A stretch of DNA of 63,621 nt, filler included, from Rhabdomonas costata (taxonomy: Eukaryota): assembly GCA_019059605.1 (NCBI GenBank). It is 20 parts of 20 records of this genome, joined end to end, with 100 filler letters (N's around TTAATTAATTAA, not from the genome) between each part and the next. Parts side by side here need not be neighbours in the genome. Positions count along the whole stretch, not along the records: positions 38,259 to 41,343 come from JAHMHO010001408.1; 19 more parts are not named here. One strand, given 5' to 3'. Made by a program: the position numbers and the translations under genes. This document shows, one piece after another, positions 1 through 63,621 of this stretch. The notes below the pieces were generated by a model. The model ran no database searches. It saw only the letters and a program-made list of their open reading frames with translations, and had not been told where the DNA came from. Numbering within the stretch: position 1 is the first letter of the stretch; each line of letters starts with the position of its first letter.

Positions 1-1477
1 TTGTGGGTGTGTTTGGTTTTGTGGTTTTTTTCCCTGCTTGTGTTTTGTTTTTTAGTCAAAAAGAAGTTTAGTCGCCATTTTAGGGTCATTTTAGGGTCCT
101 CAGTGGAAGGAGGTAACGTGAAACAGCTGGTCGTTCGTCACGCATCACAGAATGCAGTGCGCAAGATCAAACCTGGAAGCGGGTACCATTTTTGCTTCCG
201 TGTACTACTCAGTCCCTACGGTGGTAGTGAAGTCAACGAGGAGTGTGCAACAAGGAGACGTGCTGGATACGTGAGATGGCCCTGCAGCTTGAGCAGGCTG
301 GACTCGACTTCCAACATTGTTTCTTGGACGAAGCACACCTTGCAGCTAATTTCCCGTGCGAAGCCTCTTGCGGTCGTGTCGCCGCGCTTGGAAAGTTTGG
401 GACTTTCCTTAAATACTATGAAGTGCAAGGTTTCTCTTTAAAAGGTGCATCCAGCGACCACCAGCATCTGGAGGTGGGTTCCGATGGTGCCACCAGAGGG
501 AATCACTGCGCTCGACGTTCCCGTTCGCTCGGAGCGTATCGGGAGAACATGTTTCTGCATATACAGTATATTTATTTGGTTAAGCTTTTTATTTTTTTTT
601 GCAGATATATCACGAATGATGGAGTGTATGTGGCTTGACCCCAGTCTGGCAGAGTTTCTTGTTCACAGGGCCTGCATGGTGGGTGTCGTTTTTTCTTCTT
701 AAATAACTTAAAACATTATAAAAATTTCTTCTCAGAGCGTTGGAATTTTGTCCTGGAGAAGAACTCGCCAGGACCACGGGCGCATGGATAGTTTGGTATT
801 AATTTGGTTTCATGGACGTGGTACTCTTCGCCTGTTTTGATGGTGGTGCTTGCTTGCTGCGGCAACTTTTGTAGATTGTAACGCAACCCTACACTTGAGA
901 AAACCTCCCACAACGTTTTGAAAAAAGAAGCTCGTTTTGAGGCTTTCCTTCTTGACTCCTGCCCACACGTCTCGGGTGCCACTCTGCAGTTGTCGGGGCC
1001 AGCATAAACTGCATTAATTGATCCTCCAGCTGCAGCTGTCCGGATGAGAGGCGGAACAGCGTAGGAGTGTAGGAGGGGTACCAAACTGATAGAAAGGGAT
1101 TGAAGGACAAGGTCTCTGAGGGTGTATGACGTTGGGGATACTTGTTGGCAAACAGTGGAACGGATATCTTTTTCCTTTTAACACAGAAATTTTCACGTGC
1201 TTTGCGGTCAGGGTAACCTTGGGTGCTCGCTGCGAACGTGAAACAAGAACGCAAGGAGGCTGTGATATGAGACAGAACCGGATCCTGAAGACCGCGGCCC
1301 CGCGGTTCCGCAGACAGGCAAGCCCGAATTGCGGGTCGCTCAGTCTGCAACCCAGTATTCCAGAAAGTGCCTCTGAAAGCGCTTTTGCTGTCCTCAGCAG
1401 CACGTCATCAAAGACAACGCCAAACCAAGAACGAAGACCTCAGGAGCTAAAGACATCCAAAAAATACATAACCGAGA

Positions 1478-3084
1478 TCAGTTCAGATTGGCCTGGTGGT
1501 TTGCCTCCGGGGGGATCACAGTGCCCTTCACCGTCCACTCCGTCACATCCACAGCGGGTTCCGGCTCCACCGCCACACCAGGCTTCAGCGTCTCCATAAT
1601 CCGGATCACGTACCGCCCCATCTCGTTCTCCCCCTTGAAAAGCTTGTGCATGGCGTGGTTGACGTCCTTCGCCGCGATCGGCTCGATGTCCACAGTGATC
1701 TTGTGCGCCGCACAGAAGTCCAGCATCTCCTGGGTCTCCCGGATGCCCCCGATCGCGGACCCCGCAAGCGCGATCCGCCGGAACAGAAGCTCCAGCGGGG
1801 GCACCAGGAAGTCCTCCGTGGGCGCGCCCAGAAGCACGAGCGTCCCGCTGGCCTTCAGCATCGGCAGGAAGTCCGCGATCTGGTGGTTCGCGCTGACGGT
1901 GTCAATAATCAGGTCAAGAGAACCCTGCAAGCGGTATGACGTCCCAACCTGTGTAATTCCACACCAGCGCTGGGTCAAGGAGAGAAAATGAATGAATCAG
2001 CAGGGGATGGCAGCAGAACAGCTTGCAGCCGATCTTCGAAGGCACTTTCTGCGGCAGAGCCATGCGCACAGCCACCACGAAAAAGTGTGTGTGGGGGGGG
2101 GTTCTTATTCCCCTTCCCCTTCGCTGGGTTTTCAGACACTTCATCCGCAAACATTTCTCGACGCATAACGCGCCCTCTTATGTTTTGAGACACAAGACCC
2201 GTGCCATGCAAAAAGTGAGAAGCAAAAACCAAAGCTTGGGTCAAACCACAAATTTGCGAAACTTTGTTACACCCCAGAAACGGTGAGCCGAACTGAACTT
2301 CGCTGCTTCGAATCCACAAGAACAGACAATTATGCTGCCATCTACTACACTGGGAGGCAATTTTAATTATCCCTAAACCCCCTATAAGTCCAAATCGTTA
2401 TTTTTAAATTTTCAACTCTGGCAATTTTTGGTACTAACACTTTTAAGGTAGCATGGCGCAGGCAATATTTGGCGGATAAAGTGCATTTCAATCAAAAAGG
2501 ACAAATCTTCACCCAAAGGCGGGTGCGCAACAAAACTGGTTTACCCTCTACACAACACAACAATGCGGGAGCACCCAGACAACACGCGTCCAGGCGAGCG
2601 ACACCTAACTTCACGTAATGCGCCATGATCCTCGATGTTGTCGTGAGCCTTGACGAAGAGGAGATTGGGAGAATGCGGATTTGGCAAAAACTTTTTAACC
2701 TGTCAAAACTCTGCTCAAAGCTCTTTCAGCTTCCTTCGAGTTCTTCACCTTACTATCCCTCTGACCAAAGTCAATAACGGCGCACCTTCGCTGCGGTGAC
2801 CTGTCCCACGTCCTGGTAGTCCACGTACTTCGCCCCAAGACGCTCCGCGAACCCCTTCTTCTTCTGCCCGCGGCTCAGCACCGTCACCGCGTTCCCCATC
2901 GCAACCGCCAACTTCACCGCAACATGGCCCAGACCGCCCAACCCTAGCACACCCACCGAGTACCCAGACCCCCCCGCCTTCGCCCCGAAGTGCACCAACG
3001 GGCTGTACGTCGTGATCCCCGCACACAGCAGAGGCGCCGCGACGTCCAGCGCCAGGCTGTCCGGCACCCGCACCACGAAGTCCT
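1478..3084 (-). CDS. NADP-dependent Zn alcohol dehydrogenase (cinnamyl-ADH/MDR family), 3' part
   Basis: Exons 3084-2786 and 1924-1478, with a GT-AG intron at 2785-1925 ([14 protein letters not shown]). Motifs [40 protein letters not shown]. Ends in TGA. Confidence 0.93.
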
Positions 3085-3184
3085 NNNNNNNNNNNNNNNN
3101 NNNNNNNNNNNNNNNNNNNNNNNNNNNNTTAATTAATTAANNNNNNNNNNNNNNNNNNNNNNNNNNNNNNNNNNNNNNNNNNNN
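3085..3184. other. Artificial contig linker N44-TTAATTAATTAA-N44 (first of 19)
   Basis: The identical 100-nt spacer, with stops in all six frames, recurs about every 3.19 kb. Contigs: 1-3084, 3185-6275, 6376-9466, 9567-12657, 12758-15847, 15948-19037, 19138-22224, 22325-25414, 25515-28601, 28702-31785, 31886-34972, 35073-38158, 38259-41343, 41444-44528, 44629-47711, 47812-50895, 50996-54080, 54181-57261, 57362-60442, 60543-63621. Confidence 0.99.
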
Positions 3185-3653
3185 GTTGGTGGGTGACTTG
3201 GTTACAACGTGAACCCAGAGGCACACGCGCCGCCCCCTTCAACCTTTGAGTAGGCACCGTATTTTTTATGGTGTATCCCTATTCTGGAATGCCCCGGAAT
3301 GTACAGCGTAGGCCCAAAGCAGGCCAGGTCACACTCCAGGGAACCCAGCACCCAGGCGAACACAACAGCAGAGTAAAGTGCAAACCTTTGCCCACCCATG
3401 GGGAGCCAAAGGTTCGGTGGATTGACGCACCCACACATATGATCACTCAGAAGGTTTGCCGGTGTCACCGTCCAAGAGCGGAAGGTCTTTCATTGAAAGT
3501 CGATGAGCTGGAGAGCAGTTGTGACGTCATGTCACAGTAAAAAAAAAACGGGCCACTGGGCCGCCGCACAAACACACAACACAAATGCAAGTGCACGCCT
3601 TCAACGGAAAACCGAGAGAACCAGAAAGGATTCGCAAGCCGGACCCTCACAAA

Positions 3654-5402
3654 TTACCAGCCTTCGCTTAATTTAAAGACCTGGTACCTTTCGTTTACCC
3701 CATAGCGGTGACGCCGCAGAAGCCTGACCAGGTCCAACCCGTGCGGCAGGGGCACATGCTCCTCCGGACTGCCCGGCATCCGGGAATACGACTCCACGAA
3801 CTTGAAAAGAGTTAGCCCGGGGTTCACTCGAAGAATGTCAGCCAGACAAGCGATGATGTAAGCCTCCTGGGCCTTGATGCCCGCCTTCAGCTTCTTGTCG
3901 TTTTCTTTCCAGGCTCGATTCTCGGCGAGGCAGATCTGCAGCAGTGGAGTAAGAGTAGTAGGTCAACCGCAATTCTTGGGCATAACTAACCATCATGCTT
4001 AGTTTCAAATGAAATTACATTCAAAGCGTGGCATGAGTCATGTGGTTATCCAACATCAACCTGTAAGAATGACATGGCTGAGGGGTGGCCGCTCAACCCC
4101 AGCAAGAAAACGGCAGCTTTGAAATCCAACTGACCGTCTGCAACCCAACACCGAAAAAAAAACCTTCTTGAGCCGTGCGTTGCCCGAAGTCAACTGCAGG
4201 GTGTCCCGGTGCCGGAAGACAAGATCCTTCCAGAACGCGAAGGTGTCCGCGGGGCCGATGACCGCCTCGTACACCTCCGGGGCCGCCTTGCGGGCGAAAA
4301 ATCTCAGCTTATCCAGGCTCAGGCTGCCCTGGTGGGGGTTCACCTGAGGATCTTGCAGCACCCGTACCACAACCTCCACCAGGGCGGCCTCGGCCTCGGT
4401 ATCGGCCTCAGTGGAGGTACTCGCAGCGCGATCCAAGGGAAGGGTCTGTGAGTAGTCACTGGAGCCGGAAAGCCTGCGATTGTGAAAAAAAAAGGGGGGG
4501 CCAGATTTCCGAAGACGGGGCATAGGGAAAAAGTTTGCACCTGTGAAAATATGGCCTGTGCCAGGTCAAGAGTGAGAAGCAAAAAAACACTGCGGTTGAG
4601 CGCAAAGTGAGGGGAACGAAATCCTAAAAGAAGAAAAAACTTAACACTCGGAACGGCGGTCAGACCAGCGAAGCGCGTTTCTAGCGAAGCCCTGAGGCGA
4701 CATTCTTTCTTTCAGTCGCTGCGAGCAGGCCTTAAACGAGAGTCCCCAACTTCTGCTCACGTGTTTTGCGTGAGAACGAAAGTGGATCACGGACGCATGT
4801 CTTTTTGCTGTGACCTACAGGGGTGGCGGGCGCCTGACAAGGACAACAATTTGGTCTAGCTCGCGGAAACTGGACTTGCGGCACGTTGAGAACAGATTTC
4901 ACCACGCCGCCAATAACCTAAGAGCTTCATTTCTAATTCCACCAGCACAAGAAGAAAATCAGAGCTTCAAACACCTGGACAACGGAGCGGATGAGGTGGC
5001 CGCCCAGGGTTCATAGGCCTCATCAGAGCAGACTGAAAGGCTACCGTCAGGGCCCGATACAGGGGAGAACTGGTACTGGGTGCCGGGAAAGAAGCTTCCT
5101 GGGCTCACAGCGGGAGAGCAGTAGATCCCACTGGGTACGCTCACCGCCAAAGGGCGGTCCTTGCCCTTGGGTGGTACAGAGCTGGTGCAGACCTCAGTGG
5201 AACTACTGGGGTTGGGAAGTGTGGCCAGGTCCTCTCCAGACGTGGCCTCGTGCCAGTCCACCTCATCAGCCCAGCACCCGTTGTGAACTGGTGAGGCCGG
5301 AACGGGATCCTCGGAGTCGTTGGAAGAGCGGCGGGCAGAGTCTAGGCACTCCGATGGCTGAGCACTTTTGGGTAAAATCGGGTGCTCGGAGACCTTTTCC
5401 AT
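3654..5402 (-). CDS. Hypothetical protein, resembles a euglenozoan-type conserved domain
   Basis: Phase-compatible GT-AG exons 5402-4975, 4473-4164 and 3935-~3654. Ser/Pro-rich N-terminus, then ...GSLSLDKL...ICLAENRAWKEND...DLVRLLRRH. The family resemblance is from memory and the 3' end is uncertain. Confidence 0.6.
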
Positions 5403-6666
5403 TCCTTCAGCAATTTTGGGGGGGTTGTTCAGCCTCCGACGTGTTCAACCTTCGAAAGTCGAAGGCTGAAAGTCGAAAGCGGAAAGCGGAATTCTGGAAG
5501 AAGGAATGGAATGGATACACTCCCCTTGTGAGCATTGGCGTGCCTTCTGAAGCTGTCAATATGTAAATCTTCCCACAATGATGCAATGCAAACAGTCCTG
5601 GCTCGTCCATAGTTTGATGTCCGTGTCCTCGCACATAACGAGAATGAGGAACCTGATTTAGCGCTCACCTATTGCCGTTTGTGCGAGACCAAAATTGAGT
5701 GCATGACCTCAAAAACTCCTCGGTTTCCTCCAAGCTAGGGGATAAAGAAAAATTAGCAAATATCGTATGGCTCCGATTTCAAAATGTGCTCAGCTGAAAC
5801 GCTCAGACCAAATGTCGTCCACCTCCTCGTCCACCATTGCGGAGAGACCTGAAGACCGTGGCAGCGCTTGAATGGTCAACAATTCACATATACGCGATGA
5901 GCGGCCGAGGCGTTCCCACTGCCGATACCGGTGGATTATTTGGAGCACCCCCCTCCTCCTCCCCCTCCGTTTCAGTGTAGGGTGTGGCCATTCACCAAAA
6001 AAAATATATGAAAGGCTCCCTTTTTATCCATTCCAAAACTCCCGCAAGCACTTCCCTCCGGTGAGCAGAACCTTCCAAAGTCATGCTGTGCCGAAGCATG
6101 AGTGATGGTACTGGTAACCCGTTCAACCCTGGAAAACAACCGCAGCAAAGGGCCACACAGAGAGAGCCCACAGCTTTGGACGCAAACAAAGAGCCAAAAC
6201 AACCCGCACACAACAAGAACTCAACAGTTGCCCGGAAACAGAAAACAACCACAGAGAAGGCCTTCGTTGGAAGAGNNNNNNNNNNNNNNNNNNNNNNNNN
6301 NNNNNNNNNNNNNNNNNNNTTAATTAATTAANNNNNNNNNNNNNNNNNNNNNNNNNNNNNNNNNNNNNNNNNNNNGGTGTTGGTTTTTGTAGGGGAAAGT
6401 TGAGGTTGAGGTTGAGGTTGAGGTTTTTTCCACTCCTGGACTCCATACCAGTCAATGAGTCGACTGGGCCGAACTCTCTTCTCTGTCCATTCTGTAGCTT
6501 TTCTTGTGCCAAACTTTCTCTTTTATAACGCAGGCAATTTGCCATCCGCTTGCCATCCGTCCAGCTCACACAGGGCCTTGGGAGCCTCTTAGTTTGCACG
6601 TGGTATGGTCGTTTGGACACAGATACACTTGTACGCACCCTTGGGGTCCACCGGATAGTACTGTAA

Positions 6667-8818
6667 CCCCTCCAGCTCCAGCAGCAGCTCAGCCTCCCCA
6701 GCCGCGGCAAAAAGGCCTCCAGAAACTCCGCCAGCACCGCTCGAAGCTGTGCCACGGATTGGAGGTGCGCCTGCGAGTGCCTGCTTGCATTCTCGCCATT
6801 CTACAACATTCATTTACTTTCATGTAATAGAATACTACCCACCTGAATCCAGGAACTGGTCTGAAAAAGACCAAGGGTCGCTGCTGCATCGAAATAGTGG
6901 AGAGACATTTGTTGATTGTGTTCTTTTGTCGTCTCGGAATATTCTCCCACCACAAGTCGGACCGACCAACCCCCTTGTACAACACTGCCCATTTCCGCAA
7001 TTTCTCTTCTCGGCTTTCATCAGAATATACAGCTGTTTCGAGTCCAAGAGTGTGGCGAGCAGCTGGAGAGAGCATTACACAGGAGCCGTGGCCACAGCCA
7101 TCCCGCGCGCTCACCTCATCGACTGAGCGGGCCAACACCGTGGCCATTGGGCCGTGCAGCAGCTGGAAGGCCTCGCAGGCCCTCCGCAGGGCCCCCCGCA
7201 GAACAGGCGGACCCAAGCCCCACCCCAACGCACCCTCCTGCCCACTCCGCCTGGAGCCATCCGCAGAGTCCTACATGTGTGCGTGTGTGAGAGTGCATGA
7301 GTGCGTATGCGTGACTGCAATCGACCCAAAAAGTTCACAGCTCTCTCAAAGATCGGAAGGTCATCTGAGGTAAAATTCTTGCTGAGCTTGGGGAACCCTG
7401 CTCAGCGCCAAAGATCGGGCGGTGTCCCAGTGCGTGTGTGCATTGCCTTCAAGCGCGGGTATCACTGAGTGTACGCTCGTACTTGGTAGATGGGTCCGAT
7501 TGCATTTGCCCGTTCCTGTGAGTTCGGATTTCGCCCACGGCAGCTCTCCCGATCCCCCCCCCCCTTGGAATCCGGATTTAGTGCGCGGTGGTGGTGGAGT
7601 CCCATTGTAAGCCTTGTCAGCATAATTGCTAGTTGTGGAAACAACTGAACTTTGTACGATACGGCGATATTTTCCAGGTGTGCAGCAGACCGTAGCTTTA
7701 GTTTTTGCTTCTCACTTTTGAAATCTGACCTACACGGGCCCTTTATCCCTACGACCGCTCAGTACACGGTGTGCACGCAGCGGTCCCACCGATTTTTTTT
7801 TTCCTGAAAAAGAGGTTTGGGGCTACGTCGCCCCTCGCCCTGCTCAGCGAAGTTCGCTGCAACTGAACCCAGGCAAAGAGAGATGGGCAGAGCAGAGGAG
7901 ATCTGAAAATGGGCAAGGGATCGAAGAATGGAGTGAAGCAAACGTTGGAAAGAAAGAGGGAGGGGTGGTCGCTGAAGTGTGGTGTGCACGCCTGCTCTGG
8001 TCTGGAGACGCATATGACCACCCAGAAGTCGGGCTCCGGCTGATAGAACACCTGTTGAAAGTTCACACAGGCTACAAAATTATTATTCCTTTTCGGAACA
8101 AAAAATGGAAAAAAAAACCCTGAAAAAATCGGTAAAATCTGAGCCGAATCAATTCGCAGGGCAATTCGGGAAAAGCATACTTGCAGGAGGTCCTTGGTCA
8201 GCATCTGCTGCACCCCAGTGGAGGAGAACTTCCTCATCAGCCCCAGCACAGCTGGACCCCCCCCCACTTCCCACTTGGCGCCAAACAAAGAAGAAACCCA
8301 GTGCCCAATATAGAAGAGAATGTTCCACGTGCCACCACAGGACCCTGATCCCTTTCCTTCACATCCCTTCAAACAACTCTATAAAAGGGGTCAAAACAAA
8401 AACCAAGTCTCTCAAGGCCCAAGTCTCTCAAATTGCCACTCTGCCGTTCGATCAAAGGGTTTTTGGGACTCCACTTCAAAGGAACCCAAACATTTTTGTG
8501 GTCTTAAGTGCGGTTAGTAGTTCGGCGGTTGACGATAAAGTGGAAGGGCAGCGGAAGAACCGCACACAAACCCACAGCCAGCCCGGCGTGGGTGCTCAGC
8601 TGGTTCACCGTTGCTCCAGGGGGCCAGTAGAACATCACATCCTCTGCGGGACTGCCCTCCTCCTCAGATCCCCGGGACGGCGTGGGGTGCACCACGAACA
8701 ACCGGACCAGCCCCCACCGCTCCGCCAAAGCCTTCCAGCCCTCGCCACTCCCCCGACCACCGACACTGCTGCTGCTGCTGCTACTTTGTGTGCCAGCGCT
8801 GCTGGAAGAGGATGCCAT
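6667..8818 (-). CDS. CCZ1/HPS4-like longin-domain vacuolar fusion protein, 5' part
   Basis: Exons 8818-8572, 8251-8181, 8051-7992, 7270-7115 and 6770-~6667, all phase-compatible. Motifs LFVVHP...EEE...VMFYWPP, AGLAVAVLGLMRKFS, VFYQPEPDFWVVICV, RRACEAFQLLHG match the CCZ1 first longin domain. Intron 7991-7271 is GC-AG. Confidence 0.75.
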
Positions 8819-11800
8819 TCTCACACTACCGAAGAGAGCCTCCTCCAAATGGCGGTCCCTCACAAACTGGATTGTGTTAAGGTTTCAGCTCCCGGCAAAT
8901 AAAATCCCAACTCTCTCTTCAAGACCGGTGTGCCAGGGAGGCGTAACGCGGAAATGCAAAAGGTCACCTCGCGATGCTTCGAAGAATCCCATCCCATCCC
9001 GAATTCACCTCTCCACAATTAGCTTCTTGCCATATGCCATCACCGACATCACAAGAAATGAACATACTCGGACGGTTTTCCTGCGCGATGCCTTAAAATG
9101 GATCCCACAGCGACGAAGGATGACAGTCCGTCAGTCCGCAGTGTCTGTCCGCCGGAGATTTCATTGCGCGATGGGGACCCCTCAGCACCACAGCTTTCAG
9201 AATTGTAGGCACTGGCAATATTGCATTTCAACAGTGGATAGTAGTTTGGAACCGCTGTACGAAAAGCATGGCCACTGCTTTGATCTTGCTCAACACCTTG
9301 TTGGGATTTTTGAGCGGAACCTGACCAATGCGCCGTTTACTGAGAAGACAAGACAAGGCCCACCCCCTTGTCTCGCAAATAACTGGTCAAGAAATGGGTC
9401 CAAGCGAGAAGACCTTCAACTTCAGGAAACGAACGAAGTAGCAGACGCGACCATTGCCCCCAACAANNNNNNNNNNNNNNNNNNNNNNNNNNNNNNNNNN
9501 NNNNNNNNNNTTAATTAATTAANNNNNNNNNNNNNNNNNNNNNNNNNNNNNNNNNNNNNNNNNNNNGGTGGGGTGGGATAAAGAGGAAAGAATGAAGTTG
9601 GACGGTTTTTTCAGCATCCTATGTCCCACATAAATTTAAATCATATTGTTGTTATCAATCCTTTGTGTACCACCTGCATATACATATTTTTGTGTGTGAC
9701 GCGCCGCGCAACAGCTTTTACTACCACATCCAACCGTCCAACTTCATTCTTTCCTCTTTATCCTATCCGCCCCTCCATCCCACAAGATGTGCCTTTTTGT
9801 TGTGTTTTGTATCGCACCTCTTTCCCACTCTTCACTCCATCTGTGTCTCCTTGTTTCAGTTTCTTAAACAAAATGGCCTTCATTTTAATCAGCAGAGTGC
9901 TCTAAGTTCAGCACAATAGAATTGTGCCATCACTGATATCAACAGCCTGTGGTATGGAAAATGTTGAATAACTATGCAAGAACACAGTTTGTATACACAG
10001 AAGTTTACATTGGAAGTTTACATTAACTCTCTCTTTGTGCATATGTGCTGTAATGTCCTTTTGGATAGTTATTGGTTGTATTTGAGAGCAAGTGCTGTTG
10101 TTTTGTGGCAGATTTTCATCAGACATGCAAATTAGCCCAGTTGTTTTGGTCCCATTCTGCATTCCACCCATTCTTTTAGGGTTAAGATTGGAAATGAAGA
10201 GGGATCTGAAGACAGGTGTGACTTTGTGGCGTAACTGTGGTGCAATTTATTTCCTCTTCATCTTTTTCTCGTGATGCATAAAGTGCTCATAGATCTGAAT
10301 TTTAGAATTATCCATGTATTAATGAGGCTCTTCCATGGTCCGTTGAAATACAGGAATCTGATGATAAATTAATCCGTGCTACCCCGTGAAGGCAGAGTTG
10401 TAGATGTGCTCCTACCACATTCCTGCTTTCTTCACAGTAACGTGACCTTGACGCTATGCGACTTGAGTTAGACGTTGCCATTTTACAGATCACCATCAAT
10501 AGTCGTTTTTCACCTCATATCAGGCCCACGCGGATAGGAGGCGGTACCATTTACGGATGCCCAACAAATTATTATTAATCTAGCATTCTATTTTGCATGG
10601 CAATGTACTCAAAAACCACAACTAAAACGCGCATTGCAAATTTATAGGATTAAATGCAATACAATCTGCATTGATTGCAGCTTGTGATTTGCTTTGCTTT
10701 GATTTAATCTGCCATGTTGCGTCTAGTACAAGATCTACTGCAAAAATACTCACAAAACGCCTGGTACTCTCATAAGTATTTAGAGTTAGTGGCAACAGAA
10801 ACCCAAAAGCATGCAGCAATTCGCAAAATTATGGACCCCAGTCAGCACGAAGAAAACAACACCTTCAAGAAAATGGCGCTGTAAAAAATCTGAATTTAGT
10901 AAATAAACATGATTAGTTTATGCTTCCACGGTGAAAAACTTTTCAACTCCTGCAATCGGGGCTCCTGGAAACGTCAATTTATGGATGGGCAATCTCAAAC
11001 ACAAATCAAACACGAAACCAAAAGAGCACAATTGATCAACATTGTAATTTTCCTAGCTTTGAGGCAAAGGAAACTATCACCAAATCTGCCACCGCCTAGT
11101 TTAAGTACTTGTGACAATAAATAGTTAAAACTTAACCGCAGCTGGAGAAGATTCACGAGACAGATGATAAGATCAAAAGGCGATCCTAATCAAGATATGT
11201 GTGGTGCAGAAGGTTTTCATTGAGCTATGTTAGAGTGAATAGTAGTATTCAAAGAGGATATAAACAGCAAGAATGACAAGAACTAATCGCCTCAAGGTCT
11301 ACGAAACTGTAACATTTAGGAAATTGAAGCACAAGCATATGAGAAGAACCAGAAATGAATCCCGAACCAAAAAGAAAATGAGGGCGCGCCAAGAGGTTTT
11401 TCATTGATATTACCAATGTAATGGGTTGTCCAGGTTTTGTTTGGATGATTATGTTAATGTCAAAATATGCCAAATATGGAGATTCAAGTGGACATTTGGA
11501 TGTTGAGTAGCATTGTATTTGCTAAAGACCCATCCGAGTTTGGCGAAGGGAGGCGGTATGGCAAAAATGCGCTCATACAAGCGGCGGATGCAGCAGGAGA
11601 AGTGCAAATCTGTGCGGTGACAAGAGACTTGATGCAAGTGGAAATGTGGTTATTCCATTTTGAGTGTTTTTGCCAAGGCCAATGCGGTTAGTTCCATTTA
11701 AATGAGGGGCATAATTGAGACGGGAAGTTGGTAGTGGAGTTTTACGTATTGAGAAGAGGTGCTGTTTAAATGTTGCTAAGTCATCTTTGGAGAAGTTTTA

Positions 11801-13187
11801 GTGGCTACATATAGGGTGTAACGTAGTGTCAAGTTGTTACCGAGAGTGGTAGAACAACATTTCACAGGCTTGGGCAGCTGAAAGCGAAACGCTTTCGGTA
11901 ATACTCTGACAGTGCGTCAGCTAATCTAGACCAACAAGTAGAAAATAAAGTCTTCTCACATAGTGCAGACAACTCTCACAAAGCGTAGGATCTGTTGGGA
12001 TGAACCAGTGATTGTATATGATGTGATAGCTACGCTGTGAAGTCGCAGTGGTGATATGGTTTTTGATGTGGCTTCCAAGACTCCATCCTCGCGCTGTAAA
12101 GAAAGAAATCATCGCCCTGGTAGGCTTACGTCACACCATTTTATTCTCACCTTGTTGTACTCATTTCCAAACGCACTCCGGACGGATTTTCCGGCTTGAC
12201 ATCACTGAAGCCTTCAAACCTGTTTGGGGGATGTGGTGTAGAGGTACAAACAGATATATTTGGGAGAGTAGAAGCCAGGTCCCCGAAGTGAGGATCTCGC
12301 AAGTGTTAGGTGGCCCCGTACCGTTATTTCGGTGATTTTCATGATTTAAGCTGCTCGGCGGCCAAAGATCGTAGAGGTGTGGCTGTCTGAAGCCATACTT
12401 GGCGGTTATCCATCCGAGAAATCCCCGACCAAAACTACCGGTTGTTCGCCTTCTTTACCCCACTATCTATTGTGGTGGTTGCGGTTCCAGCCTTTCACGC
12501 TCCATCAAGCAAATGCTTAAAACCGCAAAAATAAACGTCATCAGTGAAACAACAAACCTGTACATGAAGCAAAGTAGCGACATGCACGGGCAGTTTCTGT
12601 TTCCTGGTCCACGCTCAAAAAGAAATTTAATTACATATGTACAGGGCAGGTCAACAANNNNNNNNNNNNNNNNNNNNNNNNNNNNNNNNNNNNNNNNNNN
12701 NTTAATTAATTAANNNNNNNNNNNNNNNNNNNNNNNNNNNNNNNNNNNNNNNNNNNNTTGTGGGTGACCTCTCCCCGTCATATTTTTGGGCTGAATCGCA
12801 AATGGGCAATGATTGGTTTTTGGTCCTATGCTAGGCCGCTTGCAGCATATGGGCTTTTTGGCTTGACGTTTTAGAATCTCTACTTGGGAGCCCTGGGTTG
12901 CTTAACGAAAACCGCTCTGGTGTATCCCCGAAACTTTTGTGAATGTTGGTTTGCGTTGTATTAATGTTGAAACAGAATCTCATGCGTGAAATCGAAACGC
13001 CTCGGGTCTCTTTTTGGAACCAGGGCATTAAACCGGATTCAATGCGATCTTTGTGCAGTGATGGTGTGTGCGTGGGTGTGGATGACAAAGCGGACAGCAA
13101 AGAACTACATATCGGCGGGCCGAGAGGTGCCTTTTACCTTCCCATTGTATCCGTCCCGTGAATTGTTTGGGCGGTTTTCTGGGGCAG

Positions 13188-13586
13188 TACAAGGATGACA
13201 GCCTGGACGTCCTGACGGCCTTCGGCCCGGGGCATCCCTTGCCCGTTTTCTCGACGATTGAGGAGATCCCGGCCTTCCTGCAGGCGCATAGGGACAACCC
13301 CAACCTCAGCAACGCTCTGCAAAGGTTTCTGGCGTGTTGCTTCTCCCCAATCCCTCTTGCCATAGAAAACTGGCTCCTGTGCAAGGTGAGAGGGTATTGC
13401 CTTCGATTTCCTTGATGTAGATAAGTATGCCTCGTGTATGGTGGTTTTGCGGTCCATTGGTGTTGCCTGCCTTCAATTTTCTGCTTCCGCAATTCCACCT
13501 GTGTGGGCGGTGCAGGCGCGTTTTGCTGTGGTGGTTGCATCGCAAGGAGGAACTCATGGTGAACACCCGGAACGTCATCGAGCAAA
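13188..13586 (+). CDS. Hypothetical protein, possibly C-terminal part of a GT47/exostosin (RXYLT1-like) glycosyltransferase
   Basis: Exons 13188-13324 and 13516-13586 join in phase: ...GHPLPVFSTIEEIPAFLQ...LSNALQR|RVLLWWLHRKEEL. High GC3 codons. The family call is weak. Confidence 0.45.
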
Positions 13587-15156
13587 GTACGCGGGCCTCG
13601 CTCGCTCGCTGTTTCTCTCCCTCTCCGTGTCTGCCAGTGCCCATTTAGGGTTTTTGTGGCCTGCCAGTAAGTTTTGATACGTTCCCCGAACTTTGCTTAT
13701 ATATACTTTTTATCGCTGATAGCTGATCTCGCCAGAGTTTAAGCCATAGCCATAGCCACACAGCGGTGTGGGCTGATGTGTGTCGCCCACGGTGTTGGGT
13801 TCCTTCCGCTGGTTTTGCAATCTGGGTTTGTCTTGCGTGCCTTCCATACAAATCCGGTGGGCTTGTGTTCGAAGGCAGCCGCCGTCATCTGAGTCATTAG
13901 TGCAAGGACTTGTGGGGCTTGCGGCGGCTGGGGGTATATTCAATAAAATGGGGCGGAGACTCCTGAATCTTCTGAGGTTCTGGCATGGCTGCTATTGGGT
14001 AGGCTGTCTCATTTCCACATCGAATGCATGCTCTCGATTGGAGACATTGTCCGTCAATGGGAGCGTCGACTGCACGGAGGCCACAACAACCACAACCGCA
14101 GAAGTAACAGCAGCAGTGGGGCTCCTGTTGTCCCAGGTTTGGGATCCAAACAACCTGCATCATGGTAAAGAGGTCGTTCATCTCAGTTTGTCCTTGCAAG
14201 CGAGATGTGGAAAAAGATAGACCTGCGACCAGTGTCCTTATCCGCGGCCGAGGTTGGGGGTGGGTGTCTCGCAGGTTTTGCGAAGAAGTACGGCCACTCA
14301 GCAGCCACGGGACCGGTGGAACCCTGCCCAGCGCAGGCCGCGTGATATGGCGCCGTACTTGCGTCACCGCCGCCGTTAATGTGACCTGATCACTTGTCGC
14401 TGCGCCACCTCTGCTCGTCAAACTGCGGGCCTTTGCCGAACTGCGCAGAGGAACACAGCGGACGCGCACGCATTTCCGTTCTGTGCACAGAGAACCCTGG
14501 TGTTGTGTTTGTGCCGAAATGGGGCTTCCATGTCGTCATCGAATTGTTGCTGGTGTGATTGCAGCAGCAGAATGTTGCACCGGAAGTGGAACCCAAAACG
14601 CCGAAGTTAAAGTGTTGGGGAAGGAGGTGAATGTTTGCAGCGTGGTTACCCAGGCGCGTGGATGAATCGCCTGTTGTCAAAAAAGTGGTCGCCAGGTTGA
14701 GTAATCTGGGATAATGGGCTTCTGGGAGGCCTGCATAAGCTGGAAGCTTATCTCAAACGTGGAGCGTATTCATTTCTTGTTTGCTTGGATTCGTTGCCCA
14801 TCGCATGTGCGAGCTTATGTTGTACGCGCCCTGCACCACGGCAGATTTTCTTTCGTTGTATTGCCGTTTCTATATTTCCCATTCCCACGCGCTGGTCGTT
14901 TGGTGGACCTATTTCTCCCAGGTTCTGCCCGCGCTGCTTTTCAAAGGGTGAAATGTGCGGGGTGCCGTAGCACAAAAGTATTAAGTTCGAGCAAGGAACA
15001 CGTTGATTCAAGGCGCAGCTGTTTCAGCGAACGTTTTCTCGTGCATCTAGAAGTTTGAAATTCGAAAATCACCTTCCTTTTTTTTTACCTTTGCTGGTGT
15101 GTGTGTGTGTGTGTGCTGTTTTCCTCAGACTCCTCCTCAGCACCGCTTCAGCAAAA

Positions 15157-15502
15157 ATGGTATGCCCCCTGTGAGTGGATCTTGTGTCCGGGTTCGCAAG
15201 TTTGCTCCGCAAAATGGTGGATAAGTTCTCCAACTGTCATGTTTTCGCATCCTTTCACTTGCGCTCCCTGTGCCCTGCTCTTTCCTATTATGGAGTACGG
15301 TCCTTGACCTTGGACGCTTCGTACGCTTCGGCTGTTTGATCTGGTGCCCTGAATCCGGGGCTAATTGCGCGGAGCTGCTGCAGTTGTCTCCCCCGTCCTT
15401 GTCTCATGCAGACGGACTGGATAGTGAAGGAGAGCCGCACTCACAAGGGATGCTTCTACAAGTTCAACCCCCGCACCGCAGAGTCAAAGTGGATTGACCC
15501 AG
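15157..15502 (+). CDS. N-terminal WW-domain protein (Pin1/parvulin-like), 5' part
   Basis: ATG at 15157-15159, GT-AG intron 15160-15411, exon 15412-15502 gives MTDWIVKESRTHKGCFYKFNPRTAESKWIDP (W...Y.FN..T..S.W..P WW signature). Confidence 0.75.
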
Positions 15503-16311
15503 GTCTGGGCATCCCCCCTCCACCTCCTCCTGTCTTCCTCTGCTGTCCCGTAACTCGCCTTTTTGTTTTATTTATGATCAACAAGTGCATGTGTTTGTGC
15601 AGGAGGCCTGTCTGTAATTTTTGGTCAAGGTGGTGAACTGAGGGAGAAGTGGGTTTGCGAGGGAACCTGTGAGGGTGGGCCTTCTCTTTCAGCTGACGAC
15701 TCTGCTGTGAAGGATTCCAGCTTGGAGCGCGCAGGTGGAAAATTTCACCTCCTCCCCCCCCTCCTTCTCACAAGTCGGCTTGCTTCTCTGATGTACTCAT
15801 TCCCTTCCCAAAGACGCAGCCCAAAAATGAAATCAGGACTCGCGGACNNNNNNNNNNNNNNNNNNNNNNNNNNNNNNNNNNNNNNNNNNNNTTAATTAAT
15901 TAANNNNNNNNNNNNNNNNNNNNNNNNNNNNNNNNNNNNNNNNNNNNGGGGGGGTTGGCGAGGAGGGTGTTCGCTGCTAAGTACCATGGGCGCTTTTGTT
16001 GGAAAAGGAGGGTTTGGCTTCGTTTTCTTTTGGGTGTGCAGCTTTGAGGTGTGTGATTGATTTTGAGACTGGAAAGTGGGTGTTCTGTTTGTGAGGGCGG
16101 GTTGTGTTGCCTATCTATTAACACGTGCAGCAAACCACACCCACCCACCCATGCACGCACTGTACGTTCCGAAGTTATCTTTCGCGAGCACCTGTGGCCA
16201 TCGGTGCGTGCGCCCGTCAGTGCACGGTGGTCACTGCTGGTAATCCAGCAAATGCACCCAACGCACACACACACACACACACGGCCATTCCCTCCCCTGC
16301 CTTACGCACAG

Positions 16312-18358
16312 TTGTGCGCCCGGAGAACATCTCCACGGTTCGGATGGTGGTTTTGGGGGTGCGTCCCGCGGTGGTTCGGCTGGTGCGGTTCATCGCGCAC
16401 TTTCACGCCGAAACTGTGGACCTGCACAGTGCCGATACGAAGACCATGCTCAAGGTGCGTAACTATCTTCAAGGGCCCTTGTCTGTCCAAAAGCGTCCAA
16501 AAGCGCACAACCAAAGGTTCCATCTTCACCGATGTTCAGGGGTTTTTAAGCGAACATTCTGCAACAGTTTCGCGATTATGGGGCAGTCGTCTGAGGGTCC
16601 CGAGGGGTTGTTGACACTTAAGATGTGGAAACGAAGGTGTTCGGGCGTTGAGGAATTGGAAACCCGACCTTTCATAGAGAAGTTGGAAGACCTAGCCCAG
16701 ATTGTCCTTGATGGAATATGCGTGGGTGATGACTGCCTTGTCCCGCTTCTCCACTTTAGCCTATTTTCAGGCCAAAATAGTCCTTCACTACAATGCAACA
16801 GCCCCCCTATAGATACACACGTCGATATAGTGCTCGTTGCTGTTTCTTTTTCATGGGACGCGCCCGGCGTTGAAATGGCGAGAGGAGGGGGGGGATAATG
16901 TTCTTGGAGCAGGTTGAGGAGCCCTCAGTCATTCCAATGGGCGCCCAGTCCGCGATGCTAAGGACTTTTTTGTTTGTTGTTGGTTGGAACCCTTTACTGG
17001 GTGGTTTTGCATGTGTATTTTCGTTTGCTGCCTCCCCCCTTCCCCGCTCTTGTGCAAATATATCTGCTAACCTTCTTTGTGGTGCAGGAGACTATCCGCG
17101 CCCTCACTGGGCTGATCGCGATGTGCACCCGCAGCGCGGACCCCGACCCCTTAACCCGAGAGGGCGAGCCCATCGTGGAGCATCAGGTGGGGCCGAGGGT
17201 GGTGGAGGGGCGGGGGAACAGCTCTTTTTGAGAACCAATAATCCACAGCGACAAGTTGCAGGGACGGGATTTGCTTGCAGTGGTCTCAAACCAGAACGTG
17301 GCGAAGCTTTAGTCTTCTCTTCTCCCTGCGCGAATACTATTATATTATACTTTCTGCTTGCTTTGATTCCATTTTCCCTTGGGTTTTCTTCATCCAAGAT
17401 CCGCTTGAGTTCGTTGTTTTCCGATGTTACTGTGTTTTTATTTGCCTAGGGATCCTGGGTCCTTGGTTTGGAGCCTTAGACTTACTATCAGTCTTGTTTC
17501 TGTTCCGAGGGGACAGCGTTCACCTCAGCTCTCCTCTTTTTTAATGGGTTCATGCCTCCGCTGCCTTTTGCATTTTTGGACGGGGGGGGGGGTTTCAAGC
17601 ATAGAGCGGTGTATAACGTAGCCTTTGAACCTTCCAACCCATCCGCCCGCTCCGACCGCGCCGCGGAGTGGCCCGCACCCCTGAAATTATCCTGTCCGAT
17701 TTGTCCGTCCCCCAACGACAATTTCTAACATCCACCAAAGCCAAGTAAAACGCTGTAGCGCTTTGTAACGCTCAACCATTTTGTATCGCCCCCCTGAACA
17801 ACAATACAAATATGTCGCCCTGTGTGTGTGCAGCGGGTTATGGTGGAGGAGCGGGTGTACCTGGTAGTGATGGAGGTGGTGCAGGCCCCGTTTGTGCGAC
17901 CGCTGCCCGCGGTGAGCAAGGACGTGCACCGGGTGTGCAAGCTGGGGTACCGCCTGATCCGGATGATGGTGCTGGGATCCCCAGAGCTGGCCCTGGAGGT
18001 CGCCCCGCTGCTGCCCACCATGCTCCGCAGAATCGGCCTCAGCCTGGACATCCCCAGTGTGTGCTCGTCCCCATTTACACCCCAGCCTCTTGCCATTCCC
18101 CACCCACACTCTGCTTCTCTGGTCCTTCGTCCACCGCCAACCCGCCCGTCGCAGGATGGAAGTCCCGATGCAATGCTGGGCTGCGCCTGTTCTTCTTTGG
18201 ACAGTAGCGTTTGCTTGTTCGCCTTTGCGTGTGTTTGTGAGATGAAAAGACGAAAGGAACCTGCTGGGGATGCGCACGCTGCAACTTGCCCCGCGCACTC
18301 AGGCACTGTCGCCGAGGTGATCGTTGACAACGAGCCCCTCATTCCATTCCTGTCAGAG
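16312..18358 (+). CDS. Inositol 1,4,5-trisphosphate/ryanodine receptor-like channel, RIH-region exons
   Basis: Exons 16312-16454, 17088-17186, 17834-18056 and 18303-18358, all in phase: DPLTREGEPIVEHQ|RVMVEE...QAPF...VCKLGYRLIR...IGLSLDIPS|TVAEVIVDNEPL. This parallels the ITPR pattern RERQKLMRE...QAPF...CRLCYR...TITALLHNN. Confidence 0.75.
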
Positions 18359-18671
18359 GTCGCCTCCTTCCCGCGCGTTTTCGCTTTCGAAGAAGACTTT
18401 CCCTTTTGCTCAGATCCTTTACAGTACCTGTACAGCTCTACAGTTCACAGCGGCCCATCGTCAATGAACAATATCACGTGCCAACAAAATGCAGAAAACA
18501 ACCGACCAAATGTGGCGTTCTCCTCACCTGTAGGCCCACCGCACATCAAAGGATCCGGGTCGCAGCCATTGCACAATTGTATAAAAAAGACTGACACTCG
18601 ACAGTGGTAACCGCAAAAGAGAAAAAGGGGTAGGAAGGTGCAAGTGCTGGTGGAACAGAAAGCAAACAGAC

Positions 18672-18834
18672 TTTCCGCCCCAGGCTGCCGCGGTGGCCTC
18701 GTCGTCCACGGGGATGGGGGCACTACATACAATCCCGCCGCAGCTTAGGTCCCACACCACCAGCCGGCGGTCCGCCCGCACCCCCACCGAGAGAAGCAGC
18801 CTCTCATCCTCTGACAGCGCCACCGCGGCAATTC
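18672..18834 (-). CDS. WD40-repeat protein exon (CFAP52/WDR16-like)
   Basis: AG/GT-bounded exon: IAAVALSEDERLLLSVGVRADRRLVVWDLSCGGIVCS...AAAWGG. Confidence 0.65.
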
Positions 18835-19216
18835 CTGTGAAAAAAGCAAAGGGCGTCCTAAAAAGAAAGCAAATAAGCATACAAGCAACTTGTACACAGC
18901 ACAGCAGCTCATATCGTGCAAACATCGCGCACCAAGAGAGGTGTGATGCTCGAAACTGTCATGACATAGCAACCCTATTCTGCCAGTCCTGATAAGGCAC
19001 TTGCCACCAAACAAAGCGTCAAAACAGGGTCGGACGANNNNNNNNNNNNNNNNNNNNNNNNNNNNNNNNNNNNNNNNNNNNTTAATTAATTAANNNNNNN
19101 NNNNNNNNNNNNNNNNNNNNNNNNNNNNNNNNNNNNNGGTTTGGTTGCCTTCCTTCTCTCCAAAATAACTAGATTTAAAGGAGAGAAGGAAGGCAACCAT
19201 CGCCAAAAAACAATAC

Positions 19217-20450
19217 CGTAAGCCTCCACGATGCCGAGGTGAGTTGAGGTGAATTTATTTGTCTTGAAGTATGTTGGGGGGCTTTCGCGCGGTGTCAGCT
19301 GCTCCAACAGGGACTTCACCTGCGCCCCGCTGGACTTCTCAGCCTCCGACAGGGCAGCTCTCAGGCGGTCAAGGTCGTCCTTAGGAACCCAGCACTGCGC
19401 AACGACGGTCTGGCCGCGGAAGGAAAGCAGGTTCTGGACGTTGTACACGGACTTGGCAGTGATGATGACCTTACGCCAGTACACCAGCCCGGCGTTCACT
19501 CTGTGCAGCAGCTCCTTGCGGCTCTCCAAGGTGGCACGAATGGTCATCTCCATCTCCCCGAGGTGGGCACGAACCTTGCTGATGGTCTCTCGCTCTTGTG
19601 CGCCCCCAATGACGTAGGGATACAGCGCCGCCTGCATGCTTTCTGCGATTCTTCGGATTTTCTCCAAGGCCCTCTGGGAGCTGAAAAACACCACGAAGAC
19701 GGTCTTCTCCACCTCCTCGCCCGTGCTGGGATCCTCAAACTTCTCCCGGGCCGCGTTGGTGCGCATGAACATGTTTCCCCTGGTGGCTCGGTACACCAGT
19801 CGCTCAAACAGAGCCGCCCGGGTGCTGTTTACCACACCGGTGAGGTACCGCAGCCCCCCTGTTCGGAAAGCCTCCTCGGAAGCCCCAGGGACTACACTGG
19901 AAAGGGTGATGCCCGCTTCTGTTCCTTCACCCCGAAAAAACGAAGGCTCCTGGGTGAGAATCTCAAGGTGCTCCCGCAGGCTGTTCTGTTGAGTCAGAAG
20001 CTGCTCGGCCTTGCTGTTCAGTTCCCTTAAGTCTTCATCCAGGCTCCCCAGCTTGAGCTCGAGGGTGTCCAAGGTCTCTAGAACAGCGGGGGTCTCTGGG
20101 GGTTCGCTGAGCTTGATCTTCTTTAGAGCCTCGGCACGCTTCAGCTGGTCACCAAGATAACGAAGCCGGCGCTCACACTCGTCGCACCGGCGAACGTCGG
20201 CGGTGCAAACCCGTTGAAAACTGGACTGAAGTGGGTTCATATCACAGAACTGAAATGCAAAACCAGCGACCGAACCAAGAATACAAATTCAACCAAGAGA
20301 AAAAAGAACACCTGTGCTTTCGCCGCAAACCTGAGCGCAGCCAAGCTTTCCAATCGCAAGAATAGTGTCGTAGGCTGCTTCCCGCTGCAGGTGCAACTGA
20401 AGAAGAACCATGTCTTCGGACCGCCATAGTCCGGAAGCAGGCTCAGGCAT
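19217..20450 (-). CDS. V-type ATPase V0 subunit a, N-terminal half
   Basis: Exons 20450-20331 and 20249-19217. MPEPASGLWRSEDM, FCDMNP..SSFQR...VRRCDECERRLRY, FERLVYRATRGN, PPTYFKTNKFT...IVEAYG. Confidence 0.96.
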
Positions 20451-21622
20451 TTTTATGTAACCGACTGCGGGAAAAGAAATAGCATACAATGGTCTCGTTA
20501 CGTTGGCCGCCGTTGATCACCGGAGTTCGCAGTTTTTTCTTGGAGGAACCTGTCGGTGTGTGCCAATGATAACGTTGGCAAACCAAAGAAGAGATTGACC
20601 GGAAAATGCCTTCTTGGGGATAAAAAGAAGACCGAAGAGGAAAAAAACTTGGTGAGGGGGGGGGCAACATAAGCAACAGGCCGAGAGGGACGGGTGTTTG
20701 ACCGTTTCTCCAACTTGGAATGCTAGAAAAAAGTCGATAGCGAATACAATAGGAAAGGACAAACGCATTTTTTTGAATGAATGGATGGTTCCGTTTTGTA
20801 CGAACTTTCTTCTCGTCAACCTTTTGGTTTGGGCGACTGGGAGAGTGTGTAAGGTTCAGAATCGCAGAATTTTACAGCCATTAACCTCTGGAAGAGGTTT
20901 TTTGCTTGCTTGTCTGCAGTATTGAAGAAGATATGTGATGAAGGGATGGCCGTTGAACGCCTTTCACGACTTTAACAACAAGCACTCTGTTCCTGTGAGG
21001 ACTGGTCTGCAAAACAAGGTCGTCAAAGCGCAGCAAGGGTTTTCAACTTTTGAACACGCAAGATTCGTTCAAATCAAAGAAATAACCGGCTTCTAGAGAT
21101 AAGTTTTGTACATAGGACAAGCGTTGTTCACCATTGTTCCCGAAGAAACTCTCCAGTAACAGCGACTGTTTATCTAGCAGTTCTCTCCCTCAAATTGGCG
21201 TCATTTTTTCTTCGTAAGCTGAAGCTCTGGGTTTGTTCACTTTGTGGCCCGATCATTCCGCTTTTGACTTTTGGCTCGGGTGATTCTTTCGCCCCATAAC
21301 GAGGTGGACAAGTCGCACTTCCTGGACCCCACTACTGCTTCGGTCACACGTCGATCACATCCGGGAGGCTGTACTGGACAGCTCTCCGGCCGAGCGAGAA
21401 TCTTTGAAAGAGGCGAAATTCCGGTTATCTTTCTCTTTCACTTCGTCGTCGTCGTCGTTTTTTTTCTTTGAATAGCTGCATTACTTCTAAAAATCTGGAG
21501 CACCTTGTCGCAGAGGGGAGGTGGAACCACCAAAACACTCTGGGTGTCTGCTGATTGTAGAGCCAACAGTTAGTGTTGGGGCAGAGTAAGAGGCTGCTTG
21601 CAATCCAAAGGGCAAGTCGGAA

Positions 21623-21653
21623 TACAGTACAGTACAGTACAGTACAGTACAGT
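21623..21653 (+). repeat. (TACAG)n microsatellite, about 6 copies
   Basis: tacagtacagtacagtacagtacagtacagt. Confidence 0.9.
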
Positions 21654-22451
21654 GTACTTATGCCGCTGGTCCCGAAAAAGTGCACACTGTGCGCCTTTTC
21701 GCACGGATTATCCGCTCTCTCAGTTTTCGATGTAGGTGCGAAAGTGCGTTACGCAATGTGTTTTGCGCACCAAAGGTGCGGGACTGGGTGAAAGGTCCAA
21801 CTTAGCGCTTACGTAAACTACTCTTTTAAACTACTATTTTAGTTGACGTATTATATTTAAAAACATTTTTGGGCCCAATTATATGAAAAAACTCGATTTG
21901 CGCAGCTGTCGCGGAAATTGCGGACAATGTCGGCCTCCTCGTGGACACACAAGTCCAGGTTCCGGGTTGGGAACACCTCCTGTTGTCACATTGGACTCGC
22001 AGCCGAGATACCGCTGTTGATCCAACCAACATGCACAGCCTGAATCCTTCACACCAGTGGGATACACGCCACCCGGCCGATGATAAAGCAGAATCGGCGA
22101 AACAAACCATGTCAGATATTCCATGCGCCCAGGCAGGGCTCGAGTTTGTTCCCGTGGCTGCAACTTATTGACAGGCCGGGGGCTTGTGGGTGTCAGCATT
22201 TCCCGGCAACGGAGACGGACTCTTNNNNNNNNNNNNNNNNNNNNNNNNNNNNNNNNNNNNNNNNNNNNTTAATTAATTAANNNNNNNNNNNNNNNNNNNN
22301 NNNNNNNNNNNNNNNNNNNNNNNNTTTTTTGAAAGGTATCTCTTTTGAAACTCGACAGTTTGGCCAGCAAAGATCCCGTGAAGAGAGTGAATACGCGAAA
22401 AGCTGATGTGAAAGCTGGCATCAATTTCACTTCCTTTTTTGCCGGAGGTCA

Positions 22452-22507
22452 GTGCAACTTCATCTTGGCCATCGAAAATGTGCAACTTCATCTTGGCCAT
22501 CGAAAAT
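22452..22507 (+). repeat. 28-bp perfect tandem duplication
   Basis: gtgcaacttcatcttggccatcgaaaat occurs twice in tandem. Confidence 0.9.
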
Positions 22508-23715
22508 CGACTTTACGATTTCTCAACGTTACGTACTCAAACCCCACGGACTACCTAGCAACAACACCAGCCTCCAAATACCAACCAGACATCACCCATG
22601 ATCACACGAACCTCACGGACTGCCCACGGCACCAGCAACACCACCAGCAACACCAAAACCCAATTAGCCCAGACTCACAGATCAATCTTCTGAAGTGGCT
22701 TGTGTCAGTAGAGAATTTCCCCCTCCTGATTGAACTCATCACTCCATAGCTCTTGGTCTCTTTGACTTTGATACCCTTCTTTTTGTGGGTTGTTTCTTGT
22801 TTAGCGTGTTGCTTGTCCTCAGCGGAGGGGCTCGCTTGTCAAAAGGTTGTGTTGCGCCGTCTTGGGACTGGAGGGACCGCTTTTGCGAGTTCCAAAGTTT
22901 TCTCGGGATGAGGATGAGCGAGCCTTGTGTGTTAGCCTTTAGCAATCTACATTGGTTTCCCTTGCGTTTCTTCTTGTAAACGCTGTTTGGTGCAGTGCTG
23001 TGACTTTGTTCGGGAAAAATCAGCCGAAACTTGTAACGTAAGTTGTGCGTGCGTGGTGGATCGCCCAGCTGCATATTTGAGTGTGCAGGTATACTCAACA
23101 AAAACATTAAACAAACGGTAAAGCAAGACCCATAACCCGGGCCCAAGTACACACCCTCTCTGGAACGAACAATCCCTTTTCCAGGTCGAGTAGCCATTCT
23201 TGTCTCTTTCCAGCGAAAACAATAGAGGGGGTAAGGGTGCAGCAAACACTGAAACAAGATCGCTCCAACGGACTTCTGCCGACAGATAACATAGCGGGTG
23301 CCCAACTCATCAAAAAGAAAGACAAGAAGTGCGGATTGACAATCGCGTGCCAACATAGGCAATCAGATTGATGCAGCCAGCAGCGCTGCGCGGATTCGGC
23401 AACTTAAACGTAGATCATATCCGTTTCTATCCTTCCACAATCTACTTTCTGCAAAACGTTTCCCTTCGCTCACGCACCAGCTCACAGATGAACTCGTGCA
23501 AACAGGTCCCTTTGAACGAGGTGGGCGAAAATACACAAAAGCGACTGTTGGTCGATCCAACGTGCAGTCAGAATATGTGCGTTCACTACTGATCGCATTG
23601 AGACCTGGAAAAGGGGAGGCATTTCGGGTCAACTGCTGGCACACAAAACCCAATTTTGGGGATCTCATTGTGCTTGCCGTGATAACACATCTGAAGACCC
23701 AAAATCCAACTTAAC

Positions 23716-25414
23716 TCAAAACTCAATCAGGGTTTCGCCAGAAGGCGGGGGGCGAAGTGCGGGCACCAGGCACGCCTCGAACATCTCACGGAATCCCGCC
23801 GGTGAGGGATGCAGTTTATCAGAGAAAAGAACGGCTTGCCTTTCCGTGTCCTCTGTGGTGAAAACCTCCGCGCAGTTCACAAGATGAAGCCTGTGCGGGA
23901 GGCCTATCGTTTCCACCATCTCCGTCAAGAGCCCGTTGAGGGCGGATATATTCTTGTTGAGTGCAGGTTGGAGATACTGAGGAAGGACTCCCACCAGAGC
24001 AACTCGAGAGTTGGGAAGCAGCTGCATGGTCGCTTCTGTGCGTGCAGTCACCCGCAAACAACAAGGGAATGCACATCGAAGAATTTTGAAGAAAATAAGG
24101 GCTGCCACGACGTCAACGCCAACCTCGAGCCCCACAGCACCCCGACAGGGAAGCACAGCACTAAACCTGTAACTGCAGATACGCCCAGGGCAGTTTCTTC
24201 CCAGGAAAAGCCCTGCAGAAGGTTGTTGATCCCAATCAAGATCACGACATCCTTGGGATTCAGCCTGTGAACCTCCCCATTCTGAAGTCTCCACAGCAAG
24301 TTTTGGGTGCGGTCACCGCCGACGCCCAGAATGGAGGCAACGGAGGGGTCGAAGAACTCCTTGAACACCTCCGGGCATCCTGTGCAAATTAAACAAGAGA
24401 GAAGAAGAGCACCGCGGCATAGCCAGGAGCTCAGCTCACTAAAGCGCACAGTCCACGCAAAACAGCCACACTGGGAAGGGCTCCTCTGGTATGCTTGCTG
24501 CACACCTTTATTTTTGCATCTCCTAAGCTGCAACCGAAGGGGAACAAATCCAAGTGGCACCTCAGCCCTCAGCCTCCATGTACTTATTGGGATATCCGTT
24601 CCAGTCTCCAGCCTTCAAATTGACATCCCGCGAAATTGCCCGGGGAATCGCCCAGCAATATTAGGATACATGGTCTCGAATCAGAATGCACGCTCTGGCC
24701 ACGTTCCCACGCTCCTCAAAGATCAGGAGCTATTATTATTCGGCCCCGCTCTCATCGTAAAGGCCTCTGTGCTGTCACAATCCTCCGCAAGTTAAAGAGA
24801 GTCTCACAGCAACAACCCGATCTTCACCACTACAAGATATTTTGCTTTGTTTTCGCGGGTTTGCAAAACGATCTCTAAGCAAAAAAAACGGTTAGCAAAA
24901 AACGATTATCCCGTGAAAAGTACTAGATGGGACACAGAATAATCTGTAATCTGTGTGGATATGTGTCTCACAGATTTGTCCTGTATACCAAACCTCCAAA
25001 GAAATACAACTTGGGGCACAAATGCAAGGGAAGCTCCGGGAAACTCATTTATTGCGGAGTTCAGTTGCTCATCATTTGCAACGGAACATACAACGCGCAG
25101 CAACAAACACACGAGCCATTCGCGATGGTACAGTTCGAAGATCCGGAGCATGTTCCCCGAAGAGTCTCGGCGATGCTGTCGCCCAAAAACACAGTCCGAA
25201 TGCTGTCACCTCGTGCGAGGGTCTCTGCTACATACTGCACATGTAGGCGGATCCACCATTCTGAAGTCACGTGCAAAGCAAATGCTAATGCACAACGCTG
25301 CAATAAAAAGTCCCTCTCTCACACCAAGTTCGAAAGTGGAACACACCCTTCGCGACAAAGCTGGGCTGAATTGCGGGGTACTCTCCAGCGTTGGTGCGGC
25401 ATTGAAGAACTCGG
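23716..25414 (-). CDS. SGNH/GDSL hydrolase (PAF-acetylhydrolase Ib-like), 3' part
   Basis: Exons 25414-25347, 25260-25117, 24379-24167 and 24035-23716. Blocks VFLGDSI, GVGGDRTQNLLWRL, LIGINN, DKLHP. Intron 25116-24380 is GC-AG. Confidence 0.9.
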
Positions 25415-26361
25415 NNNNNNNNNNNNNNNNNNNNNNNNNNNNNNNNNNNNNNNNNNNNTTAATTAATTAANNNNNNNNNNNNNNNNNNNNNNNNNNNNNN
25501 NNNNNNNNNNNNNNTGTGGTGGTTCAAGGAGCGCGAAGGGAATAGTGCGGGCGGCATGAACCAGCTTGCAAGCACCCAAGCACCAAGCAAGAGCGGAGAA
25601 TGTGAAGGCTTGTCTGCGGGCAGTCGAGCTGCAGTCTCTCTGCAAAGCGCTCAAAGTCACCTCTTAATTGCCGTCACAGTGGGCTGGAAGCGCCACACGA
25701 GGAATGGTGACGCCAACATCTGTTGCAGAGGGAGAGGCAAGTCCAAATCTCTCTTTGCTCTGTGCCCTGGCTTTTTACCACTTTCTTGCTAACAGTTACA
25801 GAGTGTTTGCAACTGTGTATTCCACCATGGATCAAGCAGGTAATACTGAGGTCAGCGGGCAATGCAACCCTGAGATCTGCGCCAATATTTTTAAGGGACA
25901 GGTCTCATTCCGTTTCCGCCCTTTCGCACGTGTTTCTCTTTTGCTCCGCTCTCAGTCTCAGCACCATTACGCTTGCGCTTGTGACGCAGAGCAGAGTCAA
26001 CCAGCTGCAGGACAATGTCGGCATGGCTCCTCGTTCTCTGATTTGTTCATACATCTGGACCTACACACGCGCAGGCTGCAAAACCGTGTTCACAACCCCT
26101 TTTCTGGGTTGCCGGGCTTTATGGGGTCACCTTTTTCGGGAACGCTCGTTGTTTGCTTGTGCTCGCAGGTTTGTGGCGTTTCCGAAGAACATTCAGTTGA
26201 GCGGCTATCTACGTCGTGTGATATTTATTCGGTTACTGATTTCGGTTGCGTTCGTACGTCGGCTTATTCCCGTGGGTCTAAACAACAGCAAGGGCAGAGG
26301 AACAGGATTTTGGAATTTGATCGGAGTGTGCTGCGGAAGAAAGATGTGAGGGAAGAGTTGA

Positions 26362-27537
26362 GTGTATGAGTGTATGCGCAACTCTCCAAGGTTGTCGTTT
26401 TTTCTGTACAGGGGAGTTCCCGCTCTTAAGGTAGAAGCCATTCAGGGCGACGGTACCACCCAACTTCTGTTGGCAGTCCATCTTGCGGCTGACACTGAAC
26501 TACTTGGTGAAACAGAAAAAGTCCAGCAAGCCTGTGAATCCCTGGGGTACGAGGCGATTTCATCCTCCCCTTTGGCGCAAGCTTTGCTGGAGCTGTGGCA
26601 GTCGCTGCGTGGCAGTCCCCAGCTCTCATTTTTAAAGATCCAGGGGGCTGCTCAGCATTGCAACGTCTTGGCCCAATGGATTGCTGGGCTGTGCCTACAA
26701 AAGGGCCCCTCTTTTGCTCCAAGGATAGAAAACAACCCTAGCGCCGCCGTGCAATGGTTTCGAAAAGCCTCTGACCGAGGCTTTGCCCCAGCTCAGCTCA
26801 GCTTGTCCTTTTGTTACTCAGGCGGCAATGGGGTCCCCTTGAATCCTGCTGCAGCCGTGGAATGGTGCCAAAAAGCAGCTGAGCAGGGCTATTCCGCAGC
26901 ACATAATCGGTTGGGGCTGTTTCATGAAACAGCGTTTGGCGTGTCGAAAGATCTCGTTGCTACTGCAGAGTGGTATCGTAAAGCCGCTATGCAAGGTTAT
27001 CCCCATGCACTGCGTAACCTGGGGTATTGCTTGAAGAAAGGCTTTGGGGTGCCGAAGGACGAGGCGGCTGCAGTGGAAATGTATCGTAAGGCTGCCGACC
27101 GAGGCTTAGTTCCGGCGCAGTTCAACTTGGGTTTTTGCTACGAAAATGGTATTGGTGTGCCGAAAGACGAAAAGATGGCCTTGAAGTTGTATCTGCTCGC
27201 CGCGGCGCATGGCAATGCTAACGCCCAACATCAGCTTGGGCGTTTCTATGAGAATGGAGTGGTTTTTGCGAAGGACGAGAAGCTTGCTTTGGAATGGTAC
27301 AAGAAGTCCGCAGCTCTGAACTCCAAGTGGGCACAGTTCAGCTTGGGACAGTGCTACGAGAAGGGCATTGGTGTGGAGAAAAACAAGGACTTTGCCCTGG
27401 AGTGGTACCGCAAGTCTGGTGCGAAGGGTTACGAAGAGGCCATTGCCGCGCTTAACCGCCTGGGGGAGAGTACCGAGAGCCTACAGTTGGGGGCAGAAAG
27501 AAGGTCAAAGATGGTGTTGGTCATGACTAATCCCTAG
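26362..27537 (+). CDS. Sel1-like repeat protein (large terminal exon)
   Basis: 391-aa ORF with about 6 repeats of type A..W.RKAA..G...AQ..LG.CY..G.GVPKD. The true start is probably in an upstream exon (acceptor near 26411). Confidence 0.92.
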   Translation: MYECMRNSPRLSFFLYRGVPALKVEAIQGDGTTQLLLAVHLAADTELLGETEKVQQACESLGYEAISSSPLAQALLELWQSLRGSPQLSFLKIQGAAQHCNVLAQWIAGLCLQKGPSFAPRIENNPSAAVQWFRKASDRGFAPAQLSLSFCYSGGNGVPLNPAAAVEWCQKAAEQGYSAAHNRLGLFHETAFGVSKDLVATAEWYRKAAMQGYPHALRNLGYCLKKGFGVPKDEAAAVEMYRKAADRGLVPAQFNLGFCYENGIGVPKDEKMALKLYLLAAAHGNANAQHQLGRFYENGVVFAKDEKLALEWYKKSAALNSKWAQFSLGQCYEKGIGVEKNKDFALEWYRKSGAKGYEEAIAALNRLGESTESLQLGAERRSKMVLVMTNP

Positions 27538-29072
27538 GTTGTGTTTCGGAAATAGCCGGAAGAGAATTTTGATTCCATGCCAGTTTTCGAGTTTTTCGAG
27601 GGAGGCGCGCATGTGAGAATTCCACATTCCCTCCTTATTGATTCTGCCACTCTTCTCATTGTACAGCTCGGCTTCAAAATTCTGTTTCTTTCGGGTTCTG
27701 CGTGCTGTGGTTGTGTTGTTTCAGCTCGTGGTTGATTCTTCTTCGCGTGCGTGTGTTTGGTTTGTAATTCATTAGTGGTAGATCTCCTCACCACACTGCA
27801 CAAAGTCAGCCCTTCTGGGGAAGCTGGAGCCTGAGAGACCCTGCTCCTCTTGTACACTATGTATGTCTTTGCTGGGGTCAAACTCGTTGAACATCACTAT
27901 CTTGTCTACAGCCTTCCGAGATGTCAAAGACAAAATTTGTTACCGTTCACCCACATTCACATTCTCTGAACGAACCCAGGTTTCATCTCCCTCTGCAGAG
28001 GGAAGCAAATTTTATTTTCTGTGGTGGTTGCTCTCTCATCCACCCGAAACTGCTTCACATTGCTGAAACACCACCACCAGCAGCAGCAGACTACGTTGCC
28101 CGAGGTTGGGCAAATTTTCACAACTGTGGACGAAGACGGAGACCCGAGGTTCTTTTGTACGGTGGGCCTTCGAACGAACGTTTATAAAAATAAATTAAAA
28201 CCAGGTGAAAAATGTTCTGATAAAAACGTAAATCCAGGGTTCCCGAAAACTTTTTTTAAAAAAAGAGTAATAAAAACGATGCAAATTCCAAAACTATCGT
28301 TTACAGAAGCCACGTTTAACGATTTTGTGAAAAGCGTTAATTGGCTTTCGTGATCTTTCAAGAAAAACTTGTGTGCCGATGACAGTGCTGTGAGGGAAGA
28401 CCAACCTGAACAAAAAATTTCCCTGAAAATCGTGAAAGCATCGGCAGTCCTTCAAGAGCTGCTTTGCTTATTTATTAATGAGTTACCCCAAGGCTCCAAT
28501 TATTCCCTTGCAGCACAGGTGCTCTACGAAGTAACCACAACAACAGTGGCACTGTTCCGCTTGGTCCACGACACATACAGAGAAGCACGAAACAACACCC
28601 CNNNNNNNNNNNNNNNNNNNNNNNNNNNNNNNNNNNNNNNNNNNNTTAATTAATTAANNNNNNNNNNNNNNNNNNNNNNNNNNNNNNNNNNNNNNNNNNN
28701 NTGTTGGTTTTAAAGGCATGAGAAGCTTCAAGGCCACCCCCTCAAAGAAATTTCACTGTTAACAATCTCCCGCAACATTCGCGAAAAATTGTTAACAGTG
28801 AAATTTCTTTGAGGGGGTGGCCTTGAAGCTTCTCATGCCTTTAACACCACCGCGGCTTGGTCTAGTCTCGCGTCTTTGTTTCTCTATAAAATGTCTATGT
28901 GTTCCAAGTAGTCAAGGGACTGTGTGCAAAAATTCAAAATTCCATTCCATTTAATTCCATTGAACTCACATCAATGGATTTAAACCAGTCCGCATAGGCA
29001 CCGCCTTAATGGTCATTGGCTTGCGTCCTGCCAATAGTGGTTGGCTTCAGAGGGGAAAAATGTCATACCAAC

Positions 29073-29403
29073 TTCACTCTTCACCGATGCCAGCCCAGAG
29101 CTCCCGGCTTTCTGCTTGTTCACTACTTTCAGGGCATAATCTCCGGCCTTTTCCTTGTGCGTGCACCGGAACACCTCGGCGTATGAGCCGGACCCTGCGA
29201 GAGAGAACCACCGCGGTGCTAAACAAAGAAAAGACACCCACCAAAACGGCGAAAATGGTTTGCAATTGTCTGCCATGAGCATGTCCCTGAATACGCATTC
29301 AATGGGTCAATGGGCGACAATAAGCACAACAAAGCGGACAAAAGGCAACGCGAGGCATACCCAGGGCCTCCTTGATCGTGTACTCGGCCTCAAACTTCGA
29401 CAT
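29073..29403 (-). CDS. Ser/Thr protein kinase (CAMK-like), N-lobe exons
   Basis: Exons 29403-29361 and 29194-29073: SKFEAEYTIKEALG|SGSYAEVFRC...YALKVVNK...VKSE (Gly loop, VAIK lysine, helix C Glu). Confidence 0.88.
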
Positions 29404-32400
29404 TCACGGAACGAAAAGCAGGGGAACCACGGAAAGAAAAATGTCAGCAGTAATGAAACAGCAAAACGCAGACACACACTGAGCTGGCGTTGGGAAAAGA
29501 GGGCACGTCGGAGGGACATCCCGATTTGTTTTTGGGGTTTCCCTTATCATCAACACCTTGCTTTTGTGTCCCAACCTGCAAAGGTATCTCATCGTCCCAC
29601 TCATTTCATTTCCACTCATCAATTTTGCAGTGACATGTGCGGTGTTGTGTTACAATTGCCACCTGGAGAAAAGACGAGAGAAGCGTGCGTGAGGTCAATT
29701 TGCTTTGAAGAGAAACTTCAGACTTCTGCAGTTCTCGAAATTCGACATCTTCCTGTCAACCACGAATTTCCACCAATTTCAGTCGCAGCACTGGGACGAA
29801 ACTCCAGTCTTGAAAATGTCGGACACTTGTTCCAACCCCAACCAAAAATTCAGAGGGCGAACGCAGACCGAAGGGGAAGCACAAAGTTGCTCGGTACCTC
29901 GGCAAACGGCTCACCGAATGCCCACCCCAATCAAAACGACGGAACCAACATCAGGGTTGAAAAAAAGCAAATGGATGCACGACCGCTCGCGACACGTGCG
30001 GTCGAGAAGGAAGTACAGTCTAGCAATGGCACGGAAACCTCGGTCGGAAGAGCGCAACGGCAGCCAGCCAATTCAAAATAAATATTTCCGTATGGCAATT
30101 ACGAAGTGGTGCTTGTGTGAGGGACCCCTGTGAACGCTTAACTGTGCCCTTTTGGTGACCTGGGACGACGTTTGGGTTGAGGACGTTCAGGGTTGAAGTC
30201 AGTCACGGCCCGGTCCCCAGTCCATTATGTTCATCCGAATGTCCATTCGACGAAATCTGATTGAGAACGGAACTATGCCGCCGCTGACGCCAGCCCTGAC
30301 AATCGCCCTCGGCAACAAGCGCGCACAACGTGTGTGATCCTAAAACACAGCACTGGCGCCCAGTGGACAAAGTTCGAAAGAGGGCGTGACAGCCTCGTTT
30401 CCCGCCCACGCCACCCTGCAACCCACACTCCTATGGGAAAAAGGTAGAGAAAGATGTGCGGGAAGGGAACAACCGATCCACCGCAAAAGGCGCACAACAC
30501 TCACATGAGACAGTCCAGGGCCTCAGAAAGTTTTTCATGACTACCCCGGCGCATTTGGTGAGGCTTTTTGACGAGGAACGGGGGACATCTCCTGTTCACC
30601 TAAAGGCACAAAAGAATAGCAATTTGCGTGCAGACACCCAGGCAACGCGTGCATGCGAGGGACCTCCTTTCTGTTTCCATCCATCCTCTTATCGTCTTTT
30701 CGTCCAAGGTCAAAATAGTATTGTGACACAAGCGGACTAAGCCGAACGAGGCCTGGGATCTTTTATATACAGTAAGGAGGTATTGAAAGTATTGAAGGTA
30801 TTGAAAGCAAAATAAAAAAATAGTTGATGAAAGCGAGGGCTGTCGTTTTGAACGTGTTGATCAGAGAAAATGGCGTCAAAACCAGGGCATCGGGCATCGA
30901 AATGAGGCAGATGGGTAATGGCATGTTGTTCAAACGGGTAATGGCAAACCAAGAATACCGTGAAGGTCAGGTCGCGCGTCGGGTCATCCTCACTCCGCAG
31001 GGTCACTTGAGTGAGGGCTTTGTTGCAGCGGAAGGCCTTCTTCGCAGCGCGGGCAGCATCAGCTGCACAAAACACCTGGAAACGAGAAGCCAACGTATCC
31101 GTTAACCTTGACTGGACTTCGGTGGCGCAACGGAGCAATTAGACAGAGATGAAAATCAAATGACATAATTGCTCTTTTTCTGGGGGAAGGTGATTGTATG
31201 GTGACAGGGTGATTGCATTTGCTCAGAGTCGGCTTTAAAAAAAAGTCGACAATTTGTCCCAATTTAAAACATTTCTTTCCGCACCGCACCGTGTGTGTGG
31301 TGTCTGTCGAATTACAGAATTTTGCATTCGCATGTTCCCCAGGATACACGCCAGTGTATTGTATATTGTACGACGGCCATTTTGTCACGTTCGATAAACT
31401 ATTTTATCACGACTGTCATTAGCGGTTCAACAATTAAACGCAAGCGCAACGGGCACACGCACACAGTCACTCCTGCTAATCAATCGCTGAACACAAGGGG
31501 CACAGAAACATGGGGTAAAACAAAACGGGAAAGCTCAATGTGTGCGCCCGGGTGCAGCAGTGGGTTGGTTAGCAAGTAAGCGGTCGACAATAGCAGACAG
31601 AGGGTAAGGCAAGGTCGGAAGACGATGGAAAACCGGGGGGAATTCGAAGACATCAAACGCCCTCTTGCAAGTAAAAACACAGGCCATCGAAAACTCAGAG
31701 AATAAAACAGTTCGACCATAAGATTTTTATACAACTTTTTACTGTTTTCTTTTGTTTTTTTGAACAACTGTAAGAAATACAAAAANNNNNNNNNNNNNNN
31801 NNNNNNNNNNNNNNNNNNNNNNNNNNNNNTTAATTAATTAANNNNNNNNNNNNNNNNNNNNNNNNNNNNNNNNNNNNNNNNNNNNGGTGGTGGGAAACAA
31901 TAGAACTTCAAAGGCAGTACGTGTGAGGATACCTCCGCGTCCTTCCTCATAAGCTGGGCGTTAGGTCACAAAGACCGCTTGCATTCGCTCATCCTCTTGA
32001 CTTGTTCTTCTGCCTTGGTTGTGTTGGTACTGTTTCCCTCCTGTATCGCCTTCTTGGCCGCGCGCTTTGCTTCAGAGCTTTGTATTTTTGCTCTCTGCGG
32101 CATGACACCTGACATTATTACAATTTTGGCTTTGCCTGTTTTGTAAAACGCCGATTGAATCCATGAATTGTTCTGCGCGATCTGAGGTTTTGCCCCCCCC
32201 TCCCCTCCCCCCATGCAAGAGCCCGGCTCATGGGCTCATAAAAACAAACAATTAGGGTCAATGTCCAGCGTCAAGAGTCCTCCATGCAGCATGACAAAGG
32301 TAGTGAATGTCCAGCGGTAAAGGTCCTCCAGCCCGGCTTGCCGCAGTGCCGCAGATAGGAAGGCTGGAAGCTCGTCCCAGCTATAAAAAACGGTGGCTGG

Positions 32401-32423
32401 AAGGAGAAAGCCAACAAACACAC

Positions 32424-34267
32424 CTTGTACAGCTCCTCAGCGCGGGACTGACTTTGCAGGAAGACTAGCACAGGGAAGCGAATCCCTTCGCCCATCAGCT
32501 GCCGCACCGTGGGCAGCTTGCTCTCCTCCGTGCCGCAGAACACCAGCCGCTGCTCCACGCTGGGGTTGCTGCCCACCCTGTGGCCTGAGAAGGGCCACCA
32601 GACAGAGGCCACCCTCACGCACACAGAGATGGAGCACAGCTGTAAGACTACACGGTCTCCACTGGGGCACGGCATAACAGATAAGCAAAACATCCTGCTA
32701 CAACCAAAGCAAGCGCACATGCAACCAAAGCAAGCGCACAGTCGCTTTCTTGCATGTGCCCATGCACCGTGCCGTGCTGCAGTCAAGAAGGAGAACTGAA
32801 CGAAATTATCTGCAGTGAGGGAGAGAGGGGGGGGTAGACTTTCCGGCACAGACCGACAAGCAGTCTGACGGGGTTCCTGAGCAGAGTGCGAGCCAGCCGC
32901 TCCACGGTGTCCGGCATGGTCGCGCTGAGCAGCGCTCGAGTCACAGAGGGACTGGTACACGCGGAGAGCACCTGGCACCCCGCACCCCACCTCCTCAATT
33001 CCCCAGCATCCGGTCAAGCCAGCGTATCCTCCCATTCCCTGTCGTAACAGAAGCTGCTTCAAGGAAAATATTTCACACAGCCGAGGACAATGAGGAAAAA
33101 GGAAAAGGCCCCCCAAAAGGCAAGCCCTGCGAACATCCCCATGGGGGAAAAACGCGGGGCTGGTGCTTTTTTTCATCATTAAAAAGACACTCTTTCCCCT
33201 GCCCTTGGCGCAGCTATGGTCTGCTGTGGTGATAAGACTTCCAAAAGAATATCAGAGCAAACTGTGGAGTTCAGGTGTCCGCGGGTTAGGAAGCACAACA
33301 TTATTACAAAGATAAAAGGACACGGACGCGAGCAATAACAGAAAAAAATGTCCACAAAAAGACGAATCATAAAGTGATTTATTTTAAGATGGAAGTGGAA
33401 ACTTGGCAAAGGCGACAAGGGAAAAGGGACGAAGCATAACACGTTGAACAACGTGGGTCGGGCCAACGAGTCCGTGGGTAGAAGTTTAGTATAGTGGTTA
33501 TCACTACACATTCCCATCACCACATTCCCCCCTTCACCCTGACACCTCCCCCCCCTGCCTATGTGTACCTTCCCAATCTGGCGGTGGAAGAGCTTGCTCA
33601 GCAGGCGGTCTGCCTCATCCAGAATCAGCAGCTCAAGCTTGGCCAGGGCCCCCGGGGCCTTCTCCAAAAGTTTCAGCAGCCGCAGCGGGGTGGACAGCAC
33701 GATGTCCAGCACGCCCTGCACCGAGAGCTCCTCGCACTGCCGGCGCTCCGCGATGCCCCCGGTGATCACCCCAATCTAAGCCGCAGGGGGGCATTTCTCA
33801 AAGATATGCTCACTCTCCCGCAACTCTTTTTTTTTGTGCACCGTGTCGTCTTCTCCTCTTTTTCTTCTCTTCCGGTCACAACCAGCGCTCCAGATGCTCC
33901 GGGTGTCTGCTACCTTAGTGACAAAATGCGAACTTATTCGTGCAGGGGGGAGGGGGCAGAATTCTCTCAGCTTTATCAGAGACAGCTTTATCCAGAACAT
34001 ACACAGAGTCCTGAGTCCGACACACAAAGCAGCAGCATCCAGGCAAGCGAAGGAAGTAAACGAACGGTGTAAGTGGAGTATAAGAAACTACCCCGATGCT
34101 GGTGTGGAAACGGAGCAGCTTCTGCAGCTCGGAGTGGGTCTGCCGCAGCAGCTCCCGGGTTGGGGCCAGGAGCATCGCAGAGATCCCCTCGTAGGGGGCG
34201 TTCGCGGCATGGCTCCTCCCTACTGCCTCCACCACAGGGATCAGGAACGCCATCGTTTTCCCACTGC
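32424..34267 (-). CDS. DDX52: DEAD-box RNA helicase, DDX52/ROK1-like, internal exons
   Basis: Exons 34267-34092, 33775-33569, 32971-32854 and 32584-32424: GSGKT, LAPTREL, STPLRL, LDEADRL, SAT, VEQRLVFCGTEESKL, PVLVFLQS..RA.ELY. Confidence 0.85.
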
Positions 34268-36668
34268 CTATATCGCCCCCCAACACGCAGAACCATCGCA
34301 GACCTGGTGTAGTTTAAGGACAGAAATTGCACAACAGTGGTTGCAACATAGTTTTTTAACCAACCATTTTCTGGCTGCACTGCTCCTGGGTTTCCTTGCT
34401 TCCAATGTGTGCCGTTTTTGTTTGGGGGACCTCAAATGCCCCACTCAACACAGGCCCAACCACAAAGTCTGTCGCACAACCAAGGGCAACAAAAATGTAG
34501 GCGCCCCACAGCTCGAACAGCACGCAACCACAGAGACTCAGCGATAGCTGCGCTCTTTCTTCTTTCGCTGCCGATGGCCTTCCCATCCTCCGTTATTCTG
34601 CACCCATTGTTTTCTTTATGCATGTCTTGAAAAAAAGACCCACCGTAACAAACAGCTTCAGCTTCGGGAGGGAGACAGCAAGAGAAAGACAGAGAGAGGC
34701 CGATTACAGCAAGCGCAACTAGTCGTCGCGTGGATCACTAGAGGCGCGGATTTGTGCCTTTTTAAGATGCAGTCAACCGGGGTACCAACAGCATCTCACT
34801 AAAAGTGCAATCATCTCGCCTCGTTTGCATCTTCAACGGTAGCCACTCATCAAAACTGAAAATGAACGCAAGGCTGGCGTTGGTAAAGTGAGAGCTAGAG
34901 ACAGAATGAAAATGGTAAAAGGGGTTCTTTGCCGAAATTGTTTCCGGAATCCAATCGTTCCACCAAAACCCCNNNNNNNNNNNNNNNNNNNNNNNNNNNN
35001 NNNNNNNNNNNNNNNNTTAATTAATTAANNNNNNNNNNNNNNNNNNNNNNNNNNNNNNNNNNNNNNNNNNNNGGGGTTGTGTTGGAATTCTGCGTGTAGG
35101 GTCGAAGGTTTCAACGTAGGGGGTGTTCCGGGCACTGTCAAGCTGAGTCACAGGATGCATGCCTTCTGTGTTTCTAGGGGCCTTGGGGTGTTTCTTTGCC
35201 GGTCGGGATGCCTTCACTGCGTTCCGTCATCCCATGATGGTTCACTCGTGAAACTAGTTGAAACTAGAGCCGCGGAGTTACACAAACGTTTTAAATCAGG
35301 GGTCGCGGGGTGCGGTCCTATCGGCCCGCCGCGAAAGGAAAGGCTTTCCGGCCACGCTTTTCCAGTTTTCAACGCCAATGTTTCAAACAGCGGCAATACG
35401 GAGACCGTGGCGGGTGAACCGCTCAGGACCGTCAAGGATTCAGGGAAAGGGCTACCGATAGGAAGGAATTATTTTCAACGAATCTCTCAATTCCCTGCAA
35501 ACACGCCTATTGGCCACACATCCTATGACATTTCAACACATACACAAACCACACCGATTTGGATGTCGAAAGCAAAAAAATACCAATTCCCCAACAGATC
35601 CTATAACCTGGTGGGATTGGGGAAATCACAACAGATAATCAATGGACATCCGCAGACTGGCGCAGGCAAAAACTAAAAGATTCCCCTTTCAACCTGTGGG
35701 GTCGTAAGCTCCCCGGCGGCAGTTGCTGCTGCTGCGTTGTGCCGGGCTTCTTGGGCGCCGTGCGTCGTCATCGGGGCGGCGGCCGCCGGGACCAAGGAAA
35801 CGGCCCTTGTCCCTTAAGAAGGCCGACGGCAATGGGCACCCCGATTGCCGGTTCGCGACAGGCATTTCTGGAGCGCACGCCAGGCCGAGGAAACACACCC
35901 GAGCAACGGCGGAGCCCGGCAGAAGCAGAAATGGAAAAGCGACGGATTTTTCAACAAGAAACTACAGCAGCAACAGTGCTTGCGGCAAAAACGGAAAGCC
36001 CCAATATGGTTTGGTGGGCAGAGACGGCGTCATGTGCCCTCTGTTGCGGTCAGGGGGGCGATCCAATGAACGAAGGCCCCTGCCGAACCCAGTCCGGTAA
36101 GCGGTCTGGGCCGCGCGCTGGTCAGGCAGGTCGTGCAGTCAGCGCGGACGGAAAAACACATAGGGCAGGGTCGATCAGGGGTCGACCCGAACGGCTAGGT
36201 CGGCTTGTGGCTCGGCCTCGGTGGGCGGTGGCTGTACGAAGGGGCGGCCGGTGGATCGCTTTTCAGGTCTGTCGGCGCAAAGAAGGGGCAAAGAGCACCC
36301 CGAAGAAACCCAACTCCGGAGACACTCACATGGCCAAAGCATGCCGGTTCGTGACGGGGGTGGTGGCGTGACTTTCTTTAAATTCAGCTGGTTGGTTGCG
36401 GTGATGTGGGGTCTAATCAGCGCCCGGTGTCAAAACCAGCCACTCAGCCTATCACAGTGCTCTGGGAACCAGTACAATCGAGCTGTGAGTGCACACATAC
36501 AATGTTCCATGATGTGTGATATCTGCCTGCACCGGGGGGCGAAGTAATCACGGCCGGACACGCTACCGACCATCGGCACCCAAATCGCAGCGCCGGCCGG
36601 AGCCCGCAGACTGGCAGGCAGACAGACAGGCTGGCTGGCAGGCTGGAGAGGGAAGTCATTGCCCGGTT

Positions 36669-37722
36669 CTATGTCTTTTCTGCCTCAGCGGCTTCCGAGG
36701 CCTTTAGGCTCATCTTGGTGCGCTCAAGTAGCACCAGGAAGACCCAGCTGACCAGCGCGGAGAAGATGAACAGGGCATCAAACCACCGGTGGTAAAAGTT
36801 GTACTGGATATCCCGCCCCAGAACCTGTGAGCACCCCATCAGACACGTCCGTTAAGGGCCACCTAAGGTTGTGTGCACCTATTGTGCAGGCGAGTGTGGG
36901 AAGGAGGCATGTCAAGAGTGCTTTCTGTGGCACATATGCGCCAAAGTTGGCAATACGTCCGAAACCTTACGCGCAACAGGAACCTTACCAACTCTTCTGA
37001 CGAATGCCATCATCGTATTCTGAGTCATGTGAATGCTTCTCGGTACGGGTCATTACCGTAGTCCGAAGTCGATTGGGGAGAACCTCCCGCAAACCGGGCC
37101 CCCATAATAGCTCATTAAAACCATTAGATGGGGCACAATCCTGAGAGAAACTGGAGCGGAGTCCCTCGAAAATGGGAAGAGTCTCCGACTGGGCAGGGAG
37201 GAGCTCTGAGGGTTGCAGTCACGTACCAGCACTAACCTGGTGGCCAACCTGAACACCGAGAACATGCAGTACTATGACGGTTGCAGGCCCATCGTCTCTG
37301 CTCCTTTTCTTTGAAGTTCCGCTAGTTCCGCTTCTGGCTTCCTGATTTCGTGCGCGCGTGTCCTATATCATTTCGCAGGAGGCGTGTTGAGGGCTTGAAA
37401 TGTGCAGGTGAAGTGTAGGTGGCCGATGTGGACTGAAGGGTGCGCGCGCGATGTTTGCCACGCCAGCTCGCGAGAGGTGCCTTCAGAGCGAGCAGCGAGC
37501 GGTGCCGTGGGGTCGCAGTCCCCGCCCCCGGCGCGGCACCGGCTAACCGCTAATGAGAGGTTGGAGTGTTTGTGTGACCTGGGTTAGCATCCCACGGTAC
37601 TTCAGTGGGAGATTCACCCGGATAAGCATCACCATGGAGGTGAAGTACATCCCCATCAGCTGCGCCAGGAACACCACCAGGGAGCTGTAGCTCACCACGC
37701 GGTGCAGCCAAAGGTCGGTCAC
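36669..37722 (-). CDS. GPR89: GPR89/GPHR (Golgi pH regulator, GTG-like), last two exons
   Basis: Exons 37722-37579 and 36824-36669: LAQLMGMYFTSMVMLIR.NLP..YR...TQ|VLG.DIQYNFYHRWFD.LF..SAL, then TAG. Confidence 0.9.
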
Positions 37723-38975
37723 CTGTGCCACCCGGGGCGGAGTGGGTGTGTGCGCGCAGGGGAGGGGAGAGGTAAGAGCGTTCACAGTCTTCGAGATAAA
37801 AGCGTGGACCAGCTGCGGTGCAGCGCCGTGGTGTCGGGGTTATCTTTCCTGAGCATGGGAGCATCAGTGAGAGGGTCCCCTCTTCGGGTCGTGAAGGCTG
37901 TGGTAGGCAGCACTGGCTCTGGTCGCCCTTGTTGGGGAACCAGGGGAACGCACAGCATCTCGACCCGATCGTTATTGATCACCGAGAGAGCTTAAGATTG
38001 GCGTACATCCTCCTCGTCCACACGCACGCCGGTGATGCGGCCCCTGCCATCCTTTTTGACTCCAGTGCCCCAGTGTCCCATGCCAGAGCCACGCAAGAGA
38101 CGGAGCGGCTCCACTAACCCTCTCTCCTGAACTACTGCACGTTCCCACACCCAACTCANNNNNNNNNNNNNNNNNNNNNNNNNNNNNNNNNNNNNNNNNN
38201 NNTTAATTAATTAANNNNNNNNNNNNNNNNNNNNNNNNNNNNNNNNNNNNNNNNNNNNGCTTTGCCCTTTTTACTTCTTAATTTTCGCCTACACCAATTG
38301 GATCGGAGGGAGTCAAATGACAAAAAGTCTATGTCTATGTGTTCACCCATTTTGCCGGTGATTCAAACTGACTGTATGTATGTTTTGTTTGAATGGCATG
38401 ATTCTCAGAATGTCCCTTTTTCTTTTTTGTGGTGACTGAGTGAAACGGAGTGCAGAGCACAAGAGTTCGTTAACTTGGGGCGGTGTGTGTTTCTCCAAAG
38501 AAAAAATCCGACTGCCTCCATTCGCCTCCATGTAACTGGCTCTGAGACTTCGCAAGCCCATATGCTAAATCTGTTCGAAATACGTGTGAATACTCCAGTA
38601 TACTCATGCAATGATCGTTGCACCGCATTCTTAGTTGCGTTTTCAATTGAGATGCGCCCAAATCTCTTGACCGTTAGATGCCAAGCAAAGCCAGGCATGT
38701 TTCGTATGTGCATGCGCTTGCGTGCTTACTAGTGTGTGCAGGAGGGTGGGCCTCCTTCCAAATACGTCCAGCCATTTTGTACGACAGAATTGTCCGATCG
38801 CTCGTTTGCCCGCATCGATGTGTTGCACGCAGGGCAGGGCTGAGTTTGGGTTTGTGTTTGGGTCGGGTACCCCAAGGAGGTTCTGTCACTCCTCCTGTGG
38901 CCCCCCTTTTTCGTCTGCTCTTCAACACAGCACAAACAAACTTTCTTTTGCCACGCTCTCTGCGGCGGTTCAAGA

Positions 38976-40526
38976 ATGCTCCAAAACATGGGCAGCGTTG
39001 CGGCCGTGGCGGTGTTGATGGGGTTGGGTCTTCTGGGCGACACTTCTGCCGCGCTGATCCGCGGGGGGGAACAGCTCCTGCCTGCTGCGAAGCCTCGCCA
39101 CACCCCGTCTGCCTTCGTGCAAGCGAGCTGCGTGCCGGATCCCAATTTTGTGAGGTAATCGCGCAACCCCTCCTTGGACCCGCGACCCAGCGCCCCCCCC
39201 CCCGATGCAGACGCACGCTTTTGGGGATGCATGTGGGATGTGTTTACGAAAAAGCAGAGAAGCAGAGCAACCTCAACAGAGGCCGACAACCTGCAGCAGA
39301 AATACAACGATTCAGTTGTGCAATAGGAGGGAGCAAATGCAGATTGATGTGCTTGTTCAGCAGCGCGTGCAGGTAAGGTTGCTGCCTGTTCAGACATCCG
39401 AAGGAAAAGCTCAAGGGGAGAAGGCCCCAGAACCCCCAACAAAGAAGGAATGCAGAGCCTCGGTGACCGGAGCAACAATGGAGCAGCGCGGGTAGCGGAT
39501 GGAAAAAACGATTGTAAAAAGTAGCAGCGCAACAAAGGCCCGAGACTCGTGGGGCAGAAGAGAGGATACCGCACCTGTAAGGTTCGACGGTGAGCCCGTA
39601 CCTCATGGCACCGTTCGCTCCCAAAGTACCTCTCGCAAGCACCCGTGGCCAACAGCGCAGCGCGCGTGTGCCCGTCAGTCCGCAGTGGTCACCAACTGTC
39701 CACCAGGCAACTCCTACCGCGCAGTGCACACAACACACACAAGACACACACAAAAATAATCCCGAAACAAGCGCCGGTGGTTTCAAGATCGCTTTTTTGC
39801 CCATGCCCCGTTTTTAGTCCAGATCCTCATCTTGTCACACTCTTACACATAGCTTGTAGTGGGCTTCGCGTACCCAGTGTTGATTTCAGGGGAAAGTAAG
39901 CGTGCTTAGGAAAGGCGGCCTGGGGGGAACATGGAATAACCTGTGAAGCTTGTGCATTTCGGCTCAAGGGTAGATGTTGATTTTGAAATCAGCTCAAGCA
40001 AGTTCCCGTTATTTATTTGTGTATAAAATTGTAAAATGTTCTGCACAGTAGAGGTCCAGCGGATTAGTGGGTCCCGCCCTCGCTCTCAGCTTCATGGCGG
40101 TGCACTACGCATGGCAACACCCGGTGGTGAACTACCACGAGGACTGCACCACCGTGAGCAACGCGCCGTGCCTGTCTGACCGGAGCTACGGCTGCTCACT
40201 GTACCAGATGGTCAAGGACATTTGTGCCAACGTGAAGGAGCAGCAGCCGCGCTGCCACACGAAGAGCTTCGTGTACTCGGACGGGTTCGCGCCTGGCCAC
40301 CATGTCGTGGGGATCCCCTTCGACCCCATCCGGGGCATGGAGGACATCGAGCACAACGTCAAGCACAACGCGGAGATCTCGGCGGGGTTCTTTCAGACGA
40401 TGTGGCAGGAGCTGGTGGCCGGGACGGCGGGCACGGACCTGAAGCAGGGCTTCTCCGCGGACAAGGGCGGCATTGTGATCAACCCCCCGGCCCACCGCGA
40501 GTACCACCAGATGCACTTCCACGGGG
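38976..40526 (+). CDS. Secreted CDP-diacylglycerol pyrophosphatase (Cdh)-like HIT-family hydrolase, 5' part
   Basis: Exon 38976-39154 (hydrophobic signal-like MGSVAAVAVLMGLGLLGDTSAA) splices in phase (AG|C) to exon 40090-40526. Motifs SLYQMVKDIC, IPFDPIRGMED, FFQTMWQ and IVINPPAHREYHQMHFHG parallel the Cdh motifs ALWKIV..QC, IPT.RI.GIES, YF..AWQ and LAINS..GR.Q.QLHIHI. Confidence 0.7.
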
Positions 40527-42369
40527 GTGTGGACTGTACTGTTTTTCTAATTATCGCCGTTTTGGGGGTTCTACCACGTTTTTCTACCATGTGGGCTTAT
40601 CTAGCCTCTTCAGCTGGAACCTCAGCAATTGGGGTGTTTGTGAGCCTTTTTATCCTTTACACCGGTGCACCAGCACTGATTTGTAGTTTTGTTATGGGCC
40701 ATGTGGGGGGGGGGATGAAGAAAACGAAACTGGGACATCAATTTTTCATATTTCCGGGAAGTGATTTTCAAAGCACGAGGGCCAGGCAAAGCTTTGTGCA
40801 CCCACTAGATCGTGTTATTTTTCCGAAGGGTGGTTAGACATGCTGTTGCACTGCCCCCCTTAAAGCCGATTTCTTAAGTGTAAAAAGTTTCGACCGTTTA
40901 ACGGCGTTATATTTTTAACACCCAGCCCCCCTCCCACACACACAAAAATACAACAGCCCCGTGTAACTTGGTTGGGTTTTGCCCATTTCTTTAACTATCT
41001 CGCTGATTGCTTCCCCCCGGATTCCTTGCTGAGCTTGTTTTAGGGGAGGAGGTCAATGCCACTGGGCAGGAGCGGGTGGCTGAGGCTTGGAAGGCTGCTT
41101 GAGGGTGGGGGATTGGGGCCTTACGTGACGACACACGACAAAACATTCCAGGTTTGGGAGGGACCTGGACTGGAGTAACGGAGCCCTGACCACTCTGTTC
41201 CCAATTCGCCGAATGATGACGTTATTCCGTTTAGTGTTGTCATACTGTTGAACACTTCGTTTCCCCAGACCTGTTTGTGGCCCCCTTTTACCGTGCTTAC
41301 TTACGTGCATAATGCGGGCGAGAGAGGGTTATGACAACCAACCNNNNNNNNNNNNNNNNNNNNNNNNNNNNNNNNNNNNNNNNNNNNTTAATTAATTAAN
41401 NNNNNNNNNNNNNNNNNNNNNNNNNNNNNNNNNNNNNNNNNNNTGTGGTGTGTTTGGGGGGTTGTGGTGCGGAAAGTGGTCCCAGGGTCCCGTGTGTATG
41501 GCAGAGGGACCGTTGACAACTCGCCGCCCAAAGAGCAAAAATGTGGCTATCAGAACAGTGGTCTGCAGCAGCGGAAAGCTGCTACATGTCAAGCAGATGG
41601 CCATCTAGTTGGCACGGAAAGAACAGATAATATTGGCGCTGCCCAAAAGGGGAACCAGGCGTCGGACAGCAAAAAAAAGGTTGGGCAGCTCATACCTCCA
41701 AACCTCCAAATACAGAGTGAGGCGCGAAGAAAGGTGCACACGACCGATGTCATGGTGTTTCGAGCTTCGACACAAGCAATCCTTCGGAGCATCCAGGATG
41801 CATGTTACCATGTATTTTGGATATGTTAAGAGGAAATACGGTAAGGTTGATAGGTTGATAGTTGCGGTTCTTTTAGTGGAAAATATCCCGGAAAACTCTA
41901 TATGCAGCGGCAGCGGTAGCGTTGTTATCCTTCAATGGCTACCCTACGATCACAATTTTGGTACGTTATTTCTCCAGACCCGAAGCAAAAAAAAGTACCA
42001 CTTTCATCACGACTTGTGAGGACCCGACGCAATTTTTTTCGCATCCCGAACGAGCACACTTGCACGCTAAATTCTGGGACAGTCGTCCAACATTTCGGGG
42101 GCTTCACATAATGTGAGATACAGAGCAAGACAATTATCCCCCCGAAGTGTGGTCAACTCACCATTGGAAAAATATTGCACCACACAGTCGAATGAGAGGA
42201 TAGAAGGCTCCTCAACTTCGGGCATAGAAGACCCTGATGGAGACGACACACCTGTTTCAGGCTTTGAAATGAACAGTACCTCAATCACACCGAAGGTCAA
42301 CCCAAAGTTAATCGCTGCGCTGACACGGGTTCCACGTGACAGCAAAGCTTGTCCAAGACACGCGCACGC

Positions 42370-43992
42370 CCTCTACGGCTCTGGCAGAGGGTCATGCACG
42401 TGGGACAGATAGTCCTTCTGGTTCAGCTGAGGCTCCCGCGCCACTCGCTTGCAGAACGTTGTGTTGTAAGGGGAGTACGTGGGCGGGGGGACGCTCGAGG
42501 GGTCAGCGGCCCAGTCCAGCAGCCGTGGGTCTCGGAGTAGCTCCCACACCAGGCCGCCGAAAATGTAGCGAGCTATAAAATCAAGCAAGCCAAACAAATC
42601 AATTCCGGGTGCAGCTGTGATATTAAAACAACATGGGGGATTGCACCCGCCCATTTCTTATCGTTTGTTTATGAGCAACTCCTAAATACCCCGGGAGACC
42701 TATATCCGAATCCTTGAGGGGGGGCATCAGGTGCCCCCCATGACTGAATCTGTCGCACCCTCTTTGTATTGCGGTGGTTGCGGATCCAGCGTTTCATTTT
42801 CCCTCCAGCAAAGGAATCAAACCGCAAAAAGAACCATCGTCAGCCTCCCCAACTACTACTACAACTACACAAACTTTTGGCAGTGGCTGTTGAAAAGGTA
42901 GTGGTGGGTCGGGGTGCAATTGTCCCTACCCTGCCCTGACCTATACCGTGTCGGGCCTATGAGAAACCCTCATTCCCTCATTAAACCTGTCCTAGCCATC
43001 CGCCCAATAGTGGCAATAAGAGCAGCTGTCAGTGGTCACCCAGAGTGATCACTGCGGCCCAGTGTGACTGAACACTACTGGGATGCAAGCTTCAACCAAC
43101 CTCGGCAACCTCATCCATCAAGCGCTGGCACAGTTCACCTGTACATCATCTGATTCAAAACCGTGGTTCATCGGGTACAAAAGCAAACGACATCCTTTTG
43201 GCCACATACTTGTCGAGTCCCCGATGAGGTAGATTTCCTTCAGCGGCTTCGGGCTGGCCCCGGGCGCCCCACCCTTTCCCCAGGCCTCCCCGCGGCAGCA
43301 CTGCAGCAGCGGCCGGAACACCGAGCGCAGCATCAGGGAGACGCAGTGCACGGCGGGGTGCAGGCAGTCGTAGTACTCGCAGCACGGCAGCAGGGAGAAC
43401 CCAAACGCGGGCAGCATCTCCACTCCGGGGGTGCTGCCCACGCTGCGCCATTCCAACCAAAAAAGAGTGTGTGTTGGGGAGTCTCCATAGAGTGCATGCT
43501 AATTCCAATTGTGCAGAGCCCAACTCACATAGTCCCGTTACCCATCCCATCCTGCCATCGCCTCAAAGCACATCAGCTCATTCTGGGAATTTTGTACGGT
43601 GCATGCTATCTCAGAAGTTGCAGCGCTCTGTCAGTGAACTGATCCTTTTTCGGTGTCCTCCCAAAAACTTCACATCCAGAGTTTTGGGAAGTGTTTTTTC
43701 AAGGGGATTTACTGATTTACTTCAAAATGAACTGTCCCACAGTTTTGCCACAGATTAGCTTTTTCCGAGGGCGAGCACAGTTTTTTGTTTTGAGCGGAGA
43801 AAATAGAAACCCTGCTCATGGATCCAACAGCGCCCACATACAGGTTCCACATCTCACGGTTCATCTTCAGCGCGTTGCGGTTGGTAGGTGTGTTGTCAAA
43901 GTTGGAAGGGGTGATGCTAAACCGCATCGCGAAGAACTCCCGGAAGAACACCGTGCAGGGAGGAACCTTCTCCAGAATCGGTTGGACAGCCT
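42370..43992 (-). CDS. PC-esterase/TBL-like SGNH protein with tandem domains, internal exons
   Basis: Exons 43992-43842, 43442-43210 and 42572-~42370 in phase: TVFFRE...NREMWNL|VG...DCLHP (end of one domain), then IYLIGDST|TRYIFGGL (start of the next). Confidence 0.65.
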
Positions 43993-45409
43993 CTGTGGGA
44001 AAAAAAGCGAACTCACTGCCATGGCTTCCCACTCTTCTGCCTCTTCGTCTTTCAGTCAGATCAAAGGGAATATGGATTTCCGCCTTCGTGTCGTTTCCAT
44101 GCAAGAGGAAGCTCAACGGAATGCAGTTTGATGCGTTTCAGGAAGGAAAAAGGGGGTTCCCATCGAAAAAAAACGACTTACATATCGCCGAAAAAATCAA
44201 AGCTACATCACTGAACAAAACATTACAACTAAACGCACGGAGTAGATTCAAAACTTCAATCCAAAATACACCAAAACGACAAAGAAGTTGAAGAAAAGCT
44301 CTGTTTTGCAATAAATCGAAAAGTTTGCCACGAACATGAACTCCACAGCGGTCCGACAAAAGCGGTTTCGCCACATTAATGACCAATCAATCACTACTTC
44401 CATATTTCCCCCCGAATATTCGATGTTTTCGGAAAAAATAGCTGCGCCTTTCTCTCTTGCAAACCCGACCCGTGGTACTTCCGTGCCGGCTCCAGAACTT
44501 TCCATCAAACGCAACACAAGCAACACCANNNNNNNNNNNNNNNNNNNNNNNNNNNNNNNNNNNNNNNNNNNNTTAATTAATTAANNNNNNNNNNNNNNNN
44601 NNNNNNNNNNNNNNNNNNNNNNNNNNNNAGGGAGCGTCAGTGCTGCTTTTCTCGGAACACTGATGCAGAAGCACTTTCATGCGGGACGAAACTGGATAAA
44701 GACCGTGCCTGGTGAGTCTTGATCCATCGCCCCAGCGGGAAGGTCAAATATACTTAAGGTACATTATATGGTTGGATATACCTCGGAACCCTTGGTCACG
44801 CGTCATAGAAATTGCATGGGGAAGCCCCTCGGCCTTTTCCAGTACTCCCAGGACTTCCCTGACAAACTCGCAACGCTTAATTTTGAGTTTCGGGTTTCGG
44901 GTTACCATATCTTCTCGGTTTCTTTTTGGCAGCCACTCATATGTGTTCACGGACCGACCGACTGGGAAAATGGCTGCAATGCACCACTGTCCAAGCGCTT
45001 CATTGCAATGCATGTGACGTTGTTATAGGCGCACGCCCCCCCCCTCCCCCTCCCCAAAGCTTGGGTTAAGTTAAGCAGTCTTTTGTGGGATCGCTTACAG
45101 GTGATGCCCCTTTGCTCCCTTTTGGTATCCCATGTCACGTTTGCGTTACCTACGGCGCCACAGGACCCGTCGTGTGGTGAGGGTGGGGAGGGATTTTTCA
45201 TTTCTTTCGTTTCAGAGCATTCTCTGTACTGCTATACATTCCCGCCCTTCAAGCAATACGCTTCGCTGCAGTGATGGGAACGTGCTTCCACGGTTCGACG
45301 CGCAGGGTAGCATCGCCAACCTTGTGCTTCCCTTGTTCTCGCTGCTGTTTATGGTTGGGCTTGGCTTGGCCCGTTCAGTTGGGCAACCGCAGAGGCCTTC
45401 GGTGGGCAG

Positions 45410-46887
45410 GTCTCCCACAATGCGGCCCTCCAGAGCCAGGCCAATTCACAGCCGAACCCAGGGCTGACCCCGGAGGCATTTATGAAATACCTCCGCCGGA
45501 TCAACTATAACCCTCGGATGCCTCGTGTGTTCGCCCACAACCCCATGTGAACACTTCTTGTAGAGCGCAAAACCTTCGCCATTAGCCGGTATGATCGCGT
45601 TGAAGATTGAACCTGCTCCCAGATGGTCAGAGTAGGATTGGGAACTGGCAGGATGGTAGTGTGCCTCTCACGACCCTGAATTTTTGGGGGCCCAACACTT
45701 ACCGGTGAGCGAAGGGCGGGGGCGGGTATCGAGATACAGAAATATTGTACATTGTAAGCCCCTTCTATTTCGAGTTTGGTCGTTCTTCGTTTGCTGGAAT
45801 CCGTGTTTTTTGAGTTTTTTGTACTTTGTACGAGTGCACCATGGAGATATGCTGAATGCTGAGCCCAGCCCTTGGTTCAGCCGTAGGTGCCGCTGGGGCG
45901 GCCTTACGCTGGGCGTAGTTTCAGTCCTTGTGTGTAAGATGCACGCAAAGTGAAGCATGTTCAAAGAAAACTTTTTTGAAAAGTCGTTGTTTCTTTTTTT
46001 TTGCGAAAGTTTGATTGATTGATTGATAAAAAAGACCACCTTGATTTTGATGTTCTGTTCATAAATCCTGATGGAACGGCGTAGAAAAGCGTTGGATGAG
46101 GACAACCCCTTACGCGGAACTGCGGTTATACACCTCGTGCATGACGAGGTCGACCTTTCTTGTGTTGTCTCAACTTAACCCGACTCAAATTGCCCTACAG
46201 TGAATTGGTGAAAAGCAAAAGCCGTTCTTTCATGCTGAAGAGTTTTGCACTCGAAACCGACCTGGCACTCATTTTTCATTTTTTTTCATTCCTCATTTCG
46301 ATCTGCAATGTAATTAATTAATGTAATTACCTCTTCCATGCAATGACTTGTGTAGCGTGCATCATTGATTGACAACACAGCGGTTGTTTCCATTTTGGCG
46401 TTAGTGAAAGTTTGTGAAGGCAGTAAAGAAGTGAAACTTTGATGAAGGAGGTGCGGATTACGCTTTGCGCTAGAGGACTGACTTCACGAGAGCAGCGTTT
46501 AGTTTTCACATGGCTGTGGTGTCATTGCATCCTCGCTCCCCTCCCCACTCCGCACACAACCGCCCCCAGGCATTAAGTCATATATAATGCGCCTTTCCAC
46601 ACTTTTCAGCCAAACAGCTGCACCTTGGCAACGGCTCCATTTTGATGGAGATCGCCCTGAGGCGGGTGTCGAGCCTGCAGCAATCCAACCAGCAGTTCAA
46701 CGTGGACATGGACATCATGGTCTACTGGCATGACCAGGAGCTGGTGGATGTTCCGAAATTTCTTGAGGAAACTGGGGTGAACCTGCTCAATTTCAGCGAG
46801 GTTCCGGTTATTGAGCTTGGCATGGCCATGCCCCACGTGGTGTGGTATCCTACTCTGATCTTCCCAACGATCAAGCAGATCTCAATG
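45410..46887 (+). CDS. Pentameric ligand-gated ion channel (Cys/Pro-loop) extracellular-domain exons
   Basis: Exon ending at 45524 (FMKYLRRINYNPRMP) splices in phase to exon 46610-46887 (PKQLHLGNGSILMEIALRRVSSLQQSNQQFNVDMDIMVYWHDQEL...VWYPTLIFP). This matches the Y...RP, F..D......W.D..L and W.P.L.F motifs. The 5' boundary is uncertain. Confidence 0.72.
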
Positions 46888-47278
46888 GTACGCCTGGTAT
46901 TCCTTTTCACACCTAAGATCAAAGCATGTCGTCACTCATCCATCTCATTTTACATTCTCAGCCCTTCTGAACGATATTAGCAAATCATTAAAAGAAAAGA
47001 GTAACGCAGGAAGGAGCCAAGAAATATGTGAAGCTTTTTGTCGCAGCATTGAGACCGAGGGGGAGAGGAGTTTATTATCAGAAAGTTCCCGAAAATTACC
47101 TCCTGAGTTGTGGGTTGCAGCGCTGGAGAAGCTCTTGTATGCTGCAAGATCACACCGATCCGCTGCTCTCCTCACTTTTGCCCTTATCATTCGAATAACT
47201 GGTTTTTCACAGAAAATTAAATATTATTATTATATAAAGTTTTGGCGATATGGCATTGTGGGGAACCCCCTCTATCAA

Positions 47279-47388
47279 GTGTATTTTTGGGACCCCCCCC
47301 CCGTGTTTTCGGTGTATTTTACGGACCCAATTTTCCCAGACAGGACCGTCCATCCGCCCGTTGGGGATCAGGTGTATTTTACGGACCC
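47279..47388 (+). repeat. Three spaced copies of an 18-bp motif GTGTATTTT(ac/tg)GGACCC
   Basis: Copies near 47281, 47312 and 47372, in the intron downstream of the channel exon. Confidence 0.7.
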
Positions 47389-48807
47389 TCGCGATCCAAC
47401 AAGACGGCAAGCAAAGAAACAACGACAGCGCTCCACAGCAGTCTTTCAAAAGGTCCCCAGGACTGTTCAGGCATCTCAGAGAATATATAAAGCAGCCAAC
47501 GAGGGAAGTACACAGTAAACAACACAGACGCTACATCCTTACATCCTGATGACATTGTTTTCTTCCTGGTACCGCAGCACCCCAACAAACGCTTTTTTGT
47601 CCTGCCCCGGTATCCACGTCTTCCACTGATACTCCCTCAGGTAATCAGGCAAGTACTCGTGTGGCACTCCCCTCATGCCCCCCATCCACTGCTTTATATT
47701 CCACCAAAACANNNNNNNNNNNNNNNNNNNNNNNNNNNNNNNNNNNNNNNNNNNNTTAATTAATTAANNNNNNNNNNNNNNNNNNNNNNNNNNNNNNNNN
47801 NNNNNNNNNNNTTTCCACCAGTTTTTCAATGCTGGTAGGAAATGGGTTGTTCAGAAAGGTGTCGTTTGCCAATGTAATAGGTTTTAACAGGTTTTATCAG
47901 GGACGGGCTTTGCGCAGGGCCCCCCCCGCCGCGATCACCGGGAAGGCACACCCGGATATGCCCGTATCTTTTTCGGGATGGGCTCATCGGTAGCCCGGTG
48001 ATCGGCAGTGCCCACGCCCGCGGAAGTGACGCCAGAATTGTTGGATAATATTATTTGCGTTGTTCCGTTGAAAGCCGTGCGCCCGCAGAGTGCGATGCTG
48101 CCGGCATAGCTGCCATTCACCCAGTTCCATGTACAGACTCAATGGCAGTCGCATCAGCAAAGTTTGACTTCGGCGCAAGTTGCGTGAAAAAGATTCGGAG
48201 ATCCCACATTAAACTGGGAACATTGCGCACTTTATGCCGCTGTAACCGAATGCCAGGATGGCAACAATCGGAAGCTTTACAACGCCATCGACATCCAAGA
48301 TGCCATCGGTTACACAAAGATCTTGAAGTCGTTCCCGGAGTTCCTCAGCCACACAGCTGGGTAACCACTTTTGGTGGAGAAGGCGCCTTGGAGCATGAAG
48401 GGCGATTGGCAGAAATTCCCTTTGGTAATCCAGACCAAGACGTGCCACCAAACACAAATCTACACTGAAATGATGGGGATCAAAGCACATGATCAAAGCA
48501 CTGGACCACTACCTCAATCGCAAGGTGGTGAAAGACAACAAGTCAGTCAGCTCGGAAAAGTACATTGCATCTCCATGTCTCAGCGCGCAGGCACTCATTT
48601 TGTGACGCCCACAGCAGCACATCCATTGCATGGACATGATGCTGCACCATGACATTTTCAGGTCGACACGTTGACCAGAAGTTTGGCGGTAGCCGTTCCC
48701 CTTGCCATTCGTTCGCGCCAGTTAACAGTGCACACCTAAAGCATGAGTATCGATGTCTCAGCAAGGGACGTAACAGGAAACGTGAAGAGCTTGTACCCAG
48801 CTCTGTA

Positions 48808-48851
48808 ATCTGCAATATCTGCAATCTGCAATCTGCAATCTGCAATATGCA
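48808..48851 (+). repeat. (ATCTGCA)n heptamer tandem repeat
   Basis: atctgcaatatctgcaatctgcaatctgcaatctgcaatatgc. Confidence 0.85.
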
Positions 48852-49134
48852 GCATCTTCGCGCTACTCTACAAATTTCAATGCAATGACCTTTCATAAAG
48901 AACCTATAACACTGTATGATCGATTTACGGTTGTTTGGAAAGTAACTATCTGCCATCCGCAGCTTCTGCGTTTACCGTTGAAAATCTTCCTCATCATCTA
49001 GCACTGGTACGTCATTGGATGTGCCATCGACATCTCCATCTGTTCCACATCCTCCGCCACCTCCTCCATTGTCATACTCATCAGAAAACATTCAGAATGT
49101 ATAAGCACTCTCTTTTTGTAGAAATCATGTCAGT

Positions 49135-50030
49135 TTCATGAAAACAGGATGAGCTTTTTCTCTAATTTCGTTCAGAATATCTAGCGGTACAACGGCATCA
49201 TGGTACCATTGCATTTGACGTCAGCGATCCCTTTGGGAATTCAAGATTCCCTGGATAAGCCTCCTTTGACTGATCAGAACATATTATCACGCACAAGATT
49301 ATGGTAAGAACTCTTCATATTCAAATAATTCCTGGTCATATCCTGTTATTTTTGAAACGACTCGTGAACTGCACTCCACTCTTACCTCTCTGACCACTCT
49401 GACTAAATGACAATACACATTGCCTTTCCACAAGATTTCTCTTCAGTCTCTGAAATTCCCCCAAAAACACAGGATGGTAGCAAAAGTTCAAGTTGAAGTT
49501 ACTACACTATGCGCTGCTTTTGGAGCGCTGTTGTTTGCTATATCTGCAAGCTCTACCAAGTTTTTCCATTTAAATCCACTTAACTTCTTGCCTAGTCAGT
49601 AAACAAAGTCAGCAAAAATTTCCTCTACGTTTGTCTTTGTGTAATACGGCGACCATACTTTGAGCTGAAAATCCAGAAACTCAATCAGATCTTTCCAAAA
49701 CAACGAGATGAACATCGAGTCACGATAACTCACAATGGACCTTGGAAATAAGTCGTAATGCACCATCTACCACCGAAACAAGTCTGCAATCTGCGCTGCG
49801 TTCATGGTACTGTGACACGGAATCAAAACCACTATTTTCGCTCGGTATGTTATAGTAAGCACCTCATCCACATCTTGCTCTGCCATCACAACTGTGACTA
49901 CTGGTAACGAAAAGTCTACTGAACACCGATTGCCACTTTTGAACAGGATTTCTAAATTCTACAATTGTCCCCATCGGCAAGTGGTGGTGAGCATTTTGCT
50001 TCTAGAATATATTACAAATACGAACTTACG
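49135..50030 (-). mobile_element. Decayed Ty3/Gypsy LTR-retrotransposon integrase
   Basis: Manual minus-strand translation across stops and frameshifts: GQL*NLEI/PVQKWQSV/SVDF...DEVLTITYRAKIVVLIPCHSTMNAAQIADLFRW*MVHYDLFPRSIVSYRDSMFISLFWKDLIEFLDFQLKVWSPYYTKTN, and downstream LDIL...AHPVF. These match the Gypsy rve core (PKSIVSDRD.RFTS.FW...STAYHPQTDG) and the HPVFH motif. Confidence 0.85.
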
Positions 50031-50995
50031 ACCTCACTTTACTGTTTGTGTTGACATTAAACATCTTTTTCATCCTTTTACTGGTTAATTACCAATTACC
50101 GCCGGAGCAAATGGTGATACCAAAGAAGTCAAAGACACTGAAGTCCATTGTGTTTTCATTATTGTTTGCTTCCCTTGTTCGTTCTTTTGATACTTCTTTT
50201 TATGAGCGGAGGTAAATATTATTCAAATTTCTTCTTTTGCTTTTTTGATGTTGTTTTTGAAATAAAGTTTTTTAAAGGAACGCAGCAGCGACTCGGAAGG
50301 ACAAAACAATGGTGTGCAAGAATTACTGTTGTTGTTGGACCCCAGTGCTGCACATTGTGGGTGCAGCGGTGCTTTGCTTTTGAATTGCGGGAAAATGGCA
50401 GAGTAGGATAGACCACCACCATTTGGTCCAAATTGCAGAGCAGCAGGCAAGCAAACAAGGTATACAAGTAGGCAAGGGCACTGTAAACCGTATGAGGTCT
50501 TTCCTTTTCCTGTCGCAAGATCCAAAGTAATCCATGAGAAAGGTCCCGCGAAGCGAAAATAAGGGGCAAAGCGAGAGAGAGATAAACCCGGAGAATCCAC
50601 TCAGGTTGCGCAAATGTCAGACGCTACAGCGCCCACTGTGCAAAAGTACAGCCTGAAGCGTCTGCTTGCATGCCGCCCATGTGTCCCACAATTTGCATAT
50701 GCTTCGAAACACCCGGAAGTGCAACTCGATGTCAGATGTCAGACGGCGCGGTGGTATCGGACAATTTGCGTGGCTCCTGCGACCTCCCCACTCAATCGGC
50801 TCCCTCCGTGGTCCCTCCGGACAAATCTTTGCGATCGCGGCCATCCTATCTAGGTTAAAAGACGTCTAGACGACATATAGGTGAAAAAACCACAANNNNN
50901 NNNNNNNNNNNNNNNNNNNNNNNNNNNNNNNNNNNNNNNTTAATTAATTAANNNNNNNNNNNNNNNNNNNNNNNNNNNNNNNNNNNNNNNNNNNN

Positions 50996-51331
50996 ACGGG
51001 CGCGGTGTAGTCAGCTATGCGAACAGTGGCCCTGATACAAACGGCTCCCAGTTCTTCATTACTTACGCCAAGCAACCGCACCTGAACGGATTGAATACTA
51101 TATTCGGAAAGGTGTTCCCATTTCTTTTGCATGCACCGTGCGTTTTTTGTTTGAGTCCCTGTGATATGTTTGCTCTTACAGGTGATATCGGGATGGGAGA
51201 CTCTCGACGCCATGGAAAGGACTCCTGTGGATCCCAACGACTGCCCTTATCCTGACATCGTGATTAAATCGGTCACAATTCATGCCAATCCCATTGCCGA
51301 CCTGCACACCACCACTCTCGAGGGTCCTTAG
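50996..51331 (+). CDS. PPIL3: Cyclophilin PPIL3-like peptidyl-prolyl isomerase, 3' part
   Basis: Exons 50996-51111 and 51182-51331: [28 protein letters not shown]...FGK|VISG...VTIHANPIA, then TAG. Confidence 0.92.
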
Positions 51332-51922
51332 ATTAGGATTTGGTTTCGTGACACTGCCGTATTTGCTTGCTCAAGTTCAATAGTGGTGCAATTTGCCCAT
51401 CAATTAGGCGTCAACATGTTCTCTTTCCTTTTCGGTTTAGCCCTCATCCAAAGTTTCGGTTGGTGCTGTATATTTTGCGTGAATCTGAATATTTCCCTAA
51501 TATTTGACTATCTTCCATCCGCAAGTCACACCTGAGAAATTATTCGGATAAATGAGCTCTTTTTCCTTTTCCCATGAATGGTTTTGTCCTGAATTTTGGT
51601 TTGGAATTGGACTTGGAATTAGAATTTTTTTCAAAGAGGGCACGGCAGCAGCGCACAGGTTGTTCATGTTCCGGGCCATAGGCAATGCAATAACATACAC
51701 TGGCAACGAAGGAAAAGCGTCGGTGGATTAGAATTTTGGATTGGGTGGGACCTCAACTTAACATAACGGATATTGATGGGATAATAATTGATGTTCGGGG
51801 CCCAACCCGCCTGCTCCATTGGCAAGGTTACCTTGTCGCACAACATTTTTTTTCTTCGAAGACTGTGTACTTTGTTTTCCCCTTTCTCTTTGCACGGGAG
51901 TAGAACCCCGTCATTTCTGCCC

Positions 51923-53777
51923 ATGGCCACTAAGGCGTGGCTGGGGCTGCTGGGGCTTCTTTTAGTGACCTGCCTCTTATTTCTCGCGGCGCCCAACTCC
52001 TCTGCTGACGTCACTTTCCGCAGGTTACTTTTCATTCGCCACTCTCCCTTCTTTTTTCTTTTCTCTGGGAAGTGCCCAACCCTTTTCACAGCGGGAGCTG
52101 GCCGCTGCTTCTTGCTGAGGGGTAAGTTTCCAGACGGAACCGTTGGGAGGATTCAACGAAACTTTTTTACTTTTTTCTTGCTTAGATTTTTGAATCGAGT
52201 GGGGGCGTTCCTGCAGTCCAATGAGACGGTGACGGTTGTTGCGGCTGAATACCCGATTGATTCATGCCTCCGCCAGGTTTGAGCGCAGAAAAATCCACAC
52301 AAAGAAAACCCACGAATCCACGAAAGTAAAACCCGTGCAAGGGAATGTAGGAATGCACGTTTTACCTTCCCATCAGCAGCCCCTCACCGGCTATTGCTGG
52401 TGCTGACGCTCACGCCGGCTGTGGGGTACTGAACCAACTGAGGCACTTTTTTTTCAGGGAAACAAAAACCCCGCATACCCCGTGCCTTGCTCTTTCGTTT
52501 CAGAGCACATCTATTTTCGTTGTTAATTGCCCCTGCCACCCTCAAATCTTCGAAATTCATTTTTGCATGTGTCAGCAAATCACACTGCCCGGCAGTACAC
52601 ATTTTGCAACGTGTTCCTCTGTTAATTTCTGCTTCCACTATGAAATTGCTTTTTTTTTCTTCCTTCCAAGGTTTACTTTGCTTTGCCTTTGCTTTGCTGT
52701 GGCGTAGAGCTAATCTTCGCTATAAAAAGCAACAGAAGGCGGCTATGTCAGGTGCACAACCGAACAAATGACTACACGCAGCGATAGCAAACGTGCTTGC
52801 ATTTCTGCTTCCTAACCGAAATCCCACCTCCCAGTCTGAACCCGTTGAAGGGCACGTCGCTTTGTTCCTTTTCTTTTTGCTTCCACTTTATTTTGACACC
52901 CAGGTTTCCTTCTTCAAGAATGAGTCGCAGATGTGGTCCGATCAGGCCGCCCGGCTGCAGCGTGAGTTGGAGGCTCAGCAGCAGCTCCCTGCCACCACAT
53001 GCAAGCAGGTCTCCAATACCGCTGTTTCATTTTCTCTTTTGTTTTTTCTATTTACTTCCATTGTGGTGTGAAAGCCATCTCAAAAAGGAAGCTGTCTCTG
53101 AATTCTGTGAGCGTGGTTTTGCGCACTCTGTGCGTGTATTGAGCAGGAAGGAGGTGGGGTATGGTATCGAGTTGGGTGATTGGTAGAACTCCTTCCGGCA
53201 CTCTGCCCTTTTCCCAATCTCCCTCGCAGAGGCCGAAGTGAATCGGATGGAGAACCTGTACGACGAACTAGTGAGCCAGGATATCCGCTCGGTGTGCTGC
53301 TGCTGTTGTTGCAACATCTGGGTCAAGGGTCTCAACACAAGTCACAGAAACCCACACTTGCTCTCCACTGCATTTGGCTTCACACTTCCTCACGTCTGAT
53401 CCCGCGTGGTTGGACAACAGCCGATGGGCAGCAAGTCGCGGATGGGGACTTATGATTTGGCGTTGGCAGGTGGTCGTGCATCCCCATGCATTTTCAAGCA
53501 ATTCTTTTGTGTGTGAACCAAAATACGCAACCCGACTGCATTCCCTGTGTCACATGTGTTATTGAACTCCCGCTCAACCGCGAAACGGGGAAGAAATGCC
53601 AGTGTAGACATTGCAGAGTCGAAGGATGTGTGTGGGCGTGCCAGTACCTCAGCGAGGAGCGCCTGGTTTTTCTTTCTTCAGATTGGGGACAACGATTCCG
53701 TGGTAGCACAGGAATTCTATTCTGCTGCCCCGTTCCAGGAGCTGCACACGTGCAAGGCTGATCTGGCGCAATACAAA
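51923..53777 (+). CDS. Hypothetical signal-anchor/coiled-coil protein (partial model)
   Basis: First exon 51923-52023 MATKAWLGLLGLLLVTCLLFLAAP. Candidate exons near 52904-53008, 53230-53291 and 53682-53777. Phases are not fully resolved. Confidence 0.4.
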
Positions 53778-54180
53778 GTTATCGTCACGGACTTAGGTTG
53801 CATGGATGTTTGAACGCTTTCTTGGCAATGTGGAAATTTGTGTGTGCAAGCCTTCGTGAAGAAGCCTTCGTGATTATCGGCATCTGTGCTGCTGGTCTAT
53901 ATGTTGCTTTTGTACTTTGCTTCTTCTTTTTTCTTTGCTATTTCAGTTTTTTTTGGCACATATTCGCACTTGCACCCGAACAATAAGTCATCATCAACAC
54001 TCCAAAGAATGCTCGCATCCTTGGAGTGTTGATGATGACTTATTGTTCGGGTGCAAGTGCGAATATGTGCCAACCAAAACNNNNNNNNNNNNNNNNNNNN
54101 NNNNNNNNNNNNNNNNNNNNNNNNTTAATTAATTAANNNNNNNNNNNNNNNNNNNNNNNNNNNNNNNNNNNNNNNNNNNN

Positions 54181-57162
54181 GTGTGGTGGGGCACGGCGGT
54201 GGGGGTGAGCTTTGGGAGCTCTGTGAACAACCAGAAGGAAAGCCTGCAGAAGGAGCTGGCGATGGTGCTGAACGCCGTGCAGAGCTTCTCGGTCACACAG
54301 GCCCGTCAGCAAGCGGTCTGTGAAAAGGAAAAGCGCACCTTGTGTGTGTCAATCTCCGCTGAAGTTCAAGTTGGATCAGTAGTATCATGGATGCCCTTGA
54401 CGACGGAGTCATTATTGGTGTCTGTTCTTTCTCAACCTTGAGAAAAATCGCTATGTCACGGCAAACACCACCTCTCGACTGCTTCATAGGGAAAAGTTCA
54501 GCGCACCAACCCTTCAATGCCTTCCTCCTTTCGTTCCGTTGGTTACGGAACAGGCCCCCCGTTCGCCACGGCCGACGGGCTGGCCTCTGCCCCTAATCCC
54601 ATTCCTCAAACCAAAATAAACTCGTCAATAATGTTGCTCAATATATTGCGCTTGTAGAACATGCCAAAACTTAACTGGATTAACTGAGCCCCATTCTGAT
54701 ACAGGGACAGGGATGTCATGTGTCACCACTTGCGGGTTCCGCAACTTGCATTTGGAGAGATTTGAAGGGCCAGTTTTGCTGAAATTGGTGGGTAAGGTCC
54801 TCTAACACGCTAGCCAGTGCTCTTGGCTGGCCAACCAAAACTCCGTCGTCGAGGGGCCCGACAAGACAATTTTCAACAGCTATGGCAATGGCGAATTTGC
54901 CGGAATCGAAACAAGCTCATCACAGAATACTCACCCTTCATGTTGTCGGCGGTGTTTTTTATTATCGCGTGCAACGTTTACCATTAGCGCTGCACCCGGA
55001 GGCATGGGAAGGAACGGGATATGAATGTTCTGTCAACAGATAGCATGGTTGTGTGTGGAAGTGTGGCGTTCCATCCGGTAATTGGTCACTGCGAATAGCC
55101 TCGCAGCTTCGTATTTCTTCCTCGCAGCTTAGCCAGCAGTTCAATACTGCGGTAATGGTGGGAGAGATGGTGCAAAGCTTGGTTTATGACAACTGGATCT
55201 CCACCGTCCGCGAGCGTACCTTGAGCGCGGTAGAGCTGATGGCCGTGATGACAGACCAGCTCTTCTTGATGACCTCCAACAGCCGCGCTCAGGAGCGTGC
55301 CACGATAGTGAAGGATCAGCTCTCCGTGATGTTCAGGATGGGCAGCAACCTCAGCGCCTTGGTCACCGCCGTGAACAAGCTGAACAGTGAGCAGCTGGAG
55401 GCAGGCCATGAGATTTTGCTTGTGCAAACCACGCAAAGCGCTGCCGGTGTTGGAGTTTCCTGGGGAACCGGCACGGTGCTTCTGAGCACCCTGCGATACT
55501 GTCCCAACGGCACGCAGCCATGCAGCCCCACAGCCGATCTGCTCACTGCGGCGTCCAGTGCGCTCACGGCGAGCACCGGGAGTTCCTTCCTGGGAAGCAC
55601 CTACACGGGGGACAGCGCCTTTCTGGGATCCGTCCCCGTCTCTGTGATCTCTGGCCTTGGGCTGATCTACGTTCTCCCATTCAGCCTAACCCAGGAGAGC
55701 TTCCTTCGCACCACCATCGATGCGGTGTACGTTGCGAACCTGACGGACTTGACGGGAGACTTCCTGATGCAGAAGAAGTCCAACCCTGGGGTTGTGGTGA
55801 CGGGGTCGTTCTCTCCGTGCACCGTGGGAAGCTGTGCGTATGACCCAGCGGGAGCTGCCGCGCTTGCCGACCCCTCGCACACCTCAATGGGCCTGCCCAG
55901 CTACAACGTTCCCAGCTCACTACCAGTGACATGGGACATGCCCATGCTGAATGCCACGATTATGATAGAACTGTTTATGGTGGATCCCCCGCGTATGCCC
56001 TCGAGTGATGGCGAGTACCACTCCCTCCGAGGGGAGTTCTTCCAGCAGCTTGGAGTGCAGAGCACGCTGCTGAATACTCACCTCAGCGGGACAACAGAGC
56101 TGTTAATCGTGGAGAAAATCACGACCGGTGCAGGCTTCAAGTACCTCACCACACCGAAGTTTATGTCGGAGTGCCAGCCCAACTGCAGCGCAGCCCAGGG
56201 GTCATCCCAAGGCCCCATCAACGCCGCCATACGATGCATCAATGGCACGGGGCTGCTCACCGATTACAGGCATTTTTGCATTTCCAGTGGGTTCATTTTT
56301 ATTTTCTCTCAACCATTCCGGCAAGGCGTTTTTGGGAGTATAATGCCCACGTCTCAAGCGCACAGTCTCCGTCTCCGTGCGAGATGAATTCTTGTATTGC
56401 TGAAGTGCAGCAGTGAGCTGCAATGCTGCTCTCAGAGCGTTTCTTTGCTGCGATATTATTGCATTTTCTCTGTTTGGTTTATTACCGTGTTCTAATACCG
56501 TTTAGCTGTTAGTTGTCATTTGCGAAAATGACATGTTATCTCTCAAGCCTTCTTTACGTGCTCTTAATTATTGAATGCACTCCGGTACCTCGTATATTGT
56601 CAGAACTTCAACAGTCGGCTTTGTTGGTTCCTGGTTACCTCACGGCTTCCAATTTTCATTTACACTCAGGGGCAAGACGGTCCTGGCAGCAACGCTGTGC
56701 TTGCCTCGCCTTGATATCGGTACGTGGCTTTGGTTTTACTACGCAAATGGCGCATATCTTATTTGCAGAAACTGGATCGACAGACATTTGCCCTCTGCGC
56801 CTTCCTGTTCAGGGCTGATCTACAAGACAGATGATTCCGCGGTTGTGCAGCTGAGTATCGAGCACGCCACGGCCTATGCCAACGAACAGAACTTGGAGGA
56901 CACCAGCACCAAGGAGCTGATGATCGGGAAAGCCTATCCTGCCACCACCTCTACCGCCACCCGGCCCAGCTCGGTGCAGTTCCTGTCTGACCTAAAGGAG
57001 GGTCCTGTCAGCTGCGCATCGACGACGAACTCCACGCCGTGCGTGTTTGACGGCGGTGCGGCCAGCGCGATGGCCAGTGCTCTTGAGGGGCAAAGTGGCA
57101 TTACCCTTCAGACGGACTATTCGGGGCAGCCTGTGTACGCGGCGTTCTCGTACTCCAGCGAG
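54181..57162 (+). CDS. Large membrane receptor-like protein with tandem Cache-like extracellular repeats, internal exons
   Basis: Exons about 54181-54300, ~55100-56269, 56670-56719 and 56813-57162. Spliced TDYR|GKTVLAATLCLPRLDIG|LIYKTD and TDYSGQPVYAAFSY match the Cache motif DYRG.PVLAAY......GLV.KID. Confidence 0.7.
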
Positions 57163-57759
57163 GTAAGTGGGATGAATGATTAAAATGGTTGATAGGACGA
57201 GATCGCCGCGTACACAGGCTGCCCCGAATAGTCCGTCTGAAGGGTAATGCCACACAACCACNNNNNNNNNNNNNNNNNNNNNNNNNNNNNNNNNNNNNNN
57301 NNNNNTTAATTAATTAANNNNNNNNNNNNNNNNNNNNNNNNNNNNNNNNNNNNNNNNNNNNTTTTGTGGGTGGCCAACATGAGTGTTCAAGCAACAGTAA
57401 TGGTCAGCGCGGGTGTTCTGGAACAGCCACACCCACACGCGAACTGGTCTCCCAGGATCTTTCCACTTCCTGTGGAAAATTGCTCCTCCCCCTCCCAGAT
57501 TCGAACATCTGAGAATCTGAACATCCAAGCAGGGTGGGTGGCGCCTCTTCCTCAATGACTCTAAACGCATTGGGCACCACAGGAAATGAGACATCCGCTG
57601 TAAACGAGAAGTCATCTCGTTTACCACAAACCTGCGAGCACGCAGCCACACACCTTCCGTAATGTGGAAGATGGGCTGCATTTTCTGATCCCATTCGGAG
57701 TGATGTATATGTACAGGAAAGGGAGCCCTGGCAGGTTTTCTCTTCATGGATGTGCTCAG

Positions 57760-59691
57760 GTGATGCGAAATATCATTGAGAGCACCAACCTGTTTGTGCG
57801 GTGGATGGACGGCACGTGCATCGAGTGCACCCTGGGGGAGATCAGCCCCAAGCCCACCGACGAGAGGGACAGCCCCGTCTTGACCTTCCTCAACGACATC
57901 TCCCAGAACAGCCAGGCACCCGCGCACCTCCGCGTCCTCACACACCACCACGCGAACACGGGTGCCCGAAGGGACCAAACACGTGCGCAACTCACCAAAT
58001 CAATATTTTAAGCGTGAGGTCTCTGCGCAGTCAATAATTGTCCATTCAAGCCCCCCGGCTCAGAGAGAAAAAATTCTCGGATAAACACATCCTGGAACTT
58101 AGCTGTGTGCGCAGGCCTTTGTTTCCTGGACATGCTCGTGTATCAGGTGATGAAGCTGCAGACCATGGTGTACCAGGGGATCCAGAAGACCTTCTTCTAC
58201 GTCAACAAGTACCTGGAGAGCTGGAAGAGGTTCGCGTCGCTGTGGACCCTGGACAAGCAGCTGTTCATCGAGAAGCTGGCCGCGAAGAACTTGACCTGGC
58301 TCGAGTACGACCGCCGCTTTGAGGAGTACACCAAGCTAATCAGGGGCATTGACAACTACCCTCAGGTTCCAGGCTTGTCCCTCCCTGTGGTTATTCCGGC
58401 TGCTAGGTGAAGTATTACTTTGGGTCTCTCCGTAAGAGCTGGCCCCAGGCCACATCTTCCGTCAGGTAGTGCACTGGAGAACCAATGACTGTGATCGGGG
58501 GGTGTCCTTCACCTTAATGTCAAGACCAGGATGGGACTTTTTGTTGCCGGGTTGACCGAACAAAGAGGGAGAAATGTCTCATCACTCTGACAGACAGAGT
58601 GCGAACAGACCGCCGAGTTTGCTCTTCGTTTTATTGCCCATCCACCACTTACATAATGTCAATAAGTCAATAATGATTTTGTTTTGCAAAGGGTAGTTTT
58701 TGGCGTAACAGCGACAGGAAGCCAGGCGGTCCAAGCCGTGCATTTTAGATCACAGCCTTATGCCGCTTGTCTACCGTGGCACAGGCCAAGGACATCGACT
58801 TTGTGTGCGTGGACTGCAACCCCTTGCTGGCGGAAATCCAGAAGGAGACCCGGGTGTGGATCGTGGGGGAGGGCAAGCAACTCAACGACCTGATCCGCCA
58901 AAGGCTCCACAAGCTGCAGGCGAACATGCAGAAGTACTCCGATGATCTGGAGAAGGTGGAGCTCTCGCACTATCCACTCCCTATGCAGCTGCATCTTTCC
59001 CCACCCGTTGGCGAATGAGCTTGCAACCTATATTGCTAGGTACATCAATGACATCAGCTTGCGCCTTACGAGAACAACCATCTTTCCACCCATGTATCCA
59101 CCCACCATGGCGCATGATGATCTCCCGGACTTTGTACCCGTGAGCTGTCGGAGCAGGGAAGCGCTATTGCATTATGTGTGTGTGGTGTTTGAGAGAGAGA
59201 GAGAGACCTTTCTCAGTCGGCATATTAAGTCTTAAGTCTCGCGACTTCTCGAGACTCCGTCATCTCCAGGCAACTCAGTTCCACAGGGGAAGACCTGGAT
59301 GGGGTGGGACCAGAGTTCTAACGCCTAGTCAAGGCCAGCGTGTTAGACCATGATATGGATTCGAGCCGACCTCAGTGCCTGACAGTATCCGTACCAGTGA
59401 TCTCCCTGCGCACCCAGCTCACTGTGTGTGTGGAGGTGCATGGAATTGTGTGTGTACGTGGTTGATGGACAGCCCTGCGACAGCATCGACGAGCTAAAGT
59501 TTGTGCTCAGCGTGATCGCAAACATGAAGACTCAATCCATGGACATTGAGATGCAGTACCGCGAGATCGAGCACTGCTACAGTGCGCTGCGGCAGTATGC
59601 CATCCCGGTGCCCCCGGAGGAGGCCGAGCTGGCCGCCAACCTCCGCCACTTCTGGGCCAATGTCATGGAGCAGGCAAGGCGCCGCGACGAG
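57760..59691 (+). CDS. Axonemal dynein heavy chain (DNAH10/I1-alpha-like), tail-region exons
   Basis: Exons 57760-57915, 58147-58365, 58785-58955 and 59473-59691, all phase 0: FVRWMDGTCIEC, YLESWKRFASLWTLDK, SIDELKFVLSVIA...SMDIEMQYREIE..Y..L..Y.IPV. Confidence 0.9.
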
Positions 59692-60990
59692 GTCCCGCAA
59701 CCTAATCTCCGGCCCACTCCCACATCGCCTCACCCCACCCACCGCCCACATGTGACAGAGAATACATATCTCTATACATCTCTTCCCTGAAATCGTCGTG
59801 AAAGCGCTGTGAAAGCGAAGGGTCGGGGTGAGTCGATCAATAGTGATTGGTTTGAGATTTTCCAAATTCATTTCACACGCACAGGTATTATAATAGTTAT
59901 GCTGGGTCTTCTTTTGGGGGCAGTGTCGTAGATATCAGCGGCCCGACAGATGCGGGTGGCGTTTCATCGAAAAACTCCGTGGCACGAGCACATTTTCTTC
60001 TGCTTTCCAAGTGCTTCACAAGACTGCTTTGGACACATTCTGCCTCAACACAGCTGCCTGTCCCTGACTTTCGTGACAAGTTTTTGTTTACAAAATGTGT
60101 TTCAGTTGTTCCCTAGTTTTTGACCAGGCACCTTCGGAATTTCCATGCACCGTCAAGGGGATGAGCGATTTCAGTTTGGTCCACATCTTGGATGAGGCTA
60201 GATTCCTGGGTGCTGAGAGGAAAGCAGGTTGCCAAACTTCACTCCTGGGCCAGTGACCCAATCATACTTCATGTTGTCGTTGATTTCAGTTGAACAAACC
60301 TCTGGACATAGTTGCTATAGCAGGCTACACCGTAAACTGAGAGTTTTTTTTAACCACGGCACACCACAGGATGCCGCGAAGAACCACCGGCATAAATATA
60401 GGCTAACAAACCTCTGGACATAGTTGCTATAGCAGGCTACACNNNNNNNNNNNNNNNNNNNNNNNNNNNNNNNNNNNNNNNNNNNNTTAATTAATTAANN
60501 NNNNNNNNNNNNNNNNNNNNNNNNNNNNNNNNNNNNNNNNNNTGCAGGAGGGTACGGGGGAGAGGTGCGTGGAGCCGAGCCACCGGTGTAAATGTGGGAG
60601 GTGAGAATAATGGTCCTACCACTAGGTGGATGGGGTGCAGCCAATCATGTGTGCGAGAACTAACCACGAAGGAAAGGGAAGGAAAACTCTAGGCCTCGAG
60701 GGCGGGAGGCAGGCGCAAGTGTAGAAGCCTACAAGGTCGGGCTTTCTGAATTCCGAACACAATTCGTTCGCCACATTTGTGTATCCCTGCCAGAGCAGGT
60801 CAAACAACAGGACAGTGGACGGTATGGTGGCGAGATGTGGGGGACAGGGACGGCGGGTGGTGGTGAGAGAATAGGGGTAAGACACCATCACGGGGTAGCC
60901 GTTCCCGTTCCGTACCACATCCCAACCAATCCGTACCATGGGAATACAACGAAAACCTTGCCCCCAACCCGGCTTCATTGCGGCACAAAC

Positions 60991-63144
60991 CTCCATCCGG
61001 CTGGCCAGGTTGACGGTCTTGCCCCAGATGTCAAAGGCCGGGCACTTCCCTTGCAGTACCCCGGCGATGACAGGGCCCAGGGCAATCCCAAAGCGCATTG
61101 CGCACGCGAACTTCTTCGCGTTCTCGGAGCGGGTGGAACTCATCTCTGCGCTGCCCCGGCTGCTGCTGCCGTGGTGCTTCCCTGTGTTCCCCGAAGATGA
61201 GAGATGAGGAACATCTAATACGGACAGACCGAAGGGGGTTGTTAATACACAAACAACTATTGTACTCCGCTTCCAGGAAATTTGCTTCTCCGTCCGTCCG
61301 TCCGTCCCTGCTTCCGCTCGGTGGTAACGCTTGACTCCGCGAGTCCCAAGTTCCGAAGGGAAGATAGAGCTCGAGGCACATCGTGCGAGGCACCACAGCA
61401 AGAAGCGGCTAGCAACAAAATCCCACATTTTTTCACACCGAACTGGAACAGCCCCCCCCCCCGCAACGACTCAGAGATGGCACTGGAGGCCATTGCAGGT
61501 GGCCACACTTGCCACTCTGATATCGCGGTGGACACTTTTATTTGGCGAACTCGAAAAGCAGGATTGCAAGCAATATAATGCACACCAAACACCAGTTTCT
61601 CCCCTCTAAAACTCCTGAAAACCCAAATTAAGACCAAAAATGTTAAAACTTGGTTTGAAAAGACACTCAAATCAAAAAAGGGCGAAGTTCAGGTGGTTTG
61701 GGATACCAACGAGCTCGGTTGACAATGTTTTTATTTTGGGTATGCTTTTACAACAAAGAGAAGTGACCGCCTTTTGCAGCTCAGTGTAGACTTTTCTTCC
61801 CCAAAAAAACCTCCAGTAAGTCCGAAAGTGTCTCTTTTTTTTTTTTGCACACAAAGGCACACCAAACGAGAGCGTCATACGTCAGACGTTCGCCAAATAA
61901 AAAGGTCCACAGCGATAGCCCTTTTCTGAGCACCCTTACAGCATTATCCTTCCCTTCCTTCGATGCACCTCAGTTTCTATCAGGCTACTTGCGAACCGTC
62001 CCGAAGATGCACAAAACTAACGTAACGTAACGAATATGAAAGATACGTTAGTGCTTCTGTAGCGGAAGCATGTGTTTGCGGGATTCACACCTCGAGCAGC
62101 CGCGCTTCCTCGCCGCAGCAGCACGCTCTTCTCGGCCATGGCCTTGAGACACTCCCCGGTGTCGGGGTGGATGTAGGTCCCGCTGAACAGCTGTACCACC
62201 ACGCTGGCGAAGCTAACCATCTTCAGCGCATGGTTCTCCGAGGAGGCCTCCTCCCCACGGCCGGTCGAAACGCAGATCGGCAGCCCAGTGATGGCCAGGT
62301 AGGCATCCCCAATGGTCTATAAAAAGTGAGGATTCAGTCCGGAACACCGAGACCTTTGTGCGCTTGTGTGGCGCTTTGGGGTCAAAGTTAGGACAACGGC
62401 GACTCCAAACAGTGACGTGTTTTGCTCCAGAAAGACGCAAGAGTGAAAAGGTTATAAGACTATATTGTATACAGTAAAAAGTGCGGTCCTCCGGGAACCA
62501 AGTCAGGTCCAGGGAGATTATCGATGGAGGGAATAGCACAACAAGGTACGAGCAAGCGCAGACATCGTCATCCATCTGATCCGATGACCAACGGATTGTC
62601 AGAGGCGTTGGCCCATTGCTGCCAAGATACAGGCTTAACTCCAACAAGTACAAAGTGGAAGCGGTGGGGTGAACGCTTAGCTGGACAAAGAAGAGGGGCT
62701 CTACAATCTCCGAAAGGGGTGCGCACAATTCGACGTGGGCAAGCCCCCACAGACGGGGTGCCAGTGTTCCAAGGTCGAAGGCAATAATACAAGAACGAAA
62801 AGCTTCTCTTCTTATCGCAAAGCGAAGCAAAAGCAGATCTGGGGTCTTTTACCTCCAGACGCTGCTTGGCCGGTGAGTTCGGCGGTTTGTGTCACTTAGC
62901 GGCGCTCCGTTTTACCGCTTCTTGGTTGAGCGCTTCTAGTCCGGGGCAGCGGAGGGTTTGTCGAGGGTGTGTACTCGTGTGCAGAGGGAGGGAGTGATCA
63001 AGCCTTAATCTTGTACACCCCGTAGAAGTCTGCGCAGTTGTCCATGGTGCGGAAGATGTAGCCGATCCACTGGAGGAGCTCAGTGGGTCCCAGAGAGTTC
63101 GAGAGCATCGTGAAGTTGCAGATGTCCGAGAAGAAGATCGTGGC
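60991..63144 (-). CDS. Class III nucleotidyl cyclase (adenylyl-type) catalytic-domain exons
   Basis: Exons 63144-63004, 62316-62091 and 61181-60991: [54 protein letters not shown]. The K and D specificity residues indicate ATP. Intron 63003-62317 is GC-AG. Confidence 0.93.
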
Positions 63145-63621
63145 CTGAGCGGAGAAAAGACGCAATTGAAGGCCAGAGGAAAAGGTGGCGGCGATGAACG
63201 GGCACTCATACCAACCACAGGAACAAATTCTCACACCAAGGCGACGTCAACCAGTTTGACTCAACACGAGCTCTTTCGGTCCAGAAAGCCGCAGATATCA
63301 GACCACACAGGTGCAAAATGTCACCACGCCCGTGCTTTTCTCCAAGTGCAGTCCAAGATCATGAATTGCCTCTGTTATTCATCACCGAGCAATTTTACTA
63401 TCGGAGCATATTTTATAAATGCAGTTAAAGGACACCAGCTCACTTCCCGGCCCCAGACGCCCGCTCCGGCAGCGGCGCCGCTGGCCTTCGCCCCTAAACT
63501 AATGCTTTCCTGCTCCTCCGCCAATATCCCAACCGCTGGCGAATTCTTAGCCAGCAGTAGTTTTCAGTGCTAAGCAAAACAATCATCTAGGGGCACTGGC
63601 AAAGATTACCTAACCCCAACA

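Follow-up and report, generated by a model that had tools for sequence, protein, structure and literature searches.

We consider it likely that positions 38976 to 40526 of the Rhabdomonas costata DNA analysed here (the window, 63.6 kb in all) make up the 5' portion of a eukaryotic gene that contains an intron and belongs to a rare secreted family with the fold of CDP-diacylglycerol pyrophosphatase (Cdh), with the C-terminal half of the protein absent from the window. Cdh is regarded as an enzyme of bacteria, where it is membrane-anchored and periplasmic, and full-text literature searches found no description of a eukaryotic Cdh homologue. The locus is incomplete: it comprises a putative signal exon and ~55% of the domain, from the N-terminal side, and the C-terminal ~120 residues are not in the window.

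The gene lies on the plus strand and was read directly from the letters. Putative exon 1 (38976..39154) is 179 nt long, that is 59 codons and 2 nt, and is stop-free from the ATG at 38976. It encodes a signal-peptide-like hydrophobic segment at residues ~5-20 (VAAVAVLMGLGLLG, with a core of 14 residues and a Kyte-Doolittle peak of 2.57 as an 11-residue mean), followed by a linker with one Cys. A putative GT...AG intron of 935 nt (39155..40089) would come next, its donor GT at 39155-39156 in the context GAG/GTAATC and its acceptor AG at 40088-40089 just downstream of a pyrimidine-rich run, CCCGCCCTCGCTCTCAG. Phase is kept over this putative intron: position 40090 is the last base of an AGC (Ser) codon, and reading continues in frame from 40091 through exon 2 (40090..40526), which encodes a Cys-rich N-terminal segment and then the N-terminal half of a Cdh-like domain of the HIT superfamily. 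The exon coordinates and the in-phase 935-nt GT-AG layout of the original prediction were thus borne out by the letters, splicing itself being putative, and the four Cdh-like motifs that it named all occur in the translation of 40091-40526. Its two-exon gene model proved incomplete, as the window lacks the C-terminal half of the Cdh-like domain.

The choice of exon 1 was judged against 70 upstream candidates between 38260 and 40050 (ATG-started, stop-free, GT-ended and in phase with 40090). Exon 1 is the most hydrophobic of the 70, and among the best 25 of them no other candidate of at least 30 codons has a higher GC3. The other consensus-like donor, at 39373 (CAG/GTAAGG), closes a 231-codon ORF whose GC3 is only 0.52. 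Exon 1 had no Pfam match and no significant BLASTP similarity to the N-termini of relatives. Exon 2 itself contains an in-frame ATG at 40094-40096, five bases past the acceptor, from which translation could alternatively begin, giving a protein with no signal peptide; exon 1 would then be unrelated, and the AG at 40088-40089 might be an acceptor for trans-splicing, for instance. The position of this ATG, the absence of detectable similarity between exon 1 and the relatives, and the lower GC3 of exon 1 (0.75 vs. 0.93 in exon 2) are consistent with such a start. However, both P0003 and P0024, which are full-length relatives, have hydrophobic, signal-like segments at their start and a Cys 9-21 residues upstream of the start of exon 2 homology, as in exon 1. 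Furthermore, the five Cys found within the first 56 residues of the exon 2 translation suit an oxidising compartment, and exon 1 tops the in-phase candidates with a good donor, so that we regard a start at 40094 as unlikely. With exon 1 retained as the first exon, secretion of the window protein, which had been proposed originally, is plausible, because exon 1 has a hydrophobic start, the N-termini of P0003 and P0024 are similar, and the Cys pattern is conserved between exon 2 and its relatives.

Exon 2 is genuine coding sequence, because its GC3 is 0.93, as compared with a GC3-equivalent of 0.52 in the intron, which on that measure has no coding bias. The frame is intact over 145 codons. A histidine-triad-type motif, H-Q-M-H-F-H, is encoded at 40505..40522 and forms residues 139-144 of the exon 2 protein (P0001), with Gln at the position of the first triad His; the family-invariant residues N131 and R136 precede it. 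P0001 retains all of the invariant or nearly invariant columns of the family, which are R81, G82, D85, W105, G120, G126, L128 and E137 in addition to these two. The 3' end of exon 2 is putative: relatives are alignable to ~40546 and GC3 collapses at ~40526, with values of 0.29 for 40527-40546 and 0.41 for 40547-40834. The ORF that contains exon 2 (40052..40837) also takes in an in-frame open continuation of ~100 codons (40527..40837), ending in a TAG at 40835-40837. This continuation is T-rich, hydrophobic in translation and free of Pfam matches, and it is probably intron or 3' non-coding sequence.

An exhaustive search of 1,835,955,588 cluster representatives returned 13 that match P0001 at E <= 1e-3, the best with an E-value of 3.5e-20 and 39% identity; the best relatives overall are 39-42% identical to exon 2. 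In a word-indexed search with exon 2 as the query, no candidate was found. All relatives found are unnamed or annotated as 'hypothetical protein', and the known ones come solely from metagenome or run assemblies. The family is therefore rare and so far unnamed, and the expectation that it would not be widespread, a test set in advance, held with these 13 matches in 1.84 billion representatives. An HMM built from eight relatives recognises exon 2 with 145.8 bits (E 1.7e-43). Full-length members have ~290-350 residues in a fixed order: a hydrophobic, cleavable-looking N-terminus, a Cys-rich segment, RGxED, FW, the block GALVINPPxHREYHQxHxHGG, and a C-terminal half of ~120 residues that closes in GLGRGHF. 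Judged by the family HMM and the invariant columns, the window protein has the N-terminal features of this series, from the Cys pattern through the HIT block. Insertions or breaks adjoining the HIT motif in relatives resemble read-through introns. A pattern scan of the genomes of 185,579 prokaryotic species gave 60 matches, none of them confirmed as a subfamily member. In metagenome contigs the scan, with a single pattern (RE[YF]HQ[LM]HxH), gave 79 matches, one of them confirmed (L002); with one pattern only, absence elsewhere is weak evidence.

Judged from sequence, the links between this family and bacterial Cdh are consistent yet below threshold. The sole Pfam match of P0001 is CDH (PF02611, E 1.5e-4), in which residues 43-144 align to profile positions 23-112 of 224, leaving the ~220-residue Cdh domain incomplete in the window protein. 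The score of 21.9 bits is under the gathering cut-off of 25 bits. P0001 is only a half-domain, which lowers the attainable score. The match to NF003986 (CDP-diacylglycerol diphosphatase), the sole one of P0001 in NCBIfam, is of similar size, with an E-value of 1.4e-4 and 21.1 bits vs. an equivalog cut-off of 252. Ten relatives were scanned against Pfam: CDH is the best match in eight of them (E 3.9e-5 to 0.039), and the sole match except in P0015, two (P0012 and P0013) have no Pfam match, and none reaches the cut-off of 25, the top score being 23.8. P0024, which is outside these ten, has a precomputed PF02611.21 entry. Among language-model clusters, the closest ones are without exception bacterial CDH (0.82-0.86), a lead only. 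Against PDB sequences, P0001 returned chance rows only (7mcd_A, E 0.17), and the family profile did not recover Cdh at E <= 10, giving a chance row instead (9nyi_A, E 1). Profile comparison with hhalign was not significant either for E. coli Cdh alone (E 0.19) or for 15 near-identical enterobacterial Cdh sequences (E 0.07), with a printed probability below 1 in both cases. In the hhalign columns, from an alignment that is itself not significant, the last two His of the family fall on H140/H142 of E. coli Cdh, and the family-invariant N and R fall on N129/R134. The H-x-H register is shared with the N-H-F-H-I-H of Cdh, and the Pfam CDH match extends to residue 144.

The structure predicted for a full-length relative gave a far clearer answer. 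We used an AlphaFold model of P0024 (pLDDT 73.3, pTM 0.76), on which the fold evidence rests and which is 35% identical to the fragment in the window. Its top Foldseek match is 2pof_A (E 2.2e-5), PDB 2pof being E. coli Cdh residues 26-251. With VIA-align, the model superimposes on 2pof_A with a Z-score of 15.4 and an RMSD of 3.2 Å over 197 of 220 residues, and among 48,161 representative chains 2pof_A ranks first, the runner-up having a Z-score of 8.1. GalT-like HIT enzymes (Apa2, DUF4931 and GalT) have Z-scores of 7.0-8.1, and the common eukaryotic HIT proteins are lower still: 5.7 for DcpS, 5.0-5.3 for aprataxin, 4.9 for HINT2 and 3.3 for Fhit. As modelled, then, the family has the Cdh fold, and the predicted structure settles its relationship to Cdh; within the histidine-triad superfamily, it sits in the GalT-like branch. 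This agrees with the earlier proposal of a Cdh relative rather than a member of a common eukaryotic HIT family. The exon 2 fragment modelled alone had a pLDDT of 60.9 and no structural match, with all Foldseek rows at E > 0.3. A practical point for annotation follows, as the family evades the Pfam threshold and is recognisable through its fold alone.

How does the family compare with the known enzymes? E. coli Cdh (PF02611, NF003986; PDB 2POF and 9XWU) is its best structural match by a clear margin, the blocks follow one another in the same order, the four residues aligned above (N129, R134, H140 and H142) are invariant in Cdh, and both would be extracytoplasmic, on the family side by prediction. 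In contrast to the N-H-x-H-x-H of Cdh, the family motif is H-Q-x-H-x-H, Gln replacing the first triad His. The family also differs in adding a Cys-rich N-terminal segment, a signal-like N-terminus and the C-terminal GLGRGHF block, in having introns and a eukaryotic setting, in sequence scores that are all under curated cut-offs with profile comparisons that are not significant, and, at the window locus, in lacking the C-terminal half. The GalT-like two-lobed HIT enzymes (GalT, 1GUP/1HXQ; yeast Ap4A phosphorylase Apa2, 4I5T; DUF4931, 4QVU) share the two-lobed HIT-like architecture and nucleotidyl transfer through a motif histidine, the latter assigned to the family by analogy. However, their Z-scores are about half that of Cdh, in a range that the tool calls common, and no sequence signal was seen. 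HINT, Fhit, aprataxin and DcpS have the core HIT alpha+beta lobe and a His-x-His-x-His-type motif in common with the family, but their matches are weak and partial (Z 3.3-5.7) and there are no Pfam matches.

The C-terminal half was sought in the window by several routes. A C-terminal family HMM, which scored 99-126 bits in five of six cases on held-out clades, reached at best 6.0 bits in the six frames of the 63.6-kb window. No C-terminal half was found by tblastn of the window; under permissive settings, short colinear-looking matches at 40564-41304 were rejected as being at chance level. An intron- and frameshift-tolerant profile alignment scored 34.5 in the downstream 23 kb, vs. 36.1-41.1 in five control segments. 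The absent C-terminal exons would be expected at 40527..42300, the stretch that reaches the next, minus-strand, GC3-rich exons; there the same alignment scored 36.7, vs. 38.2 +/- 3.8 in controls (the score of the target was equalled or exceeded in 51 of 80 controls), while the positive control L002 scored 175.2. The same stretch, in which 88 nt were masked (41344-41387 and 41400-41443), contains no GC3-rich open block of at least 20 codons, and a GC3 block scan found no GC3-rich plus-strand block between 40543 and 42376. Regexes for C-terminal motifs (the GLGRGHF-ended half) found nothing convincing in the window. A second copy had been suspected at 24.4-26 kb but was rejected after reading three frames, and weak matches at 33690-33770 lie inside a DEAD-box exon.

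Two readings of this absence carry weight. The locus may be a 3'-truncated copy, either a pseudogene or a fragment left by partial duplication or rearrangement, that makes no functional Cdh-like enzyme; we give this somewhat less than an even chance. It would account for a C-terminal half untraceable in any frame of the window and for the lack of a GC3-rich plus-strand block downstream of exon 2. Space is also short, with only ~4 kb left for the gene, because a minus-strand ABA_GPCR-like (Golgi-pH-regulator-like) gene occupies 36690-37773 and minus-strand, GC3-rich exons with a GTATGT donor begin at ~42385-43987. In the P0024 model the missing half supplies four strands (208-215, 226-235, 267-271 and 282-288), half of the beta-sheet, and the fragment alone is not confidently folded; a 3'-truncated copy would probably be inactive. 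Against truncation, exon 2 is without decay in its 145-codon frame, its GC3 of 0.93 and every invariant residue. Moreover, the sharp fall in GC3 coincides with the apparent intron site in relatives, as expected for a live exon-intron boundary. The adjoining ABA_GPCR-like gene is likewise only partly seen: its profile match covers positions 106-180, and the remainder was not found in any of 103 minus-strand ORFs scanned from 37.8 to 55.9 kb, so that in this genome exons may commonly lie far apart or fall into assembly gaps. That the gene is complete, with its 3' exons far away or unassembled, has in our view close to an even chance, with a small remainder for other readings.

The setting of the locus is eukaryotic, as first proposed. 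Neighbouring genes are split into exons (a DEAD-box helicase, the ABA_GPCR-like gene and a weak match to a dynein heavy chain coiled coil), and the GC3 of exon 2 is in line with that of their exons. An ADH-like gene is also among the neighbours. Nothing came up in the window in Rfam or tRNA scans, and downstream of exon 2 no direct repeats pointing to a transposon insertion were found. Among named families the closest is bacterial, which raises the question of whether the stretch is a bacterial contaminant or was inserted very recently from a bacterium. However, no bacterial protein among the 1.84 billion representatives matches at E <= 1e-3, none of the 60 prokaryotic pattern matches was confirmed, and the exon, bounded on both sides by non-coding sequence, is flanked by split eukaryotic genes with which it shares its GC3. 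We consider such an origin extremely improbable. Horizontal transfer, if there was any, would on these sequence searches be old, with no donor that can be named.

HIT enzymes and E. coli Cdh suggest, by analogy, a possible chemistry. The middle His of the motif, here the first H of H-F-H, would attack the alpha-phosphate of a nucleoside-diphosphate-linked substrate, for which CDP-diacylglycerol or another CDP-alcohol is a candidate. The attack would release the phosphorylated alcohol or lipid and leave a nucleotidyl-enzyme, which water would then resolve to give NMP. Because of the signal-like exon and the conserved cysteines, the reaction may be located in the secretory pathway, in a lysosome-like compartment or outside the cell. 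A role in digesting prey is speculation.

Half a gene at this locus by itself proves no function. More broadly, we tentatively suggest, as one possibility among others and with some doubt, that the family is an unrecognised eukaryotic branch of Cdh, arising from an old bacterial acquisition or from patchy retention, and adapted, by addition of a signal peptide and a disulfide-rich cap, to hydrolyse CDP-linked lipids or other NDP-conjugates after secretion or in the lysosome, the locus being live and its 3' exons lying beyond the window. If this is true, no Cdh-type enzyme would have been described from a eukaryote before. The presence of a secreted, disulfide-rich family with the Cdh fold in genomes with introns would widen the range of this HIT branch, and would suggest that protists or algae turn over CDP-activated lipids or related nucleotide conjugates outside the cytoplasm.

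The original prediction, a signal exon spliced to an exon related to bacterial CDP-diacylglycerol pyrophosphatase (Cdh), described a real feature of this DNA, confirmed to be beyond chance: its ATG, GT-AG intron, reading phase and four motifs were all found. The putative exon 1 (38976–39154, plus strand) begins with an ATG at 38976 and stays open for 59 codons, with a hydrophobic core inside. It is followed by a donor, GAG/GTAATC, at 39155 and a putative 935-nt intron ending in a pyrimidine-rich CTCAG acceptor whose last base is 40089. The phases are compatible, with a Ser codon formed by two bases of exon 1 and base 40090. Exon 2 (40090–40526, plus strand) has 145 codons and contains SLYQMVKDIC, IPFDPIRGMED, FFQTMWQ and VINPPAHREYHQMHFHG. 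GC3 is 0.93 in exon 2, 0.75 in exon 1, 0.52 in the intron and 0.29–0.41 directly past 40526. The claim that this composition is host-like held as well, as the GC3 of exon 2 agrees with that of the other exons of the window.

No similarity between exon 1 and the relatives' N-termini could be detected, as is usual for signal peptides. It is the most hydrophobic of 70 upstream in-phase ATG...GT candidates and has a consensus-like donor; the sole other consensus-like donor among the candidates listed ends an ORF with a GC3 of 0.52. Its Cys lies 13 residues ahead of the HY of exon 2, and in the full-length relatives P0003 (292 aa) and P0024 (306 aa) a Cys lies 9 and 21 residues, respectively, ahead of the equivalent NY. 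A less likely alternative is that translation starts at 40094, where another ATG lies in frame.

When the exon 2 protein was compared by HMMER with every one of 1.84 billion cluster representatives, 13 proteins matched at E ≤ 1e-3, eight of them at E ≤ 1e-10, the best at E 3.5e-20 with 39% identity. All are unnamed or annotated as hypothetical proteins; their sources are metagenome, ENA, JGI and run assemblies. A family profile built from eight of these relatives scored 145.8 bits against the exon 2 frame; no other part of the window scored above 4.1 bits. P0003 and P0024 share a hydrophobic signal-like start, a conserved Cys pattern, the blocks RGxED, FW and GALVINPPxHREYHQxHxHGG, and a C-terminal half of ~120 residues (F..C, W....C.GL.EGG, L.YK, VW..Y, YH.G..VTR and a terminal GLGRGHF). 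All invariant family residues are present in exon 2.

By sequence, the link to Cdh is consistent, though sub-threshold. Exon 2 matched one Pfam family only, CDH (E 1.5e-4, 21.9 bits), and one NCBIfam model only, CDP-diacylglycerol diphosphatase (E 1.4e-4). Eight of ten scanned relatives also matched Pfam CDH (E 3.9e-5 to 0.039), as their sole match in seven cases; two had no match, and none of the ten reached the 25-bit cut-off. P0024 carries a precomputed PF02611 (CDH) entry. A search of PDB sequences with the family profile turned up no Cdh chain, and hhalign was not significant against E. coli Cdh (E 0.19) or 15 enterobacterial Cdh sequences (E 0.07). In this non-significant alignment the invariant N, R and H-x-H of the family fall on the invariant N129, R134 and H140/H142 of Cdh.

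Structure decides the question. An AlphaFold2 model of P0024, made from a 16-sequence alignment (pLDDT 73.3, pTM 0.76), had as its top Foldseek match 2pof_A (E 2.2e-5), the E. coli Cdh structure covering residues 26–251. VIA-align superimposed 197 of 220 residues with a Z of 15.4 and an rmsd of 3.2 Å. A Foldseek-independent search of all 48,161 PDB representatives also placed 2pof_A first, at 15.4, followed by Apa2 (8.1), DUF4931 (7.7), GalT (7.0), DcpS (5.7), aprataxin (5.0), HINT2 (4.9) and Fhit (3.3). Since the next match after 2pof_A reaches only 8.1, the fold of the family is that of Cdh specifically, and the proposed kinship to Cdh rather than to a common eukaryotic HIT family (5.7 or less) is upheld. 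In the full-text literature, available to us in part, we found no eukaryotic Cdh homologue described.

What the original prediction missed is that the gene is incomplete in the window; its interpretation is supported in part. Exon 2 stops at the HIT motif or a few codons beyond. The missing ~120 residues correspond, in the P0024 model, to predicted strands 208–215, 226–235, 267–271 and 282–288 plus two helices, and would be expected to be encoded downstream. In the window, tblastn with the 13 relatives matched exon 2 alone, and six-frame HMM searches with a C-terminal profile gave at most 6.0 bits, upstream at 25.5 kb. To gauge sensitivity, C-terminal halves of six clades held out of the profile were scored, five of them reaching 99–126 bits and one 29 bits. 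Profile alignment tolerant of introns and frameshifts gave 34.5 for the 23 kb downstream versus 36.1–41.1 in five control segments, and 36.7 for the 1.8 kb before the next gene versus 38.2 ± 3.8 in 80 random segments, 51 of which reached the target score. The positive control, the metagenome-contig locus L002, scored 175.2. Motif regexes and GC3 scans of the window also failed to find the C-terminal half. An open continuation of ~100 codons after 40526 on the plus strand is T-rich, has a GC3 of 0.41 and lacks a family match; we read it as non-coding. The window's 38 runs of 44 N form 19 pairs (44 N, 12 bases, 44 N; for example 38159–38202/38215–38258, 41344–41387/41400–41443 and 44529–44572/44585–44628), 1672 N in total. 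Spaced regularly along the whole window, about every 3.19 kb, they look like masks and not like gaps in the assembly. The 88 nt lost to each pair set a limit on exon searches; the missing half, at ~360 nt of coding sequence, is too long to be concealed there.

A complete gene whose 3' exons are distant or unassembled has, in our estimate, a little under an even chance. A truncated copy is almost as likely. In its favour, there is only about 4 kb of room between two flanking minus-strand genes, and 40.5–42.3 kb lacks a coding-biased plus-strand block; against it, exon 2 is intact in frame with its high GC3 and every invariant residue, and the GC3 cliff falls where relatives, too, appear intron-split. 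The adjoining ABA_GPCR/Golgi-pH-regulator-like gene is likewise only partly visible (profile positions 106–180), so it may be normal in this region for introns to be long, for genes to be nested or for the assembly to have gaps. Its minus-strand exons lie at 36690–36842 (profile 143–179 of 180, E 6.6e-6) and 37588–37773 (106–138 of 180, E 5.7e-7); the N-terminal two thirds were not found in 103 minus-strand ORFs at 37.8–55.9 kb. This gene looks partial, or its exons are very distant, in which case the Cdh-like gene could sit within one of its introns.

The window is eukaryotic nuclear-type DNA, and genes around the locus are split into GC3-rich exons. On the minus strand are DEAD-box helicase pieces by Pfam (33539–33775, 34083–34256) and hydrophobic, Cys-rich open blocks (42385–42570, 43199–43465, 43826–43987; GC3 0.76–0.88), the second with a good GTATGT donor near 43209. 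No Pfam family was found for these blocks; they probably belong to an unannotated gene that runs toward the Cdh-like gene. A zinc-dehydrogenase gene lies at 1481–3082. A weak, below-cut-off match to a neurotransmitter-gated ion-channel ligand-binding domain (46588–46977, plus strand; PF02931, E 0.0091, 15.9 bits) may mark where a Cys-loop-receptor-like gene begins. A plus-strand series of GC3-rich exons (55044–59800) includes a weak match to dynein axonemal heavy chain coiled-coil (59467–59703, plus strand; PF25007, E 0.0033). On the minus strand at 62020–63246, a block at 62020–62316 has a motif resembling one of nucleotide cyclases, but gave no Pfam match at E ≤ 0.01. Three long, near-perfect hairpin inverted repeats (28705–28849, 53946–54080, 57095–57253; arms 60–69 nt, 94–97% complementary, loops 7–39 nt) each lie within 10 nt of an N-run pair, and the last overlaps a GC3-rich plus-strand open block at 57097–57174. 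Fold-back artefacts of the assembly or genuine palindromes could explain them.

Five relatives (P0008, P0009, P0010, P0011, P0013) break within a few residues of HREYHQxHxH, near the end of exon 2. Entries P0008 and P0011 stop close to the motif, P0009 and P0010 pass near it into an unrelated Pro-rich stretch, and in P0013 about 60 residues are inserted at this point. The break sites differ, past HQM in P0013 and past HFHG in exon 2. L002 encodes the entire domain in a single unbroken 285-codon frame. We infer from sequence that the breaks in the five relatives may be introns read through by prokaryote-style gene calling, which suggests an intron near the motif in several lineages and would fit a eukaryotic origin of the family.

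The locus had been viewed as a domesticated horizontal transfer. Among the 1.84 billion representatives, exon 2 drew no bacterial match at E ≤ 1e-3. One narrow pattern gave 60 matches in 185,579 prokaryotic species genomes, none confirmed, which is weak evidence. Eukaryote-type members are only 30–45% identical to each other. Recent transfer is excluded; an ancient transfer or patchy vertical descent would each fit the sequences sampled.

The catalysis of HIT enzymes and Cdh is established. By analogy with them, the histidine at the centre of the motif is predicted to attack a CDP-linked substrate at its alpha-phosphate, a nucleotidyl-enzyme would form as phosphatidate or another phosphorylated alcohol leaves, and water would set CMP free. 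Unlike the HIT and Cdh triad, the family motif has Gln in place of the first His, with a His one position earlier. We conclude that the locus holds half a gene for a eukaryote-type Cdh-fold variant, both divergent and uncharacterised. Its signal-like N-terminus and cysteines point to a predicted lumenal, lysosomal or extracellular location.
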